DNA of 64,000 nucleotides from Treponemataceae bacterium (GTDB taxonomy: Bacteria > Spirochaetota > Spirochaetia > Treponematales > Rectinemataceae): assembly GCA_963678065.2 (NCBI GenBank), contig CAXXVZ010000004.1, forward strand, positions 352,001 to 416,000, given 5' to 3'. Each line of letters starts with the position of its first letter. Positions within the stretch are counted from its first letter, which is position 1. Positions 1-64,000 of the stretch are shown here, in pieces. The position numbers and the translations under genes are program-made. The notes under the pieces are model-generated. The model saw nothing but the letters and a program-made list of their open reading frames with translations, made no database searches and was not told the origin of the DNA.

Positions 1-35
1 TCCTCTACGACGATCGTCCTATATAGTCTGGGCAT
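1..35 (-). CDS. Response regulator, 5' end only (YesN-like), runs off the window
   Basis: Reverse complement of 1-35 reads MPRLYRTIVVE, a typical receiver-domain start. It overlaps the end of the sensor kinase. Confidence 0.65.
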   Translation of the reverse strand, partial: MPRLYRTIVVE

Positions 36-1902
36 GAGAAATCCTCCCGCCTATCGTGACGCGGGCTCCACCGCCTTCGTCGTTCGCGACGCGGCAGAAA
101 GCTCCTTCGCCTGAGTGCAGGTACAGACGCGCAGCGATGTTCCTGAGTCCCATGCCCCCCATGCCGAGTCCCATGATTTCCCCATTGTCCCCGCGCGTGG
201 ACAGGTCGCGGTTCATGGCTTCCAGCGATCCCGGATCGAATCCCGGACCGTTGTCGCGGACTGAAACGGTCCACAGTCCATGTTCCGCGCTACCAGTTAT
301 CCCGACGAACCAGGGCGGCTCGCGGTTCGTCGCATGCTTCATGCAGTTCTCCACGAGGGGCTGGATCACCAGCTTCGGAATGACGAGATCCTCGAGCGTT
401 GAGGGCACCGATATATCGAACCGCAGATCCTCGCGGAAGCGAGTCTTCATGCACAACAGATAGCGCCGTGTGTACTCGAGCTCTTCCGGGAGCGTCACGA
501 AGGAGGACGATCCCGAGGCGCTGTAGCGGAGAAGATGGGTCAGATGTCCGATCGTCTCGGTTATATCCCGGTCCATCCCCTCCTCGGCCATGATGCCGAG
601 CACGCTCAGCATGTTGAACAGAAAATGGGGATCCATCTGGGACTGGAGCGCGAGGAAGGTGGCGCGCATCTCGCGCTCCTTCGCCTCGAGCATTCCCCTG
701 ACCGAGTCGCCGACCTTCTCGTGCATCTCCTTGAACGAGAGCTGAAGCTCTCCCAGCTCGTCGAGACTGGTGTCGATCTCGAAATCCCTCTTTCTGAGAA
801 TGCCTTCGCCTTCAAGGCTCTTGAGCGCTTCCTTCAGCTCCGAGATCGGCGCAGTGATTCGCAGGGAGAGGCGCGAGGCCAGCCACACGGCCGCTGCTAT
901 GGTGATGGCGCAGATGAGGGCGATGAGGAGGGTGAAATCCCTCACCGGCCTGAGAAGGGTGCGCTCCTTCTTTGTCACGAGTATTTTCCAATCCGTCTGC
1001 CTGGGCTCCTGGGCCACGAGGATTTCCCGCTCCCGCGAAAAAGGCCTGACCGCGGCGACAGGAACTCCGGGCTTGAGGCCCGCGACGAAGGCGCCGTCCC
1101 ATCCGGCGGCGCCGGCGGGAAAGGGATACAGCTGCCTGCCTGGGCCGTCGAAGACGAAACAGCTCTCCTCGGCACCCCCGAAATTCTTGAAGATCTCGTC
1201 GTGGAACTGCTTCACCTCGATGACGCCCAGAGGAGTCTTGGTCGAATCGTAGAAGACCCGGCACAGGGAGAGGTACAGGCGCCGACGGTAGAGCGCGACA
1301 GTTTCGTCGAGGAGTTTGTCTTCCCGGGGATAGGTGACGATCTTGGAGCCATACCTGAGGTCCAGGCCCGGAAACCACTCCTTCGCCCGCACATCGAGGG
1401 CCGCCTCCCGCGAGAAGATGCCCGCCCCCACCATTCCGCCCGAAAAATCGTAGAGATTCACCTGCGGCACGGGTTTGAGGGGGCCGATGATCGTGAAGAG
1501 CAGATCGGTGATCCGCTTGGTCGTGAGGTATTTCCCGACATTGCGTTCGGGGCTCTCCGGAGCTCCGCCGAGTTTGCCGAACTCGGCGAAATCCCGCTTG
1601 AGGACATCAGAGTTGGTGATGTTGAGGGAAATGTTGTTCATCTTGACGATTTCGGAGTCGATGGAGCGGGAAAAGGACGAGGCAAGTTCCTGGAGCGAGG
1701 CGATCGCGCGCTTTCTGAGTATGTCCGCCGTGTAGACGTAGAAAAAAACGGCGAAGATCACGGTCATGAGCACGATGAGCGCGAGGTGGGAACGGAATAT
1801 CGTCGATCGTACGCTCTTGCGGAACATCATCCGGAGTCCGTCCCGTTCCGTCCTGATTCCGCCACCGGCTATAGGCAGTACAGGTGTCCGGAACCGATTC
1901 AT
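19..1902 (-). CDS. YesM/LytS-type sensor histidine kinase with HAMP domain
   Basis: Two TM segments; LQSQMDPHFLFNML H-box, QPLVENCMKH, DNGPG, GLRNI. The true start may be the downstream MMFRKS. Confidence 0.9.
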   Translation of the reverse strand: MNRFRTPVLPIAGGGIRTERDGLRMMFRKSVRSTIFRSHLALIVLMTVIFAVFFYVYTADILRKRAIASLQELASSFSRSIDSEIVKMNNISLNITNSDVLKRDFAEFGKLGGAPESPERNVGKYLTTKRITDLLFTIIGPLKPVPQVNLYDFSGGMVGAGIFSREAALDVRAKEWFPGLDLRYGSKIVTYPREDKLLDETVALYRRRLYLSLCRVFYDSTKTPLGVIEVKQFHDEIFKNFGGAEESCFVFDGPGRQLYPFPAGAAGWDGAFVAGLKPGVPVAAVRPFSREREILVAQEPRQTDWKILVTKKERTLLRPVRDFTLLIALICAITIAAAVWLASRLSLRITAPISELKEALKSLEGEGILRKRDFEIDTSLDELGELQLSFKEMHEKVGDSVRGMLEAKEREMRATFLALQSQMDPHFLFNMLSVLGIMAEEGMDRDITETIGHLTHLLRYSASGSSSFVTLPEELEYTRRYLLCMKTRFREDLRFDISVPSTLEDLVIPKLVIQPLVENCMKHATNREPPWFVGITGSAEHGLWTVSVRDNGPGFDPGSLEAMNRDLSTRGDNGEIMGLGMGGMGLRNIAARLYLHSGEGAFCRVANDEGGGARVTIGGRISHAQTI

Positions 1903-1941
1903 GATATCACCTCCGATTCAGGAGCATCAATCCTGAATCGG

Positions 1942-3099
1942 TCAGCCTATCTGTATCTTCCGTCCCGACGCGGCGGACTCGAGCCCCGCCTCGAGCACCC
2001 TGAGCTCCATCATGCCATCGTAGAAGTCGGGGCGGATGCGCGTCTTCCTGTTGACCGCGTCCACGAAGTCGACGACGGCGTGCACGAACTCGTGTTCGTA
2101 GCCGATGATGTGTCCGGCCGGCCACCAGGCAGCCATGTAGTCGTGGCTGCCCTCGGTGGCGAGGATTGTCCTGAACCCTTGAGCGTAATCGGGGTCGACG
2201 GAGGAGAAGTACTGCAGCTCGTTCATGCGCTCGAGGTCGAAGATGAGACTGCCCTTCTCGCCGTAGATCTCGAAGTAGTTGTAGTTCTTGCGCCCGGGGG
2301 CGAAGCGCGTCGCCTCGAAAGATCCGAGGGCGCCGTTCTCGAACTCGACGAGCATGAAAGCCGCGTCTTCGACCGTGACCGCGCCCATTCCTGTGCCGGA
2401 AAGCCCGCCTTTGAAGGTGCCCGAGACGGCTTCGTCCGGAAGAGGGCGCTCGGTGATGAAGTTGGCCGTCATCCCGGTGACGGTCTTTATGTCGCCGACG
2501 AGGTAGCGCGCGAGGTCCACCGAGTGGGAGTTGAGGTCTCCCTGGGGACCGGAGCCGGCGATTTCTTTGCGCAGGTGCCAGGTGAGGGGAAAATTCGGGT
2601 CGACGATCCAGGACTGCAGGTAGGCCCCGCGCCAGTGGAAGATCCTGCCGATCTTGCCCTCGTCGATGAGGCGCTTCGCGAGCCTGACGGCCGGGCAGCG
2701 CCGGTAATTGTGGTTCACGTAGTGGGTGACGCCGGAGACTTGCGCGGCCTCCCAGAGTTCCTGGGCCTGCTTCACGCTCACGGCGAGAGGCTTCTCGCAG
2801 AACACATGCTTGCCGGCCCTCATCGCCTCCATGGCGATCTCGTAGTGGGTGGCCTGGGGCGAGCAGATGTCGACGATGTCGACATCGTCGGAGTTCACCA
2901 TCTTCTTCCAGTCTGTCTCGACGCGCTTCCAGCCCCAGCGCTCCGCGAACTCGGCGAGCTGCGCCTCGTTGCGGCCGCAGGCCACCTGCAGGACGGGCTT
3001 CGCTTCCATGTCGAAGAATTCGGGAGCGCGCTTCCACGCGTTCGAGTGGGCCTTGCCCATAAACTTGTGGCCGACGATTCCGACCCTGAGCTCTTTCAT
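1942..3099 (-). CDS. Gfo/Idh/MocA family oxidoreductase
   Basis: VGIVGHKFMG, HVFCEKPLA, NHNYRRCPA, GDLNSHSVD. Confidence 0.92.
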   Translation of the reverse strand: MKELRVGIVGHKFMGKAHSNAWKRAPEFFDMEAKPVLQVACGRNEAQLAEFAERWGWKRVETDWKKMVNSDDVDIVDICSPQATHYEIAMEAMRAGKHVFCEKPLAVSVKQAQELWEAAQVSGVTHYVNHNYRRCPAVRLAKRLIDEGKIGRIFHWRGAYLQSWIVDPNFPLTWHLRKEIAGSGPQGDLNSHSVDLARYLVGDIKTVTGMTANFITERPLPDEAVSGTFKGGLSGTGMGAVTVEDAAFMLVEFENGALGSFEATRFAPGRKNYNYFEIYGEKGSLIFDLERMNELQYFSSVDPDYAQGFRTILATEGSHDYMAAWWPAGHIIGYEHEFVHAVVDFVDAVNRKTRIRPDFYDGMMELRVLEAGLESAASGRKIQIG

Positions 3100-3117
3100 G
3101 CCTGCCTCTCCTTGTTT

Positions 3118-3978
3118 TCAGCCGACGATGGCGGCGATGCGCTTGAGTTCCGCGATGCTCTTCGCGACCGCGGCATCCTCGTCTTCATGGTAGTCGGGAT
3201 GGAGGTAGTCGATCTCGACGGCGAGGAATCCCTTGTAATCCGCTTCCTTGAGAATGCGCGCGAGGGCCAGATTGTCCACAAGGCCGTCACCGACGGGAGT
3301 CGTGGCGAAAAAGTGCCAGTTCTTCACATTCTGGCCTTTCTCGGGCTTGAGGTCTTTCACGTGGGTGGCGAAGGTGTACTTCGCGAGTTTCTTCATGCCC
3401 TCGACCGGGTCGTCGTGCACGCGCATGAAGTTGCCCGTGTCGAAGTTGATGCCGAAATTGGGTGAGCCGACGGCCTGGATGAGAAAGAGCATCTCGTCGG
3501 AATCGAAATCGATGTGATTCTCGTCGGCTATCTTCAGGCCCATGCGCTCGGCTTCCTTCGCGGCGACCGCGAACATCGCCGTGAGCTTCTCGAGCTGGGG
3601 ACCGTGATCCTCGTGGCGGAAGGCGAGACTCGATCCGACCACGCGCATCGTGTCGGCCCCGATGGCCGCCGCATAGTGCATGGCCTTCATCATATCGTCG
3701 AAGGCCTTCTCGTTCTTTCCGCCTTCGAGCCCGTCCGGATGTCCCCAGGCGAAGACCCGGTCCAGCCCGAAGGAATCCAGCATCCCCTTCACCTCGGAGA
3801 GGTAGGACGCGTCGAAACGCGGAAAGAAGCAGGATTCCAGCGAAACACCGTCGACTCCGAGTTCCTTCGCGCGAGCAAGAAAACCTTCGAGCGTCATGGC
3901 CGTGGCCGGAGCGCGCTGGTCAGGATATACTTCCCCGAAGAACCTGTGGTAACAGTAACTGTCGATGCCTACTTTCAT
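3118..3978 (-). CDS. Sugar phosphate isomerase/epimerase (AP-endonuclease-2 TIM barrel)
   Basis: ENH, NFDTGN, THVKD and AVEID metal motifs; RBS GGAGG upstream of MKVGID. Confidence 0.88.
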   Translation of the reverse strand: MKVGIDSYCYHRFFGEVYPDQRAPATAMTLEGFLARAKELGVDGVSLESCFFPRFDASYLSEVKGMLDSFGLDRVFAWGHPDGLEGGKNEKAFDDMMKAMHYAAAIGADTMRVVGSSLAFRHEDHGPQLEKLTAMFAVAAKEAERMGLKIADENHIDFDSDEMLFLIQAVGSPNFGINFDTGNFMRVHDDPVEGMKKLAKYTFATHVKDLKPEKGQNVKNWHFFATTPVGDGLVDNLALARILKEADYKGFLAVEIDYLHPDYHEDEDAAVAKSIAELKRIAAIVG

Positions 3979-4033
3979 TTCACCCTCCTGTCCCGACACT
4001 CTATCGATTGCGATATACTATCGTTTAATCATC

Positions 4034-4132
4034 ATAATACACCACTTTTCTAGCATGTCAACAATAATAATGAATAAATCGAAAACAATTGACAATAAAA
4101 AGCTTGACGATTCAAAAAAAACATCGTAGTCT
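4034..4132. promoter_or_regulatory. Divergent sigma70-like promoters
   Basis: Plus strand: TTGACG (4104-4109), N17, TAGTCT (4127-4132). Minus strand: TTGACA (4061-4056), N16, TATTAT. AT-rich intergenic region. Confidence 0.55.
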
Positions 4133-4214
4133 GAGCCTGCGCTGGTAGCTAAACTCCCCGCGCAAGCGGGTGCGGAGCGCGAAGTCCGCGCCCTTTCGGA
4201 TGGAGGATGCACCC

Positions 4215-5531
4215 ATGAAAGCCAGACTGCTTCCAGTCTACTTCACCTCAGGGATGGATGGGGAGTTCGCGGCGCAGCTGCGGACCATCTCGGAACAGCT
4301 CGCGAACGAGGCTGATTTTCTCGCTCCCGCCAGACTCGGAAGGCCCCTGCCCGAGGCCGACGCCATCGTGTTTCCCCAGCTCATCGGGGATGCCTTCAAA
4401 GAGATGGGCCAGCTCATCGCGATCGACAGCCCCTTCCTCGTCCTCACCTCGGAATTCTGCACCGTCGCGATGTGGGACTGGGAAATCGTGAGCCTTTTCA
4501 AAGCGAAAGGCGCGAAGGTCTTCACGCCCTATACCCTGGCGCAGGCGAAAATCATCTGCAGAGCACTGGGCGCCCACAGACAGCTCGCGCTCACGAAGTT
4601 CCTCGTCTTCCAGGATGACCCCGGAGAGGGCATGCAGGCGAGTATCTTCAAGCGCTTCTACTGGTGGGAGGACGAGTGCAGCCGCGCCATGAAGGAGCGC
4701 TTCGGCGTGACTGTCGAGAAGCGCAGCTTCAAAAAACTCGGCGCCGACGCGAAGCTGATTTCCGACGGGGAAGCCGACGCCGTCATACGGGAAAAGGCCC
4801 TGAGCGACGAGGGCATCGGATGCCGCCCGCTTCGCGGCGCGGCCAAGATGTACATCGCCGTGAAGCGCGAGATCGCGGGCGATGCGGCGATCAGGGGCGC
4901 CGGAATCAACTGCCTCAACGAATCCATGTACTCCGACACCACGCCTTGCCTCGCCTGGGATCTCCTTTTCAAGGAAAGCGGACTCCTGTGGTCCTGCGAG
5001 GCGGACACCATGTCCCTCCTCACGGAATACATCGTGCACGAGTCGCTCGGCGGCCCCATCATGATGAGCAACGTCTATCCCTTCCTCATGGGACAGGCAG
5101 CCCTCAAACACGAGAAGATCGCCGCCTTCCCCGAGGTCGAACATCCGGAAAACCACGCGCTGGTCGCACACTGCGGGTATTTCGGCCTGGTCTGTTCCGC
5201 TCACGCGAGGTCCTGGAAACTTGCGGCCAAGGTCCTCGGCATCGTCGACGAGAACGCCATCGCCATCGACGCCGAGCTGCCGGTCGGGCCGGTCACCCTG
5301 GCCAAGCTCGACCCATTGCTGCAAAAACTGCAGGTCATTCCCGGCGAGATCGTCAGCTACGCGGGCTACCCCGGCTCCGACTGTCGCAACGGCGCCGTCG
5401 TCCGCGTGCGCGACGGTCGCGCGCTCATGAACTCGCTTTACTCCCACCATCAGTGCTTCACGACGGGGGACAGGTCGCTCGAACTCGGACTCGTCGCGAC
5501 AGCCTTCGGACTTGAAACCTTTCTGATCTGA
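4215..5531 (+). CDS. L-fucose/L-arabinose isomerase-like protein
   Basis: GINCLNES, SCEADT, AHCGYFG, GPVTLAKL and SHHQ resemble FucI-like catalytic and C-terminal motifs; GGAGG RBS. Confidence 0.65.
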   Translation: MKARLLPVYFTSGMDGEFAAQLRTISEQLANEADFLAPARLGRPLPEADAIVFPQLIGDAFKEMGQLIAIDSPFLVLTSEFCTVAMWDWEIVSLFKAKGAKVFTPYTLAQAKIICRALGAHRQLALTKFLVFQDDPGEGMQASIFKRFYWWEDECSRAMKERFGVTVEKRSFKKLGADAKLISDGEADAVIREKALSDEGIGCRPLRGAAKMYIAVKREIAGDAAIRGAGINCLNESMYSDTTPCLAWDLLFKESGLLWSCEADTMSLLTEYIVHESLGGPIMMSNVYPFLMGQAALKHEKIAAFPEVEHPENHALVAHCGYFGLVCSAHARSWKLAAKVLGIVDENAIAIDAELPVGPVTLAKLDPLLQKLQVIPGEIVSYAGYPGSDCRNGAVVRVRDGRALMNSLYSHHQCFTTGDRSLELGLVATAFGLETFLI

Positions 5532-5567
5532 AATACGCAGCGGCCCCGAAGGCCCGCATATCATAAA

Positions 5568-5612
5568 TATGAACTAGTTTATATTGACAAACAATATAAA
5601 CTAGTTCATACT
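5568..5612 (+). promoter_or_regulatory. Perfect 19-bp inverted-repeat operator overlapping a sigma70 promoter
   Basis: TATGAACTAGTTTATATTG-acaaa-CAATATAAACTAGTTCATA; TTGACA at 5584-5589, N17, CATACT at 5607-5612. Confidence 0.8.
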
Positions 5613-5618
5613 ATTTAT

Positions 5619-5762
5619 ATGGCTGAGATAATCATCAGAGAGGTTGATGAAAAACTGCGGAATGCCTTCAAGGCGTGGTGTGTCGAGAAAGGCTCGACCA
5701 TGAAGGCTGAGTTGGTCAAATACATGCAACAGATAGTAGAGGAACGCAAGAAAGAAAAGTGA
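5619..5762 (+). CDS. 47-aa ribbon-helix-helix DNA-binding protein (ParG/FitA-like), absent from the ORF track
   Basis: Manual translation MAEIIIREVDEKLRNAFKAWCVEKGSTMKAELVKYMQQIVEERKKEK: alternating beta strand, helix, G-turn, helix. Confidence 0.75.
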   Translation: MAEIIIREVDEKLRNAFKAWCVEKGSTMKAELVKYMQQIVEERKKEK

Positions 5763-5879
5763 AGCGGATTCCCGGCACCTTCTGCCGGATCTTTGTTCTT
5801 GGCGGTATCGCAAGTCTATCGGGCGTTGAGCGGGTGGACGTTTATGTCCTTCCCATTACGAACGAGGCAGGGGGATACT

Positions 5880-6368
5880 ATGGTCAAGAACGAAAAGTCC
5901 AAGATGTGGGTGGACAGGATCCTGGGGTTTGTGGTTGGAGGGGCTCTTGTCCTCCTGGTATCGAGTGTCGGTGTCGTCAGTCCGCTCAAGACTGAAAACA
6001 CGGCGCTGAAAACCCAACTGAGCGAGATCCAGAATGGAGCGCCGCGTCTTCTGAGCGAGGCTAAAGCCTTCGTCGAAAGCAAGAACTACGACAGCGCACT
6101 GAAGACTCTGGATACACTCTTTCTTCAGCAGCCGATTTCCGCCGAAGCGGCGGAGGGCAAAAAAATGTATGCCTCAATCGAAGCCACTGTCAAACAGAAG
6201 AACCTGAAATGGGAAGCGGTCGTCGGCTCGCTCAAAACCTCATGGGAAAGGACCAAGGCCACCGAACTGAGAGGGAAGATGGAGCAGGACATGACCGACA
6301 CATTGAACAGGGAATGGGAGAACTCGAAAGACACGATCAAGAAAGAGTGGGAAGCCAAACAGCTGTAA
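5880..6368 (+). CDS. Hypothetical single-TM, helical/coiled-coil protein (162 aa)
   Basis: ILGFVVGGALVLLV TM, then an amphipathic TPR-like helix pair and a charged tail; GGGGA RBS. Confidence 0.7.
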   Translation: MVKNEKSKMWVDRILGFVVGGALVLLVSSVGVVSPLKTENTALKTQLSEIQNGAPRLLSEAKAFVESKNYDSALKTLDTLFLQQPISAEAAEGKKMYASIEATVKQKNLKWEAVVGSLKTSWERTKATELRGKMEQDMTDTLNREWENSKDTIKKEWEAKQL

Positions 6369-6419
6369 TCCCCGATAAGCCCGAGAGTGCGGCGGAGAAT
6401 CCGCCACGCGTAAAACTGT

Positions 6420-6470
6420 AAGAAGAGCCTGATCGTCCGAACGGTGTTCGTGCGATCAGGCTCTTCTTCT
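6420..6470. terminator. Long hairpin between convergent genes (bidirectional terminator candidate)
   Basis: AAGAAGAGCCTGATCG...CGATCAGGCTCTTCTT. Confidence 0.65.
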
Positions 6471-6510
6471 GTCACAGCTTGAGTGAGATGACGAGGCAGT
6501 TCACGAGCGC

Positions 6511-9500
6511 TTAAGGCTTCCCCATTTGCAATAGGATTCCGTGCTTGACCAGGCCTCGCTCCAGAGTGATCTGGCAATCCACAAGACGCCGGCCGTCCAT
6601 CTCGATCCAGGAAATTCCCCGCTCGAAATTCCCGGGATTCTCGACCCGGATCTCGTAGAGCGCCTCGCCATGACGGTAATTCATGCGGAAACCGCTCCAC
6701 CAGGCAGGGATGACGGGATCGAGTTCCAACCGGTCCCCGCGCACCTTCAACCCGAGAACCTCTTCCACCCAGGCGCGGTACATCCACGCTGCGGAGCCCG
6801 TGTACCATGACCAGCCGCCCTGGCCTGTGCGCCCCGCCAGCCGGTAGACATCCGCCACCGCCACATAGGGTTCTGCCGAGTACCGACGGACCGCTTCGGG
6901 GTTCCGCGCCTGCTCGACAGGATTCAGCATGCGCAAAAGCGTGGCTGCGCGCGTGCCATCCCCGCTGTGCGCCATCGCCATGGCGAGCCAGAGGGCGGCA
7001 TGTGTGTACTGACCTCCGTTTTCGCGCACACCCGGGGGGTAGGCCTGGATGTACCCCGGTGAGGGCGCGGTTGTGTCGAAGGGAGGCGTGAAGAGCAGCA
7101 CCAGCCCTTCATCCTCATGGACGAGCTCTTTCCACGCAGAATCCAGCGCAATCCTCGATCGCGCCGTATCGCCGCCGCTCAGGAAGGCCCAGGACTGGGG
7201 CAGGGAGTCGATTCTCGCCTCGGCGTTCGCCGACGAGCCAAGCAAGGTGCCGTCATCGAAGATCGCCCGTATGTACCACTCCCCGTCCCAGGCTGCCCGC
7301 TCGATCCGGCCGATCAGCGCTTCCCGCTGCTCAAGATAGACCCTGCCCTCGTCGGCCAGTCCCATGAGAGCGGACATCTCGGACATCCCCCGGAGCACAT
7401 CCACCAAGAACCATGCCAGCCAGACGCTCTCCCCCCTGCCTCCTGCTCCCACCAGATTCATCCCGTCATTCCAGTCCCCTGTGCCCATGAGGGGCAGCCC
7501 GTGCACCCCCTCCGTAAGACCCCGTGCAACCGCGCGGCGGCAGTGCTCGAACAGACTGGCCCGCTCGGCGGCGACCGTCGGCGTGAAGAATGCCTCGTGC
7601 TGATACTCCCGGAGCGCCGGTCCTTCGAGGAAGGGAACCTCCGCATTCAGGATACCCGCATCGCCGGAAACCCGCACATACTGGGCGACGACAAAAGGCA
7701 GCCACAGGAGGTCGTCTGATATTCGCGAGCGGATTCCCGCTCCGCCAGGAGGATGCCACCAATGCTGGACATCGCCTTCCCTGAACTGCCGGCCCGCCGC
7801 GAGGATGATGTGATCACGTGCCAGGTTGGGAGAGGCGTAGAGGAGGGCCATGACGTCCTGCAACTGGTCGCGAAAACCGAACGCGCCCCCGGACTGGTAG
7901 AAGGCTGATCTCCCCCAGATCCGGCAACTGAGGCTCTGGTACAAAAGCCATCTGTTGATGAGAAAATCTGCCGCGAGCTCGGGCGTATGCACCTCGACCA
8001 CGCCCAGGAGATCGTTCCACCACGCTTTCGTCTCTGCGAGCGCGGCCTCCACGGCCATGGCATCACGGTAGGCGAGCACCAGGGCGCAGGCTTCTTCCCG
8101 CGATCCGGCCTCGCCGAGCATGCAGACTATTTCCGTAGTTTCGCCGGGGGCCAGCTCGAAGGCGACCCGCATGGCAGCGCAGGGATCGTAACCCGCGCCG
8201 GTTCTGCCGGAGAGCGCGGCATGCTCCATGGCCGCAGCGGATTTCAGGGAACCGTTGCGCCCCAGGAAGGATGTACGATCGCCGCAGAAGGAATCGGTAC
8301 CCGGGCTGAGGGCGGCAAAGGCGACCCTTTCGCTGTAGTCGGGGTTGAAGCGATTCCGGGCAGTTATCGCCCGCATCCCGTCGTCCCACGCCGTCACGAC
8401 ATGCATTCGGCTTGTCTCGCTGTGCTCGCCGAGCAGCAATTCGACATAATAGGTCAACGAGAGGGCTCGCGGACGGGAGCTGGTGTTCTTCAGCCGCAGC
8501 ACCTGCAGCTTGATCGGCTGCCCCCCGTCCCGATCCATCGGAACAAAAACTGTCAGCTCCTGGTCGATCCCGTTACTGTTGTGCTCGAAGACCGAGTAGC
8601 CCGCGCCGTGCCGCGCCCGGTAGGCGGTTTCCTCCCGGATGGGCGATGCGGTGGGTGTCCAGCAACGGCCTGTCTTTTCATCCCGTATGTAGAGCGCCTC
8701 GGAGGCCGGATCCACCACGGGATCGTTCGACCACTCGGTCAGACGGTTTCGTTGGCTGTTTCCGCTCCAGGTGAATCCCGATCCCCTCTCGCTGATCAGA
8801 GCACCGAAACCCGGGTTGGCGATGACATTCACCCAGGGAGCGGGTGTGTCTGTACCGGCGCTGAGATAGATCGCGTACTCGTGTCCGTCAGGAGTGAATC
8901 CGCCGAGTCCGTTGAAGTAGGGCAGTTCCAGAAATGGCAGAGGGGAAGAAGGATCCTGGGGCGCAGCCTTCCATGACGGCTTTTCCTCCTGATCGGGAGC
9001 CTCTGCCGGGATGCCTACCTGCCAAGCCAGAGCGCCTCGCGCCGATACGAACACAATGTTCGCGGCCGCCAGGAGGAGGGTCAGGTCGGCCTCCGGGATC
9101 TGATCCGCACTGCGCAGAAAAACCCCGCCGGGCTTGTCCCTGCCCGTGTTCGTCGAATGTGCCTGGATGAGACCTTCCAGCCTCTCGTGCAGCGGCCGTT
9201 CGTAGCCATCGGTCTCTTCGGCGAGGATCACGAGATCCGCCATCAGCCCGTGCATCCGCCAATAGGTGTGAGCCTGGAGCATCTGCCCGACCAGGCCGAC
9301 ATCGCGGATCTCCCCGATGGTGACGAGGGCGATGGGAAGGTCGCCGGAGATTCCATATTTCCAGAGGCCTGCCTGGCCCCGTGTATTTTCTTCGATCTTC
9401 CCGGCGGGAGCGCGCAACAGCCGGTTGGGGTACAGGAGGTGGCTGGCCAGCTGCTGGAAACGGCGGGCATCGTCGCTCTGAATGTGCAGAACGCGCAGCT

Positions 9501-12500
9501 CGAGTTGGGCGGCCGCCCACGCGAAGTCCATTGCGCGGTCGATGGCATGAGGATCCGCGTATTTGCCCATGAGACTCACAACCTGCTCCCGGGTCTCGCC
9601 GGCAGCGATGACGAGGGACAGTGTCATGTGCTGTCCCGGCGCCAGGGAGAGAGTGGTTCGAAGGCTGAAAATGGGGTCGAGGACATTGCCTTCGCTGTTG
9701 TGCGGCTCCCCGAAGATGCCTGCGGGATCGGCGAGCGATCGGCCCCGGCCTATGAACTGACTGCGATCAGTCTCGAATCGCATGTCCGCCTCAGCTCCGG
9801 CTTCGGGGGTGAGGCGGTGCGCCACATACACAGGAAGGGCATCCCCCCCGCGTGGCCGCCGGAATGCCAGAAGTGCATGCTGCTGGCGCAAGGCTTCCGT
9901 CCGGATGAACAGTCTGCTGAAGGCAGGGTGCTGCCTGTCGGCTGCGTGAGGGGCCATTGAAAGCTCGATGTAACTCGAGCACTCCAGACGGCGGGTGCGG
10001 AGGGATCGATTCGTCAGGGTCACGCGGCGGATCTCGACGTCGTCTTCAGGAGACACGACAATCTCCATCCGGGACAGAATTCCGTTTTCGAGGCGCTGGA
10101 AGATGGCCCGATCGAGCGCGAAGGTGGCCAAGCCGCCTTCCCCCTTTCCTCCGACAGGCTGGTACGTCGCCGACCACATGCCATCGGAGTCTGGCTCGTG
10201 GATGTAGAAAAAGGTCCCCCACGGGTCCCTGGTAGGGTCCGATCTCCATCGTGTGATCTCCTGTGCGCCCCACTGGCTGTATCCACCGCCTGAATTGGAG
10301 ACCATCACGCTATACCGACCGTTGCTGAGGAGCTGCGTTTTGGGCATCCGGGTATGCACTATGTCGAAAGTGCTCGTCGAGGGGGCCAGCTCGCCGATAT
10401 CCTGTGCGGATTGTACACGTTCATGCATGGAGATGGTGTGGACCGGGGGACGGAGCGGAACGCGTTCGTGAAGCAAGGCCTCTACGGAGCGAACGCGCGC
10501 GTCGGCATGGAACCTCCGGCGGATGGAGCCATCAAAAAGGAAATTTGTCAGGGAAAGGAATCCCATGCCCTGGTGATGCGCCATGTAGCTCTGAACCACG
10601 ACACCGCGTCCGCCTGCCCTGCCGGGCTGGCGGCTGAAGTCGATCGCCTCGTAGTACCCGTGCGTATCGAGCAGCCCGAGTTCGGCCAGGCGCCGCAGGT
10701 TCCGGAGGGTCTCACGCGGCGCGATCCCCAGCGCCAGCAGGCTCGCATAAGGAGCGACAACGATCTTCTCTTCCGCTTCGCGCTTCAAGCCGAGCCCGGG
10801 GACACCAAATGCCCGGTACTGGTAGATCCTGTTGAGATCCATGTCCGCGAAGGCCGATTCCGAGATCCCCCACGGCATCCGATGCCGGCGACCATAATCC
10901 ATCTGCACCGCAAGCGCCCCGCGCGTGGCCTCTTCGAGGAGCGTGTTCGCGAGGGAATCCTGAAAAAGCAAGGGCATGAGGTATTCGAACATCGTCCCTG
11001 TCCAGCTGAGAAGGACACGGCGACGACCGAGCTTCGTGTAGGGGCGGCTGAGGGAGAACCAGTGTTCGAACGGGACATCCCCTCGAGCGATCGCGACGAA
11101 ACTGCCCAGCCGCGATTCACTCGCGAGGAGGTCATAGAAGGAGTTGTCCCTGCGGCCCTCGGAGACATTGTAGCCGATGGTGAACAGCCGCCGCCCGGAA
11201 TCGTAGAGGAAGCGCATATCGATCTGTTCCGAGAGCGCCCGACAGTCTCGGATGAGCCGCTCGCACTGATCCAGCATCTCACCCGCAAGCCAGCGCGATT
11301 TCGAGAATTCCTCCAGGAGGCGGTCGAGCCACGCGAGCATCGGGACTGAGGGCGGAGGCATTGCAGCGCGGGCTTCCTGTAGGATCGAGACGCAGCCTAC
11401 ACGCCCGTTTGCGAGGTCGATCAGGGAGGGCACAGGGTATCCATCCTTCCGAAGCGCTTCCGTCACCTTCGGACCAAGCGTGGCAATCTCCTGCCACGAC
11501 TTCTGTGCAAGGATTTCCATCCACGCGAGATACCGGTCCGCGATATTCAGCCAGGCTGCCAGCTGCCTTTCAATCTGCCTGGACCAGTAGGCCTCCTCAG
11601 CTCCCTCACCTGCCAACTGTTGCTGCCCGCCGCCGGAGAGATTGATTTCCCGCCCCCCCTCTCTCAACAGCCTGAGCATATCGACGAATCGGGGTGGTGA
11701 GGTTTCCACTTCCTTCATGAAGCGGGAAAGCGCAGGGGAACGGTCGCCGCGGGATCGTTCAGAACTCGGAATTCGCCTGAGGATTCTCCCTGTATCCTGC
11801 AGTCCGGAAAAAGCCCTCCCGTCGAGGAGGGGCTGTCCGAGCATCTCCATCAGCCCCTGCTCCAAAGTCCAGAGAGCACCCAGCAGGTTTCCGCTGTCGA
11901 CGGTCGAGACGTAGCGCGGTTCGAGAGGCACTCGCGTCCGCACATCGTACCAGTTCAAGAGATGCCCCTTGAATTGCTCGAGTCCCCCGATCGTCTTCAT
12001 GGTCCCCGTCAGTCTGCGGACGACTTCGTCCACCGTCAGGTATCCGAAATCCCGTGCCGCCAATGCGCTCAGCATCCAGAGGCCGATGTTTGTCGGACTC
12101 GTACGCATGGCGAGCTCGTTTCGCGGTGAAACCTGATAGTTGTCCGGCGGCAGCCAGGACGAGTCGGCGTTGACGAAATCGTCGAAATAGCGCCAGGTGC
12201 GGCGCGAAATAGCCCGGAGGAACTTCGTGTCCGCTGGCGGCAGCGCCCGTCGCTGATTATGCTCGCGGGTAGGCTGATTCAGAAGCCAGGCCACAAGGGG
12301 TGAAAGCAGCCATGCGGCGAGCCAGGGGCCGGCGTGCACGAGGCTCGATGGCATCCGGATCGACAGCATGAATGCGGCGAGGACACTCGCTGCGCTCACC
12401 AGCCCCATCGTCAGGACGAGGGCGGGGCGCCTCCCTGATCCGGACCCTGGCAGGACCTGAGTCGAGTTCCACTGGAGCATTCCCCTATGCGAAATGTGAC

Positions 12501-15500
12501 TGCGATACAGGGTGCGAAGGATGGCATCCATGGATAAAGCGGCTTGGTGCGGAAGCAACGAGGCCTCAGCCAGCGTCCGGAGCAGGTCGTGCGCGACGCT
12601 CGGCAGCGAGAAGCCTTTCATTCCCCGGCGGCTTGTGAGCATCGTGAAACACTGTGCGAGGGGCCGGGAGAGCAGTTGCACGGCGACAACCAGGCCTGCG
12701 ATCCAAGCCGCCCGCGCGGATATCGCCCAGGAAGCCAGGAGCAGGGCCAGGTTGGCCGCGGGCATCAGGCTGCGGCGCAGGTTGTCGAAGAGCTTCCAGC
12801 GGTCGAACCACGAAAGGGGGTTTTGCTCCGGACTTTCACCTTGTCGAGGAACCCGCGATGTAATCCACTGCGCAATCTGCCAGTCACCGCGGATCCACCG
12901 ATGCTGGCGGTCGGAAGCCGCCTCATAGCTTCGCGGGAACTCGTCGTAGAGCTCGATGTCGCTGGCCAGCCCGACACGGACGTAGGCCCCCTCTATCAGG
13001 TCATGGCTCAGGAGCCGTTCTTCAGGGAATCGCCCGCCGAGCACGCGATCGAAGGCACGCACATCGTAGATTCCCTTGCCGTAGTAGGAACCTTCGCCCG
13101 TGAGGTCCTGGTAAAAGTCAGAAACCACCCGGGCATAGGGATCGATTCCGGCCGCATCGGCGAAGAGCCGGCTGAAAGGCGAGGCGTTCGAACTCGGCAG
13201 AGAAGAGCTTGCGCGCGGCTGGATGATCGTGTAGCTGCCCGCCATCACCCTGCCCGACTCGTCGAAACGCGGCTGGTTGAGCGGATGCGCCAAGGTTTCT
13301 ATCATGCGGCGGGCAGAGCCCGGAGGAAGCTGGGTGTCGCTGTCCAGCGTGATGACGAACCTGACATTGACCAGGGCGTCCCTGCTGCCGACGCGAACGA
13401 GGCTCGGGGCTTCTTCAGGCCGCGACCCCGCGATCAACCCGTTCAACTCTTCGAGCTTGCCGCGTTTGCGCTCCCAGCCGATGAACTTCTCTTCCGATTC
13501 GCTCCACATGCGCTCGCGATGAAACAGGAAGAACCGCCTTTCGCCATAGCGGCGGTTCAGCGATTCGATATCTTCGATCGCGGCCCCCAGGAGCCGCGCG
13601 TCGTCCTCCCGATAAGCCTCGTCCGCATCCCGATAATCCGTGAAGAGGCTGAAGAGCAGGTTGTTCTCCCGGTTGGCCAGATAGCGGACTTCCAGCTTCT
13701 CTACCTCGGAGCGGATCGACTGAGGGTCACCCAAAAGAACCGGCACGACGACCAGCGTGCGAAACTGGTCAGGCACTCCGGAGATCTCGAAATCCATTTT
13801 TGGCAGGGCGCGGGGTGGCAGGATCCGCATGGCGAGGTAGTTCAGCCCCTCGAGTGCGAGCTGGCTGGCCGGGAGCGCCAGAAGCAGTGTCAAGAAGAGA
13901 CGGATCCCGAATGTCTGTCCACCTGAACTGGCCATGGCGATCAGGAGAGTCGAACCGAGAGCGAGGACGATGAAGTCAAAAAAGAAAACCGCAGTCGAAT
14001 GCCGGTATATCCAGTGGAGAAGACGGTAGCGCCGATTCTCCCCGCAATTCAGCAACCTGACGAGTTCCTGTCTGCCTTCGCCTATGAGGTAGGTTCCCAC
14101 ATGCTTTCGGCGTTCATCAGAACCGGATGGGCCGCTCATCGCTTCCTGGGCCAGCGAGAGAGCATGGCGGGCGACCAGGTCTTCCGCCTGGCCGGATGCA
14201 CGGGAAAGCTCTTCGATCACCCGGCGGTACCGGTCGCGAGTGCTGAAATCCATTTCGGGATAGACGCCGCAGGCATCGCCGCGGAGCAGATGTTCCACAC
14301 GGCTGAGACTCTCGAATATCTGTCTCCAGTCAAGCAGATCGAGCTGCTTCAGGCTCGTGAACGCATTGCCGATGGAAAGCCGGTCCTTTGTCTGGCGGTT
14401 CTGTTCGCGCAGGTTGAGCTCGCCCAGAGGCTGGCGATATGTTCGCTCCAGCCACGCTTGCACGAGTACGAGGACGGCCTCCTCGTCGTGGAGATGCCCG
14501 ACGAGTTGCGCCGCAAAATAGGGACTCGGGCCGGGGAACTCCTTCGCCAGCTCGGCGAGGATGAAGAAGAGTTGGTTCGAGCCCCGCCTGTTGGCACTGA
14601 TCAGGCGGTTCCCCCAGAAGTCGGCGTTCTCCCGCTCGCGCAGCTCGACTGCGGCGCGGAGGGCGAGGTTGCTGACACTCTCGATCAGGGCGACGCGGAG
14701 CATCTGGGGGATAGCCCAAAGCTCACCGATCGAGAGAGGGACGGAGGACTGATATGCATCGATGTACGCAAAAATATTTTCCCTGTCCAGACGAAGTTCC
14801 AAGTCAGCGAGGAACTCGCGGGCAAGATCGTAAATGCGCGGTATCCCCGGTGAGCATCCTCCTGCAAGGGTCGGAAGCTGTCGGTAGAACTTGAACGGGA
14901 GGTTCACGATGACATCGCGTGTATTGCTCTCGATGACGTATTCGTTGTCGAGGATCCACTCGGCGGTGGCAGGCGTTCCCTGCTCCAGCCGGCTGGCCTG
15001 CGAAAGCTCGACGCATATATCGTGGATATGCCGATGTGCGTCCTTCAGCCGCGAGAGCAGCACGGCTCTCTGTCGAGGCTTGGGGTCGATGCGGTGTTCG
15101 ACAGCCAAGCGCTCGGCATGTTCGCGGATCTGGACGGGCGAAAGCGGAACTCCGGACATCCTCAGGTCCGCCGGGTCTTTCGCGACGTTTTCGCGCAGAA
15201 TGAAAACGGTTGGCGGGATGTCGCCGCTTTCCTGCAACACAGAGACCGCGTCATGCAGCGTATCCATGGGCGCCCGGATGACAAGGACCGTTTCATCGGA
15301 GACCAGAGTGCGCGCGTAATCCTTCAACACCTTACTCTCGACTCCGTACCTCGATCGTCGATACAAGATCCACCCGAGGAGCAGGCCGCTGAAAGCGCCG
15401 ATCAAACCCGTCTCCGGTGTCGGCCAACCTTTGATTCCGGAGGCGCCGGCGGAGAGGAGCCCTAAAAGGACAGCGGCCACAAGAGCCGTGGTTATGCGAT

Positions 15501-15666
15501 GCCGAAGGAAGGGATCATGCGAGCGGACCTCCCCTCCTGAACTTCTGAAGAGAACTGCACTACGGTAAAAGCCCTTACTTTTCAGTTTCCTGAGGGCGTC
15601 GCCTGCTTCTTCACGTTTCGCAAAGTAGCTGAGGAGAATGCCGGATCTCCGCTCCCTTCCCGACAT
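6511..15666 (-). CDS. ndvB: Cyclic beta-1,2-glucan synthase (Cgs/NdvB/ChvB type): glycosyltransferase, cyclising domain and C-terminal GH94 phosphorylase-like domain
   Basis: 3051 aa; GWERKRGKL, DSDTQL, SHDLIEG, RWIRGDWQ, LPPDNYQ, TSPTNIG, MFEYLMP, WGISES, YMAHHQGM; GH94 motifs YQSGGAFGFRDQLQD, GDWNDGMN, RENGGQYTH, WYTGSA. Confidence 0.92.
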   Translation of the reverse strand: MSGRERRSGILLSYFAKREEAGDALRKLKSKGFYRSAVLFRSSGGEVRSHDPFLRHRITTALVAAVLLGLLSAGASGIKGWPTPETGLIGAFSGLLLGWILYRRSRYGVESKVLKDYARTLVSDETVLVIRAPMDTLHDAVSVLQESGDIPPTVFILRENVAKDPADLRMSGVPLSPVQIREHAERLAVEHRIDPKPRQRAVLLSRLKDAHRHIHDICVELSQASRLEQGTPATAEWILDNEYVIESNTRDVIVNLPFKFYRQLPTLAGGCSPGIPRIYDLAREFLADLELRLDRENIFAYIDAYQSSVPLSIGELWAIPQMLRVALIESVSNLALRAAVELRERENADFWGNRLISANRRGSNQLFFILAELAKEFPGPSPYFAAQLVGHLHDEEAVLVLVQAWLERTYRQPLGELNLREQNRQTKDRLSIGNAFTSLKQLDLLDWRQIFESLSRVEHLLRGDACGVYPEMDFSTRDRYRRVIEELSRASGQAEDLVARHALSLAQEAMSGPSGSDERRKHVGTYLIGEGRQELVRLLNCGENRRYRLLHWIYRHSTAVFFFDFIVLALGSTLLIAMASSGGQTFGIRLFLTLLLALPASQLALEGLNYLAMRILPPRALPKMDFEISGVPDQFRTLVVVPVLLGDPQSIRSEVEKLEVRYLANRENNLLFSLFTDYRDADEAYREDDARLLGAAIEDIESLNRRYGERRFFLFHRERMWSESEEKFIGWERKRGKLEELNGLIAGSRPEEAPSLVRVGSRDALVNVRFVITLDSDTQLPPGSARRMIETLAHPLNQPRFDESGRVMAGSYTIIQPRASSSLPSSNASPFSRLFADAAGIDPYARVVSDFYQDLTGEGSYYGKGIYDVRAFDRVLGGRFPEERLLSHDLIEGAYVRVGLASDIELYDEFPRSYEAASDRQHRWIRGDWQIAQWITSRVPRQGESPEQNPLSWFDRWKLFDNLRRSLMPAANLALLLASWAISARAAWIAGLVVAVQLLSRPLAQCFTMLTSRRGMKGFSLPSVAHDLLRTLAEASLLPHQAALSMDAILRTLYRSHISHRGMLQWNSTQVLPGSGSGRRPALVLTMGLVSAASVLAAFMLSIRMPSSLVHAGPWLAAWLLSPLVAWLLNQPTREHNQRRALPPADTKFLRAISRRTWRYFDDFVNADSSWLPPDNYQVSPRNELAMRTSPTNIGLWMLSALAARDFGYLTVDEVVRRLTGTMKTIGGLEQFKGHLLNWYDVRTRVPLEPRYVSTVDSGNLLGALWTLEQGLMEMLGQPLLDGRAFSGLQDTGRILRRIPSSERSRGDRSPALSRFMKEVETSPPRFVDMLRLLREGGREINLSGGGQQQLAGEGAEEAYWSRQIERQLAAWLNIADRYLAWMEILAQKSWQEIATLGPKVTEALRKDGYPVPSLIDLANGRVGCVSILQEARAAMPPPSVPMLAWLDRLLEEFSKSRWLAGEMLDQCERLIRDCRALSEQIDMRFLYDSGRRLFTIGYNVSEGRRDNSFYDLLASESRLGSFVAIARGDVPFEHWFSLSRPYTKLGRRRVLLSWTGTMFEYLMPLLFQDSLANTLLEEATRGALAVQMDYGRRHRMPWGISESAFADMDLNRIYQYRAFGVPGLGLKREAEEKIVVAPYASLLALGIAPRETLRNLRRLAELGLLDTHGYYEAIDFSRQPGRAGGRGVVVQSYMAHHQGMGFLSLTNFLFDGSIRRRFHADARVRSVEALLHERVPLRPPVHTISMHERVQSAQDIGELAPSTSTFDIVHTRMPKTQLLSNGRYSVMVSNSGGGYSQWGAQEITRWRSDPTRDPWGTFFYIHEPDSDGMWSATYQPVGGKGEGGLATFALDRAIFQRLENGILSRMEIVVSPEDDVEIRRVTLTNRSLRTRRLECSSYIELSMAPHAADRQHPAFSRLFIRTEALRQQHALLAFRRPRGGDALPVYVAHRLTPEAGAEADMRFETDRSQFIGRGRSLADPAGIFGEPHNSEGNVLDPIFSLRTTLSLAPGQHMTLSLVIAAGETREQVVSLMGKYADPHAIDRAMDFAWAAAQLELRVLHIQSDDARRFQQLASHLLYPNRLLRAPAGKIEENTRGQAGLWKYGISGDLPIALVTIGEIRDVGLVGQMLQAHTYWRMHGLMADLVILAEETDGYERPLHERLEGLIQAHSTNTGRDKPGGVFLRSADQIPEADLTLLLAAANIVFVSARGALAWQVGIPAEAPDQEEKPSWKAAPQDPSSPLPFLELPYFNGLGGFTPDGHEYAIYLSAGTDTPAPWVNVIANPGFGALISERGSGFTWSGNSQRNRLTEWSNDPVVDPASEALYIRDEKTGRCWTPTASPIREETAYRARHGAGYSVFEHNSNGIDQELTVFVPMDRDGGQPIKLQVLRLKNTSSRPRALSLTYYVELLLGEHSETSRMHVVTAWDDGMRAITARNRFNPDYSERVAFAALSPGTDSFCGDRTSFLGRNGSLKSAAAMEHAALSGRTGAGYDPCAAMRVAFELAPGETTEIVCMLGEAGSREEACALVLAYRDAMAVEAALAETKAWWNDLLGVVEVHTPELAADFLINRWLLYQSLSCRIWGRSAFYQSGGAFGFRDQLQDVMALLYASPNLARDHIILAAGRQFREGDVQHWWHPPGGAGIRSRISDDLLWLPFVVAQYVRVSGDAGILNAEVPFLEGPALREYQHEAFFTPTVAAERASLFEHCRRAVARGLTEGVHGLPLMGTGDWNDGMNLVGAGGRGESVWLAWFLVDVLRGMSEMSALMGLADEGRVYLEQREALIGRIERAAWDGEWYIRAIFDDGTLLGSSANAEARIDSLPQSWAFLSGGDTARSRIALDSAWKELVHEDEGLVLLFTPPFDTTAPSPGYIQAYPPGVRENGGQYTHAALWLAMAMAHSGDGTRAATLLRMLNPVEQARNPEAVRRYSAEPYVAVADVYRLAGRTGQGGWSWYTGSAAWMYRAWVEEVLGLKVRGDRLELDPVIPAWWSGFRMNYRHGEALYEIRVENPGNFERGISWIEMDGRRLVDCQITLERGLVKHGILLQMGKP

Positions 15667-15731
15667 GATCAGCTAACCAAGGGGCGGGTTGGCCATCTCC
15701 CGACCGAATCCGATCGGGTCGACACAATTCT

Positions 15732-15929
15732 TCACTTGGTGACACCCTTGAGCTTATTGATAGTTTCCTGTGCTTCCTTTTTGACCTCACGTATGGATTC
15801 CTCGACAGCTTCCTTCGCCTTGCCGGCGGCCTGGTCCTTCTTCCCTTCATTGCGAAGATTTTCGTTGTTGATCAGAGCCCCTGCAGCTTCCTTGATCCGG
15901 CCTTTCACAACATCTGTCATTCCACTCAT
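15732..15929 (-). CDS. csbD: CsbD family general stress protein
   Basis: DVVKGRIKEAAG...EGKKDQAAGKAKE pattern; AAGGAG RBS. Confidence 0.88.
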   Translation of the reverse strand: MSGMTDVVKGRIKEAAGALINNENLRNEGKKDQAAGKAKEAVEESIREVKKEAQETINKLKGVTK

Positions 15930-16324
15930 GTTTGCGACTCCTTTTCTTGTGAATTGAGATATAGGTTAGTTGAATTGGTTACTGAATCTAGGACCATCGA
16001 CCTATGCTGCGATGAAACCGGTGAAACCGAACGCCTGAGTTTTCTTTCCGCATCCCACGGAGACGAGACTCATCCTCTTGTCGCATCTGCGCAGTTTGAA
16101 GCAAATTTTTTTTTACTTCAATGAATAAGATACTAAGCCCGTTGTTCCAGGTCTATCGTTTCTCATTGAATTCCCGGAAAAGCCATACTCATTGCGAACG
16201 AGACAGGGTGATGCTATCGAATCCATAAAAATGGCTCCCTTTCGACAGCGATAGGACATATGTCCTATCGCAGCGATGAGTGTAACGGGATACTTAAGGA
16301 GCATAAAGAAGGGAGGTCCATCTC

Positions 16325-17203
16325 ATGTACAGCGCCTTCGCACCCCTCGTCGGGGCCCTCATCACCCTCATGAATGGCGTGAACAGCCGCTTCGCCGGGT
16401 ACGCCGGCAGCCTCGTCTCCACGCTCGTCATCCATCTCGTCGGCCTCACCGCTGTCTCGGTTCTTCTTCTCGCGAGGCGCGAAGAAGTACGGCCGGGGCG
16501 CCTTCCCGTCTACTATTACCTGGGAGGCCTCGTCGGCGTAGGGACAGTCTTCTCGAACATCTACGCCTTCGCCGCCCTCGGCGCCTCGCTCGCCGTGGCA
16601 CTCTCCCTTCTCGGCCAGACCCTCTTCTCGGTCGCCGTGGACGCCACAGGCTTCCTGGGCCGGAAGAGATACTCTTTTTCCGCGCGTCGACTGCCGGGCA
16701 TAGGACTCGCCATCGCGGGCGTGGCCGTCATGGCGGGAAACTGGCGTTCAGATGTCTTCGCCATGCTCATCGCCCTCGCCTCGGGCATCCTTCCCGGCCT
16801 CTCCTTCATTCTCAATTCGGAGCTCGGGCGCCGGAAAGGCATCTTCCGGAGCACGCGCGTGAACTACCTCGTGGGACTCGCGACGACCCTCACTATCGTC
16901 GCCGCGGTCAGGCCGCCTCTGGCGACTGCCGCACGCGCGGTCGCGACGGCCGGCCCCTTTCTCGCCCTCGGAGGAGGCCTCATGGGCGTCGTGGTAGTCA
17001 CGACGATGAACTTCATCTTCCCGCGCATACCGGCCTTCTCCGCGACCCTTCTCATATTTTCCGGTCAGGCGCTGGCCGGAGTCCTCATCGACGCCGTCGC
17101 GGAGGGGGCCTTCAACGCGAGAAAGCTCATCGGCACGCTCATCCTCCTCGCGGGTCTCGCAATCAACTCTCTCATCACAAAACGGCGGAAGCGGAACCCT
17201 TGA
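16325..17203 (+). CDS. DMT family transporter (tandem YdcZ-like domains)
   Basis: About 10 TM helices in two repeats, each with an NS motif and a GGL(V/M)GV motif; GGAGG RBS. Confidence 0.82.
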   Translation: MYSAFAPLVGALITLMNGVNSRFAGYAGSLVSTLVIHLVGLTAVSVLLLARREEVRPGRLPVYYYLGGLVGVGTVFSNIYAFAALGASLAVALSLLGQTLFSVAVDATGFLGRKRYSFSARRLPGIGLAIAGVAVMAGNWRSDVFAMLIALASGILPGLSFILNSELGRRKGIFRSTRVNYLVGLATTLTIVAAVRPPLATAARAVATAGPFLALGGGLMGVVVVTTMNFIFPRIPAFSATLLIFSGQALAGVLIDAVAEGAFNARKLIGTLILLAGLAINSLITKRRKRNP

Positions 17204-17268
17204 CCCTGTCCGGCGCTTGCCCGATACTGTTTTCAGGCCATCACCGCAGTACAAAAATGGAGGACACC

Positions 17269-18132
17269 ATGAGGCGAGTCGGCATTTTTTACGCGTACTG
17301 GACCCATGAATGGGACGTCGATTTCTTTCCATTCATCGGCAAAGTCGCCGATCTTGGTTTCGAACAGCTCGAGCTGAACGGGGGCACTATCGTCCGGTTA
17401 AAAGCGGACGAGAGGAAGCGGCTTGCGGAAGCGGCGAGGGAGCGCGGCATCGCGCTGTCCTACGGGATCGGATTGCCCGCGGCATACGATCCTTCGTCTC
17501 TGGATGAGTCGATACGGCGCGAAGGCCTTTGCTTCATGAAGGAGATGATCGGCGCGGTGGCTTCCATGGGGGGCGGCATGATCGGGGGCACTGTGCATTC
17601 CTATTGGCCCGCCAAGGCACCCGCGGATCTCGCGCAGAAGGCGGCAATCCGCGCGAGAAGCCTTTCGAGCATGCGGGAGCTGGCGCCGATAGCCGAAGAT
17701 TCAGGCGTCGTGCTCAACATCGAAGTGCTCAACCGCTTCGAGCATTTTCTGTTCAACGTCTGCGATGAGGCCCTGGATTTCGTGCGTGAAGTGGACAGTC
17801 CGGCTCTCAGGATTCTCCTCGACACATTCCACATGAATATCGAGGAAGACTCGTTGGGCGACGCGATCCGCAAAACAGGGAGCTATCTCGCCGCGCTTCA
17901 TATAGGGGAAACGAACCGCAAGCTGCCAGGCATGGGTCGCATGCCCTGGGCCGAGATCAGGAAGGCGCTGGACGACATAGCCTTTGACGGGCCCCTGGTC
18001 ATGGAGCCCTTTGTCATGCCCGGCGGTCAGGTAGGCCGCGACATCGCGCTCTGGCGCGCTCTCGTGCCCGATGCCGACCTCGACAAACTGGCCGCACAGT
18101 CGGCCGCCTTCGTGAAGAGAACCCTTCGCTGA
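17269..18132 (+). CDS. D-psicose/D-tagatose (ketose) 3-epimerase family protein
   Basis: GIFYAYW, EVLNRFE, DTFHMNIEE, HIGETNR, MEPF. Confidence 0.9.
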   Translation: MRRVGIFYAYWTHEWDVDFFPFIGKVADLGFEQLELNGGTIVRLKADERKRLAEAARERGIALSYGIGLPAAYDPSSLDESIRREGLCFMKEMIGAVASMGGGMIGGTVHSYWPAKAPADLAQKAAIRARSLSSMRELAPIAEDSGVVLNIEVLNRFEHFLFNVCDEALDFVREVDSPALRILLDTFHMNIEEDSLGDAIRKTGSYLAALHIGETNRKLPGMGRMPWAEIRKALDDIAFDGPLVMEPFVMPGGQVGRDIALWRALVPDADLDKLAAQSAAFVKRTLR

Positions 18133-18147
18133 GGCGCAGTACAAAAA

Positions 18148-18177
18148 GGGCTGTCCGAAGGTATTTCCGGACAGCCC
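18148..18177. terminator. Intrinsic terminator hairpin
   Basis: GGGCTGTCCG...CGGACAGCCC, preceded by an A-run (U-tract on the minus strand). Confidence 0.7.
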
Positions 18178-18202
18178 GCGATCAGTTCAACGATTCAGAC
18201 CC

Positions 18203-19192
18203 CTAGAACGCGTAGTTCTTCGCATTCTCCTTCGTGAAATCGCTCGGCGGTCCCATGATGACCGTCTTGCCGTCCGCCCAGAGGCGGATCTTGCCGACAT
18301 TGGCGACATCCTGGCCGTCGACGGGCTTCTTACCCTTGAGGAGGTCGTTCGCGAGAACGACGGTGAGGTAGCCGAGCTTGCTCGGGTCCCAGAGAGTCGC
18401 GACGCGGAGGGAACCGTCCTCGAGGTAAGGGCGGGAATCGGTCGGAAGGGCCGTGCCTACGACGGCGATCTTTCCCTTGAGTCCTTTTTCCTGAACAGCC
18501 TGCGCAGCGCCGAGCGGGGCCGGCGTGGAAACGCCGATGATGCCTTTGAGGTTCGGATAAGCCTTGATCAGGTCGAGGGCTTTCTGGTAGGCGATCTGCT
18601 GCTTCTCGTCGGAGGGGACCTTGGTGGTGACAAGGTGAAGTCTGGGATATTTGGTCTTCGCATACTCGAGACCGGCATCGATCCAGCCGTTGAGATTGGC
18701 GGCGGAGAGTCCGCCGGTGATGATGGCGTAATCGCCCGTGTCGCCCATTTCCTTCACGAGGAGGTCCCAGTTATGCTGGCCGTAGACCTTGTCGTCGATC
18801 TGGTGGACCGAGAGGTCGACAAGATTCTTGTCGGCGGGGGTGTCCCAGTCGAGGACGACGATGCCGGCAGCCTTCGCTTTTTTCAGGACGGGAGAAAGGG
18901 CCGCGGGATCGTTCGGCGCGACACAGATCGCGTTGACGCCCTTGCTGATGAGGTCTTCGAGCATGCGGACCTGCTCTGCCGCATCGGCGGTGGTCGGGCC
19001 CGTGTAGATGACATTGACGCCGAGATCGACTCCCGCTTTCTTAGCACCGACTTCCGATGCGTTGAAATACGGGATACCGACGAGTTTCGGCATGACGACG
19101 ATCGTCATCTTCTTGTCTTGCGCGAATACAATTCCGGTCGCAAAAGCGAGGACGACGATCGCAAGTGCGATTTTCTTTACAGAGTTCATCAT
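18203..19192 (-). CDS. Sugar ABC transporter substrate-binding protein (LsrB/RhaS-like)
   Basis: Signal peptide; PKLVGIPYF, VAPND, LWDP. Confidence 0.88.
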   Translation of the reverse strand: MMNSVKKIALAIVVLAFATGIVFAQDKKMTIVVMPKLVGIPYFNASEVGAKKAGVDLGVNVIYTGPTTADAAEQVRMLEDLISKGVNAICVAPNDPAALSPVLKKAKAAGIVVLDWDTPADKNLVDLSVHQIDDKVYGQHNWDLLVKEMGDTGDYAIITGGLSAANLNGWIDAGLEYAKTKYPRLHLVTTKVPSDEKQQIAYQKALDLIKAYPNLKGIIGVSTPAPLGAAQAVQEKGLKGKIAVVGTALPTDSRPYLEDGSLRVATLWDPSKLGYLTVVLANDLLKGKKPVDGQDVANVGKIRLWADGKTVIMGPPSDFTKENAKNYAF

Positions 19193-19243
19193 TTTCCCCT
19201 CCCAATGGAAATCATCCGGACATACGTCTGGATGTCTTCAACC

Positions 19244-19382
19244 TTGATTCGCATGCGGGTCCATACCCCTCGAAGCTGCTTCGCTCTTTCTTGTGAAGTG
19301 ACATCGGGTATGGACCCGCATACAATCCATTCCTTACAGAACGAACGATACCCCGGAGCTCTGCTCCGGGGTATCGTTCATT
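19244..19382. repeat. REP/PATE-like double-hairpin element, copy A (139 bp)
   Basis: Perfect 16-bp IR (19253-19268 / 19306-19321) and perfect 17-bp IR (19343-19359 / 19363-19379); near-identical inverted copy at 58572-58660. Confidence 0.85.
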
Positions 19383-20373
19383 ACGCGGTCGCTTTCTTTC
19401 CCGCGTTGATGAGATTCAGGGCAAGCACCAGGATCAGGATGCCGCCCATGGCGACGTTGATGACGAAGCGGTTCACTCCGAAAATATTCAATCCGCTCGA
19501 GATGATCTGGAGGATCATGACGGCGAAAACGGTTCCGGCAACCTTTCCGTAGCCGCCGGCGATGTCCGTCCCGCCCAGCACCGCCGCGGCCACGCTTTGG
19601 AGAAGGTAGGAGGAGCCGTAGGACTCCTTCGCCGAATTGTAGCGCGATGACATGAGGATGCCGGCAAATGCGCACAGGAGGGCGGAGAAGAGGTAGATGC
19701 CGAAGAGGACCTTCTTCACGTTGACGCCCGAATAGGCCGTCACCGTCGGGTTGCAGCCGATCATGTAGACTTTGAGTCCGAACGAGCTCCGCTCCATCAG
19801 ATAGTAGGTCACGATCACCACGATGATGAAAAGGATCAATGGAAAGGGGATTCCGAAAATCGCGGTGTTCCCGAACCAGAGAAAGGCATCGGGGAAGCCT
19901 GAAATGGCCCCACCCTTGGTGATGTTGAGGCATATGCCCTCGAACAGGGTGCTGGTTCCGAGAGTCGCGAGCATCGGCGTGATACCGATGCCGGCGACGA
20001 CAAAGCCGTTCACCGCCCCGCAGGCGAGGGCGACGACGAGGAAGGTCGCAAGTCCCGCGATGATAGTGATGGCCGGGGAAGTTCCGGATGCTGTCATCGT
20101 CGCGAGCACCAGACCACCCACAATGGAAGCCAGGGCCGAGGTGAAGGTGATCGAGAGGTTGATGCCGCCGGTCACGATGACGACCATCATGGCGATGGCG
20201 AAGATGCCGAACTCGGGCAGCTGGTAGGCCATCGACTGGAGGTTCCTCCAGGTCAGGAATGTTTTCGGGGACAGGATCGACATGACAGCGAAGACCCCGA
20301 TGAATATGAAGAACAGCACCGCTTCCTTACTCCGGAAACGCTGGATGAATCTCAGGCCCGCATTGTTTTTCAC
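19381..20373 (-). CDS. Sugar ABC transporter permease (RbsC family)
   Basis: TGGINLS, IGCNPT...SG, AAAVLGG. Confidence 0.9.
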   Translation of the reverse strand: MKNNAGLRFIQRFRSKEAVLFFIFIGVFAVMSILSPKTFLTWRNLQSMAYQLPEFGIFAIAMMVVIVTGGINLSITFTSALASIVGGLVLATMTASGTSPAITIIAGLATFLVVALACGAVNGFVVAGIGITPMLATLGTSTLFEGICLNITKGGAISGFPDAFLWFGNTAIFGIPFPLILFIIVVIVTYYLMERSSFGLKVYMIGCNPTVTAYSGVNVKKVLFGIYLFSALLCAFAGILMSSRYNSAKESYGSSYLLQSVAAAVLGGTDIAGGYGKVAGTVFAVMILQIISSGLNIFGVNRFVINVAMGGILILVLALNLINAGKKATA

Positions 20374-20393
20374 GCTCTGTCTCCGTAGCTTTT

Positions 20394-21398
20394 TCAGTCT
20401 TCTTCGATGTCGACTTTGGTTGTATGGCTGTCCCAGTACCGCTTCTGCACTACGTCGAAGCCGATCGACGTGATCAGGACGATACCCACCACGATCTTCT
20501 GCCAGAAGGTCGGAATATGCATCAGGATCAGTCCGTTGTTGATCACGGTAAAAAGTGCCACGCCGAGGATCGTGCCGAGCACGGAGCCGTACCCGCCGAG
20601 CGTGCTCGCGCCGCCGAGGACGACTGCGGCGATGACCTGCATCTCGAATCCGTTGAAGGCGTTCGGGTCGACCTGGCGCATGATCGAGGTATGAACCACG
20701 CCGGAAAGCCCGACGATGAAGCCCTCGTACGCGTAGAGGAAGATCGTTATCCGGTCAAGGTTGTAGCCTACCCGTTCCGCCGAAACCCGGTTGCCTCCCA
20801 TCGCGTAGATCCCGCGGCCGATGAGTGTGTACTTCAGCAGGAACCAGGTAAGGATGGCGGCGAAAATGAAGAACAGGAGCTGGACGGGGAAGCCGATCAT
20901 CGTATCGCCCTGCCTGTAGAATGATCCGATCGTCTGCCGGCCGAAATTGATGAAGTTCTGCGGAAGGCCGGTGATCCACGTGCCGTTCGTCAGGTAGAGG
21001 GTGAGGCCGATGATGACGCTCATCGTGCCGAGCGTGACGACGATCGGCGGTATCCGCATCTTGGCAATCAGTATCCCGTTGATGAGGCCCATGATGGTCC
21101 CCGCGGCGCACCCGACCAGAACGGCCAGAAACACGTTGCCCGAGACCCTGACCAGAAACTGACCGACGATGACGGTCACCGCCGCGATCATGGAACCGAC
21201 CGAAACGTCGATCCCGCCGGTCAAAAGGACGAGGAGCATGCCTATCGACATGATGCCGAGCACCACATTGCTCTTGAGGATGTCGAAGAGATTCTCCACA
21301 GTCAGAAAGGCGCTCGAGTTCATCGCGATGATGCCCGAGACGACGACCAGGATGGCGAAAATACCGAATTCCCGGTTCTGTTTCAATTTGAGTTTCAT
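20394..21398 (-). CDS. Sugar ABC transporter permease (RbsC family)
   Basis: TGGIDVSVG, YAMGGN, IAAVVLGG. Confidence 0.9.
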   Translation of the reverse strand: MKLKLKQNREFGIFAILVVVSGIIAMNSSAFLTVENLFDILKSNVVLGIMSIGMLLVLLTGGIDVSVGSMIAAVTVIVGQFLVRVSGNVFLAVLVGCAAGTIMGLINGILIAKMRIPPIVVTLGTMSVIIGLTLYLTNGTWITGLPQNFINFGRQTIGSFYRQGDTMIGFPVQLLFFIFAAILTWFLLKYTLIGRGIYAMGGNRVSAERVGYNLDRITIFLYAYEGFIVGLSGVVHTSIMRQVDPNAFNGFEMQVIAAVVLGGASTLGGYGSVLGTILGVALFTVINNGLILMHIPTFWQKIVVGIVLITSIGFDVVQKRYWDSHTTKVDIEED

Positions 21399-21429
21399 AA
21401 TGGTCGGTTCCTTGCGTTCCTATTCCCGT

Positions 21430-22944
21430 TCACGTGGTCGCCTGCTGCTTAACGCCCAGGATCGCCTTGTTCATGATCTCTTCCTGCGTCGTCGTCGCGC
21501 CGTCGAATTCCCCCGAGATCTTGCCGCGGCGCATGACGATCACGCGATCCGCGATGGCGAGAATTTCCGGCAGCTCGGACGATACCATGATGATGCTGAT
21601 GCCACTTCCGGCGAGGTCGCGCAGGAGCTTGTGTATCTCCGCCTTCGCCCCGACATCGATGCCGTTCGTCGGCTCGTCGACCAAGAGGATTTTGGGGTCC
21701 AGCGCGAGCCATTTGGCGAGCACGACCCGCTGCTGGTTCCCGCCCGAGAGCTTTGTCGCGAGCATATCGGGGAGCGCCGGCTTGATGTTCAGCGTACGAA
21801 TCCACGTGTCGACGAGCTCTTTCCTCTTCTCGCGGTCAATGAGCCCAAGTCGGGCTTTCATCCTGTCGATCACGGTGATGGCGATATTGTCGGACATCGA
21901 CTTGCGGAGCACGAGCCCCTCGCTCAGACGGTTCTCCGGCAGGTAGGCAAGACCGTGCCGGACGGCGTCCTGCGCCGATGTGATCGTGATCTCCTTCCCT
22001 TCGAGAAAAAGGTGGCCGGAATCCTGACGGTTGATGCCATAGATGGCCTTCAGGATCTCGGTGCGTCCGGCGCCGACAAGGCCCGTGATGCCGAGGATCT
22101 CTCCTCTGTTCACATGGAAGGAAATGTTCTTGAAATTCCCCGCTTTGTTGAAATCCTTCACCTCGAGGACCTTGTCCGTGCTCTTGCGCTTGGGATAGAT
22201 CGTATGCTCGATTTTGCGTCCCACCATGAGGGAGATGAGGCGATCGTCGTCCAGTTCCTCCTCGCCGAAGGTGCCGAGGTACTTGCCGTCGCGGAGAATG
22301 CTGAAGCGGTCGGATACGGCGAAAAGCTCGTCGAGCTTGTGGCTGACGAACAGGATCGATATGCCGCTCTCCTTCAGATTCCTCATGATTTTGAACAGGA
22401 GCTCGACCTCGCTCCTGGAGAGCGCCGAGGTCGGCTCGTCCATGATGAGCAGCCTGGCGTTGTAGGTGAGCGCCCGAGCGATAGCCACGAGTTGCTGCTT
22501 GGCGACCGAAAGCTCGCCGAGCGGGGTGTCGATATCGATATCGATGCCAAGCCGGTCGAGCGCCGCGCGGGCATTCTTCCTGATCGTCCGCCAGTTGAGA
22601 ACCGCGGTCCCCTTCTCGATATCCGTCGTGATGGCGATATTTTCCGCCACACTCGTATTGGGAAACAGGGAAAAATCCTGGTATATGACGACGATACCCG
22701 TCTTGAGCGCCTCGAGTGGCGTCATCACCTCGATTTTCTTCCCGTCGATGAAGATCTCGGCACCCTTGTCGGATTGGTATACGCCGGACAGGATCTTTAT
22801 CAGAGTGGATTTTCCGGCGCCGTTCTCGCCGATAAGGGCGTGGATCTCTCCGCGCTTGACCTCGAGACTGATGTCATCGAGCGCCGTGACGCCCGGGAAA
22901 GTCTTGCTGACGTGGAAAATCTGCAAGAACGCATTCGGATTCAT
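21430..22944 (-). CDS. Sugar ABC transporter ATP-binding protein (RbsA/MglA type)
   Basis: GENGAGKST, MDEPT, LSGGNQQ, DEPTNGIDVG. Confidence 0.93.
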   Translation of the reverse strand: MNPNAFLQIFHVSKTFPGVTALDDISLEVKRGEIHALIGENGAGKSTLIKILSGVYQSDKGAEIFIDGKKIEVMTPLEALKTGIVVIYQDFSLFPNTSVAENIAITTDIEKGTAVLNWRTIRKNARAALDRLGIDIDIDTPLGELSVAKQQLVAIARALTYNARLLIMDEPTSALSRSEVELLFKIMRNLKESGISILFVSHKLDELFAVSDRFSILRDGKYLGTFGEEELDDDRLISLMVGRKIEHTIYPKRKSTDKVLEVKDFNKAGNFKNISFHVNRGEILGITGLVGAGRTEILKAIYGINRQDSGHLFLEGKEITITSAQDAVRHGLAYLPENRLSEGLVLRKSMSDNIAITVIDRMKARLGLIDREKRKELVDTWIRTLNIKPALPDMLATKLSGGNQQRVVLAKWLALDPKILLVDEPTNGIDVGAKAEIHKLLRDLAGSGISIIMVSSELPEILAIADRVIVMRRGKISGEFDGATTTQEEIMNKAILGVKQQATT

Positions 22945-23082
22945 GCTGGTCTGCTCCCGTTCATCCGTCGGTGGCGGTTCATTGTTTCCGAATACATGTT
23001 CCACCCGTTCCGTTCTGCCGTACATGCACAAAATGATACTTTGAGATACACAAAGTGCAGTTCCGGGAGTTATAGTGACGAA

Positions 23083-23973
23083 GTGAGCTTCAACTCATTT
23101 TTCAAGTATGTGAACTACAGTCCCCGCGATGCGGCGTGGGGCATCTACTGCATAGACGCCGGAGCCGTCGAAATAAAGGCAGGCGATCCCTACCCCTACA
23201 AGGCGGACCGTCATCCCGCCCAGTACACGCGGCACTGGGAAAACGGCCGGGTCCTCAATGAATTCCAATTCCTCTATATCACAAAGGGAGAGGGAATTTT
23301 CCGTACACAAAAAGGAGAAACGAAGCTCCATGAGGGAAGTTTCGTCATCATCGTTCCGGGATACTGGCACTGGTACCGGCCGGACAAGGAAACCGGCTGG
23401 ATCGAATTCTGGATCGGATTCGACGGAGACTATCCCCGGATGCTCCGCGAACACGGCTTTTTAGGGCCTGAACCGCAGGTGCTGGATATCGGAACACATG
23501 AAACCATCGTCTCGCACTTCAACCGGATCATCGACGGCGTGGAAAACGAACGCCCCGGCTACCAGCAGATCGTCGCGTCCCTCATCCCGCTCATCTATGC
23601 CGAGGTATCTTCGTACTCTTCGCGGCCGGAGATCGAGGCGCGCGGGAAAGATCTTTTCGAACGCATCAAGTTCATTTTCGAGGCGAACCTGCACGGCACC
23701 CTCGACATGGAATCCCTTGCCGCGGAGCTCAACCTCAACTACACGAGTCTCCGGGAAGACTTCAAGTCCTACACGGGGCTTTCTCCGTATCAGTACTTTC
23801 TCCAGATGAAGATCAACCGCGCCAAGGAACTCCTCCTCGACGGCGGACTCTCCGTCAAGGAAATATCCTACAAGCTTTCCTTCGAAAACCCGTACTACTT
23901 CTCCCGGCTTTTCAAGAAAAAAACGGGAGTCGCCCCGTCGCACTGGAACGGCATCACTACGGCGGAAGACTGA
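23083..23973 (+). CDS. AraC family transcriptional regulator (cupin sensor plus HTH)
   Basis: GRVLNEFQFLYI, WHWYRP; C-terminal AKELL..LSVKEISYKLSFENPYYFSRLFKKKTG. GTG start inferred. Confidence 0.88.
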   Translation: MSFNSFFKYVNYSPRDAAWGIYCIDAGAVEIKAGDPYPYKADRHPAQYTRHWENGRVLNEFQFLYITKGEGIFRTQKGETKLHEGSFVIIVPGYWHWYRPDKETGWIEFWIGFDGDYPRMLREHGFLGPEPQVLDIGTHETIVSHFNRIIDGVENERPGYQQIVASLIPLIYAEVSSYSSRPEIEARGKDLFERIKFIFEANLHGTLDMESLAAELNLNYTSLREDFKSYTGLSPYQYFLQMKINRAKELLLDGGLSVKEISYKLSFENPYYFSRLFKKKTGVAPSHWNGITTAED

Positions 23974-24053
23974 AGTCAGGACACCCCGGCCTAAGGACGC
24001 GCGGACATCGGGGATGTGGCGCACGTCGAAGGGACTCGCTACAATGCGTCATC

Positions 24054-24653
24054 ATGAACCGCTACCAAGTGTTTACGAACTCTACCGAAAAAGCTACGAA
24101 AAGCAGGGAAATAAAATATTGTTCCCATTGTGGTTCCGGCCTGACATTCACCTCAATTGGCGGGTTTACCCGTCAGCGATGCGGGAACTGCGGATTCGTA
24201 TACTTTCTGAACCCGAACCCGGGAGTGACGATAATAATCAGGAACGATGACAGTGAAGTACTTATTGGTAAAAGAATAAAAATGACGGAATATGGCGACA
24301 GATGGTGCCTGCCCGGCGGGTACATAGAGTACGAGGAGAGCTTCATCGACGCGACCATCCGCGAAGTGCGGGAAGAAACGGGCCTCTCGGTCGAGCTGGA
24401 AGGGATAATCAATATCGTGTCAAATATGCTCGATGATTCGCATCATACACTGGTTGTCGTTCTGTTGGGAAAACCCATTACCAATCAGCTCGTTCCCGGG
24501 GATGATGTTTCGGAACTGAAGTGGATAGACAAAAACGGGCATGCGTCGATCGAATACGCATTTGAGGCGGACAAGAGAATCATCGACTGCTTTTTCGAGG
24601 GTGATCTTGAAATGATACCCATCGACGGACGATATAAACAATTAAGTAACTGA
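24054..24653 (+). CDS. NUDIX hydrolase with N-terminal zinc ribbon
   Basis: YCSHCG...CGNCG; Nudix box GGYIEYEESFIDATIREVREETGL; visibly lower GC. Confidence 0.88.
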   Translation: MNRYQVFTNSTEKATKSREIKYCSHCGSGLTFTSIGGFTRQRCGNCGFVYFLNPNPGVTIIIRNDDSEVLIGKRIKMTEYGDRWCLPGGYIEYEESFIDATIREVREETGLSVELEGIINIVSNMLDDSHHTLVVVLLGKPITNQLVPGDDVSELKWIDKNGHASIEYAFEADKRIIDCFFEGDLEMIPIDGRYKQLSN

Positions 24654-24687
24654 GGAATACTGCGCCTGCCACTTTGCCATGCGTCGG

Positions 24688-24741
24688 CTTGATGACCGGC
24701 ACGATGCCGACGTTTCCCAGCGCGACGATGATTTCGTTCAT
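24688..24741 (-). pseudogene. 5' stub of a KDPG/KHG aldolase (Eda-like)
   Basis: Reads MNEIIVALGNVGIVPVIK, resembling the Eda N-terminal GIVPVIK strand; similarity then stops. Confidence 0.6.
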
Positions 24742-24817
24742 GTGGTTCTCTTTGCCCCGGAGCGCCGGCGCGGCAACTTCTTCGTCCCCGTCCGGCAGGT
24801 TCCTGCGCGCGTGCGCG

Positions 24818-25453
24818 TCAATGTATGAAATTCATGAAAACTTTCTTTTCCGGCTCGGGCTCCGGAACGACAGCCTTCCCCGCGTCGACGAGGCGCATGA
24901 GCCAGACCATGTTGCGCCCGAGCACCCGCATGATCTGGACTCCTTCGAGGTCCTGCTCCACTTCTCCGGGAGCGCCGCCATGGATGACGTTCCAGTAATT
25001 CGATGCCGGAATCAGCATTTCCGAGTAGAGAAGATACCTGTTCAGCTGTTCGAAGGCGGGCAGTCCGCCTGATCTCCTGACGGCGACGAGGGAGGCGCCG
25101 ACCTTGTGCCTCATGATGTTGCCGTTGCTGCCGGACACGTAGAAGGCCCGGTCGAGGAATGATTTCATCGTCGCGCCGATTCCGGAATAATGGACCGGCG
25201 AGCCCAGGATGATTCCGTCGGCGTTTTTCATGAGCTGTATCCAGCCGTTCACTCCGTCGTCCGGAAGCGCGCATTTTTCGTCGCGGTTCCTGCGGCAGGC
25301 GCCGCAGCCGATGCAGCCTCTGAGAGGCTTGTCGCCCACGTGGATTATCTCGGTCCCGATACCCTGCGCTTCGAGTTCGGCCGCCGCCATCCGTATTGCG
25401 AGGAAAGTATTGCCTTCCTTCCTCGGACTCCCGTTGAATGCCACTACTCTCAT
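24818..25453 (-). CDS. Flavodoxin-like iron-sulfur flavoprotein (Isf/WrbA family)
   Basis: GSPRKEGNT, CIGCGAC..C, LGSPVHY. Confidence 0.88.
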   Translation of the reverse strand: MRVVAFNGSPRKEGNTFLAIRMAAAELEAQGIGTEIIHVGDKPLRGCIGCGACRRNRDEKCALPDDGVNGWIQLMKNADGIILGSPVHYSGIGATMKSFLDRAFYVSGSNGNIMRHKVGASLVAVRRSGGLPAFEQLNRYLLYSEMLIPASNYWNVIHGGAPGEVEQDLEGVQIMRVLGRNMVWLMRLVDAGKAVVPEPEPEKKVFMNFIH

Positions 25454-26244
25454 GGCTGTTCTCCTTCGCGATCCGTTTCGACGATTTCCACACCGTTCTC
25501 TTCCAGAAAACTCTTCTCTTCGTCCCCCATGACGTCGGTGATGAAACAGTCGATGACACCGGAGGTGGCGAAACCCGCGAAGGAATTCCGCCCCAGTTTC
25601 GAGAAATCGACGAGGAAAAACACCTTTGTGGCGATGGAGATCATGAGCCGCTTGAGCTCGGCCTGCTGGAGGTCGGGAGTGCTCGCCCCGCGCTCGATGG
25701 AGAAGGCGTTCGCGGCCATGAAGGCTTTGTCGACCGTCAGCGAGCGGAGCATGCCTTCGGCCATGGAGCCCACGGTGCAGTGGAAGCCCTTGCGGAGGAA
25801 TCCCCCGATGACGTGGACGACCGCGCTCGGATGATCTTCGAGGCTGGATGCTATGGCGAGATCGTTGGTCAGGACCGTGATGTTTTTCCGGGCGGCGAGG
25901 AGGAGGGCGAGTTCGTAGGTGGTCGAGCCTGTGTCGAGGATGAGCGTGTCCCCGTCCTCGATTCTCTTCAGGGCGGCCATGGCGATGCGTTTTTTCGCCT
26001 CGGCGTGCTGTACGGATTTGTCGGCCGCGTCGGGCTCGAATCTGGCCTGGCCCTGGATTATCGCCCCACCGTGGGTGCGGACGAGGAGCTTGTTCTGCTC
26101 GAGATCGCGCAGGTCGTTGCGGATCGTCGCGCTCGAGACTTCGAATTTTTCACAGAGCTCGTTGACGCTGGCCTTTTTGCGCGACTTGACGTAATCGAGG
26201 ATGGCCTGCTTGCGCTCTTCCACGAAAACCTGTTCCTTTTTCAT
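25450..26244 (-). CDS. DeoR/GlpR family transcriptional regulator
   Basis: VSSATIRNDL, RTHGGA, LDTGSTT, VLTN. Confidence 0.92.
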   Translation of the reverse strand: MKKEQVFVEERKQAILDYVKSRKKASVNELCEKFEVSSATIRNDLRDLEQNKLLVRTHGGAIIQGQARFEPDAADKSVQHAEAKKRIAMAALKRIEDGDTLILDTGSTTYELALLLAARKNITVLTNDLAIASSLEDHPSAVVHVIGGFLRKGFHCTVGSMAEGMLRSLTVDKAFMAANAFSIERGASTPDLQQAELKRLMISIATKVFFLVDFSKLGRNSFAGFATSGVIDCFITDVMGDEEKSFLEENGVEIVETDREGEQP

Positions 26245-27311
26245 GGATCGATCCTATCCGCGGTCGGGGTGGCGGTCAAGTTTGGCCCGGGCGAGGCCGG
26301 AGATGGTCGCGCCTGAAAGCACTGCGCCTGTGAGAGCTGCGACAACCCGGGCTGCGCGGAAAACGCGAGCATGAGCCCGGGCTCGGCGAGGGCGAAGCGC
26401 CCCTGCGCTTCGGGGCGGGAAGCAAGGTAGCGTTTCCCTTCGGCGGGATCGATGGTGTTGAAATCGAACATGCCGAAGTGGTGACCCAGGCCGAAGCAGG
26501 CGGGAAGCGAGAGGACGAGGTCCACCGCTTCCTCGAGGGTGAAGTTGCCGACAATTCCGTTGGAGGTTCTCTGTGCGTCCCTGCCGTTGACGGGCAGGAA
26601 GGCCAGGTCGGGACCGAAGCCGGCGAGGCTATCCGCGAGCCCAGGATAGGGAACGCAGTCGCCCGAGTGGTAGGCCACGACTCCGGCAAGGTCGAGGATG
26701 TAGCCGAGGTGCAGGAAGTGCCCCTTTACGTCCTTCTCGAGCCGCTCGTGCGCGGAGGGAATGACCGAGAGCCTGCCGCCTACGCCGAGAGCCAGCCTGT
26801 CGCCTGAGTTCACCGCGTCGATCATGCGCGCCGGGATGCCGCGCTCGAGAGCCGTCGCGAGGCAGGACTCGGGGATGAGGAAGCGGCAGGAGGGGTTGTT
26901 CGCGGCGATGAGGGGAAGCGTGCCGGGATCGAGGTGGTCGGAGTGGGAGTGGCTGACAAGGACGAAATCGATGTCGAAGAGTTCGCCCGGAAGGGCTGGC
27001 GGCGGACTTATCCTGGTGTGCGGATACTTTGTGCCGCGGTATTTCTGCGCGAGGGAATCGGAGAGATAGGGGTCGACGAGAATGCGCAGGTCCCCGCTCT
27101 CGAAGAGAAAGCCAGCCTGGCCGAGCCACCAGGCTTTGAGGTCCGGAGCGTCGGCCCGGCCGCGGAGGCCGGAAAGGCCGGGCAGAGCGGGCATGAGGCC
27201 GGGCGCGCCGGGAGATGCGGACACCGCTGCGGATGCGGCAGAAAACGAGACCGATTCCTGCCTCGTTCGGGGAACTCGGCTCTCCGGGAATATCGCGATC
27301 GCCTGTTTCAT
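26241..27311 (-). CDS. Metallo-beta-lactamase fold hydrolase (UlaG-like lactonase)
   Basis: WLGQAGF, VDPYLS, SHSHSDHLD, YHSGD. Start placed at the ATGA overlap with the upstream stop; uncertain. Confidence 0.82.
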   Translation of the reverse strand: MKQAIAIFPESRVPRTRQESVSFSAASAAVSASPGAPGLMPALPGLSGLRGRADAPDLKAWWLGQAGFLFESGDLRILVDPYLSDSLAQKYRGTKYPHTRISPPPALPGELFDIDFVLVSHSHSDHLDPGTLPLIAANNPSCRFLIPESCLATALERGIPARMIDAVNSGDRLALGVGGRLSVIPSAHERLEKDVKGHFLHLGYILDLAGVVAYHSGDCVPYPGLADSLAGFGPDLAFLPVNGRDAQRTSNGIVGNFTLEEAVDLVLSLPACFGLGHHFGMFDFNTIDPAEGKRYLASRPEAQGRFALAEPGLMLAFSAQPGLSQLSQAQCFQARPSPASPGPNLTATPTADRIDP

Positions 27312-28243
27312 GCGCCGCATTCTGCTAGGGAAGCCAAGAGGTTGTCGACGGCCACCTCGGTGGCCCGGTCTATGCTCTGGTCGGTGAAGCCTCCGATGTG
27401 GGGCGTGGCGATGACGCGCGGGTGCAGCGGAATTTCGAAGCTCGCGGGCGGCTCGCGGTCGAAGGCGTCCACGGTGTACCAGCTCACTTTTCCGGAATCG
27501 AGGGCCGCTCTCATAGCCTGCCAGTCCACGACCGATTCGCGCGCCGTGTTGACGATGACAGTGCCTTTTTTCATGGAGTCGAGTGCAGCCGCGTCGACGA
27601 TGGCGTCGCCGTCCGCCCGGGGAGGACAGTGGAGGCTCAGGACATCGGCGGCGGCGAAGACGGAAGCCAGGTCGGCCCAGACGAAATCCGCCGAAGGAGC
27701 GAAGGAGGAATCGGGGTATGGATCGCAGGCGAGCACCTTCATCCCGAAGGCGAGCGCGAAGCGGGCGACGGTCTTGCCGATCCGGCCGCAGCCCACGAGG
27801 CCAAGGGTCTTTCCCTCGAGCTCGAATCCTTTTTCCCGCGTCCACATGCCCGCCCTTAACGCCGCGGCGGAGAGGGGAATCCTTCTCGCCGCCGAGAGGA
27901 TGTGCCCGAAGGCGAGTTCGGCGACGCCGCGCGCATTGGCCCCCTCCGCGCGCCGCACGATGATCCCTGCGGCCTGTGCCGCCGTGAGGTCGATGTTGTC
28001 GACGCCGGTGCCGTTCCGGGAGATGACTTTCAGGTCTTTTGCGATGGCGATGAGGCCTGAGTCGATTTTTTCCACGCCGGCGAGCCAGCCTACGGCGCCG
28101 CCGAGCACAGCCGCGAGCTGCCCGGAGGTCGGCTGGACTCCGGGAGCGGGAAACACGAGGCCGTATCCGGCCGACCTGATTCTTTCCAACAAAGGATGGC
28201 CGCCCGAGGAGAGGGAGCGCGGAGTGACGATGACGGTTTTCAT
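27308..28243 (-). CDS. D-isomer-specific 2-hydroxyacid dehydrogenase (phosphoglycerate dehydrogenase-like)
   Basis: GTGVDNID, GLVGCGRIG, SLHCP, VNTAR, TPHIGG. Confidence 0.9.
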   Translation of the reverse strand: MKTVIVTPRSLSSGGHPLLERIRSAGYGLVFPAPGVQPTSGQLAAVLGGAVGWLAGVEKIDSGLIAIAKDLKVISRNGTGVDNIDLTAAQAAGIIVRRAEGANARGVAELAFGHILSAARRIPLSAAALRAGMWTREKGFELEGKTLGLVGCGRIGKTVARFALAFGMKVLACDPYPDSSFAPSADFVWADLASVFAAADVLSLHCPPRADGDAIVDAAALDSMKKGTVIVNTARESVVDWQAMRAALDSGKVSWYTVDAFDREPPASFEIPLHPRVIATPHIGGFTDQSIDRATEVAVDNLLASLAECGA

Positions 28244-28253
28244 GCGCCGCTCC

Positions 28254-28826
28254 TCACCTGATTTCCGGTTTACCGTCGATTTCCAGGACGCGTCTGAGGA
28301 ATCCTTCCTTCTCGATGTCGCCATAGTTGTGCCCCGCCTCGGCGTTGTAGGAGCAGAAGGAGATGAGCGGCTCGGCGCCGGTGTTGACCGAGCGGTGGGC
28401 CCAGTAGGGCGGGCAGTAGACCATGGCGCCGCGGTGGAAGAGCTGGGACGCAAACTGGCCGTCTGCCGTCTTCATGAGCATGAAACCTCTGCCCCGGAGG
28501 CAGAGGTAGAGCTCTCCCGTGTGGGAGACGGTGTGGTAGTGGCCCTTGGTCATGAAGTATTCGTCGCCGACCTTTCCGGGAAGGAGCTTCGAGATGCAGA
28601 AGAAAATGTGGCCGTACTCTTCGGGGGGAAGACATTCGAAAACTTCGTAGTGGAGAGGGTCGCCATCAGCGATGATCCTCTCCAGGGCCGCCGCGTCGCG
28701 GTAGTGCCCGCGCATGTCCGAAGCCCTGCGCGCGGTATAGTTTTTGGGATTCTTCATGATCCCTTCCTCGAGATCGAACTCGACGGAATAGGGCTGTATC
28801 AGACTCGTTCCTTTTACCAGTTCCAT
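28254..28826 (-). CDS. Cupin-type (archaeal-like) glucose-6-phosphate isomerase family protein
   Basis: EYFMTKGHYH, ELYLCLRG, PYWAHRSVNTG, GHNYG. Confidence 0.88.
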   Translation of the reverse strand: MELVKGTSLIQPYSVEFDLEEGIMKNPKNYTARRASDMRGHYRDAAALERIIADGDPLHYEVFECLPPEEYGHIFFCISKLLPGKVGDEYFMTKGHYHTVSHTGELYLCLRGRGFMLMKTADGQFASQLFHRGAMVYCPPYWAHRSVNTGAEPLISFCSYNAEAGHNYGDIEKEGFLRRVLEIDGKPEIR

Positions 28827-28867
28827 GCTTTCCTCCATGCAGTGTGCGCGAACTACCGGACAGCCTG

Positions 28868-29821
28868 TCAGCGAGCCGAGGCCGCGATCGCGCTGAGTGC
28901 GTCGAATCCGGGGCCGCTCGTCGGGATGTCGATGTGGAAGACCTCCGCGATGACGCGGGTCCAGCCGTGTATGAAGTAGACCCAGCCATCCTCGATGCGC
29001 AGGCCCCGGCTTCCCTTCTGTGCCCGGGCCTGGTCCAGGAAGACGAGCTCGCCGCGGTAGTTGTACTCCCAGACGATTCCGTTCTCGGGGAAGACGGCCG
29101 AGTCGGAGAGGGGGGAGCCGGGCGCATCCTTGCCCAGTCCTGTCGCGTTCACGACGAGGGATCCGGCCCTGAGCCCGGCGACGATCCTGTCGTTGTCGGC
29201 CGCCTTCGGCGCGAGAACGTACTCGACCGGAATGCCGGGGTTGATCTGCGCATGGATGTGCCTCATCTCCTCGAGGCGCGGCGCGCTGCGGTTGGTCACG
29301 ACGAGTTTCGAGGGCCACTCGTCGCGAGGTTTCTGCTTCATGATGTAGGCAGAGAGGGCCAGGGAGGAGCCCCCCGCGCCGAGGATGCAGAGCTCGGCGC
29401 CAGTCTTTTTCCAGTAGCCGGCGGGAATGAAGGCGTCGAGGGAGTAGCCTGACGTGAAGGGATCCTTGGCGTGGCCGCAGAGCATCCCGTCCTTCTTGGA
29501 GATGCTCGAAATTTCCCCGAGCAGCTGCGCGTAGGGATCGAGGTAGCCGAAGCGGTCCTGCGCCGCCGCGAGGAGGTCGATCTTGTGAGTGGTGACGAGG
29601 GCGCCGAGGGAGAGCGGATCGTTTTTTATGAAATCGACGACGGCGCGGTAGACCGCAGGATCGTCGTGCCATTTGCAGTCGATCCCCTTTATCGGGACAT
29701 CGCCGAGGCCCAGATGCTCCGCCCACTTCGGGAAGACTTTCATGATCGACGATTTGCCCGTCGTCATGCCGATGAAATAGAAGCTCGGCCTGTCAGCCGC
29801 CACGAGATCCGAAACCGTCAT
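28868..29821 (-). CDS. Shikimate dehydrogenase-like oxidoreductase
   Basis: GALVTTHK, ILGAGGS, VTNRS, VVNATGLG. Confidence 0.75.
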   Translation of the reverse strand: MTVSDLVAADRPSFYFIGMTTGKSSIMKVFPKWAEHLGLGDVPIKGIDCKWHDDPAVYRAVVDFIKNDPLSLGALVTTHKIDLLAAAQDRFGYLDPYAQLLGEISSISKKDGMLCGHAKDPFTSGYSLDAFIPAGYWKKTGAELCILGAGGSSLALSAYIMKQKPRDEWPSKLVVTNRSAPRLEEMRHIHAQINPGIPVEYVLAPKAADNDRIVAGLRAGSLVVNATGLGKDAPGSPLSDSAVFPENGIVWEYNYRGELVFLDQARAQKGSRGLRIEDGWVYFIHGWTRVIAEVFHIDIPTSGPGFDALSAIAASAR

Positions 29822-29825
29822 GATC

Positions 29826-31526
29826 CTAGTCCTCCTTGTCGTCGGGGAAACCCGCGAGAGCCCCGAGCAATCGCTCGTATTGCGCGAAACGGCGCGAGTA
29901 CAGGTCCTTTCTGTCCACGCGCGGCTCGACGGTCTCATCGAATCCGAGCCAGCCGCGCGCGAGCTCCGCCAGCTTTCCGGAACGCGCTTCCGGCCCGGAA
30001 CCTGTTCCGCCGGCGCGCCCCGCTGTCGAGACGGCGTATGCGGCGAGCATGGCCGCGCCCTCAGGCGCCCCGCCCGAGCCCCGGACCGCCCTGAAGGAAA
30101 GACCAAGAATATCAGCCTTGGTCGAGGTCCAGGCTCCGCTCTTTGCGCCGCCACCCGTAATCCGGACTTCCCGGAGCGCGAGCCGCGGATAGAGCCGGCG
30201 GATAGCCGAGAGGTAGACTGAGTATTCGAAGGCTGCCCCCTCGAGGACGGCGCGGTAGAGCCGGTCGAGACCGTGACTCCAGCGCAGGCCCGCCCAGGCG
30301 CCGCGCATTCCCGGATCGCTCGGCATCACCCTTCCCTCGAGGTGGGGAATGAACCAGGGATCGTCTGCCCTGGGTTCAAGTCTGCGGACGAGGGCGTCGA
30401 GATCGTCGAAATCGACGGATCGCCCGCCCGAGGCTCCGGCGCCAGACGCTCCGGCACCCGAGACCCCGGCACCCGACGCTCCTGCTCCCGAGACTCCGGC
30501 ACCCCCCGACGCTCCGGCGCCTGCCGCGCCTGCCTGGAGAGCGGGATCGCCCCGTGAGATGTCCACTCCGGAGGCGATCATGCCAGCGAACCAGAGAATG
30601 TTCATGCCGCCGCCGTTGATGTATGCGTAGGGATGCCAGAGCCCAGGCACGGCGGAACGCCCTATTCCCATGACGCCGGCACAGAGATCGGGGACGAAGG
30701 AAGAACTCGTCGTCGCGAAGACCGAAGCCGTGCCGGCGACGTCGACGCAGACGCCCGGCTCGGTGGCCCCGCAGGACAGGAAGGAGGCCGCCGTATCGCC
30801 GAGACCCGCGGCCACGGGCGTGCCCGCAGCGAGGCCGGAGAGCGCGGCAGCCCCGGCGCTGACTGTCCCGACAATTTCGGAAGGCGCCGCGATGCGCGGC
30901 AGCTTGGCCGGATCGACGCCGAATTCGCGGCAGAGCTCCGGGTCCCATTTTCCCGCAGCGTTGTCCGCGAAGCCGGAAAAATGCAGATAGGTATCGTCGA
31001 CATACGCGTTGTCGATGCCGAGGCCGCAGAGCCGCATCGCCGCGTAGGACCCGGGCTGGACGAAGGCGCGTATGTTCGCGTACACGGAAGGATGTTCGTG
31101 TTTCCAGTACAGGATCTTGGGGCCTTGGTTGAAGCTCGGCGCGTTGCCCGTCTTCGCGAGGACTTCGGCGCCTGCGCCCTTCTTCATCCGCTCGATCCAG
31201 GGCGAGCAGCGGGTGTCGAGCCAGGAATCGTAGGGCGTGAGCGCGCGGGCATCGTCGCCGACGCCGATGGTCCCGGCCATCTGGCCGTCTATCGCCACGC
31301 AGGCTATCGCGCCGGGATCAATCTTCGCCGACTCGATGCAGGCTTTGAGTGTCGTACAGACCGAGGCGAACTGCCGCTCGGGGTCCTCCTCCACCATGCC
31401 GGGGCCAGGCCTGCGCAGCTCGGAGGGACAGAAGGCCTCGGCGGCCAGCCGTCCCTCCTGCGAGTAGATCGCTGCCTTCGTACCCTGTGTCCCGATGTCG
31501 ACGCCCGCGAAAAAAACCTCGTCCAC
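29826..31526 (-). CDS. FGGY carbohydrate kinase (xylulokinase-like) with a Gly/Ala repeat insertion
   Basis: GVDIGTQGTK, DGQMAG, WLDTR, GDTAA, RAVLEG, ITGGGAKS; GTG start after GAGGAG. Confidence 0.88.
   Translation of the reverse strand: MDEVFFAGVDIGTQGTKAAIYSQEGRLAAEAFCPSELRRPGPGMVEEDPERQFASVCTTLKACIESAKIDPGAIACVAIDGQMAGTIGVGDDARALTPYDSWLDTRCSPWIERMKKGAGAEVLAKTGNAPSFNQGPKILYWKHEHPSVYANIRAFVQPGSYAAMRLCGLGIDNAYVDDTYLHFSGFADNAAGKWDPELCREFGVDPAKLPRIAAPSEIVGTVSAGAAALSGLAAGTPVAAGLGDTAASFLSCGATEPGVCVDVAGTASVFATTSSSFVPDLCAGVMGIGRSAVPGLWHPYAYINGGGMNILWFAGMIASGVDISRGDPALQAGAAGAGASGGAGVSGAGASGAGVSGAGASGAGASGGRSVDFDDLDALVRRLEPRADDPWFIPHLEGRVMPSDPGMRGAWAGLRWSHGLDRLYRAVLEGAAFEYSVYLSAIRRLYPRLALREVRITGGGAKSGAWTSTKADILGLSFRAVRGSGGAPEGAAMLAAYAVSTAGRAGGTGSGPEARSGKLAELARGWLGFDETVEPRVDRKDLYSRRFAQYERLLGALAGFPDDKED
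30427..30519. repeat. Degenerate 15-bp tandem repeat (6 units) encoding (SGAGA/V)n
   Basis: cccgaggctccggcg, ccagacgctccggca, cccgagaccccggca, cccgacgctcctgct, cccgagactccggca, (ccc) cccgacgctccggcg. Confidence 0.8.
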
Positions 31527-31554
31527 CTTTGTCTCCTCGCTCTTTTCTTCGGTC

Positions 31555-32592
31555 TCAGTCGAAGGCGAATCCGGTCTTGAGTCCGACACCGCGGACGGAG
31601 AGATCGAAGGCCGCGGCGGCCTCTCCGATGCCGAAACTCGCGGTGAGGATGTTCGCGACCGGTATCAGCCCCTGGCGGATGAGGTCGAGGCAGGTCCGGT
31701 ATTGCCTGAGGTTCTGCCTGCTCGTCCCGGTGACCGTGATCATCTTGTAGTGGATGACGTTCGTGTCGAGAGGAACGATCTCCTTGCCCGCAGGCAGACC
31801 GCCGAAGAAGATGACGCGCGCGTTGAGTCCCGCGAGTTTGAAGGCAGCCTGCTGGACGGCCGGGACGGAGGCGGCGGTCACGACGATGTCGGCGCCCCTG
31901 CCTCCGGTGAGCGCGAGGACCTTCTCCTTCACACCACCCGGCCCGATCGTCACGAAGAACGGATCTTCGTTTTTGCAGACGGCGAGCCGCTCCTCGTTCA
32001 TGTCGTTGATCATGACGAGGCCGGCGCCCGCCATCTTGTAGACCTTCGCGTGCATGAGGCCGATGGGACCGGCACCGATGACGAGAACCGATTCGCCGGG
32101 CCTCACCTGCGAGCGTTCGAAGGAATTGTACACGCAGGACAAAGGCTCGGCCATCGCGGCCTCCGCGAAGGAGACGGAGTCCCCTATCGGGGAGAGGTTG
32201 CCCTGGGTCACCGCCGCGGCGGGAATGAGGACATATTCGGCGAAGCCGCCGTCCATGGTCACGCCGATGGCCGAAAGCGCAGCGCAGAGATGGGTGTCCC
32301 CCGCGACGCAGCGGTCGCAGACGCCGCAGCCGAAGTTCGGCGCGACTGCGACCCGCATGCCGGGAGCGTAGCCTCTGACGCCTTCTCCGATCGCCGCGAT
32401 GGTTCCGGCGAACTCGTGTCCGAGCGTGAGCGGGAGGTTTTTCGCGCCGTTCCTGAACATCCGCACGTCGGTGCCGCAGATGAGAGCCGCCCCCGTCCTG
32501 AGGAGAATCTCTCCCGCGCCCGGCTCCGGCACGGGCAGCTCGACGACGCGCAGATCGTCCGGGCCGAAAAGTCTGATTGCCTTCATGTTCAT
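31555..32592 (-). CDS. Zinc-dependent sugar-alcohol dehydrogenase (MDR family)
   Basis: ICGTD, LGHEFAG, CGVCDRC..HLC, EPLSC, GAGPIG. Confidence 0.92.
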   Translation of the reverse strand: MNMKAIRLFGPDDLRVVELPVPEPGAGEILLRTGAALICGTDVRMFRNGAKNLPLTLGHEFAGTIAAIGEGVRGYAPGMRVAVAPNFGCGVCDRCVAGDTHLCAALSAIGVTMDGGFAEYVLIPAAAVTQGNLSPIGDSVSFAEAAMAEPLSCVYNSFERSQVRPGESVLVIGAGPIGLMHAKVYKMAGAGLVMINDMNEERLAVCKNEDPFFVTIGPGGVKEKVLALTGGRGADIVVTAASVPAVQQAAFKLAGLNARVIFFGGLPAGKEIVPLDTNVIHYKMITVTGTSRQNLRQYRTCLDLIRQGLIPVANILTASFGIGEAAAAFDLSVRGVGLKTGFAFD

Positions 32593-32638
32593 CCCGTTCT
32601 CCTTAGTTTTCGGTCCAGTTTTTTTCAGTCCAGTTTTT

Positions 32639-33661
32639 TCAGTCCAGCCTGACGGGCCGCTTCTCGACTATCGAACGGTTGCCCGCGTTGACGACGCGCA
32701 CCGCCTCGAGCCCGTCTTTGCCGCTGACCTCAGGCTCGGTGTCCGCGAGGACGCAGGCCGCGAAGGAGGCGTCCTCTTCCTTGTACGCTTCGATGAAGAG
32801 ATTGCGCCAGCTCTTGACCGCGGGGCTCACGATGTCGGCCCCCGTCGAGCAGACGACCACGGAGGAATCCGCGAGCCCGCCGACGAAGAGGACGCCCTTC
32901 GTTCCGAGAACCTCGAGCCGGGCGTCGTAGCCGTAGCCCACAGACACGGCGCCGTCGATGCAGCCCTGCATGCCGTTCGCGAAGCGCGCGTTCATGACGA
33001 CATTGTCGTAGAAATCGGGATAGCGTTCCCGCGCCTCTGGGCAGCGGTAATTCCCGGCGATCGCGTAGACCTCCGCGATGTCGCTGCCGGCGAACCAGCG
33101 CAGGGTGTCGATGTCGTGGCTGTTGACTTCGGCCAGGGGGCCGTTGCTCTTCGCGATGTCGTACATCCAGGCTTGCGGGACGCTGGGGCCGCGGGTGAGC
33201 GACTTCACAAGGACGACGTCGCCGATGCGCCCTTCGTCCACGGCCGCCTTGGCCTGCCGGAAGTTGCGGTCGAAGCGGCGCATGAATCCGATCTGAAGCT
33301 TGACCTTCGCCGCAGCGCAGGCCTCGTCCATGACGCGACACTCGTCCGCGTCCATGGCCATCGGCTTCTCGCACAGGACATGCTTGCCGGCAGCCGCGGC
33401 GGCGAGAACTATTTCCCTGTGGTAGACAGTCGGGGTGACGACGACGACAGCGTCGATATCCGGATCGTTCATCGCGTCGCGGTAATCCCTGTATCCCCTG
33501 TCCAGCCCGAGCTCGCTCTTCGCGGACTCAAGCGCATCTTCGAATGGGTCGACCATGGCGACGAGCTTCGCCCCCTCGATGCCCGCGGCGAAATTGCGGG
33601 CGTGGATGAGCCCCGCCCTTCCCGAACCTATGACCGCCACTCCGAGCTTCCCACTCTTCAT
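32639..33661 (-). CDS. Gfo/Idh/MocA oxidoreductase (inositol 2-dehydrogenase-like)
   Basis: IGSGRAG, LCEKPMA, GFMRRFD, SHDID, GYDARLEV. Confidence 0.9.
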   Translation of the reverse strand: MKSGKLGVAVIGSGRAGLIHARNFAAGIEGAKLVAMVDPFEDALESAKSELGLDRGYRDYRDAMNDPDIDAVVVVTPTVYHREIVLAAAAAGKHVLCEKPMAMDADECRVMDEACAAAKVKLQIGFMRRFDRNFRQAKAAVDEGRIGDVVLVKSLTRGPSVPQAWMYDIAKSNGPLAEVNSHDIDTLRWFAGSDIAEVYAIAGNYRCPEARERYPDFYDNVVMNARFANGMQGCIDGAVSVGYGYDARLEVLGTKGVLFVGGLADSSVVVCSTGADIVSPAVKSWRNLFIEAYKEEDASFAACVLADTEPEVSGKDGLEAVRVVNAGNRSIVEKRPVRLD

Positions 33662-33689
33662 CGTCGCTCTCCTTGCAGTTTATATTATC

Positions 33690-33718
33690 ACTTTATGTTG
33701 TTTAATAGCATTTGTCAA
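33690..33718 (-). promoter_or_regulatory. Sigma70-like promoter of the 33661-24818 operon
   Basis: Minus strand TTGACA, N17, TAAAGT, followed by an AAGGAG RBS. Confidence 0.55.
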
Positions 33719-33920
33719 GCTTTTATTTTCATTATACTATCTCTTTGACGATTCAGTTGCGCAAAACAACAACGCAGGGCAAAGCACGGATTCTGAGCGG
33801 CCGGGACAATACGGACACAACACAGAACCTCATGCTGAAGCCGCTACCGGAACCGCGGATTTCCTTTGCGGTCCCGGCCAATCAGAGAAAGGAATTGTCC
33901 TGTCGCGGGCGACGAAACCT

Positions 33921-34781
33921 TCAGGCCAGCCTTCCCCTGACAAACTCGAGCGCCAGGCGGGCCTCGTGATCCAGATCGCAGTCGGGCATCAGGGAACGCC
34001 AGACCTTGATGTCCCGGCCGACCTCGCCGCCGGGCATGAGGAAGGGCTCCATGACGATGGCTCCGCCATACCGCATGTCCCGGAGGGTGCGGCCGATGCC
34101 GTCCCAGGGAATGTGGCCGTAGCCCGGCGGCTTGCGGTTGTTCTCGCCAATGTGCAGATGGCCCAGCGCCGGCCCGGCTTTCTGTATCGCGGCGCAGATG
34201 TCGTCCTCCTCGATATTCATGTGGTAAGTGTCGAGGAGCATTTTCAGGTTCGGACTCCCGACCCTGCCGAGATACTCGAGCGCCTCGTCGCAGGTGTTGA
34301 GCATGAACTGCTCGAAGCGGTTGACCACCTCCACGTTGAAGACGACATTGTTGTCCTCGGCGGCCACGATCGCCTCCTTCATGCTGTCGACACTCCGGGC
34401 CAGGCTTGCGGCCTTGTCCTCCCCCGGCTCCAGGGTCGACGGCCATGAGCCGTACAGAATCCCCGACAGTTTTCCGCCCCCCATCTCTCCTATCGCGCCG
34501 GCCATCTCCTTGAGGAAGGCGACTCCGCCGCGCCTGATGGCGGCGTTTGCGCTCGAGACATCGTGCTTCGCGGTGAGCCCGATACAGTAGCTGAGCTCGA
34601 TGCCCCGATCCTGTGCGGCACGCTTCAACTCGCGCCTGGCCGCCTTCGACATGAGCGCGATCGTGCCTCCGTTGACTTCGAGAATATCGAAGCCGAGCCC
34701 GGCGACTTTGTGCACGTACGGCACAAAATCGGCGTCCCAATCGTGGGTCCAGTAGGCGTAATAGATGCCGACTTTGTTCAT
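33921..34781 (-). CDS. D-psicose/D-tagatose 3-epimerase family protein (paralogue of 17269)
   Basis: GIYYAYW, EVVNRFE, DTYHMNIEE, HIGENNR, MEPF. Confidence 0.9.
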   Translation of the reverse strand: MNKVGIYYAYWTHDWDADFVPYVHKVAGLGFDILEVNGGTIALMSKAARRELKRAAQDRGIELSYCIGLTAKHDVSSANAAIRRGGVAFLKEMAGAIGEMGGGKLSGILYGSWPSTLEPGEDKAASLARSVDSMKEAIVAAEDNNVVFNVEVVNRFEQFMLNTCDEALEYLGRVGSPNLKMLLDTYHMNIEEDDICAAIQKAGPALGHLHIGENNRKPPGYGHIPWDGIGRTLRDMRYGGAIVMEPFLMPGGEVGRDIKVWRSLMPDCDLDHEARLALEFVRGRLA

Positions 34782-36208
34782 CGCTCGCCTCCGTCAAAAA
34801 CATCGGATCCGATGCCGAGGATCCTCGCGAGCATGAGGAGCTCGCGGACATGGTCGCCGTATACGCCGTGGATGTGGTTGCAGGGAAAGTGGTTCAGGAA
34901 ATAGCCGGCTGAAGACTTAAGGCGTGCGAAGGCGACGGGCCATTCCGGAGTCACGGTCGAGGCCTTCCGGAGCGCGACATCCCGGGGAAATTCGACAAAC
35001 GCGCCCGGCACTATGGAGAGTCGGTAGACGCCATCCTTCCTCGCGAGGCGCGCGAGAGTAACCTCGCCGGGAGCCGCGAAGTGCTGCACCGAGGCGCCGC
35101 CGGCCGGATAGTAATTCTTTTCCGGATAAAACGTGACGTTCCGGAGATTCACGGCGGGATCGGCCGATCTTCCGGCGAACCAGGTCGCGTGGGTGCCTGA
35201 GTTCGAGAAGTACCATACATCGTCTTCGCTGTCATAATGGCGGACATCCGCAAACAGGACGGGTTGGCCGGTGATCAGTTTCAGGAACTGCATGGTGAGG
35301 GCCCCGTCCATGTCCGCCTCCGTCGCCGCGACGATGGGCTCGTGGGCGCCGTCCCAGTCGTAGGGATCGTTGAGGAAGGCCTCCGCGATATCCATGGTCG
35401 CGAAGCTCTCCGTCAGGTCCCCGTGAGCCTTTATGCCGATGAAATCGAGGCCGCGCTCGTCGATGATCCGTCTGAGCGCGTAGTAGGACCGGATCTGCGT
35501 CCTGAGTTTTTCGGGCGTGAGGCCCGAACCGTCGTACCGTATTTCGCCCACGTTTTTTTCGAGCCAGGCGAGAGCGGCATCGACCCTGGAAGAATCGACT
35601 TCCTCCGAATACCGCACGATGTCATGCTGCTCGACATGCTCGACATCGACGCCGAAATCCCGCATCCACTGATCGAGGGCGCTGACCGCCGTGTACATGC
35701 CCATGGGTCTGCCGCCGAAAAGCCCGAAGGTCTGTCCCTTCACCCGGGAGACGGCGGCCGCCGTCCGGACAAAGCGCATGACCGCCGCGAGCACCTCCGG
35801 TTCGCGTATGTCGCCCCAGAGGCGCTCATGAGTGAGGGCCAGTTGGTCGAGCGTTCCTGCTGCGGCGAGCATGCCGACCATTCCCGGCTCCGAGGGATTG
35901 ATGTTGCAGAACACGAGGAAGGGACCGGGCGCGAACTTCGACGCGAGCGCCGTCAGGTGGGGGTAGCACCAGATGGCGTAGTTGAAGATCGTGAGCTCGA
36001 CCCCGGCGGAGCGGAGCCGCTTGGACTCGGCGACTGCGGCCCTGTTGTCGGAAATGATCCTGTCGCCCGTCACGACTTCGACGAGCCCCGTGGATTCGAG
36101 CGCGCCTTTAAGTCTGTCCTGGTATCCTCTCGTCACGGGGAGAAGTTCTTCGTGCAGATAGCTCCGCCCGTCGGAAAAAGTCAGGATTCCCACTTTGATT
36201 TTATCCAT
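34778..36208 (-). CDS. L-fucose/D-arabinose isomerase family protein
   Basis: FGGRPMGMYT, AEAFLNDPYDWDG, TEADMDG, VLFADVRH, TLARLAR, CNHIH. Confidence 0.88.
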   Translation of the reverse strand: MDKIKVGILTFSDGRSYLHEELLPVTRGYQDRLKGALESTGLVEVVTGDRIISDNRAAVAESKRLRSAGVELTIFNYAIWCYPHLTALASKFAPGPFLVFCNINPSEPGMVGMLAAAGTLDQLALTHERLWGDIREPEVLAAVMRFVRTAAAVSRVKGQTFGLFGGRPMGMYTAVSALDQWMRDFGVDVEHVEQHDIVRYSEEVDSSRVDAALAWLEKNVGEIRYDGSGLTPEKLRTQIRSYYALRRIIDERGLDFIGIKAHGDLTESFATMDIAEAFLNDPYDWDGAHEPIVAATEADMDGALTMQFLKLITGQPVLFADVRHYDSEDDVWYFSNSGTHATWFAGRSADPAVNLRNVTFYPEKNYYPAGGASVQHFAAPGEVTLARLARKDGVYRLSIVPGAFVEFPRDVALRKASTVTPEWPVAFARLKSSAGYFLNHFPCNHIHGVYGDHVRELLMLARILGIGSDVFDGGER

Positions 36209-37217
36209 GCTTCCGGTCTCCTTGTGTCTGTCGCGGTATCCGCGCCGGGATGGCCCTGGGGCGGGTGCCCCTCTTGAGGGAATCCGCGTACATAGCCGCG
36301 AGGATTATCCCGCCGCGGACGAAGGGGTAGAGGTAGGGCGAGGCCCCGACGTGATTCAGTCCATTTTCGATGATGCCGAGGGTGAGCGCGCCCAGCACGA
36401 AATTGGGAAGGATCGCTCCCTCGCCGCCGAAGAGGCTGATTCCACCGATGACGATGGCCGCGATGGCGGTGAATTCCATGCCCACACCCATCTGGAGCGT
36501 GACAGCCCCGATCTGGAAAACCATGAAGAGCCCGCCGAGACCGGCGCAGAAGCCTGACAGAACGAAGGCGGCAAGTGTGACTGCCTTGACCCGTATGCCG
36601 AGGCGGCCCGCCGTCTCCTTGTTGTTTCCGATAGCCATGATGTGGCGACCGAAAGGCGTCCTCGTGTGGACGAGATGGACGACGAAAAGGAAGGCGATGC
36701 CTATCAGTATGTCGAGATAGACGGGGCCGATGCGGAAATTTCCGAATGCGCGGAGGCCTTCGTCGATGCTTATGACGCGGGAACCCGTGATCTGAAGGGC
36801 GAGGCCGCGGAATACGAACATCGAGCCCATCGTCGTGATGAGCGGGTTGACCTTCAGGTACACGAAGACCAGGCCGTTGAGAAGGCCGCAGGCCGCGCCG
36901 GTCCCGACGACGAGAGGAAGGGCCAGAACGGGGGAAAGGCCTGATCTCGCCATGAGCACGGCGCCGATCGCGCTGCTGAAAAAGGAAATCGAGCCTATGG
37001 ATATGTCCAGGTTGCCGGTCATGACGATGAGGGCGAGCCCCGCAGCCATGATCATGAGGGGCGCACTGGCGTGAAAGAGGCCGAGAATGTTGGTCACTGA
37101 CAGAAAACGCTGTGTCGAAAGAGAAAATCCCAGCACCACGAGGCAGAGGATGACGATGAACCCGTACTCGCGCAGAATCCCGGCAAACCGGGCTATCGGC
37201 GTGTTCTCACGCTTCAT
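36201..37217 (-). CDS. Sugar ABC transporter permease
   Basis: TGNLDISIG, AIGNN, AIVIGGISLFGG. Confidence 0.9.
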   Translation of the reverse strand: MKRENTPIARFAGILREYGFIVILCLVVLGFSLSTQRFLSVTNILGLFHASAPLMIMAAGLALIVMTGNLDISIGSISFFSSAIGAVLMARSGLSPVLALPLVVGTGAACGLLNGLVFVYLKVNPLITTMGSMFVFRGLALQITGSRVISIDEGLRAFGNFRIGPVYLDILIGIAFLFVVHLVHTRTPFGRHIMAIGNNKETAGRLGIRVKAVTLAAFVLSGFCAGLGGLFMVFQIGAVTLQMGVGMEFTAIAAIVIGGISLFGGEGAILPNFVLGALTLGIIENGLNHVGASPYLYPFVRGGIILAAMYADSLKRGTRPRAIPARIPRQTQGDRKHG

Positions 37218-38731
37218 TTCAGGACCTCCTGACGCGCCCCGACGGCCGCCGAAAGCAGCTCTTCCTTGCTCGCGCCGGAATCGAGCCGCGCGACTATCCT
37301 TCCCCGGTCGATGACGAGGTAGCGGTGACTGACGCTCATGATTTCCTCTATCTCCGAAGAGATGACGAGGATGGAGGCTCCGCCCGAGGCCAGGGTTCCG
37401 ATCATTTCCTGGATTTCGATTTTCGCCCCCACGTCGAGCCCCCGCGTCGGTTCGTCCATGATCAGGATGGGAGGATTCTTCTGCAGCCACCGGCTCAGGA
37501 TGACCTTCTGCTGATTGCCCCCCGAGAGGGTCGCGACGGGCTGCTCCATATCCGATACCTTGATGCCGAGTCGGGCGATGAGCCGCCCTGCCTCGGATTT
37601 TTCTCTTTTCTCGTCGATGAGAGGCCAGAACTTCGAGACAAGGCCGGGAAGACTTGCCAGAGAAATGTTTTTCCTGACCGATGAGCGCAGAAGGAGCCCG
37701 TCATCGCGGCGGTTTTCGGTGATGAGCCCTATCCATTTCTGGGCCGATCTCTGCCTGATGCGCGCGCGGCCCGCGGGCGTGCCGACAGAAATTTCGCCTC
37801 TGTCGATCGAATCGAGCCCGGCAAGAGCCCTGGCGAGCTCCGTCCTGCCGGAACCGAGGAGTCCCCAGAGTCCGACAACCTCACCTTTGTGCAGCTCGAA
37901 GTCTATATTTTCGATCACGCCGGACCTGGTCAGATCCCTGACCTCGAGCGCGATGGCCCCGGATCGCTTTTTTGCCACGCCCGGCGCGCCCCGGAGATCC
38001 GGCTGTGCCCTTCCGAGCATGAGCTGCACGATTTTTTCGTAATTCAGGGCGCCGATGGAATCCCCGCCTGCGACCTCCCCGTTCCTGAGCACCAATGCCC
38101 GATCGCAGAGAGTGAAAACCTCGTCGAGGAAATGCGTGATGTAGATGATGGTGGCTCCGCCCGCCTTGAGCTTTTTTATCACGCCGAAGAGCCTCTCCTT
38201 CTCCAGGCCGGAAAGAGACGATGTCGGCTCGTCGAAGATGACTATCCGGGGGTTCCCGAGGAGGGCCCTCGCGATCTCGACCATCTGGCGGTCGCCTGAG
38301 CCAAGGTTTTTCACCTTGGTTTTCGGAGGAAACGAGCAGCCGAGGGACTTGAGGATTTCCGAGCACCGCGCAGTCGCCGATCTGAAATCGATGAGCCGGG
38401 CGCCTGTTCTCGGAAAGGATGAAATGTACATGTTTTCCGCTATCGTCATGGTGGGCAGAAGGGCCATCTCCTGATGGACGAAGGCGATGCCGCACCGGGC
38501 GGCGTCAAGGGGGCTGTTGATGGCAGCGGGCTTTCCCCCGATCTCGATGCTCCCGGAATCCATGCGAAGGACGCCGCCCAGCACGTTCATGAGCGTGCTC
38601 TTGCCGGCTCCATTCGCTCCTATGAGAGCCAGGACCTCCCCCGGAAAGGCCTCGAGGCTTATGCCGTTCAGAGCCCTGATGCCCGGAAAACTTTTGGTGA
38701 TTCCCGTCAATTTCAGACTGGATGCTGTCAT
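37214..38731 (-). CDS. Sugar ABC transporter ATP-binding protein
   Basis: GANGAGKST, FDEPT, LSGGNQQK, DEPTRGLDVG. Confidence 0.93.
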   Translation of the reverse strand: MTASSLKLTGITKSFPGIRALNGISLEAFPGEVLALIGANGAGKSTLMNVLGGVLRMDSGSIEIGGKPAAINSPLDAARCGIAFVHQEMALLPTMTIAENMYISSFPRTGARLIDFRSATARCSEILKSLGCSFPPKTKVKNLGSGDRQMVEIARALLGNPRIVIFDEPTSSLSGLEKERLFGVIKKLKAGGATIIYITHFLDEVFTLCDRALVLRNGEVAGGDSIGALNYEKIVQLMLGRAQPDLRGAPGVAKKRSGAIALEVRDLTRSGVIENIDFELHKGEVVGLWGLLGSGRTELARALAGLDSIDRGEISVGTPAGRARIRQRSAQKWIGLITENRRDDGLLLRSSVRKNISLASLPGLVSKFWPLIDEKREKSEAGRLIARLGIKVSDMEQPVATLSGGNQQKVILSRWLQKNPPILIMDEPTRGLDVGAKIEIQEMIGTLASGGASILVISSEIEEIMSVSHRYLVIDRGRIVARLDSGASKEELLSAAVGARQEVLK

Positions 38732-38735
38732 GGCT

Positions 38736-39743
38736 TCACTCCTGGCTTCGCTTCGACCGCGAATCGATCGCGACGACGGCGATGATGACAAGACCCTTCA
38801 CGATCAGCGTCGCGTAGTAGGAAAGGTGGGCCATGTTCATGATGTTGCTTATCATCGTGATGATGACGGCGCCGAGTACGGCCCCGGGAAAGAAGCCGGC
38901 CCCGCCGTTGATGCTCACGCCGCCGACGACAGCTGACCCTACGACATTGAGCACGACGCCCTCCTGGCCCATCGTCGAGGAGGCGGAGGCGAGTCTCGCC
39001 GTCACGATTATCGCCGCGAGCCCTGCGAAGAAGCCGGCGAAGACGTAGGCGCCGAACAGGACCAGCCTCTTCGGAATTCCGCTCACCCGCGCCGTCTCGG
39101 CATTGATGCCCACCGCGTAGAGCCAGCGGCCGAATATGCTTTTCCCCGCAAGAAGGCCTACGACGAGGGCCGTGACCGCGAGGGCGAGCACAGGAAAGGG
39201 GATGATCCAGATCCTGGCCATGACGAAGTCCAGAAATCCCTGGTGCAGACCGAGCACACTGACGGAGTTGGTTATCATGACGCAGGCGCCCATGGCGATG
39301 GCCTGAGTCGAAAGCGTCACCACGAAGGGAATCATCCTGAGATACGCGACTGCGAAGCCATTGAGCGCGCCTCCCGCGATGCCGACGCCTACCATCATGA
39401 GGGCTCCGATCACGGGATTGCCGCCCGAGCGCATGTACATGGAGCCCAGGATTCCGCCGAGCGCCATGAGTGCGGGTATCGAGAGGTCCATGCCCCCGGT
39501 GATGAGGACGGCCGTCATGCCGATGGCCATGAAGCCGAGCGCCGAGGACTGCATGAGGATGTTGACGAGATTGTTGACCGTGAAAAAATTCCTGACCGTG
39601 AGGCCGAGAACGGCCGTGATCGCCAGAAAGAGGATGAGCGGCAAGAGCCGGACGAGAGGCCGTACGGCAGCCCCCGGGGCGCCAGCCTTCCGTCCGCCGA
39701 TCCGGAGCTCCGGAACAGGCTTCGCTGCGCTAGTGTGATTCAT
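38736..39743 (-). CDS. Sugar ABC transporter permease
   Basis: TGGMDLS, YAVGIN..ARVSG, AVVGGVSINGG. Confidence 0.9.
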   Translation of the reverse strand: MNHTSAAKPVPELRIGGRKAGAPGAAVRPLVRLLPLILFLAITAVLGLTVRNFFTVNNLVNILMQSSALGFMAIGMTAVLITGGMDLSIPALMALGGILGSMYMRSGGNPVIGALMMVGVGIAGGALNGFAVAYLRMIPFVVTLSTQAIAMGACVMITNSVSVLGLHQGFLDFVMARIWIIPFPVLALAVTALVVGLLAGKSIFGRWLYAVGINAETARVSGIPKRLVLFGAYVFAGFFAGLAAIIVTARLASASSTMGQEGVVLNVVGSAVVGGVSINGGAGFFPGAVLGAVIITMISNIMNMAHLSYYATLIVKGLVIIAVVAIDSRSKRSQE

Positions 39744-39831
39744 TGCGTTCTCCAGATGGGCATGTATCGCGGGAATGGACCGGCGGCCCGAAGGCCGCCG
39801 GTCGCGGAACCGGTGTCCGTGAGGGAGTTTC

Positions 39832-40839
39832 TCAGTCTTTGTACTCGCGGGCCCACATCTTTTCGAGCTTGTCGACATTGGAAGGGGTGGCGACCCGGCC
39901 GGCGACGAGGAAATCCTGACCGTTGAGCTTCTCGCCCGAGGCGAGGCGGACCGCTACCTTGACGAGTTCCACGGCGTGGAAGTAGGCGTCATAGGTTGTC
40001 GCCACGTCGATGTAGCCCTTCTTCATCGCCTCGTAACCCTGAGGATTGACGTCCTGCGTGGCGATATACATGTGCTTCGGATCCCCGATGGGAGCCCAGC
40101 GTCCTGCGTTCTGCAGCGCGGTCTGCACCGCGGAGAAGGCGAAGTCGCTGGCTATGAACATGCAGTTGGCCTCGGGGTGGGCCTGGAGGGCGTTGGCCGT
40201 CCCGGTCATGAACTTCTGGGGGTCCCACTCGGTCGGAACCTGGATCACGGTGCTCCACTGCCCCTTTTCGCTCTCGACCTTGTGCCAGCCGTTGGATCTC
40301 TGGACCGCGTTCATGTCGCGCAGGTCGCCCATGAGCTCGATGGCCTTGCCCTTGATTCCCTTGTCCGCCAGGATCTTGGCGAAGGCCTCCGCCGTGGAGA
40401 TGGCCTGATTGAAGCTGTCGGCGCCGACGTGGGCGTCGGGCTTCACGCCGGAAGACTTCCGGTCGAAGGTGATGAATTTGACCCCGGCCTTGCGCGCCGC
40501 CGTAATGGAAGCTCCGATCGCGGCCGCATCGTGGGGCCTCGCTATGATGATGTCCACCTTCTGGTTGATGAGATCTTCTATATTGGAAGCCTGCTGCGAG
40601 GGATCGCTGTCGGCGACGTTCACGATCCACTTGAACGCGATGCCGTTCTTTTTGCCGTATTCGGCGCTGTAGCTCTTCATGTAGTCTTCCCAGGCCTGGA
40701 TCAGGGCGTGCATCTTCTCGTTCCACGAAATACCGATGGTAATCGTTTTGGGTGTTCCCGGGCTCTGCGCCCAGACGGAAGTCGATGCGCCGAAAACCGC
40801 GAGACACAGCGCGAGACACAGAATCATTTTGCCCTTCAT
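39832..40839 (-). CDS. Sugar ABC transporter substrate-binding protein
   Basis: Signal peptide; class I periplasmic binding fold motifs (QASNIEDLI, ITFDR). Confidence 0.88.
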   Translation of the reverse strand: MKGKMILCLALCLAVFGASTSVWAQSPGTPKTITIGISWNEKMHALIQAWEDYMKSYSAEYGKKNGIAFKWIVNVADSDPSQQASNIEDLINQKVDIIIARPHDAAAIGASITAARKAGVKFITFDRKSSGVKPDAHVGADSFNQAISTAEAFAKILADKGIKGKAIELMGDLRDMNAVQRSNGWHKVESEKGQWSTVIQVPTEWDPQKFMTGTANALQAHPEANCMFIASDFAFSAVQTALQNAGRWAPIGDPKHMYIATQDVNPQGYEAMKKGYIDVATTYDAYFHAVELVKVAVRLASGEKLNGQDFLVAGRVATPSNVDKLEKMWAREYKD

Positions 40840-41039
40840 GCTCTTCCTCCTCTAAGGAATGTCGTGATGGGCACAGTGTCGACCCGGTTTCCGGAAACGG
40901 CATAGAGACGAGTTCCTGCGATCAGTTCACTTTTCAGCTCTCCGCTTGTTTGAAATCGGCACTTTCTTTCACTTATCGCACCTTTTCATTGTCCACAGCG
41001 AAAAGTGGACGTATAGTTCGGTATGAAAGGGCGGCGGGA

Positions 41040-43001
41040 ATGACAGCTCGGGAAAAAACAAAGGGAAAACACTCACTGCTCCAGGTGTTTTTCCTCGCGA
41101 GCGCGGTTCTGATCCTTGTCCTCACCGGCATCGTCTTCTTCGTCGGGAACAACATCGTCACGATAAAGGATCTCTCCGTCAGCGCCTCGGAGCTTCTCGT
41201 AAAATGGAATGCGCTCAATGTGGCGACCCAGGACATTCTTCTCGGACGCTCGGACCCCCCGATTCCGGAGACGGAGGGACTCGAGACTTTCCGGAAGGAC
41301 TGGATTTCGAAGGCTCAGAGCTTCGACGCGCTGTTCGGGAATCTCCGGGAGGGAAAGAAACTCGCGTTCCTGAAAAAAGAATGGCGGGACAAGATGGACT
41401 CGGCGCTGGCGCTGTGGACCATCACCTATGAAAAACTGATCGCGGCGGACAAGGATCTCGGCGCAATCATCGCGTCGGGCCTCGGAGCCAAGGTCTTTCC
41501 GGGTCTCATCTACAACTATTACAGCAAACGCGGCCAGCGGGATCTGAGCTTCGACGAAATCGTCCTTCTCATGAATTTCACCAACAAAATCACGATCCTC
41601 ACCATCTCGGGCAACGAGTTCAACAGCACCGTAAATGAGATCGCCGACGCCATCCACTCCGAGTCGAACGCGGAAATCCGGAGGATCATCGCGTTCTCGC
41701 TCTGTCTCCTCATCCTTTTCCTGGTCACCATCGCCGTCATCCTCCGAATTCAAGAGGAGTACGCGGCCCTCCGCGCTGAAAAGGGAATTCTGGAGGAGGA
41801 TGCGCGGAACCGGGCTGTGCGGGAATGGATACTGGGTACGGGGGATGCCGATGGGCAGGTCCCCGCGGCGGGCGCATTGGGGAACAGCCGCGCGGGCATC
41901 GATCCCGAAGCCGGATTGGCCCTCATCCTTCTCAGGGTAAACCGCTTCTCCGAATTCTGCGCCAATCACAGCAAAAAGGACCGGGACAGGATTCTGTCTT
42001 CCGCCCTCAGACTGGCCGGGAACGTCGCGGACAGACGCTCCATAGCCTGCGTGGGAGTCGATTTCGAACAGCATCTGGCTCTTGTCCTGAATCCGCCCGG
42101 CGCTCCGGGCGACGAGGCGACGCGCGAGGTTCTGAAATCATTCGCGCTCGAAATCGCAGAATCGCTCGCCCGCAATCTCGATATACGGCTCTCCGCGACA
42201 GCCTGCCTTGTGCGCGGCGATGTCCGGTCCCTGGGCGATGCCTATGTCAGGGCGATCCAGGCTTCGAATTACCGCTTTACCTTGGGCTCGGAGCTGCTTA
42301 TCTGGGCCGACGCGGTCGGGTCGAACGATCCGGAAAGCTACGAGTATCCCCTGGAAAGGGAAAAGGCGCTCTGCAACGCCATAAAATCGGGAAAGAGCGA
42401 GGAAGCCCGGGCCGAATACCAGGCGATAACCAGGAACGCGGCGCGCTTTTCGTACAATGTCGCGCAATCCACGGTGCTCCGCATCGCCCTCGCCGTCAGC
42501 TCGACGATCGAGCTGATCGAAAAAAGCCACAACACGAAGATTCTCGCCGACATCGTCTCGCTGGTCGCGTCGATCAATGGCCTCGAAACCCTCGATGAAG
42601 TGGATATGGCCTTCTACGACGTGTTCAGGACCGTGACCCGGTATCTGGACGAAACGAGAAAGGACCGGCACACGCTCATCATCGGCGGCGTGAACAAAAT
42701 CATAGAAGCGAACTACAGGAACCCGAACCTGTCCATCGATCTCATCGCCGACGAACTCAGACTCTCAGCCAGCTACATCGGAAGGGTATACAGGAAGCTG
42801 ACGTCGAAATCCGTGGCCGAGGCGATCAACGAAAAACGGCTCACTATCGCCACGGCACTCCTCGTCGAGAAGGATTGCACGATCAGCGAGATCACCACCA
42901 GCATCGGAATCACGAACAGCGCCTATTTTTACACGCTTTTCAAGAGAACCTACGGCCTCACGCCGAATGAATACCGCAGGAATATACTTCCTGCGAACTG
43001 A
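41040..43001 (+). CDS. Membrane-anchored AraC family regulator (2 TM, extracytoplasmic helical region, C-terminal HTH)
   Basis: TMs at VFFLASAVLILVLTGIVFFV and IIAFSLCLLILFLVTIAVIL; C-terminal NPNLSIDLIADEL..SASYIGR..YFYTLFKRTYGLTPNEYR. Confidence 0.85.
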   Translation: MTAREKTKGKHSLLQVFFLASAVLILVLTGIVFFVGNNIVTIKDLSVSASELLVKWNALNVATQDILLGRSDPPIPETEGLETFRKDWISKAQSFDALFGNLREGKKLAFLKKEWRDKMDSALALWTITYEKLIAADKDLGAIIASGLGAKVFPGLIYNYYSKRGQRDLSFDEIVLLMNFTNKITILTISGNEFNSTVNEIADAIHSESNAEIRRIIAFSLCLLILFLVTIAVILRIQEEYAALRAEKGILEEDARNRAVREWILGTGDADGQVPAAGALGNSRAGIDPEAGLALILLRVNRFSEFCANHSKKDRDRILSSALRLAGNVADRRSIACVGVDFEQHLALVLNPPGAPGDEATREVLKSFALEIAESLARNLDIRLSATACLVRGDVRSLGDAYVRAIQASNYRFTLGSELLIWADAVGSNDPESYEYPLEREKALCNAIKSGKSEEARAEYQAITRNAARFSYNVAQSTVLRIALAVSSTIELIEKSHNTKILADIVSLVASINGLETLDEVDMAFYDVFRTVTRYLDETRKDRHTLIIGGVNKIIEANYRNPNLSIDLIADELRLSASYIGRVYRKLTSKSVAEAINEKRLTIATALLVEKDCTISEITTSIGITNSAYFYTLFKRTYGLTPNEYRRNILPAN

Positions 43002-43108
43002 AGGCCTTTGTGCGGCCGATCCGCCGATTGCCGGCGGTTGCATCGCCGACTCGCCGGATTGCCGGCCCGGTTTATCTCCGATTGCCGGCTCATTTTCCGG
43101 TTTCCCGT

Positions 43109-44113
43109 TCACTTCCGGGCAAGGACAACGCCCCACAGATCGTCCATGGTGTCTATGTTCGCGGCAGTCACGACCCGGCCGGGAACAAGAAAAACCTTCT
43201 GGCTCATGGACCTTCCGGTCCCGATGGAGAGAATGCTCTGCACGAGCATGGTCGTCATCGGCCATATGTCGAAGGCCGTATCGACATCGATGTAGCCTGC
43301 GCGGATGAGGGGTTCTCCATTCGGAAACACATCCTGGCTTCCGATAAAAAAATGCTCGGGGTCGGGATAGGGAGCCCACCTGCCGATCTTCCGGAGGCTG
43401 GCCTCGACGCCGTCCATCAACCAGTCGGAGGCGCAAAAAATGGCCGTCGCCTCCGGATGCCCGGCGAGCGCCGCGTCGAGTCCTGCCTCGACCTTTTCCG
43501 GAATCCAGTCCGAGTGAACCTCCGCGATTATCTCGGCTCCCATCTCCGCGGCCGCCCGCTTCAGGCCCTCGCTGCGGTTGAGCGCGTTCCTGTCGCCGAG
43601 GGAGCCCGTGATGTTGATGATCCTAGGACGAATTCCTTGTTCCTTCATCCGCTTGATGAGGGCGACCCCCGTCGTATAGGCCTGATCGATGGTGTCGAGA
43701 CCGATATAGGCATCAGGGACGAGAACCGGATCGGGGTCGGTGGCCCGATTGTACACTATGACCTTTATCCCCGCCGCGTGCGCTTCGCCGATGAGGGGAA
43801 GGACGGCTTTCGAGTCCTGCGGCATTATCACGATGATGTCGGGTTTTTTCGCTATGGCCGCCCTGATGTTCTGCAGCTGTTTCGGCGTCGAGGCGTACGC
43901 GTAGGAGAAGGAGACCAGAATATCCTTCCGGGGCGACTGAATGGCCTTGAGGAGAAAGGCCTCCATCGCGTGGTAGATATCGATGTCCTCGGCGCCGAAG
44001 GAAAATTCGACCCGGATCTGTCTGGGTTTCGCGGGCCCCTTCGCGGTGCATCCCGACAAGACCGCCATCGCGAACACAAGAAATACAGCACTCCTGACCA
44101 CGATCCGCACCAT
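43109..44113 (-). CDS. Sugar-binding lipoprotein, paralogue of the 39832 SBP, with no permease of its own
   Basis: Lipobox LSGC; shares PDAxxGxD, GRWAP..DP.H, QDV, GYIDV and FLV.GRV with the 39832 protein. Confidence 0.85.
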   Translation of the reverse strand: MVRIVVRSAVFLVFAMAVLSGCTAKGPAKPRQIRVEFSFGAEDIDIYHAMEAFLLKAIQSPRKDILVSFSYAYASTPKQLQNIRAAIAKKPDIIVIMPQDSKAVLPLIGEAHAAGIKVIVYNRATDPDPVLVPDAYIGLDTIDQAYTTGVALIKRMKEQGIRPRIINITGSLGDRNALNRSEGLKRAAAEMGAEIIAEVHSDWIPEKVEAGLDAALAGHPEATAIFCASDWLMDGVEASLRKIGRWAPYPDPEHFFIGSQDVFPNGEPLIRAGYIDVDTAFDIWPMTTMLVQSILSIGTGRSMSQKVFLVPGRVVTAANIDTMDDLWGVVLARK

Positions 44114-44138
44114 TCACTCCCCCGTACCGGAAGACGCA

Positions 44139-44951
44139 TTATAGCACGCGCTGCGGCTCCGGCATGGACAATGTCGCCGGCATTTCGTACTTCGTGTTCA
44201 CCCTGTCCGGGCCGGTGGCGAGGTCGGGACGGCCTGTCTGCAGGTAGAGCCTGACATCCGAGAGGCTTCCCATCACGCCGTGAACGCGGGCCAGGGTCGC
44301 GGCGTCGGGCTGCACGAGGTCGGGCACCATGACGGGGATCGCTCCCGCCGCGTGGGCGGCCGCGATGCCGATCCGCGAATCCTCGAGCACGAGGCAGCGT
44401 CCGGGAGAGGTTCCGAGCCGGGCCGCGGCGCTCAGGTAAATCTCGGGGGCGGGTTTGCAGCGAAGGACCTCGTCGCCGCAGACGACGACCTGGAAAAAAC
44501 CGGCGACACCGGATCGGGCAAGCAGTGGCTCGACCCTCGCCCTGTTCGTCGAGGTGGCGACCGCCATCGGAATGCCCGCCGCTCGGAGGAAGGCGAGGAG
44601 CTCGCGCAATCCCTCCTTAACCGGCACGCCGTATTCGTCCAGATGAAGGGCTGCGATCTCGAGCCTGAGCCGGCGCAGTTCGTCGTAGGGGAAGGATTCT
44701 CCGTACAGTTTTGCGAGGATGGGCTTCATGCTGCCGGCAGCTGTCCCGACCATGGCCAGAAACACCTCCCTTCCGACGGCATAACCGAGCTGCTCTGCGG
44801 CCGCGACCCAGGAATCGACGGCCACGCGCTCGGTGTCGAACATGAGGCCGTCCATATCGAAAATGGCCGCCTCGATCTGCGCGTCCCCGACACGAAGGGA
44901 ACCAGAGCGCGATCGGGGACCACAGTCACCGGCACAGGTATCGTCTTTCAT
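44139..44951 (-). CDS. HAD family phosphatase (beta-PGM/CbbY-like)
   Basis: FDMDGLMFDTE, VATST, KPAPEIY, LEDS. Start uncertain. Confidence 0.85.
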   Translation of the reverse strand: MKDDTCAGDCGPRSRSGSLRVGDAQIEAAIFDMDGLMFDTERVAVDSWVAAAEQLGYAVGREVFLAMVGTAAGSMKPILAKLYGESFPYDELRRLRLEIAALHLDEYGVPVKEGLRELLAFLRAAGIPMAVATSTNRARVEPLLARSGVAGFFQVVVCGDEVLRCKPAPEIYLSAAARLGTSPGRCLVLEDSRIGIAAAHAAGAIPVMVPDLVQPDAATLARVHGVMGSLSDVRLYLQTGRPDLATGPDRVNTKYEMPATLSMPEPQRVL

Positions 44952-45078
44952 AGAGCCTACGTTTTTACACAAGAGACAGCGTCACGACAAGCTGTCCTTC
45001 GGTTAGATTTCCGGATGAGGCAATACGGCTGTCCGGTCCCGCCCTTGCCGGCACAGATGTGGCCTTTCGTCGCGACCG

Positions 45079-45741
45079 TCAGTCCAGCGCGGCGGGCTCC
45101 GGCGCGTGCGCAAGGTCGGGCGCGCACCAGAGCGCCCCGGCATCGCGCAGAACCGCCTCGGAGAAACTCGTCGTGATGCCGAGGCAGCGCGCGCCCGCGG
45201 CCACTCCCGCCTTCAGGCCGTTCACGGCATCCTCGACAACGAGGCATTCTTCGGGCCTGACGCCTATCCTGCGCGCGGCCTCGATGTAGATGTCGGGGAA
45301 TGGTTTCTTCCGGACCACATCCCCTCCCGTCACGACGGCGTCGAAGGCCGACTCGTCGATGCCGAGAAACTCGAGGTTGATGAGGACCTTGACCCTGTCG
45401 GCGGCGGAGGCGAGCGCGATGCGCAGACCGGAGGACCTGCAGGCGCGCAGGTATTCCACCGCTCCAGGAAGGACTTTCATGCCGCGCTGCCCCGTGCCCG
45501 CGCACTCGCCGTAGATCGCGTAGGTCGCGGCCTTCGCCTCGTCGATATCGATGACGATCCCGTACTTCTCCGCGACGCCGCCTATGTAGCGGCTCTCTCC
45601 CGCGCCGACGAAGGGCAGGAAATCGTCGTGGCGCACGGCGAGTCCGTATTTGCGGGCGAACATCTGGAGGGCGGCCTCTGCGATGAGTGCTTCGGAATCG
45701 ACGAGCACTCCGTCCATGTCGAACAAAACAGCGGAAATCAT
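45079..45741 (-). CDS. HAD family phosphatase
   Basis: FDMDGVLVDSE, LASAA, KPFPDIY, VEDA. Confidence 0.88.
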   Translation of the reverse strand: MISAVLFDMDGVLVDSEALIAEAALQMFARKYGLAVRHDDFLPFVGAGESRYIGGVAEKYGIVIDIDEAKAATYAIYGECAGTGQRGMKVLPGAVEYLRACRSSGLRIALASAADRVKVLINLEFLGIDESAFDAVVTGGDVVRKKPFPDIYIEAARRIGVRPEECLVVEDAVNGLKAGVAAGARCLGITTSFSEAVLRDAGALWCAPDLAHAPEPAALD

Positions 45742-45781
45742 CGGAACTCCTTGGGGCTGCGGTGTGGCGGTGCGGATCAAA

Positions 45782-46597
45782 TCAGATGTAGCGTTTGAGG
45801 GGCGAACCCGTGACGAATGCGTAGAGCTCGATGTACTGCTTGATCGTGCTGCGGCCCAGCTTGGCGATCAGCACTTCCTCGATCTGGAAGAATCCGACCT
45901 CGGAGGACATCTCCACCATGATGGATATGGGTTTTTCTCCGCCGGCCTGGATGTGGACATCCTCGATGGAACTCGCGGAATACTTGTGTATGTCGCCTAC
46001 GCGGGGCTCGTTCCCGAGCGAGAGAGGGATTCGCGCCCTGCCCTTCTGTATGTCGCAGCCGTCGGCGACAAGGATGACACCCGCCTCGAGCGAGTGTATG
46101 GCGCGCGTGCCCATGTGGCCCGATATTCCTTCGATCGCGAGGGAGCGGAGAATGAAGCGCCGGCTCGCGTCGTCATGGAAGACGGCGGCGAGAACGCGGT
46201 CGATCACGGGAAGGCCGAGGTAGACAGAGTGGAGCTCGTGGTCCTGGCGCCCGATCGTCATGCCGAGATCGTGAAGGAATGAGGCGAGGATGACGGCGAC
46301 GAGACTGTCGGAAAAGCTGCCGATCTCCTCCTCCTCGAGGCTCGTCTTCACGCCGGCTTTTTTCAAGAGGTTCATCATGAGGATGGCGTTGAGCACCACC
46401 GTGCGCATGTGGACGGGGCCGTGGTCGTTGAAACCGAGGCGTTTGATCGAGACGGTGTTGGCGTAGTCCTGCATGATCTGGACTTCGGGATCGTCCATGA
46501 GGAGCTGCGCGGTCTTGAAGGCCGGATTGTCGCGGCCATACTCGGAAAGGAGCGAGAGGATCTTCCTCTCCAGCACCATTTCCTTGGGGGATTTCAT
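45782..46597 (-). CDS. HD-domain phosphohydrolase
   Basis: FNDHGPVH, FLHDLG, GHM, VADGCD. Confidence 0.85.
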   Translation of the reverse strand: MKSPKEMVLERKILSLLSEYGRDNPAFKTAQLLMDDPEVQIMQDYANTVSIKRLGFNDHGPVHMRTVVLNAILMMNLLKKAGVKTSLEEEEIGSFSDSLVAVILASFLHDLGMTIGRQDHELHSVYLGLPVIDRVLAAVFHDDASRRFILRSLAIEGISGHMGTRAIHSLEAGVILVADGCDIQKGRARIPLSLGNEPRVGDIHKYSASSIEDVHIQAGGEKPISIMVEMSSEVGFFQIEEVLIAKLGRSTIKQYIELYAFVTGSPLKRYI

Positions 46598-46698
46598 TAA
46601 AAAAACATCTCCATAACAGTGGAATTCCGCTGCGCGGCGCCTCGACGAAGCGCGCGCTGCAGTGGCGGGGATCGCGAACGATCCCCGCTTTCAAGATA

Positions 46699-47961
46699 TC
46701 AAATATCCGGCGCGTTGGCGAGGAGGTAGTCCTCGGCCTCTTTGCACCAGAGCATGTCGTGGGCGGCGACGATGCGCGCGAGCTCGGCGTAGAAGGAACT
46801 GCGCGTGCCGAGGGAAGCGAAATCGGCGAGGGCGACGAGCTCGAGCCTCTTGTGCGTGTAGATGAGCTTCTTGCCTCCGGGAATCTTGTCGAGGTTGATG
46901 GTCGTCGACGCGGCGGAGTTGAGTCCGCCCACGTGGGTGATCATGGAGACCGGATTGAGGGTTCCCGCGGCCATCATCTCCAGGGACTCTATCATGTCGT
47001 CGGTGTTGCCGCCCGAGGTTCCGACGAGGTGGTGGGACTCGTAGTGGACGTTGTAGAAGTTGAAAGCGGCCGAGAACCCCGTGTCGGTGGGGCCGGCGAA
47101 GAAGTTGAGGCAGCCATCCGTCCCGAGAAGCTTGTCGGCCATCTCGATGAGGGGCTTCACGGGGGCGAAGACGAAGACATCGTCGAAGAGCTTGCCGCCG
47201 TTCTGTTTCTGCAGGTAGGCCACGGGGTCGGCGATTTCCTTCGTGTTCACGTAGACCAGTTCGACGCCGTTCTTCGCGGCCTCGGCCACGGTGATGATGC
47301 GCGCGGCGCGCTCCAGGCGTGCAGGATCGATGTCGGTCACGACGACGCGTTTCGCGCGGCGCGGCGCGTGGATGGCGTAGTCGATGGCGCCGAGTCCCAT
47401 GGGACCGACGCTCGCGAGCAGCGCGAGTGATCCGCCCTCCTTGATGCCCATCTCGTGAACGTAGGAGCCACCTTTGGTGTGGTACTGGGCGTGGTAGGCG
47501 CCGACGATGCAGGAAACCGGCTCGGAGAGGGAGCCCATGAAGAAGTTGTCAGCCTTGTACTCGAGGAGGCAGCCGCACTCCATGACCTCGTTCGGGATGA
47601 TGGCGTAGGTCGAGTCGCCGCCCGTGTACTCGTAGGAGTAGCCCGGCGCCCAGAGCGTGCCCTGGTAATTGAGCGCCGGCTGTATGGCGAACGTGGCCCC
47701 GGGCCTGAACTGTCCGGCCCACTTGGATCCGACTTCCTCGATGACGCCGCAGAACTCGTGGCCGATGATGACCGGGTTCTTCGCGAGTTCGTGGCGCACG
47801 CGCTTGTGCTTTTCGCCCTGCATCGCGAGCTTGTGGCTCGACATGCAGATGGAGTCGGAGACGATCCGGACGAGAATTTCGTCGTCCTTGATCGCCGGAA
47901 GCTCGAATTCCTCGAGCCTGAGGTCGTTCACGCCGTGGATGCGTACGGCTTTTGTCTTCAT
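46699..47961 (-). CDS. L-sorbose-1-phosphate reductase-like zinc-binding dehydrogenase (SorE/YggP family)
   Basis: DLRLEEFELP, VSDSICMS, GHEFCG, APGYSYEY, DGCLNFFAGP, NFYNVHY, GTSGG, PGGKKLIY. Confidence 0.85.
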   Translation of the reverse strand: MKTKAVRIHGVNDLRLEEFELPAIKDDEILVRIVSDSICMSSHKLAMQGEKHKRVRHELAKNPVIIGHEFCGVIEEVGSKWAGQFRPGATFAIQPALNYQGTLWAPGYSYEYTGGDSTYAIIPNEVMECGCLLEYKADNFFMGSLSEPVSCIVGAYHAQYHTKGGSYVHEMGIKEGGSLALLASVGPMGLGAIDYAIHAPRRAKRVVVTDIDPARLERAARIITVAEAAKNGVELVYVNTKEIADPVAYLQKQNGGKLFDDVFVFAPVKPLIEMADKLLGTDGCLNFFAGPTDTGFSAAFNFYNVHYESHHLVGTSGGNTDDMIESLEMMAAGTLNPVSMITHVGGLNSAASTTINLDKIPGGKKLIYTHKRLELVALADFASLGTRSSFYAELARIVAAHDMLWCKEAEDYLLANAPDI

Positions 47962-48039
47962 GTGCGTTCTCCTTCAGCCGGCACGATGCCGGCTTTGACC
48001 ATTCGGCCCCCTCCGGGTTTCAGTCCGGGGCCGGTCCGT

Positions 48040-49590
48040 TCAGATGCCGGAAACCCGTCCGCCCCTTCGTGCAACGAGGCCGAGCATAGCTTCCATGTAG
48101 TCCGCGAATCCGTCCAGGCCCTCCATGGGCCGGACTGACTTGTATTCTATATCGAAGTCGGATCCGAAATCCTCGAGGGGGCGTCCGGACAATGCGCTGG
48201 CTGCCGTCATCGCCGCTCCGAAGGATGTCGCCTCGGCGAGGTCGGTGATCCAGGTCGCGTTGCCGGGCAGGGCGGCCGCGAGAATGCCGCAGTAGTCGGG
48301 ATTCTTGCGGAAGCCGCCCTCGGTGAACACGTCGCTGCCGGCTTCGAGTCCCGTGCGGCCGAGAGCGACGAGGGTCTGGACAGCGAGAGAGAGGTTGAGC
48401 ACCGCCCCCGCGGTCTCAGGATCGGAAAAAAAGGCAGGAACCTTCTCCCCGCTCTCCATCGTCGCGAGGGGGAAGTCCGTCCCGCCCTCCACGGCCATGG
48501 CGCTCGAGCCCGGAAATTGTCCCGAGCCAGGGACGATCTCCGGAAGGATGAAGAGCCGTTTCTCCCGGACGATCCTCGCGTAGACGGAGGGATCGGAGCA
48601 TGCGGGCACCGGAGAGGACGTTTTCGCGATGAGATCGGTGTAGGTCCCGTACTCGAATCCGCCGAGGAATATGGCGGTCTTGACGGGCTTCAGGAAGGCC
48701 GATCGGTTGAAGAATACGACCTTGCCCAATTCGTCCGCCTTGAATCCGTACTCGGGGCAGGGGTGCATGAGGACGCACCATGTTCCCGTCGAGTTGAGGA
48801 CGAAATCGCGTCCGCCGCGCGCGACGATGTGCGGGACGAGGGAGGCGTTGGAATCGTGGATGCCCATGGTCACGATAGTGGAAGCGTCGAGGCCGAGACG
48901 GGCGGCCAGCTCGGGTTTGAGCCTTCCGAGGATGTCCTGCGATTTCCTCAAGGGGGAAGGCATCTTGTCCGCGAGACCGAGGACCCGCGCGACGGAGGAG
49001 TACTCTTCTTTTTGCCAGTCCCAGAGGTAGGTGTGACAGCCGACGTAGGTGCCCTCGGCTCCGGCCGCGCCTGAGAGCCTGTATCCCCAGTACTGGGGAT
49101 AGGAGAGCACGAGCTCCGTCCGGGCGAATTGTTCCGGGAAGCGCTCCTTCGCGAATAAAAGCCCCTTCGCGGGATTGATGAGGGCGGAGAGGACAGGCGT
49201 GCCGGTTACCGCCTGGAGCGCCTCGGGCTTTCCGGTCAGGTCGTAGAAACGCTTCTGGAACTCCGGTCCGGGCTCGTAGGTGTAATAGACGCAGGGCAGG
49301 CAGGGCTTCCCGTCCGCGCCGAGGCAGACCATGGTGGCGCCGTGCGTCGAAACCGCGATGGCGCGGATCGGATAGCGCTCTGCGAAATCGGCGAGCATTT
49401 CGAGGAACCAGTCCTCCATGCCCGCGAGATCGTGGGTTTCGATATCCCCCAGCATGACCGGCTCGAAGGTCCTCGACACGGAGGCGAGACAGTGCGGCTT
49501 GACGCCTTGTCCGGCTGAGTCCGGCCATTCGTAGATGGCGACCTTCTTGTTGGTCATGCCTATGTCGATGACGGCGATGATGTGGCTCAT
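48040..49590 (-). CDS. FGGY-like carbohydrate kinase
   Basis: VIDIGMTNKK, STHGAT, GCHTYLWD, GIHDSNASL, STGTW, EGGF. Confidence 0.82.
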   Translation of the reverse strand: MSHIIAVIDIGMTNKKVAIYEWPDSAGQGVKPHCLASVSRTFEPVMLGDIETHDLAGMEDWFLEMLADFAERYPIRAIAVSTHGATMVCLGADGKPCLPCVYYTYEPGPEFQKRFYDLTGKPEALQAVTGTPVLSALINPAKGLLFAKERFPEQFARTELVLSYPQYWGYRLSGAAGAEGTYVGCHTYLWDWQKEEYSSVARVLGLADKMPSPLRKSQDILGRLKPELAARLGLDASTIVTMGIHDSNASLVPHIVARGGRDFVLNSTGTWCVLMHPCPEYGFKADELGKVVFFNRSAFLKPVKTAIFLGGFEYGTYTDLIAKTSSPVPACSDPSVYARIVREKRLFILPEIVPGSGQFPGSSAMAVEGGTDFPLATMESGEKVPAFFSDPETAGAVLNLSLAVQTLVALGRTGLEAGSDVFTEGGFRKNPDYCGILAAALPGNATWITDLAEATSFGAAMTAASALSGRPLEDFGSDFDIEYKSVRPMEGLDGFADYMEAMLGLVARRGGRVSGI

Positions 49591-49606
49591 GTATCGGATA
49601 CTCCTG

Positions 49607-50869
49607 TCAGTTCAGCATGACCTGTCCGCCGGTGACCGGCAAGGCCTGTCCGGTTTCATATTCCTGATCTACAAGGTAATAAATCGCGCGCATGACGTCA
49701 GGTCCCGTGCAGCCTCTTCCCATGGGAACTTTGGCCTCGTAGAAGGCCTTGACGTCGGCGATGGTTTTCGCGCCGGGGACCTTGCCCGCCTCGAGGTACT
49801 GGACGAAGAGTCCTCGGACGGGATCGGACCAGAGGGGGCCGTCGAAGAAGTTGCCGGGGCAGATCGCGTTCACTTTGATTCCGAATTCGACGAGTTCGAG
49901 GGCGAAGCTCTGCACGAGCCCGATCGAGCCGAACTTGGAGCCGGCGTAGGAGGCGTTCTTGTTGGATCCCTGCAGTCCCGATTTGGAATTGATCTGGATG
50001 ATATCGGTCGGCCTCTTGCCGGAGGTCCTGCTCTGGGCGCGCATGGTGAGCCCCGCGTGCTTCGTGACGAGCATGAACGCGGTGTAGTTGACGTCCGTGA
50101 CGAACTTGAAGGCGCCGAGTTCCTGCTCGAGAACGGAGGATGCCTTGAGGACGCCGGCGTTGCTGACGACGAGGTCTATCCCTCCCGCCTCGACCGCGAT
50201 GGTCCCGAACATGGCCTTCACCGAGGCTTCGTCCGCCACGTTCACGGCGATGGCCGCGGCGACTTCCCTGCCCTGTTCCGCATTGAGGGTTCCGGCGAGG
50301 CGACGTGCACCCTCGAAGTTCATGTCTGCGATGAAAACGTAGGCTCCGGAGGACGCGAGGCCCCGCACGATCTCCTCGCCGAAGCCCTGGGCGCCGCCCG
50401 TCACACAGGCGATCCTGCCCTCGACGACGCGGGAGCGGCCAGAGGCAGAAGCCGCATTGCCCGACCGGAGCCTTGAGTCGGCACAGGAGTCCCAGAAAGC
50501 CACATCGCCTCTCGTGGCGCGCGCGCGGGCGGCTTCCATGGAAAGCCCTGCGTAGAAGGAGATGCTCCCCTCCTCAGTCCCGAGGCTCAAGCCTCCGGGA
50601 AGATGTTCAGGTCCCGCGCCCATCTTCGCGAAAGCGGAGACGAGTTCGGAGGCGGCTTCCTTCCCGGAAAGATTTGTCAGCGAGATGAGGGCCGGACCCT
50701 CCGCGATCGGGTCGTCCGCGATCGGACCCTCCGCGACCTGGCCCTGCCCGTCCCGCCCCCGAGCGGCCGGAGCCTCGCCAGGGACTACGAAGACGGGCAT
50801 CCCTGCGGCCCCGAGATAGAGGCCGCGCACGAGGGGCGCATATGTGGCGAGAGTCTGTGTATCAGTCAT
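49607..50869 (-). CDS. SDR oxidoreductase, sorbitol-6-phosphate 2-dehydrogenase (SrlD)-like, with an N-terminal extension of about 145 aa
   Basis: VTGGAQGFG, SNAGV, QINSKSG, YAGSKFG, KVPMGRGC, TGQALPVTGGQVM. Confidence 0.85.
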   Translation of the reverse strand: MTDTQTLATYAPLVRGLYLGAAGMPVFVVPGEAPAARGRDGQGQVAEGPIADDPIAEGPALISLTNLSGKEAASELVSAFAKMGAGPEHLPGGLSLGTEEGSISFYAGLSMEAARARATRGDVAFWDSCADSRLRSGNAASASGRSRVVEGRIACVTGGAQGFGEEIVRGLASSGAYVFIADMNFEGARRLAGTLNAEQGREVAAAIAVNVADEASVKAMFGTIAVEAGGIDLVVSNAGVLKASSVLEQELGAFKFVTDVNYTAFMLVTKHAGLTMRAQSRTSGKRPTDIIQINSKSGLQGSNKNASYAGSKFGSIGLVQSFALELVEFGIKVNAICPGNFFDGPLWSDPVRGLFVQYLEAGKVPGAKTIADVKAFYEAKVPMGRGCTGPDVMRAIYYLVDQEYETGQALPVTGGQVMLN

Positions 50870-52293
50870 CTGAGCCTTCCTTCCGCGACGAGGGCGGCGA
50901 TATCCGCAACCACAGCTGGTTGCCGGGGGTCGAGCATGCGGCCGGCCACCGCGTAGATGGCGAGGCGATCGGCGAGACTTCTGTCCGCGAGCGGATTGTC
51001 GGCCCTGAAGAGGCCGAGCCGCGGATCGGCGGAGGCAAGTTTTTCATGGGCCACCAGCGCCCAGGTCGTATCGACGAGGTGGGCGAACTCAGGCCGCCGA
51101 AGCTCGGGGCAGTTGAAGGTCTGCCTCGGCTGGTTGATGTCGACGCCGGAAATTTCCATGAAGTCGTGCTTCGCGCAGAGCGCCTTCACACGCCCGAGCT
51201 GGGCGGAGGTGTTGCGCGGCGGCATGTAGGTCACGGCGAGATATCCCAGCTTCCCGAGCTCGACGAAGAGCTCGTCGAGATAATCGTCCTCGAACTTCTC
51301 GGCCTTCTTGTCGCCCGTGGGAGATTCGCCGACATCGCCCAAGTAGGCGTAGGCGGGAATCGCTCCGATGGAGCGGGCGAAGGCGACGGCCTCGCGGACG
51401 GGGATGCATTCGCTCTCGTCGGGCTGGATGAAAATTCTGTCCAGGAAACCTGTCTTGAGCACGTTGATGAGGTCGTAGACGGCGATGGCGTTGGCCGGGT
51501 CGGAGAGGAGGGCGGCGACCTTGGATGTCACCTTTATCCCGAAATCCTTTTCAAGCCCGGCGACGAGGCCCCTGCCATGTCCGGCGGTATCGGTGGCGGT
51601 CCCCGGAGCGTCATAGTGCGCGATCATGCGCCCGGCCACCGCCCGGCAGAGGTGGCGCTCGGTAATGCCACCGCCCTCGGAGGCCATCGAGAGGGGGAGG
51701 ATGTCCTTTTCCATGGAGATGCCGGGGATGCCGGCGGCTTCGAGAAGATGGCTCGCAGCCGCCGCCATAGCGACAGTCCGCATGTTGCGCCTCGCGCGTA
51801 TGGGCGCAAGGAAGGCGTCGAGCCTGTCGATGTTGTACGCGGGCACGCCCTGGATCGTCATGTAGACGATGCCGGCCGAGTCCGGATTGTTGATCTTGCG
51901 CGAGGCGAAGGGGCTCATCCCTCCATCGGCCGCCTCGCGGAAACTGACCCTGAGTTCGCAGCCGGTGACCCCGCCGAGGCCCAGGACGGCGCAGGCTTCC
52001 GTCATCTCGCGGGCGGCGGAGATCGAATCGTGGTCGACGGAGCCCGCCACTTCCAGCCCGGCCTCGAAGGCGCGCAGGGCGGCCATCGAGGGCGTGTAAG
52101 GGCTGAAGCTGTAGATCGTGTGGATGTGGTTGTTGACTTCCGCGCCCGGCGCCGCGGCTGCGGGCGCGGGAACCCTCAGGGCCAGGCCGGTGTCGACGTA
52201 GGATCGAAGGGCGGCGCAGCGATCCCGGGGACTGAGCCCGGAATCATTGATTCTGAGACGCAGAGCCTCGGCCGTCATGTCGCCCTCACTCAC
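50866..52293 (-). CDS. PHP-domain metal-dependent phosphoesterase
   Basis: NNHIHTIYS, VDHDS, GCEL, YAYLGD, ISGVD. Confidence 0.8.
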   Translation of the reverse strand: MSEGDMTAEALRLRINDSGLSPRDRCAALRSYVDTGLALRVPAPAAAAPGAEVNNHIHTIYSFSPYTPSMAALRAFEAGLEVAGSVDHDSISAAREMTEACAVLGLGGVTGCELRVSFREAADGGMSPFASRKINNPDSAGIVYMTIQGVPAYNIDRLDAFLAPIRARRNMRTVAMAAAASHLLEAAGIPGISMEKDILPLSMASEGGGITERHLCRAVAGRMIAHYDAPGTATDTAGHGRGLVAGLEKDFGIKVTSKVAALLSDPANAIAVYDLINVLKTGFLDRIFIQPDESECIPVREAVAFARSIGAIPAYAYLGDVGESPTGDKKAEKFEDDYLDELFVELGKLGYLAVTYMPPRNTSAQLGRVKALCAKHDFMEISGVDINQPRQTFNCPELRRPEFAHLVDTTWALVAHEKLASADPRLGLFRADNPLADRSLADRLAIYAVAGRMLDPRQPAVVADIAALVAEGRLR

Positions 52294-52305
52294 GGGTAGC
52301 TCCTT

Positions 52306-54762
52306 TTAGAGACCAGTCCTCGCCCTGCGGGCGAGATCCATGGCTGTCTGGACTGTGGTCGGCACGTGGCCGGCGAGGGGCATGATTCTCTCATGGATCG
52401 TGTCGACGATCCAGTCCTTCTGCGGGAAGTAGAGCTGCTCCATCTCCGCGGCCGGCGTGATCCAGTTGCGGCTGCCGACCACGGCGACGGGTGCGTCGAG
52501 GTAATCGAAGGCGAACTGTGTCACGTTGGATGCCACGGTGTGCATGAAGCTGCCGCGCTCGCAGGAGTCGCTCGCGAGCACGAGCTTGCCGGTTTTCTTC
52601 ACGGACTCGAGGAGGACGGAGTAGTCGAGGGGCGCGATGAAGCGCAGGTCGACGACCTCGACCGAGAGACCGTACTTGTCCTCGAGGAGCTTCGCGGTGT
52701 CCATGGCGCGGTAGAGGGTGGCACCCAAGGTCGCGATGGTGAGGTCTTTGCCGGTCTTGCGCACGGCGCTCTGTCCCTCGGGTATCTCGTAGTAGCCCGC
52801 GGGCACGCCGCTCTTCTCGAATTGCTCGCCCACATCGTAGAGGAGCTGGCTCTCGAAGAAGATGACGGGGTCGGTGCCGCGCAGGGCGAGGTTCAGCATT
52901 CCCTTGGCGTCGTAGGGCGTGGCGGGGAAGTAGGCCTTGAGGCCCGGAACATGGGCGACGAAGGCCGACCAGTCCTGGCTGTGCTGGGCGCCGTACTTGT
53001 TGCCGACGGAGACGCGCACCGTCAGCGGCATCTTGAGGAGACCGGCCGACATGGACTGCCACTTGGAGGCCTGGTTGAATATCTCGTCCCCGGCGCGGCC
53101 CATGAAGTCGCAGTACATGAGTTCGACGACGGCGCGTCCGCCCGAGAGCGCGTAGCCGACGCCCGAGCCGACGATGGCTCCCTCGGAGATCGGGCTGTTG
53201 AAGAGCCTGTGGTAGGGAAGCGCCTCGGTGAGGCCGCGGTAGACGGCGAAGGCGCCGCCCCAGTCGCGGTTTTCCTCGCCCCAGGCGGCCATGGTCGGGT
53301 CGATCGCGAAACGGTGGATCATCGCCTCGAAGAGGGCGTCGCGGTACTGGAAGAGCTTGTTCTTGGAGACGGGCTTGCCCTCGGCGTCGAAGGCGTAGCG
53401 GACCTTTCCGGCAAGGGCCTTGACTCTGGCATTCTCGGCGGGGTCGCCGAGAAGCTCGGGCGCGCGCTCGTCGAGCTTTTCGGCTTTCGTGTTGGAGAAC
53501 ATGACGGATTCGATGAAGGCGCCGTTGACGCGCGGGCACTCGGCCTCGTTCGTGGCGAGCCTGACGACCGAGTCGAGTTTCTCGAAAATGGCTTTCCGCG
53601 CGGTGTCGAGTTCGTCGCGGGTCGCGACCTTGTTCGCGATGAGGTAATCGGCGTAGGACGTGATGGAATCGGTCGACTGCCAGAGCTCGACCTCTTCCTT
53701 GCTGCGGTAGCTCGAGGCGTCGGAGGGCGAGTGACCCGACACGCGGTAGGTGATGGTGTCCAGGAGCACAGGGCCGCGTCCCTCGAGGAGAATCTTCTTC
53801 TTGCGCCCGACGGCTTCGGCGACGGCGAGGGGATTGTAGCCGTCCACGCGCTCGGAGTGCATGTTCTCGGGGTTGACGCCGGCGCCGACGCGGGCGAGGA
53901 CCTGGTAGCCCATGGTCTCGCCATTGGTCTGGCCGCCCATGCCGTAGAAGTTGTTGAAGAAGTTGAAAAGGATGGGCGGAGCGCCGCCGACATCCTTGTC
54001 CCAGAGTTTGCGGTACTGATCCATGGCCGCCAGGCTCATGGCTTCCCAGACGGGGCCGCAGCCCATGGACGCGTCGCCGATGTTGGACACGACGATGCCG
54101 GGCTTGCGGTTGATCCTCTTGAAGAGGGCGGAGCCCGTCGCGATGTCGGCCGAGCCGCCGACTATGGCGTTGTTCGGCATCGATCCGAAGGGCGTGAAGA
54201 AGGCGTGCATGGAGCCGCCAAGGCCGCGGTTGAAGCCGGCCTTGCGCGCGAAGATTTCGGCGAGGGTGCCGAAAAGGATGAAGTTCTCCGCGCGGTCGGC
54301 CAGGTTTTTCGCGGGGATCTTGTCGACGAGTTTCAGGGTTTCGCCGTCGAGGAATTTCTCCATGACGGAGATGAGCTCGTTCTCCGGCAACAGGCGCGAG
54401 GCCGAGAGGCATTTGGCGAGGATTTCGCCGTGGCTGCGGTGCGAGCCGAAGATGAAGTCATCGGGCAGAAGGGCGGCGCACTGTCCGACCGAGGCCGCTT
54501 CCTGGCCGATGGAGAGGTGGGCGGGGCCCTTGTGGTTGTACTCGATGCCGTTCCAGGCGCCCATGGTCTTGAAGGTGTTGAGCATGGTCTCGAACTCGCG
54601 GATGTAGACCATGTCGAGCCAGATTTGCTTCAATTTTCCGGCGCCGAAAGTTTTCAGCTCCTTCTTGAAATCGCTCTTGTAGCTGTTGACTGGAATGTCG
54701 GCGATTTTGAGGGTCGAGGGTTTCCGCACATCGGCGGGGTCGACAAGTATCGATTTTGGCAT
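52306..54762 (-). CDS. Fused alpha/beta E1 component of a 2-oxoacid/acetoin dehydrogenase-type complex (TPP-dependent)
   Basis: [27 protein letters not shown] motif, TYRVSGHS; beta part [22 protein letters not shown]. Confidence 0.92.
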
Positions 54763-54826
54763 TGCTATCCTCCGTTATACTGTTGTGTGCGTGGGCCCTT
54801 CTACCAGGGAAGTCCCGCGCTCTTTA

Positions 54827-56197
54827 TCAATGGGCCATCGCCCAGGCCGCTTCGCGTATCGCTTCGCAGACCGAGGGGTGGGGAAAAATCATCTGGCGCA
54901 GGTCGGCGACGCTCATCTGTTGCTCGATGACCGGAGCGGCGCCCCAGATCATCTCGCTCGCGTAGGATCCGACGACGTGGACACCGAGCACCCGCTCCGT
55001 GCCGGCCTCGACGATCAGCTTCACGCCTCCCGGAGCCGCGAAGCCGTTCTCGGCCGCGAAGCGTCCGGAGACGCGCAGCGGGAGCGAGGAGGTCTTCACC
55101 GCGATGCCGCGGGCGGCCGCTTCCTGCTCGGTGATGCCGATGCCGGCCGCCTCCGGTATTCCGTAGACGGCCCAGGGAACGGCGTCGTAGCGCATGCGGT
55201 CAGCGCCCTTCGCGGCACCGCCGCCTGAGAGTATGTCGGTCACGGCGACTTCGGCCATGCGGTAGGCCGAGTGCGCGAGGAGGCTCTTGCCGGTAACGTC
55301 GCCTATCGCCCAGACACCGGGCAGATTCGTGCGCATGCGCTCGTCGACGATGATTCCTTTCGGCGTCATGTCGAGTCCGGCCTCCTGACCGCCCCAGCCC
55401 GAGAGATTGGGCCTGCGGCCGACGGCCATGAGGACGAGGTCGGCGGGGCTTTTCGCCTCCTGGCCATCCTTGGTCCGGTAGGCGACGGTCCCGCCTTCGA
55501 TGCGCTCGACCCTGCAGCCGAGCTTGAAGGAGACGGCTTTCATCGCACGGCGCAGTATGGGCGCGTGCTCCTTGTCCATGAAGGGCACGATCTCGTCCAT
55601 CATCTCGACGACCTCGACCTTGGAGCCGAGGGCGGAGAAGAGGCTCGCGAACTCGACGCCGATCACGCCGCCGCCGATCACGCAGAGCGAGGCCGGCACC
55701 TGGCCGATGGCGAGAAGTCCCGTGGAGTCGACGACGGCCGGATTGTCCTTCGCGCCGGGAATCGGCGGCATGACGGGCGAGGAACCCGTCGCGAGGATGA
55801 CGGCGGCCGCCCCGTGGACGACGCCGTTTACTTCGACCTTTCCCGACCCGACGAGCCGGCCGGTCGCCTGCACCACCTCGACGCCGAGCTTCTTCTCGGT
55901 GAGGGCGATGGCGCCGCGCAGCTTCTCGACCACTTCGGTCTTCCACGCCTGCATCGCGCTCCAGTCGAAGCTGACGCCCTCGGCTTTGACACCGAACCTG
56001 GCGCCTTCCTTTGCGTGCAGGTAGTACTTGGCGGAGTTGAGGAGAGTCTTGGTGGGAACGCATCCCACGTTGAGGCAGGTGCCCCCGAGGTACTCCTTCT
56101 CGACGAGAAGGACCTTTTTGCCTTTTTCCCCGAGGCGCTCGGCGGCGACATACCCGCCCGGCCCGCCTCCGAGGATTATGACATCATACTTGTTCAT
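54827..56197 (-). CDS. lpdA: Dihydrolipoyl dehydrogenase (E3)
   Basis: GGGPGGY, GGTCLNVGCVPTK, GGGVIGVE, LLAH, HPSVCE. Confidence 0.93.
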   Translation of the reverse strand: MNKYDVIILGGGPGGYVAAERLGEKGKKVLLVEKEYLGGTCLNVGCVPTKTLLNSAKYYLHAKEGARFGVKAEGVSFDWSAMQAWKTEVVEKLRGAIALTEKKLGVEVVQATGRLVGSGKVEVNGVVHGAAAVILATGSSPVMPPIPGAKDNPAVVDSTGLLAIGQVPASLCVIGGGVIGVEFASLFSALGSKVEVVEMMDEIVPFMDKEHAPILRRAMKAVSFKLGCRVERIEGGTVAYRTKDGQEAKSPADLVLMAVGRRPNLSGWGGQEAGLDMTPKGIIVDERMRTNLPGVWAIGDVTGKSLLAHSAYRMAEVAVTDILSGGGAAKGADRMRYDAVPWAVYGIPEAAGIGITEQEAAARGIAVKTSSLPLRVSGRFAAENGFAAPGGVKLIVEAGTERVLGVHVVGSYASEMIWGAAPVIEQQMSVADLRQMIFPHPSVCEAIREAAWAMAH

Positions 56198-56213
56198 TTT
56201 TTCCACATCTCCT

Positions 56214-57659
56214 TCACACGAGCATCACGATGTCTATGTTCGCGATGTAGTCCCCGAGGTCCTTGAGGAAGCGGGCGGCGTCCGCCCCGTCGACGACGCG
56301 GTGGTCGACCGTGAGCGAGAATCCGATCCGCATCTCCGCGCCCACGGTCCCGTCTTTGGAGATGGTCGGCCTGGGCACGATGGCGTCCACGCCGAGGATT
56401 CCCGTCTCGGGCTCGTTGAGGATGGGCGTGAAGCTCTCGATGCCGAAAGCCCCCAGGTTGGTGACTGTGAAAGTCGAGCCGGAGAGCAGGTCGGGGTTGG
56501 GAGAACCGGCCACGCAGTCGCCGGCGAGCTTTTTGGAACGCTCGGAGAAGGCGCGAAGCGAGAGGGATTCGGCGCCGCGGATGACCGGGACCATGAGGCC
56601 GCGCGGCGTATCCACGGCGAGGCCGAGGTGGACACGCCCGAAGCTGCGGACCGCGCCGTCCACGACGTGGGCGTTGATCCGGGGGTACTTCGCGAGGACC
56701 CTCGTGGCGGCGAAGGCAACGAGGTCGCCGATCGTCACGCCGGAAAGGCCCAGGGCGGGGTCGGAGTTCTTGAGGCGGTTGCGCATGGAAAGAAGGCGCT
56801 CCGCCGGAGCGCTCGCGTTGAAAGTGAGCTGGGCGCTGGCCTGGAGCGAATGCATCATGCGGTCAGCGATGATTTTCCTGATGCTCTTGATCGGAGTCTC
56901 CGCGTAGGGGCCGGGGAAATCCGCGTCCCCGGCACCGCCGGTGACGCCTGCGACCGCAAAGGGAGCCGTGGTCGCGGCTGTGACAGCAGAGACCGCGGCA
57001 GGAGCGGCGGCAGCGGCGGCAGCGGCGAAGTCAGCGACGCCCGCCCGTCCACCGAAGGCCGTTCCGGCTCCGGGAACAGCGGCACCCTTCGTCGCGAGGA
57101 CGCGCGCCGCGGCCGTGAGCTCAGGCCTCTTCCCGAGAGCCGCCTTGATGTCGCGCTCGATGATGCGTCCGCCGGGACCGGAACCCGGGATGCCGGCGAG
57201 GGGAAGTCCCTCGCCGGCCGCGAGGTTGCGGGCCCTGGGGCTCGCAAAACCGACCGCGGCCGCCCCGGCTTCCGCCTGAGCGGCGGGCGGGTTTGTCCCC
57301 GCGGATGCGGGAGCGGAGCCTTCGGCAGCTGGAGCGGACATCTCGAGCCGGGCTTGCGCCTCCGACGGCGCGCCCGCAGCGGGAGCGCCGTCTTTGCCCA
57401 CAAGGGATGCCCAATCCTCTCCGCTCTTCCCGATCACCGCGATCGGCTGCAGAACGGGAACATCATCCCCCTCGGGATGAAGAATCTTGAGGACGACGCC
57501 ATCCGCTCCGGCAGGGACCTCGAAGCTCGCCTTGTCGGTCTCGACCTCGCAAATCGGCTGCGAGGCGGCGACAGCCTGCCCCTCAGCGACCTTCCAGCCC
57601 ACGATCACGCAGGATTCGACCGTATTCCCCTGCCTGGGCATAATCACAACATGTGCCAC
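56214..57659 (-). CDS. Dihydrolipoamide acyltransferase (E2), one lipoyl domain
   Basis: EVETDKA lipoyl-Lys, ASPRAR..GSGPGGRI E3-binding, DHRVVDG catalytic. Confidence 0.92.
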   Translation of the reverse strand: MAHVVIMPRQGNTVESCVIVGWKVAEGQAVAASQPICEVETDKASFEVPAGADGVVLKILHPEGDDVPVLQPIAVIGKSGEDWASLVGKDGAPAAGAPSEAQARLEMSAPAAEGSAPASAGTNPPAAQAEAGAAAVGFASPRARNLAAGEGLPLAGIPGSGPGGRIIERDIKAALGKRPELTAAARVLATKGAAVPGAGTAFGGRAGVADFAAAAAAAAPAAVSAVTAATTAPFAVAGVTGGAGDADFPGPYAETPIKSIRKIIADRMMHSLQASAQLTFNASAPAERLLSMRNRLKNSDPALGLSGVTIGDLVAFAATRVLAKYPRINAHVVDGAVRSFGRVHLGLAVDTPRGLMVPVIRGAESLSLRAFSERSKKLAGDCVAGSPNPDLLSGSTFTVTNLGAFGIESFTPILNEPETGILGVDAIVPRPTISKDGTVGAEMRIGFSLTVDHRVVDGADAARFLKDLGDYIANIDIVMLV

Positions 57660-57721
57660 CTTCTACCTCCACACGTGATCCCGTTCCGCGTCCTGCGCTC
57701 TTGCGCGGGACATGGGGTACT

Positions 57722-58477
57722 TCAGAACCTTTTTATCCGTATCGACGCCTGCTCGAGGGAGCGGACCACATCGGCCTGCAGCCCCGAGTCGGTAATGATT
57801 CCATTCACCGCCGAAAGCGGCAACACACCGACGAAGCCCGACTTTCCGTACTTGGACGAATCCGCCACGAGCCACGTCTCTCTGGCGCGAATGCGCATCG
57901 CCTTCACTATCTCTGCCCCTTCCACGAGTTGGGTCGTCATCCCATTCTCCAGGCTGAATCCGTCCGTTCCGACAAAAGCCAACGCGACATTGAAATCCGC
58001 TATCGTCCGGAGCGCGATCGGGCCGACCATGGACTCCGTCGCCCGCCTGAACTCGCCGCCAGTCATGGTTATGGAGAGCGCCGGATTGAGCCGCGCGTAG
58101 GAGTAGACGAGGGTGGAATTGGTGACGATGTGGATGTCCCTCTTGCCGAGAAGGTATTTCGCGATGAGGGCGGTCGTCGTCCCGGCCTCGATCATGATGG
58201 CGTCGCCGTCGCGCACGAGTTCCGCCGCGGCACGGGCTATCCTGTTCTTCTCCTCCACCATGCTGCGCTGCCTGTCGAGAATGGAGGGGTGGAAGGCGGG
58301 CGAGGCCCCCCCCCGCGAACGGGTGATGAACCCTCGATCCTCAAGGGACTTGAAATCGGAGCGCACCGTGACCTCGGACACACCCAGCTCGGCAGAGAGT
58401 GCGGCCACCGAGAGCGATCCGCGATCTGCCAGAAGCTCGAGTATCCTGCGATCCCTCTCGCCAAGCTCTTCGGTCAT
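57722..58477 (-). CDS. DeoR/GlpR family transcriptional regulator
   Basis: VSEVTVRSDF, RSRGGA, EAGTTT, VTNS, ADSSK. Confidence 0.92.
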   Translation of the reverse strand: MTEELGERDRRILELLADRGSLSVAALSAELGVSEVTVRSDFKSLEDRGFITRSRGGASPAFHPSILDRQRSMVEEKNRIARAAAELVRDGDAIMIEAGTTTALIAKYLLGKRDIHIVTNSTLVYSYARLNPALSITMTGGEFRRATESMVGPIALRTIADFNVALAFVGTDGFSLENGMTTQLVEGAEIVKAMRIRARETWLVADSSKYGKSGFVGVLPLSAVNGIITDSGLQADVVRSLEQASIRIKRF

Positions 58478-58479
58478 CT

Positions 58480-58527
58480 TCGATAACCTTTCGAAATACT
58501 TTCGAACATGCTTTGAATTTACATCGA
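58480..58527. promoter_or_regulatory. Phased array of T(C/T)GA cores at exact 11-bp spacing (candidate DeoR operator)
   Basis: TCGA at 58480, 58491 and 58502, TTGA at 58513, TCGA at 58524. Confidence 0.6.
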
Positions 58528-58571
58528 AACTCGCATTTGCGCAAGAGCTCGGTAGGCAAATTTCTACGGTA

Positions 58572-58660
58572 AATGAACGAACCCCGGAGCAGAGCTCCGA
58601 GGTATCGTTCGTTCTGTAAGGAATGGATTGTATGCGGGTATGGACCCGCATGCGAATCAA
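58572..58660. repeat. REP/PATE-like element, copy B (89 bp, inverted, internally deleted)
   Basis: Reverse complement matches 19244-19382 except for a 49-bp deletion, one substitution and a 1-bp deletion. Confidence 0.85.
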
Positions 58661-58871
58661 TCGGAAAAACGGCAACTATCAGAAAAAAGGAAGGCAGCCA
58701 GAAACGGCAAACCACAGGATGACCGACAATACGGTATACCGATTCCGTCATATTTACTTTCACGATAAAACCATGCTAGATTCCAGCGCCCGGAAAGCAG
58801 TCCGGCGGGACGACCGCATCGGCCCCGCCCACTGCCCACCACGGACTACACCCACATTCATGGAGCCCTCG

Positions 58872-59498
58872 ATGAAAGAACGCGCCGCCGACATCTTCAA
58901 TGCCCCGGACACGAAAATCAGAGTCGCCGACACTACGGCCAATCCCGCCCCCCTCGGCCTCCTCGGATTCGGTATGACCACACTCCTCCTCAACTTCCAC
59001 AACGCCGGCTTCTACCCCCTCGACTCCATGATCATGGGCATGGGCATCTTCGTCGGCGGCATCGCCCAAGTCATAGCCGGCGTCCAGGAGTGGAAGAAAA
59101 ACAACACCTTCGGCGCCACCGCCTTCACCGCCTACGGCTTCTTCTGGATCGCCCTCGTCGCCACCTGGACCCTCCCCGCCATGGGACTCGGAGCCAAATC
59201 GGCCGGAACTGATATGGGCTTCTTCCTCGCCCTCTGGGGCATCTTCACCGCCGGCATGTTCGTCGGAACCCTCAGGCTCAACCGCGCCCTCCAGGTCATC
59301 TTCGGCTCCCTCACCCTCCTCTTCGCCCTCCTCGCCATCCGCGACTTCTCCGGTTCGACCGTCATCGGCAGGGCTGCGGGCTGGGTCGGCATCTTCTGCG
59401 GCCTCTCGGCCCTCTACGCCGCCATCGCCCAAGTCCTCAACGAGGTCTACGGAGCTGTCATCCTCCCCATCGGCCCCGTCGCAGCGAAACACAAATAG
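58872..59498 (+). CDS. satP: Acetate/succinate uptake transporter (GPR1/FUN34/YaaH family)
   Basis: ANPAPLGLLGFG signature, NNTFGATAFTAYG, 6 TM. Confidence 0.9.
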   Translation: MKERAADIFNAPDTKIRVADTTANPAPLGLLGFGMTTLLLNFHNAGFYPLDSMIMGMGIFVGGIAQVIAGVQEWKKNNTFGATAFTAYGFFWIALVATWTLPAMGLGAKSAGTDMGFFLALWGIFTAGMFVGTLRLNRALQVIFGSLTLLFALLAIRDFSGSTVIGRAAGWVGIFCGLSALYAAIAQVLNEVYGAVILPIGPVAAKHK

Positions 59499-59666
59499 GA
59501 CGGCCTTTCCCCCGAAAACCTCGATTTCCGGTTCAGGGCGCGTCGTCCCGGTCCGCCTGTTTCGCGCAGTCTCCGTACTGCGCCGGGAGACGCGGACCGG
59601 ACCCGACCGGGCTCTTCGCGCTCAATCGGAATCGCATTCCTCGCGCGATCATGCTATCATGGAGGC

Positions 59667-60266
59667 ATGAAACCGATGGCAGAACCCGCCCGAAAGCTCG
59701 ATGAGCTTTTCACGTACGGACAGTACCGGACCTGGCCGGACGAGGAGCGCTGGGAGCTCATCGACGGCGTCGCGTACAACATGAGTCCTGCGCCGACCTA
59801 CCGGCACCAGGATGTCGCCGGATGGCTCTTCGTCCGCATCTCCAACTTTCTGGAAGGCAAGCCCTGCAAGGCTTACATCTCCCCCGTCGACGTCCTTCTC
59901 CCCAAGCCTGGCCAGTCCGACGACGGGACGGACACGGTCGTCGAGCCCGACATCATCGTCGCCTGCGATCCTTCCAAAATCGAAGGGCGCTTTCACCGCG
60001 GAGCCCCCGACCTGGCCGTCGAAGTTCTCTCCCCCTCCACATCGCGCAAGGACCAGCACGAAAAATACATGGCCTACGAGCGCTCGGGCCTGCGCGAATA
60101 CTGGGTCATCGAGCCGCGTTCGTGCTGGCTCAACCGCTACAATCTCGGCCCGGACGGAAAGTATGGAGATCCGGTCGTGCGCGAACAGGGCGATAAGCTC
60201 GGTCCGGTCGCATCCGAAGTCCTTCCCGGCTTCTCCTTCGATCCTGAATCCCTGTTCGACCACTGA
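59667..60266 (+). CDS. Uma2 family putative endonuclease
   Basis: WELIDG, EPDIIVACD, GAPDLAVEVLSPST, EYWVIEP. Confidence 0.9.
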   Translation: MKPMAEPARKLDELFTYGQYRTWPDEERWELIDGVAYNMSPAPTYRHQDVAGWLFVRISNFLEGKPCKAYISPVDVLLPKPGQSDDGTDTVVEPDIIVACDPSKIEGRFHRGAPDLAVEVLSPSTSRKDQHEKYMAYERSGLREYWVIEPRSCWLNRYNLGPDGKYGDPVVREQGDKLGPVASEVLPGFSFDPESLFDH

Positions 60267-60321
60267 CCTGAGATCGGATTGGGCGCCGGTCATCCTCAGA
60301 GCGCCCCACAGGAGGAATTTC

Positions 60322-61497
60322 ATGAACGCAGCCAAGGCCTTCACATCTCTGACCCCGACCATCTCCGGGCTCGACAGCTTCATCGCCGACCCCGCCCGCC
60401 GCGGAAAGCGCTATGGCCTCGCGACGAACCCCGCCGCCATCACCCGATCCGGCGTTCCGGCCTGGAAGGCCTTCATGGACGCAGGTCTCGGACCGGCCGC
60501 CCTCTTCGGCCCCGAGCACGGTTTCCGGGGCGCAGCCCAGGATGCCGTCGAAGTCGGCGACGAAGTTTTCCGCGGCATCCCCTCCTACTCGCTCTACGGA
60601 AAACGGCTCAAGCCGGAGCCCTGGATGCTCGATAAGCTCGACGCGATGGTCTACGACATGCAGGACGTCGGCTGTCGCTACTACACTTTCCTCTACACAC
60701 TCGCCTACATCATGGAAGCATGTGCGCAGTGCGGCCTGCCCCTCGTCGTCCTGGACCGGCCCAACCCGATAGGCGGCACGAAGGTCGAGGGCTCCCCTAT
60801 CCCGCCGGAAGAGGACAGCTTTGTCGGCGGCTACGGGCTTGCGCCCCGCTACGGCATGACGGTCGGCGAGTTCGCCGAATACCTCAGAGGCGAGTACTTC
60901 CCGTCCTGCGCGCTCGAAGTTCTCCGCCTCGCCGGCTGGGAAACCCGTCCACGGTGGGGCGAGACCGGCCTGCCATGGCCTCTGCCCTCCCCCAACATCC
61001 CGAGCCTGTCCTGCGCGGAAGTCTATCCCGGAACCTGTCTCGTCGAGGGCACCTGGCTCTCCGAAGGCCGCGGAACGACCCGACCCTTCGAAATAGTCGG
61101 TGCCCCTTTTATAGACGGCGAGACCCTCCGCGGGCGGCTCTCGGAACTCGGTCTCCCCGGAGTGGTCTTCTCCTCCGTCTTCTTCAACCCGAGCATCTCC
61201 AAACACTCAGGCGAGGCCTGCGAGGGAGTCCTCCTCTCGGTGACCGACCCTGACTCGCTTCGCTCCCTCGACACGGGCATAGCCCTCATCCGCACCATCA
61301 AAGAGCTGCATTCCCGCGAGTTCCGCTGGCGCGAGGCCTGGGAGAATCCGGAGGCCTACTTCTTCGACCGCCTCGCCGGTGGCCCTGGTCTGCGCCGCCT
61401 CATCGATGCCCTCGCCCCCCTTTCCGATTGCCTCGCCTTCGCCCATGAACGCGAATCGGCCTTCCTCGCGAAGCGGGAGCGCTACCTGATATACTGA
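60322..61497 (+). CDS. DUF1343 / NamZ-like exo-beta-N-acetylmuramidase
   Basis: FGPEHGFRG, DMQDVGCRYYTF, LDRPNP, PSPNIP, SEGRGT. Confidence 0.88.
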   Translation: MNAAKAFTSLTPTISGLDSFIADPARRGKRYGLATNPAAITRSGVPAWKAFMDAGLGPAALFGPEHGFRGAAQDAVEVGDEVFRGIPSYSLYGKRLKPEPWMLDKLDAMVYDMQDVGCRYYTFLYTLAYIMEACAQCGLPLVVLDRPNPIGGTKVEGSPIPPEEDSFVGGYGLAPRYGMTVGEFAEYLRGEYFPSCALEVLRLAGWETRPRWGETGLPWPLPSPNIPSLSCAEVYPGTCLVEGTWLSEGRGTTRPFEIVGAPFIDGETLRGRLSELGLPGVVFSSVFFNPSISKHSGEACEGVLLSVTDPDSLRSLDTGIALIRTIKELHSREFRWREAWENPEAYFFDRLAGGPGLRRLIDALAPLSDCLAFAHERESAFLAKRERYLIY

Positions 61498-61560
61498 TCG
61501 TAAATCGCAACCGCGCTCATATGCCGGTCGCGACGGCCACCACCGTCCTGCGGCGCGCGC

Positions 61561-61935
61561 TCACTTCGATTCGGCCCCATCCGCCTCTGTCTGGTTTTTA
61601 ATAGGCATACCGGCGAGGAGGGCCTCGGTGCGGACCAGTTCGGCGCTCAGGAAAGTTTTTCGCGCCTCAAGCCCGCCGCGAAGTCCTTCTGCAGGGCTCG
61701 GCGCACCGGATGCCGGCTTGTAGCCGACCGCAAACCAGCCTATCCTTTTTGCCATGCCTCGCCCCGCACCCGCGACACGACCGCTACCCATGCAGTGACC
61801 TCGACCGAAGCCGCACCACGCAGCCGGCACCTTCTCTCCGTCGATCCCGACCGCGGCTGCGCCGTAGCATCCACCGCGTCCGAAGCCGGTTCCGGGACCT
61901 TCTCCATAGGGACCCATTGCATTCAATCCTGGCAT
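61561..61935 (-). CDS. DUF5320-like Gly-rich protein
   Basis: MPGLNAMGPYGEGPGTGFGRGGC N-terminus, Gly/Arg-rich middle, C-terminal coiled coil. Confidence 0.7.
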   Translation of the reverse strand: MPGLNAMGPYGEGPGTGFGRGGCYGAAAVGIDGEKVPAAWCGFGRGHCMGSGRVAGAGRGMAKRIGWFAVGYKPASGAPSPAEGLRGGLEARKTFLSAELVRTEALLAGMPIKNQTEADGAESK

Positions 61936-62170
61936 GTCTGCCTCCCCATACATTGATGAGATTTTTCAGAACGTCGACGACATCCGGAGATTAAAATGGC
62001 ATATGCTCATAATATAGTCAAGTACGCCATCCAAGAATCGATCTCCTTCATCACGAAAGCTTCACAAGGTGGGGCGTCGGTGAAATCAACCGTATTCAGA
62101 AAAGTCCAAACTTCCACTTACACAATTATTGGCATGTGCCAATATATACAGCATAAGGAAGGCTTTCAGT

Positions 62171-62475
62171 GTGCGCAGCAATCATGGAATCGAGAGTGAG
62201 GCGCGGAACTATTCCGGTCCTATCCTTTATTATACCGACGCGGTATTCGATCATTTCACGAATCCACGCAACACGGGCGAGCTCAGCGCGGCCGAAACCG
62301 ACGGGTTTGCTTCAGCTGGCGATCTCGCCTGCAGCGACGAATTGAAGCTTTGGATTTCCTTGCCGTGAACGCCCTCGGCGGGATACCGGAAAACAAGAAA
62401 CATTGCTCCCTTCTGGGAGTCCGCGCGCTTCAAGCCGCGCTACATGACTGCGAGAATCGGGCACGTAGAAATTGA
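62171..62475 (+). pseudogene. IscU/NifU-N-like Fe-S scaffold pseudogene with an internal deletion
   Basis: YTDAVFDHFTNPRNTGEL..GDLACSDELKLWI, then a frame change to NALGGIPENKKHCSLLGVRALQAAL; the middle Cys segment is missing. Confidence 0.8.
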
Positions 62476-62521
62476 TTTTTCATCTTGACTATATATGTCT
62501 ATTTTAATATATATGCTTACT

Positions 62522-62704
62522 ATGTCAGTCACCATCAATCCGGGACGATGTCCCCAAAATCATCCTTGCCCGGCAGTCCGGGTTTGTCCAGTCGGAGCCC
62601 TTTCCCAGAAAAGTAACTCCGCGCCTGTCGTCGATCCGCATAAGTGCACAGATTGCGGCCACTGTAGCCGGTACTGCGCCTTCGGCGCCATCCGTGGAAG
62701 ATAA
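62522..62704 (+). CDS. Small 4Fe-4S ferredoxin-like protein
   Basis: CPQNHPCPAVRVCPVGAL and CTDCGHCSRYC. Confidence 0.82.
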   Translation: MSVTINPGRCPQNHPCPAVRVCPVGALSQKSNSAPVVDPHKCTDCGHCSRYCAFGAIRGR

Positions 62705-62710
62705 GTTCAT

Positions 62711-63351
62711 ATGGAAATGAATGTCGATCTTCTTGTAGTGGGGCTGGTGTTGCCGGACTCGCCGCGGCGCAGTATGGAGCTCGCGCCAACCTCTCTACGC
62801 TCGTGATTGAAGAAGCCGGTCCAGGAGGCCAGGCCCTCTTCATCGATCGACTTGAAAATTATCCCGGAATGGCAGCACCGATCAAGGGTTTTGATCTTGC
62901 GGAGGGCATGCGCGCACAAGCTGAGGCTTTCGGCGCCAGGTTTCTGGTCACAAAGGGGTTTTCGCTCACCAAACATGCCAAAATATTCGAATCGACGAAG
63001 GGATGACCACGGTCGGATCTGAGGCTGAGCACTGTCGCACGGGAGATCCGTGGACAAAACGCGCTGGAATCAGTTCCTCTCGAGAATCCGGAAACAGGCG
63101 AACGGTACAAAGAAAAGGTGGCCGCTGTTTTCGTGTATGTCGGCTCCCTGCCCAGGACAGAACTTTTCTCCGGAGTCGGCCTCGACGGGGGTGGCTAGGT
63201 CAAAACCGGCCGGAATCTCGCGACATCCATCCCCGGATTGTTTGCTGCCGGCGATCTCGGGGACTCCCCATTCCGGCAGGTCGTGACCGCTGTGGCGGAC
63301 GGCGCGATCGCCGCACATGCTATTGTCTTGTCCTTCTCATGCCTCTCATGA
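62711..63351 (+). pseudogene. trxB: Thioredoxin reductase pseudogene
   Basis: DLLVV then a frameshift into GAGVAGLAAAQYGARANL..GGQAL..LENYPG; central CxxC/NADPH region deleted; C-terminal AVFVYVG..(TAG)..TSIPGLFAAGD..FRQVVTAVADGAIAA. Confidence 0.85.
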
Positions 63352-63967
63352 AACTTGACGGCTTCGCCCTTGGCATTTTCACAAATATCTCCCCGCTCAA
63401 AGATGTGGTGCCCGGCCACATTTTTCTTGGTCTTCCCCATGATGGTGCGAAACGATGTCCGGGAGCTATTCGGAAATCAGTGCCTGGAAGCGGATCCGAC
63501 TTCATCCTGGTTCCCGTCGGATCACAGACCTTCAGAGGATCGAGGCCGGACAAAGCCGCTATCTCCGACAAAAGGCCCTTACGGTCGGGCCAGTATTCAA
63601 TGCGGCCTTGTCGGCTTCGTCCGCTATGCGGGGTGCGCTCCTCCTATTTCATGTCCGAGCACCTGTTTCATGCCCCGCGAGCGCTTGTAACTGATTGCAG
63701 AATGTTTGTTCGCATAGCCCTTGGCTATCGTCCCGTCAACACTCTTGCCAGCATCATGGTCGGCGAATACTGTAATTGAAAGCAAATTTTCTGCACACGA
63801 GAAAACCCGGCAGACTCATGGAAGACTTGAAACAACCGGCTTCGGTGTTTCGGGGAATTGGAAAGCGACTTCAGTTGCACTGATCAGAGTTTGCTCGATC
63901 AAGCCGATCAGGGAGTCCACTTCCTCGGCAATCTTCCTTCTTATTGACGTATTGGGCAATCCTTCTC

Positions 63968-64000
63968 TTGACTCGTATTACTTTGTAATATATATTACAA
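63968..64000 (+). promoter_or_regulatory. Sigma70-like promoter overlapped by a perfect 18-bp palindrome
   Basis: TTGACT (63968), N17, TATATT (63991); TTGTAATATATATTACAA at 63983-64000. Confidence 0.6.

Follow-up and report, generated by a model that had tools for sequence, protein, structure and literature searches.

A candidate L-fucose/L-rhamnose operon with a lipoamide-dependent dehydrogenase complex in a Treponemataceae genome

Why would a lipoamide-dependent dehydrogenase complex be encoded among genes for sugar phosphate metabolism? This arrangement occurs in a 64,000-nucleotide stretch of a Treponemataceae contig (the window), where eight open reading frames, all on the minus strand, occupy positions 46699..58477 (Table 1), with gaps of 62, 7, 64, 12, -4, 16 and 78 bases from the DeoR gene to the SorE-like gene. 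An earlier note had described eight closely spaced, co-oriented genes with no PTS or aldolase among them; span, order and strand all matched in our ORF check, and no PTS or aldolase gene was found inside 46699..58477. Elsewhere in the genome, however, there is a system-linked gene of the class II aldolase fold, P0001, beside rhaA, so that the absence of an aldolase stands for the span and not beyond it. We propose that the operon is probably a DeoR-controlled catabolic module for 6-deoxyhexoses (L-fucose and L-rhamnose) which would replace the usual aldolase/lactaldehyde step.

Table 1. Predicted features of the operon and its upstream region (positions in the window)
Feature	Position	Strand	Basis
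Putative sigma-70 promoter	58516..58544	-	TTGCGC, 17 bases, TAAATT; read by eye
Putative DeoR operator	58479..58517	-	direct repeats of WTCGAA, 11-base period
DeoR-family repressor, 251 aa	57722..58477	-	PF00455 (E 1e-48), PF08220
E2 dihydrolipoamide acyltransferase, 481 aa	56214..57659	-	lipoyl, E3-binding and catalytic domains
E3 dihydrolipoyl dehydrogenase, 459 aa	54827..56206	-	TIGR01350, 444 bits (cut-off 409 passed)
Fused E1 alpha-beta, thiamine-diphosphate enzyme, 818 aa	52306..54762	-	separate clade, domain profiles
PHP-fold protein with reduced metal site, 475 aa	50866..52293	-	structure model and ligand alignment
SrlD-like SDR (residues about 150-420)	49607..50869	-	N-terminal extension of about 145 aa
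FGGY-family kinase, candidate fuculokinase/rhamnulokinase, 516 aa	48040..49590	-	PF21546, PF00370
SorE/YggP-like Zn-dependent ketose-1-phosphate reductase (predicted), 420 aa	46699..47961	-	identity to SorE and YggP

The putative operator is mirrored at related loci: 74 upstream regions contain 79 copies of WTCGAW compared with 9.8 in shuffles, and 24 of them have at least two copies compared with 0.5 in shuffles, although related loci are not independent in either count. The commonest spacings are 11 and 22. A TTGC hexamer lies at a similar site in many related upstream regions; a promoter consensus scan returned nothing beyond chance, and the putative promoter was not among its output. Metatranscriptome contigs of close strains include pieces across the operon (three runs of one study), which is not proof of transcription.

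In the complex, E3 contains CxxxxC and His443, and E2 has the lipoyl Lys43 and the catalytic His453 and scores below every NCBIfam E2 cut-off. The catalytic motifs of E1 are all standard (G229-D230-A231...N270-N271, H344, E527, H594), as would be expected if E1 were a pyruvate or acetoin dehydrogenase with a housekeeping role, placed among sugar genes by chance. However, E1 misses the curated cut-offs (174/394 bits for TIGR03182, 105/411 for TIGR03181 and 240/321 for NF006667), is no more than 30% identical to annotated references in its alpha part and 39% in its beta part, and forms a clade of its own (SH-aLRT 100) in quick trees of the alpha half (33 rows) and the beta half (20 rows), trees with long branches and few references. 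It also lies outside the clade of the E1 from an annotated Acinetobacter aco operon (28% alpha, 37% beta), a reference named from annotation and context only. Because E1 stands apart and misses the pyruvate dehydrogenase cut-offs, and the genome contains a large frame of the PFOR family, we do not consider E1 a housekeeping enzyme, in agreement with the earlier suggestion; the phylogeny that had been called for placed it outside the sampled pyruvate, acetoin and branched-chain dehydrogenase groups. A rhizobial E1 subfamily (52% identity) has no SorE, SrlD or PHP neighbours, which counts against the proposed role, and close E1 bearers elsewhere numbered only eight in a phylum-wide sample of 200, too few for a count. 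In the literature covered, mostly outside subscription journals, we found no biochemistry of this E1 family or of the keto-shift route proposed here.

What E1 travels with was examined in 171 genomes of the spirochaete order, 61 with E1 and 110 without. RhaA or FucI is encoded in 59 of the 61 bearers and in 24 of the 110 other genomes, counts whose independence is overstated since the sampled genomes are related. The mutarotases of both isomerase pathways and a rhamnose-binding protein are co-inherited as well, and E1 is accompanied by a PHP-like gene in 55/61 and a SorE-like gene in 59/61 genomes. Conservation of the neighbourhood thus holds as co-occurrence but only partly as physical linkage: of 35 long genome loci, only 17 have a PHP, SDR, SorE or FGGY gene within 10 kb of E1, and roughly half of these long loci show DeoR-E2-E3-E1 apart from the sugar genes. 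This separation, together with two bearers in which neither isomerase was found, is what the sample offers in favour of a housekeeping dehydrogenase, a reading that we regard as very improbable given how closely E1 tracks fucI and rhaA. Neighbours were clustered with a composition filter against opposite-strand frames. Salvage of 5-deoxyribose or methylthioribose was considered and rejected, there being no such genes among the recurrent neighbours examined and fucose/rhamnose genes in their place. PdxA, which lies beside fucI in the genome studied here, did not recur in 160 E1 loci.

The canonical aldolase and reductase genes follow the opposite pattern. Eight of the 171 genomes have RhaD-family genes, all of them without E1 or any other module gene, and FucO scores over its cut-off in four of the 171, none among the 61 with E1. 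A class II aldolase was found near fucI in 0/34 E1-bearing genomes examined compared with 3/15 without E1. A genome-wide PF00596 count does not distinguish FucA from AraD or MtnB-type genes, so the comparison relied on neighbourhoods and on five single genomes. In G150 (99% complete), the module is divergent from a fucU-ABC transporter-regulator-fucI cluster and there is no PF00596 match; G208 (one contig, 100%) encodes FucI, FucU and the module, its only PF00596-type gene being AraD beside araA; in G242, the PF00596-type genes are of the P0001 type only. In G288, G260, G324 and G265, rhaA or P0001-type genes are found in the same operon or at the same locus as module genes. Two observations count against the proposed role: three genomes (G279, G332, G335) contain RhaA and P0001 with no module gene found, and the genome studied here has a FucA-like and RhaB-like gene pair in another sugar cluster, both below cut-offs. 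Taken together, the module is very probably linked to L-fucose/L-rhamnose.

How the operon might act on these sugars can be modelled from the gene identities, the separate E1 clade, the co-inheritance with fucI and rhaA and the absence of RhaD and FucO. L-Fuculose or L-rhamnulose would be supplied by FucI or RhaA, whose genes lie elsewhere, and the FGGY kinase would yield the corresponding 1-phosphate; this kinase is well below TIGR02627 (21/528 bits) and TIGR02628 (32/471 bits), and its candidate role comes from gene context only, relatives adjoining fucI or rhaA in G232, G260, G324, G205 and G248. The SorE-like enzyme would then reduce C2 and the SrlD-like enzyme oxidise C5, a keto shift modelled on the action of SorE and SorD on L-sorbose 1-phosphate. 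The former shares 48% of its residues with an annotated SorE and 52% with YggP over its full length, contains Cys39, His68, Glu69 and Glu147, and matches no curated model. For the SDR, the best of 199 models is sorbitol-6-phosphate dehydrogenase (NF009050, 213 bits, below the cut-off of 307), and alignment to the closest solved relative, the sorbitol-6-phosphate dehydrogenase 5o3z (E 1e-44), reveals an SrlD-type active-site stretch (INSKSG...Y...K) and C-terminal motif. The resulting 1-deoxy-ketohexose 6-phosphate would be a methyl ketol, like acetoin; E1 would cut it between C2 and C3 with oxidative transfer of the acetyl unit to lipoamide, leaving a tetrose 4-phosphate, and E2 and E3 would produce acetyl-CoA and NADH, respectively. 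Oxidative cleavage of a ketose phosphate by E1 is our best model, and, given the fucose/rhamnose link, an acetyl unit derived from the methyl end is likelier than the glycolyl unit that the earlier note had also allowed.

FucI isomerises D-arabinose too, and the nearest named relatives of both dehydrogenases are sorbose/sorbitol enzymes, which speaks for glycolyl transfer: L-sorbose would be converted to fructose 6-phosphate, or D-arabinose via D-ribulose 1-phosphate to xylulose 5-phosphate, from which E1 would generate glycolyl-CoA and an aldose phosphate. Relatives of the dehydrogenases are labelled "Sorbose?" in PMC8579813. However, the genes co-inherited with E1 encode a rhamnose-binding protein and two different isomerases of 6-deoxyhexoses with the matching mutarotases. 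Moreover, neither fructose 6-phosphate nor xylulose 5-phosphate needs an E1 to reach central metabolism, and we consider this use of the complex quite improbable.

In the acetyl-forming scheme, D-erythrose 4-phosphate as the end product would require inversion of one stereocentre, fuculose C3, for which the PHP-fold protein is a candidate, with a chance somewhat below even if the rest of the scheme holds. The structural model of this protein (pLDDT 92.9; a model folded without alignment reached pLDDT 36 and was discarded) is most similar to 3o0f (Z 25.5, rmsd 2.7, 275 aligned residues). The fold assigned earlier is therefore upheld, whereas substitutions at several metal ligands make the label "phosphoesterase" doubtful. 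In the alignment, Phe63 stands in place of the motif-I Asp, Tyr317 of the motif-IV His and Asn387 of the final His, and at least 139 of 140 relatives share these changes; Tyr144, placed by strand order only, probably substitutes for another His. The protein hence misses the full set of nine His/Asp/Glu ligands of trinuclear PHP phosphoesterases; for the distribution of these ligands over the three metals, we assume the customary assignment. Compared with the TrpH/YciV-type phosphoesterases (BAD_1165, Cv1693, RNase AM; Z 25.5 and 23.3), it has the same fold and keeps HxH, DHD, Glu and the terminal Asp, but differs in the substituted positions and is about 190 residues longer. It may be an epimerase or isomerase.

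For rhamnose, a further step would be needed: C4 is the only position at which rhamnulose 1-phosphate and fuculose 1-phosphate differ, and P0001, acting as a 4-epimerase, would bring the former into the scheme. P0001 belongs to the fucose/rhamnose system: it is a stand-alone protein of 373 aa, encoded outside the window, and P0001-type genes occur in 57 of the 171 genomes, 56 of them with RhaA, in none of the seven fucose-only E1 genomes, and together with RhaD in none of the 171. Its full class II aldolase motif (PSVE, HTHP, NHG; Glu and three Zn His) does not settle the reaction, because class II epimerases have the same motif. It is similar to the RhaE domain of the established aldolase RhaEW, but is below the TIGR02632 cut-off (105/568 bits) and has no fused RhaW domain. 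P0001-type domains are fused to the SDR of the module in L042, L077, L078, L194 and L223, and the N-terminal extension of the SDR studied here may be a remnant of such a domain, by a weak signal (P 0.005, probability 7%). Whether P0001 is a rhamnulose 1-phosphate 4-epimerase rather than an aldolase appears evenly balanced.

If P0001 or another aldolase instead released DHAP and L-lactaldehyde from the deoxyketose 1-phosphate, E1/E2/E3 would oxidise lactaldehyde or a derived three-carbon ketol to acyl-CoA, and the SorE-like and SrlD-like enzymes would be small-molecule oxidoreductases or a side branch. The intact aldolase motifs of P0001, its mutual exclusion with RhaD, the RhaEW-like fusions and the want of another lactaldehyde sink in E1 bearers, which have no FucO, all accord with this. 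A cluster in Caldicellulosiruptor adds to the case: the C. saccharolyticus genes Csac_0865-0876 are rhamnose-associated, and on rhamnose this organism forms 1,2-propanediol, acetate, H2 and CO2 at 1:1:1:1 (PMC4187192), products that fit the aldolase route and argue against an aldolase-free model. The orthologues in C. bescii, Athe_0695-0706, are listed as srlD, sorE, lipoate genes, E2, E3, E1, DeoR and rhaA (PMC8579813 supplements), with predicted fucA and rhaD1 in the cluster (PMC8579813). The rhamnose link of this cluster is thus already in print (Rodionov 2021), with a different guess, the lactaldehyde step (PMC8579813). Against oxidation at the lactaldehyde stage, the near-complete genomes G150 and G208 have FucI, FucU and the module but no candidate fuculose-phosphate aldolase, the SDR is nearer to SrlD than to RhaW (213 vs 138 bits), and there would be no role for the SorE-like gene, which is so regularly found with E1. 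We therefore judge it unlikely.

In mucus, plant pectin and bacterial walls, fucose and rhamnose rank among the main sugars, and organisms that ferment them are generally assumed to make lactaldehyde and, from it, propanediol or propionate. Extended to its full form, our proposal is a complete third L-fucose/L-rhamnose route, widespread in anaerobes of several phyla. It would comprise a 4-epimerase of rhamnulose 1-phosphate with a class II aldolase fold and a sugar-phosphate epimerase of the PHP fold with a single metal (a reaction new to the fold); enzymes of the SorE and SrlD kinds would shift the keto group to give 1-deoxy-D-fructose 6-phosphate, and a lipoamide-dependent complex, the first to cleave a sugar phosphate oxidatively, would yield acetyl-CoA, erythrose 4-phosphate and NADH without lactaldehyde or propanediol. 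In this entirety, the proposal is tentative and rather doubtful. If true, about one-third of the sampled order (61/171 genomes), and bacteria of other phyla, would capture all six carbons in acetyl-CoA and an intermediate of the pentose phosphate pathway, the pyruvate or branched-chain dehydrogenase annotations that such genes now carry would be wrong, and a new thiamine/lipoamide reaction on sugar phosphates, possibly with two new epimerases, would be added. The model also provides a testable answer on the function of the Caldicellulosiruptor rhamnose-cluster genes.

Among known systems, the module is close in gene content to that Caldicellulosiruptor cluster, compared here by gene lists, in which srlD, sorE, E2, E3, a single E1 gene, DeoR and rhaA share one rhamnose-associated locus; the cluster differs in its predicted fucA and rhaD1, its lipoate synthesis genes and in belonging to a 1,2-propanediol producer. 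The isomerases and mutarotases are those of the canonical FucI/FucK/FucA/FucO and RhaA/RhaB/RhaD pathways, and the class II aldolase-fold domain, SDR-fused in some genomes, recalls RhaEW (PMC3870299), but RhaD and FucO are found in 0/61 E1 bearers and the fused SDR is SrlD-like, not RhaW-like. With the acetoin dehydrogenase AcoA/AcoB/AcoC/AcoL, the complex shares thiamine diphosphate, lipoamide, motifs and, as proposed here, cleavage of a methyl ketol to acetyl-CoA and an aldehyde; it differs from AcoA/AcoB in the fusion and separate clade of E1, the DeoR control, the sugar-phosphate neighbours and the proposed sugar-phosphate substrate. Finally, in L-sorbose catabolism the reductase SorE and the dehydrogenase SorD/SrlD together shift the keto function of a hexose phosphate away from its phosphorylated end to the opposite one. 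The module would use a pair of the same kind, but with kinase entry in place of a PTS, an SDR below the SrlD cut-off and a 1-deoxy product that would be cleaved rather than sent to glycolysis.

The eight closely spaced, co-oriented genes described in the earlier note were confirmed as open reading frames (ORFs) separated by intergenic gaps of −4 to 78 bases. WTCGAA repeats with 11-base spacing lie 5′ of DeoR, and 74 related upstream regions contain this motif 79 times in total, versus 9.8 in shuffles; judged by sequence, these repeats are likely an operator. Among the best 80 genome loci, many of which are short, E2 was found in 65, E3 in 54, DeoR in 46, the SDR in 34, the PHP-like gene in 32, the SorE-like gene in 26 (four of these matches being weak), and the FGGY kinase in 16, and the genes downstream of the operon are not conserved parts of it (HAD in 4/80, the 271-aa gene in 0/80).

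The linkage of E1 to the PHP, SrlD, and SorE genes, on which the earlier reading depended, held at the genome level for PHP and SorE and was partial physically. Among long loci (at least 5 kb upstream and at least 7 kb downstream of E1), one or more sugar genes lay near E1 in 17 of 35 genome loci and 14 of 18 metagenome loci, and all four (PHP-like, SDR, SorE-like, and FGGY) in 8 and 7 of these, respectively. Across 171 genomes of the order, each at least 85% complete, E1 was present in 61, of which 55 carried the PHP-like gene and 59 the SorE-like gene (counted at ≥68% identity, a threshold of our choice). The tie of E1 to these two genes is tighter per genome than per locus.

We are highly confident that the module, so far uncharacterised, exists as a conserved unit and is linked to fucose and rhamnose. 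RhaA or FucI was found in 59/61 E1 bearers versus 24/110 non-bearers, a co-occurrence whose P values are overstated because the sampled genomes are kin and not independent; seven of these 24 non-bearers hold other module genes, and E1 may merely be missing from their assemblies. In the window's own genome (5.27 Mb; window at G000:C4:352001-416000), rhaA, fucI, and fucU lie on the module's contig. In genome G150, the module (lipoate ligase-SorE-FGGY-SDR-PHP-E1-E3-E2-DeoR) is oriented divergently to a gene set comprising fucU, an ABC transporter, a LacI regulator, and fucI; no gene of G150 matched PF00596. In G288, the module, lipoate ligase, kinase, and rhaA form a single run. Relatives of the FGGY kinase adjoin fucI or rhaA in five genomes, including G205, where the module is absent and a FucA-like aldolase is present.

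P0001, an aldolase-fold gene elsewhere in the own genome, shares 33–37% identity with a domain fused to the module SDR in three loci (L042, L077, and L078), and fusions of this type also occur in L194 and L223; in G260 and G324, P0001-PHP-SDR-SorE form a single run. A P0001-type gene is present in 57/171 genomes, 56 of them with RhaA, and in 48 of the 52 genomes having both E1 and RhaA; two of the remaining four carry a shorter relative directly after rhaA. Given this occurrence with RhaA and its absence from all seven fucose-only E1 bearers, P0001 is assigned to a rhamnose-specific step. AraD-type epimerase chemistry is established for the class II aldolase fold, and P0001 is either a putative 4-epimerase to fuculose 1-phosphate or a putative RhaE-type aldolase. 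Three genomes (G279, G332, and G335) carry a P0001-type gene with no module gene found, a pattern compatible with an aldolase, or with an epimerase supplying a FucA-like gene; such a gene adjoins rhaA in G335. The only PF00596 gene found in G208 is an AraD adjoining araA, and in G242 it is a P0001-type gene.

Coordinates of the module and of other features observed (L, loci examined; G, genomes of the sampled order; G000, own genome)
Feature	Location	Strand	Observation
Module operon	window 58477-46699	minus	Eight ORFs: DeoR, E2, E3, fused E1, PHP-like (no Pfam match), SrlD-like SDR, FGGY kinase, SorE/YggP-like dehydrogenase
271-aa gene	window 45782-46597		Directly after SorE-like gene, two HAD hydrolases also downstream; no Pfam/NCBIfam match; HD-like motifs by eye; in G208, SorE is followed by a gene of equal length and similar start
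Repeat	window 58573-58640		68 bases with hairpin, between DeoR and neighbouring gene; depth spikes in a DNA sequencing run; intergenic region has 36 blastn matches within own genome, many near-identical; probably REP-like or MITE-like
Separate sugar cluster	window 25450-40839		ABC transporter, FGGY kinase, cupin GPI, 2-hydroxyacid dehydrogenase, DeoR, AP-endonuclease-2-type epimerase, Gfo/Idh/MocA and Zn dehydrogenases, metallo-beta-lactamase fold, FucI-like isomerase (476 aa, far below FucI cut-off)
3051-aa protein	window 6511-15666		GH94/glucoamylase domains; size and domain set presumably as in cyclic beta-1,2-glucan synthases
P0001	G000:C4:244336		Gene preceding rhaA; class II aldolase-fold protein, 373 aa, all catalytic residues present
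FucA-like cluster	L108 5524-14668 (G000:C3)		FucA-like aldolase, RhaB-like kinase, two class II fructose-bisphosphate-type aldolases, PfkB kinase, dehydrogenases; could be a parallel aldolase route
Second E1 pair	L110 5567-14882 (G000:C2)		Neighbours: SDRs, GntR-like regulator, transaldolase-like gene; no E2 or E3 recognised in this stretch
Rhizobial E1	L111 13830-20649; L112; L113		Stand-alone lipoyl domain; sugar kinase, sugar regulators; RbsD/FucU in one
Priestia E1 complex	L139 1309-9743		Sugar-linked; outside the clade of the module's E1; divergent from glucitol-type PTS
Arthrobacter E1 complex	L140 1-5689		Sugar-linked; outside the clade of the module's E1; flanked by class II aldolase and FGGY kinase
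Same-family E1 in Anaeromyxobacter-type loci	L050 22-12460; L053		After glycyl-radical enzyme and shikimate-dehydrogenase-like gene
PHP-like match	G238:C1:2747710-2748981		One TGA stop, yet a 428-aa frame called

The window's E1 is not a housekeeping enzyme, in line with the earlier suspicion that it might be no housekeeping pyruvate dehydrogenase (PDH). It scores under the PDH model cut-offs and forms its own clade (SH-aLRT 100) in quick trees built for each half of the protein (alpha, 33 rows; beta, 20 rows). The references in these trees were few and none experimentally proven: eight alpha/beta pairs, seven named from record annotation or gene context and the eighth being the own genome's second E1, a split pair, plus one other fused E1. 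Identity to the references does not exceed 30% for alpha or 39% for beta. All catalytic motifs are retained, and Arg499, Arg556, and Lys589, conserved across the E1 family and missing in the references, may be phosphate ligands. The own genome also encodes a 1446-aa PFOR-family frame and lipoate ligase-family genes. The family comprises at least 598 loci in the genome collection and 601 in metagenomes, in Spirochaetota, Actinomycetota, Chloroflexota, Verrucomicrobiota, Lentisphaerota, Myxococcota, and others, spirochaetal sequences being the closest relatives among the matches listed. A rhizobial subfamily (52% identity) represents a second sugar-linked use of this E1 type: its neighbours in the loci examined include a lipoyl domain, an alpha/beta hydrolase, and regulators or kinases for sugars, and no SorE or SrlD was found among them.

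The structural model of the PHP-like protein (pLDDT 92.9, 140 aligned relatives) was similar to TrpH-type PHP enzymes (3o0f, Z 25.5, rmsd 2.7, 275 aligned; also matched by Foldseek). His56, His58, His88, Glu113, and Asp385 are invariant, whereas the motif-I Asp is changed to Phe63, the motif-IV His to Tyr317, and the last His to Asn387; Tyr144, placed by strand order alone, probably replaces a further His. The remaining ligands presumably make one complete metal site out of three, which renders a hydrolytic phosphatase doubtful and a candidate isomerase or epimerase plausible. Thus, of the PHP phosphoesterase proposed earlier, the fold stands and the activity is in doubt.

Based on gene content and order, the Caldicellulosiruptor complex Athe_0702-4 is a putative member of the module's E1 family. 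PMC8579813 presents it as a novel acetoin-dehydrogenase-like complex in a rhamnose locus, adjoining srlD, sorE ('Sorbose?'), lipoate genes, and predicted fucA and rhaD1, and proposes lactaldehyde handling (Rodionov 2021). In PMC4187192 (Bielen 2013), rhamnose upregulates the cluster, whose remaining genes have no known role, and yields 1,2-propanediol, acetate, H2, and CO2 at 1:1:1:1; in PMC3870299, RhaEW is a demonstrated aldolase/lactaldehyde dehydrogenase. PMC3561251 and PMC4510573 name Csac_0872-0874, and PMC8269263 yielded nothing of relevance. Our literature search, with preprint supplements and most subscription papers outside its reach, found no biochemistry of this E1 family and no account of a keto-shift route. 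We consider such a lactaldehyde-stage role unlikely for the window's complex. RhaD-family genes occur in 8/171 genomes, none with any module gene, and FucO above the cut-off in 4/171, none with E1; one of these, G320, has PHP-like and SorE-like genes. Near fucI, neither a class II aldolase nor a RhaB-type kinase was found in the 34 of 51 E1-bearer neighbourhoods examined, several with short flanks; among all 15 non-bearer neighbourhoods, each was found in three.

SorE and SorD convert L-sorbose 1-phosphate to D-fructose 6-phosphate via C2 reduction and C5 oxidation. The same two reactions on a 6-deoxyketose 1-phosphate would give a 1-deoxyketose 6-phosphate, which would be a methyl ketol of the type cleaved by acetoin dehydrogenase. 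L-fuculose 1-phosphate differs from 6-deoxy-L-sorbose 1-phosphate solely at C3, and a single C3 inversion, whether it precedes the shift, follows it, or comes after cleavage, could lead to acetyl-CoA and D-erythrose 4-phosphate. The PHP-like protein, conserved and unexplained, would be available for this inversion, and the rhamnose-specific P0001 for an additional C4 inversion. With moderate confidence, we favour this putative keto shift and oxidative cleavage to acetyl-CoA. The pathway is probably new, with chemistry that is probably a variant of the acetoin-dehydrogenase type.
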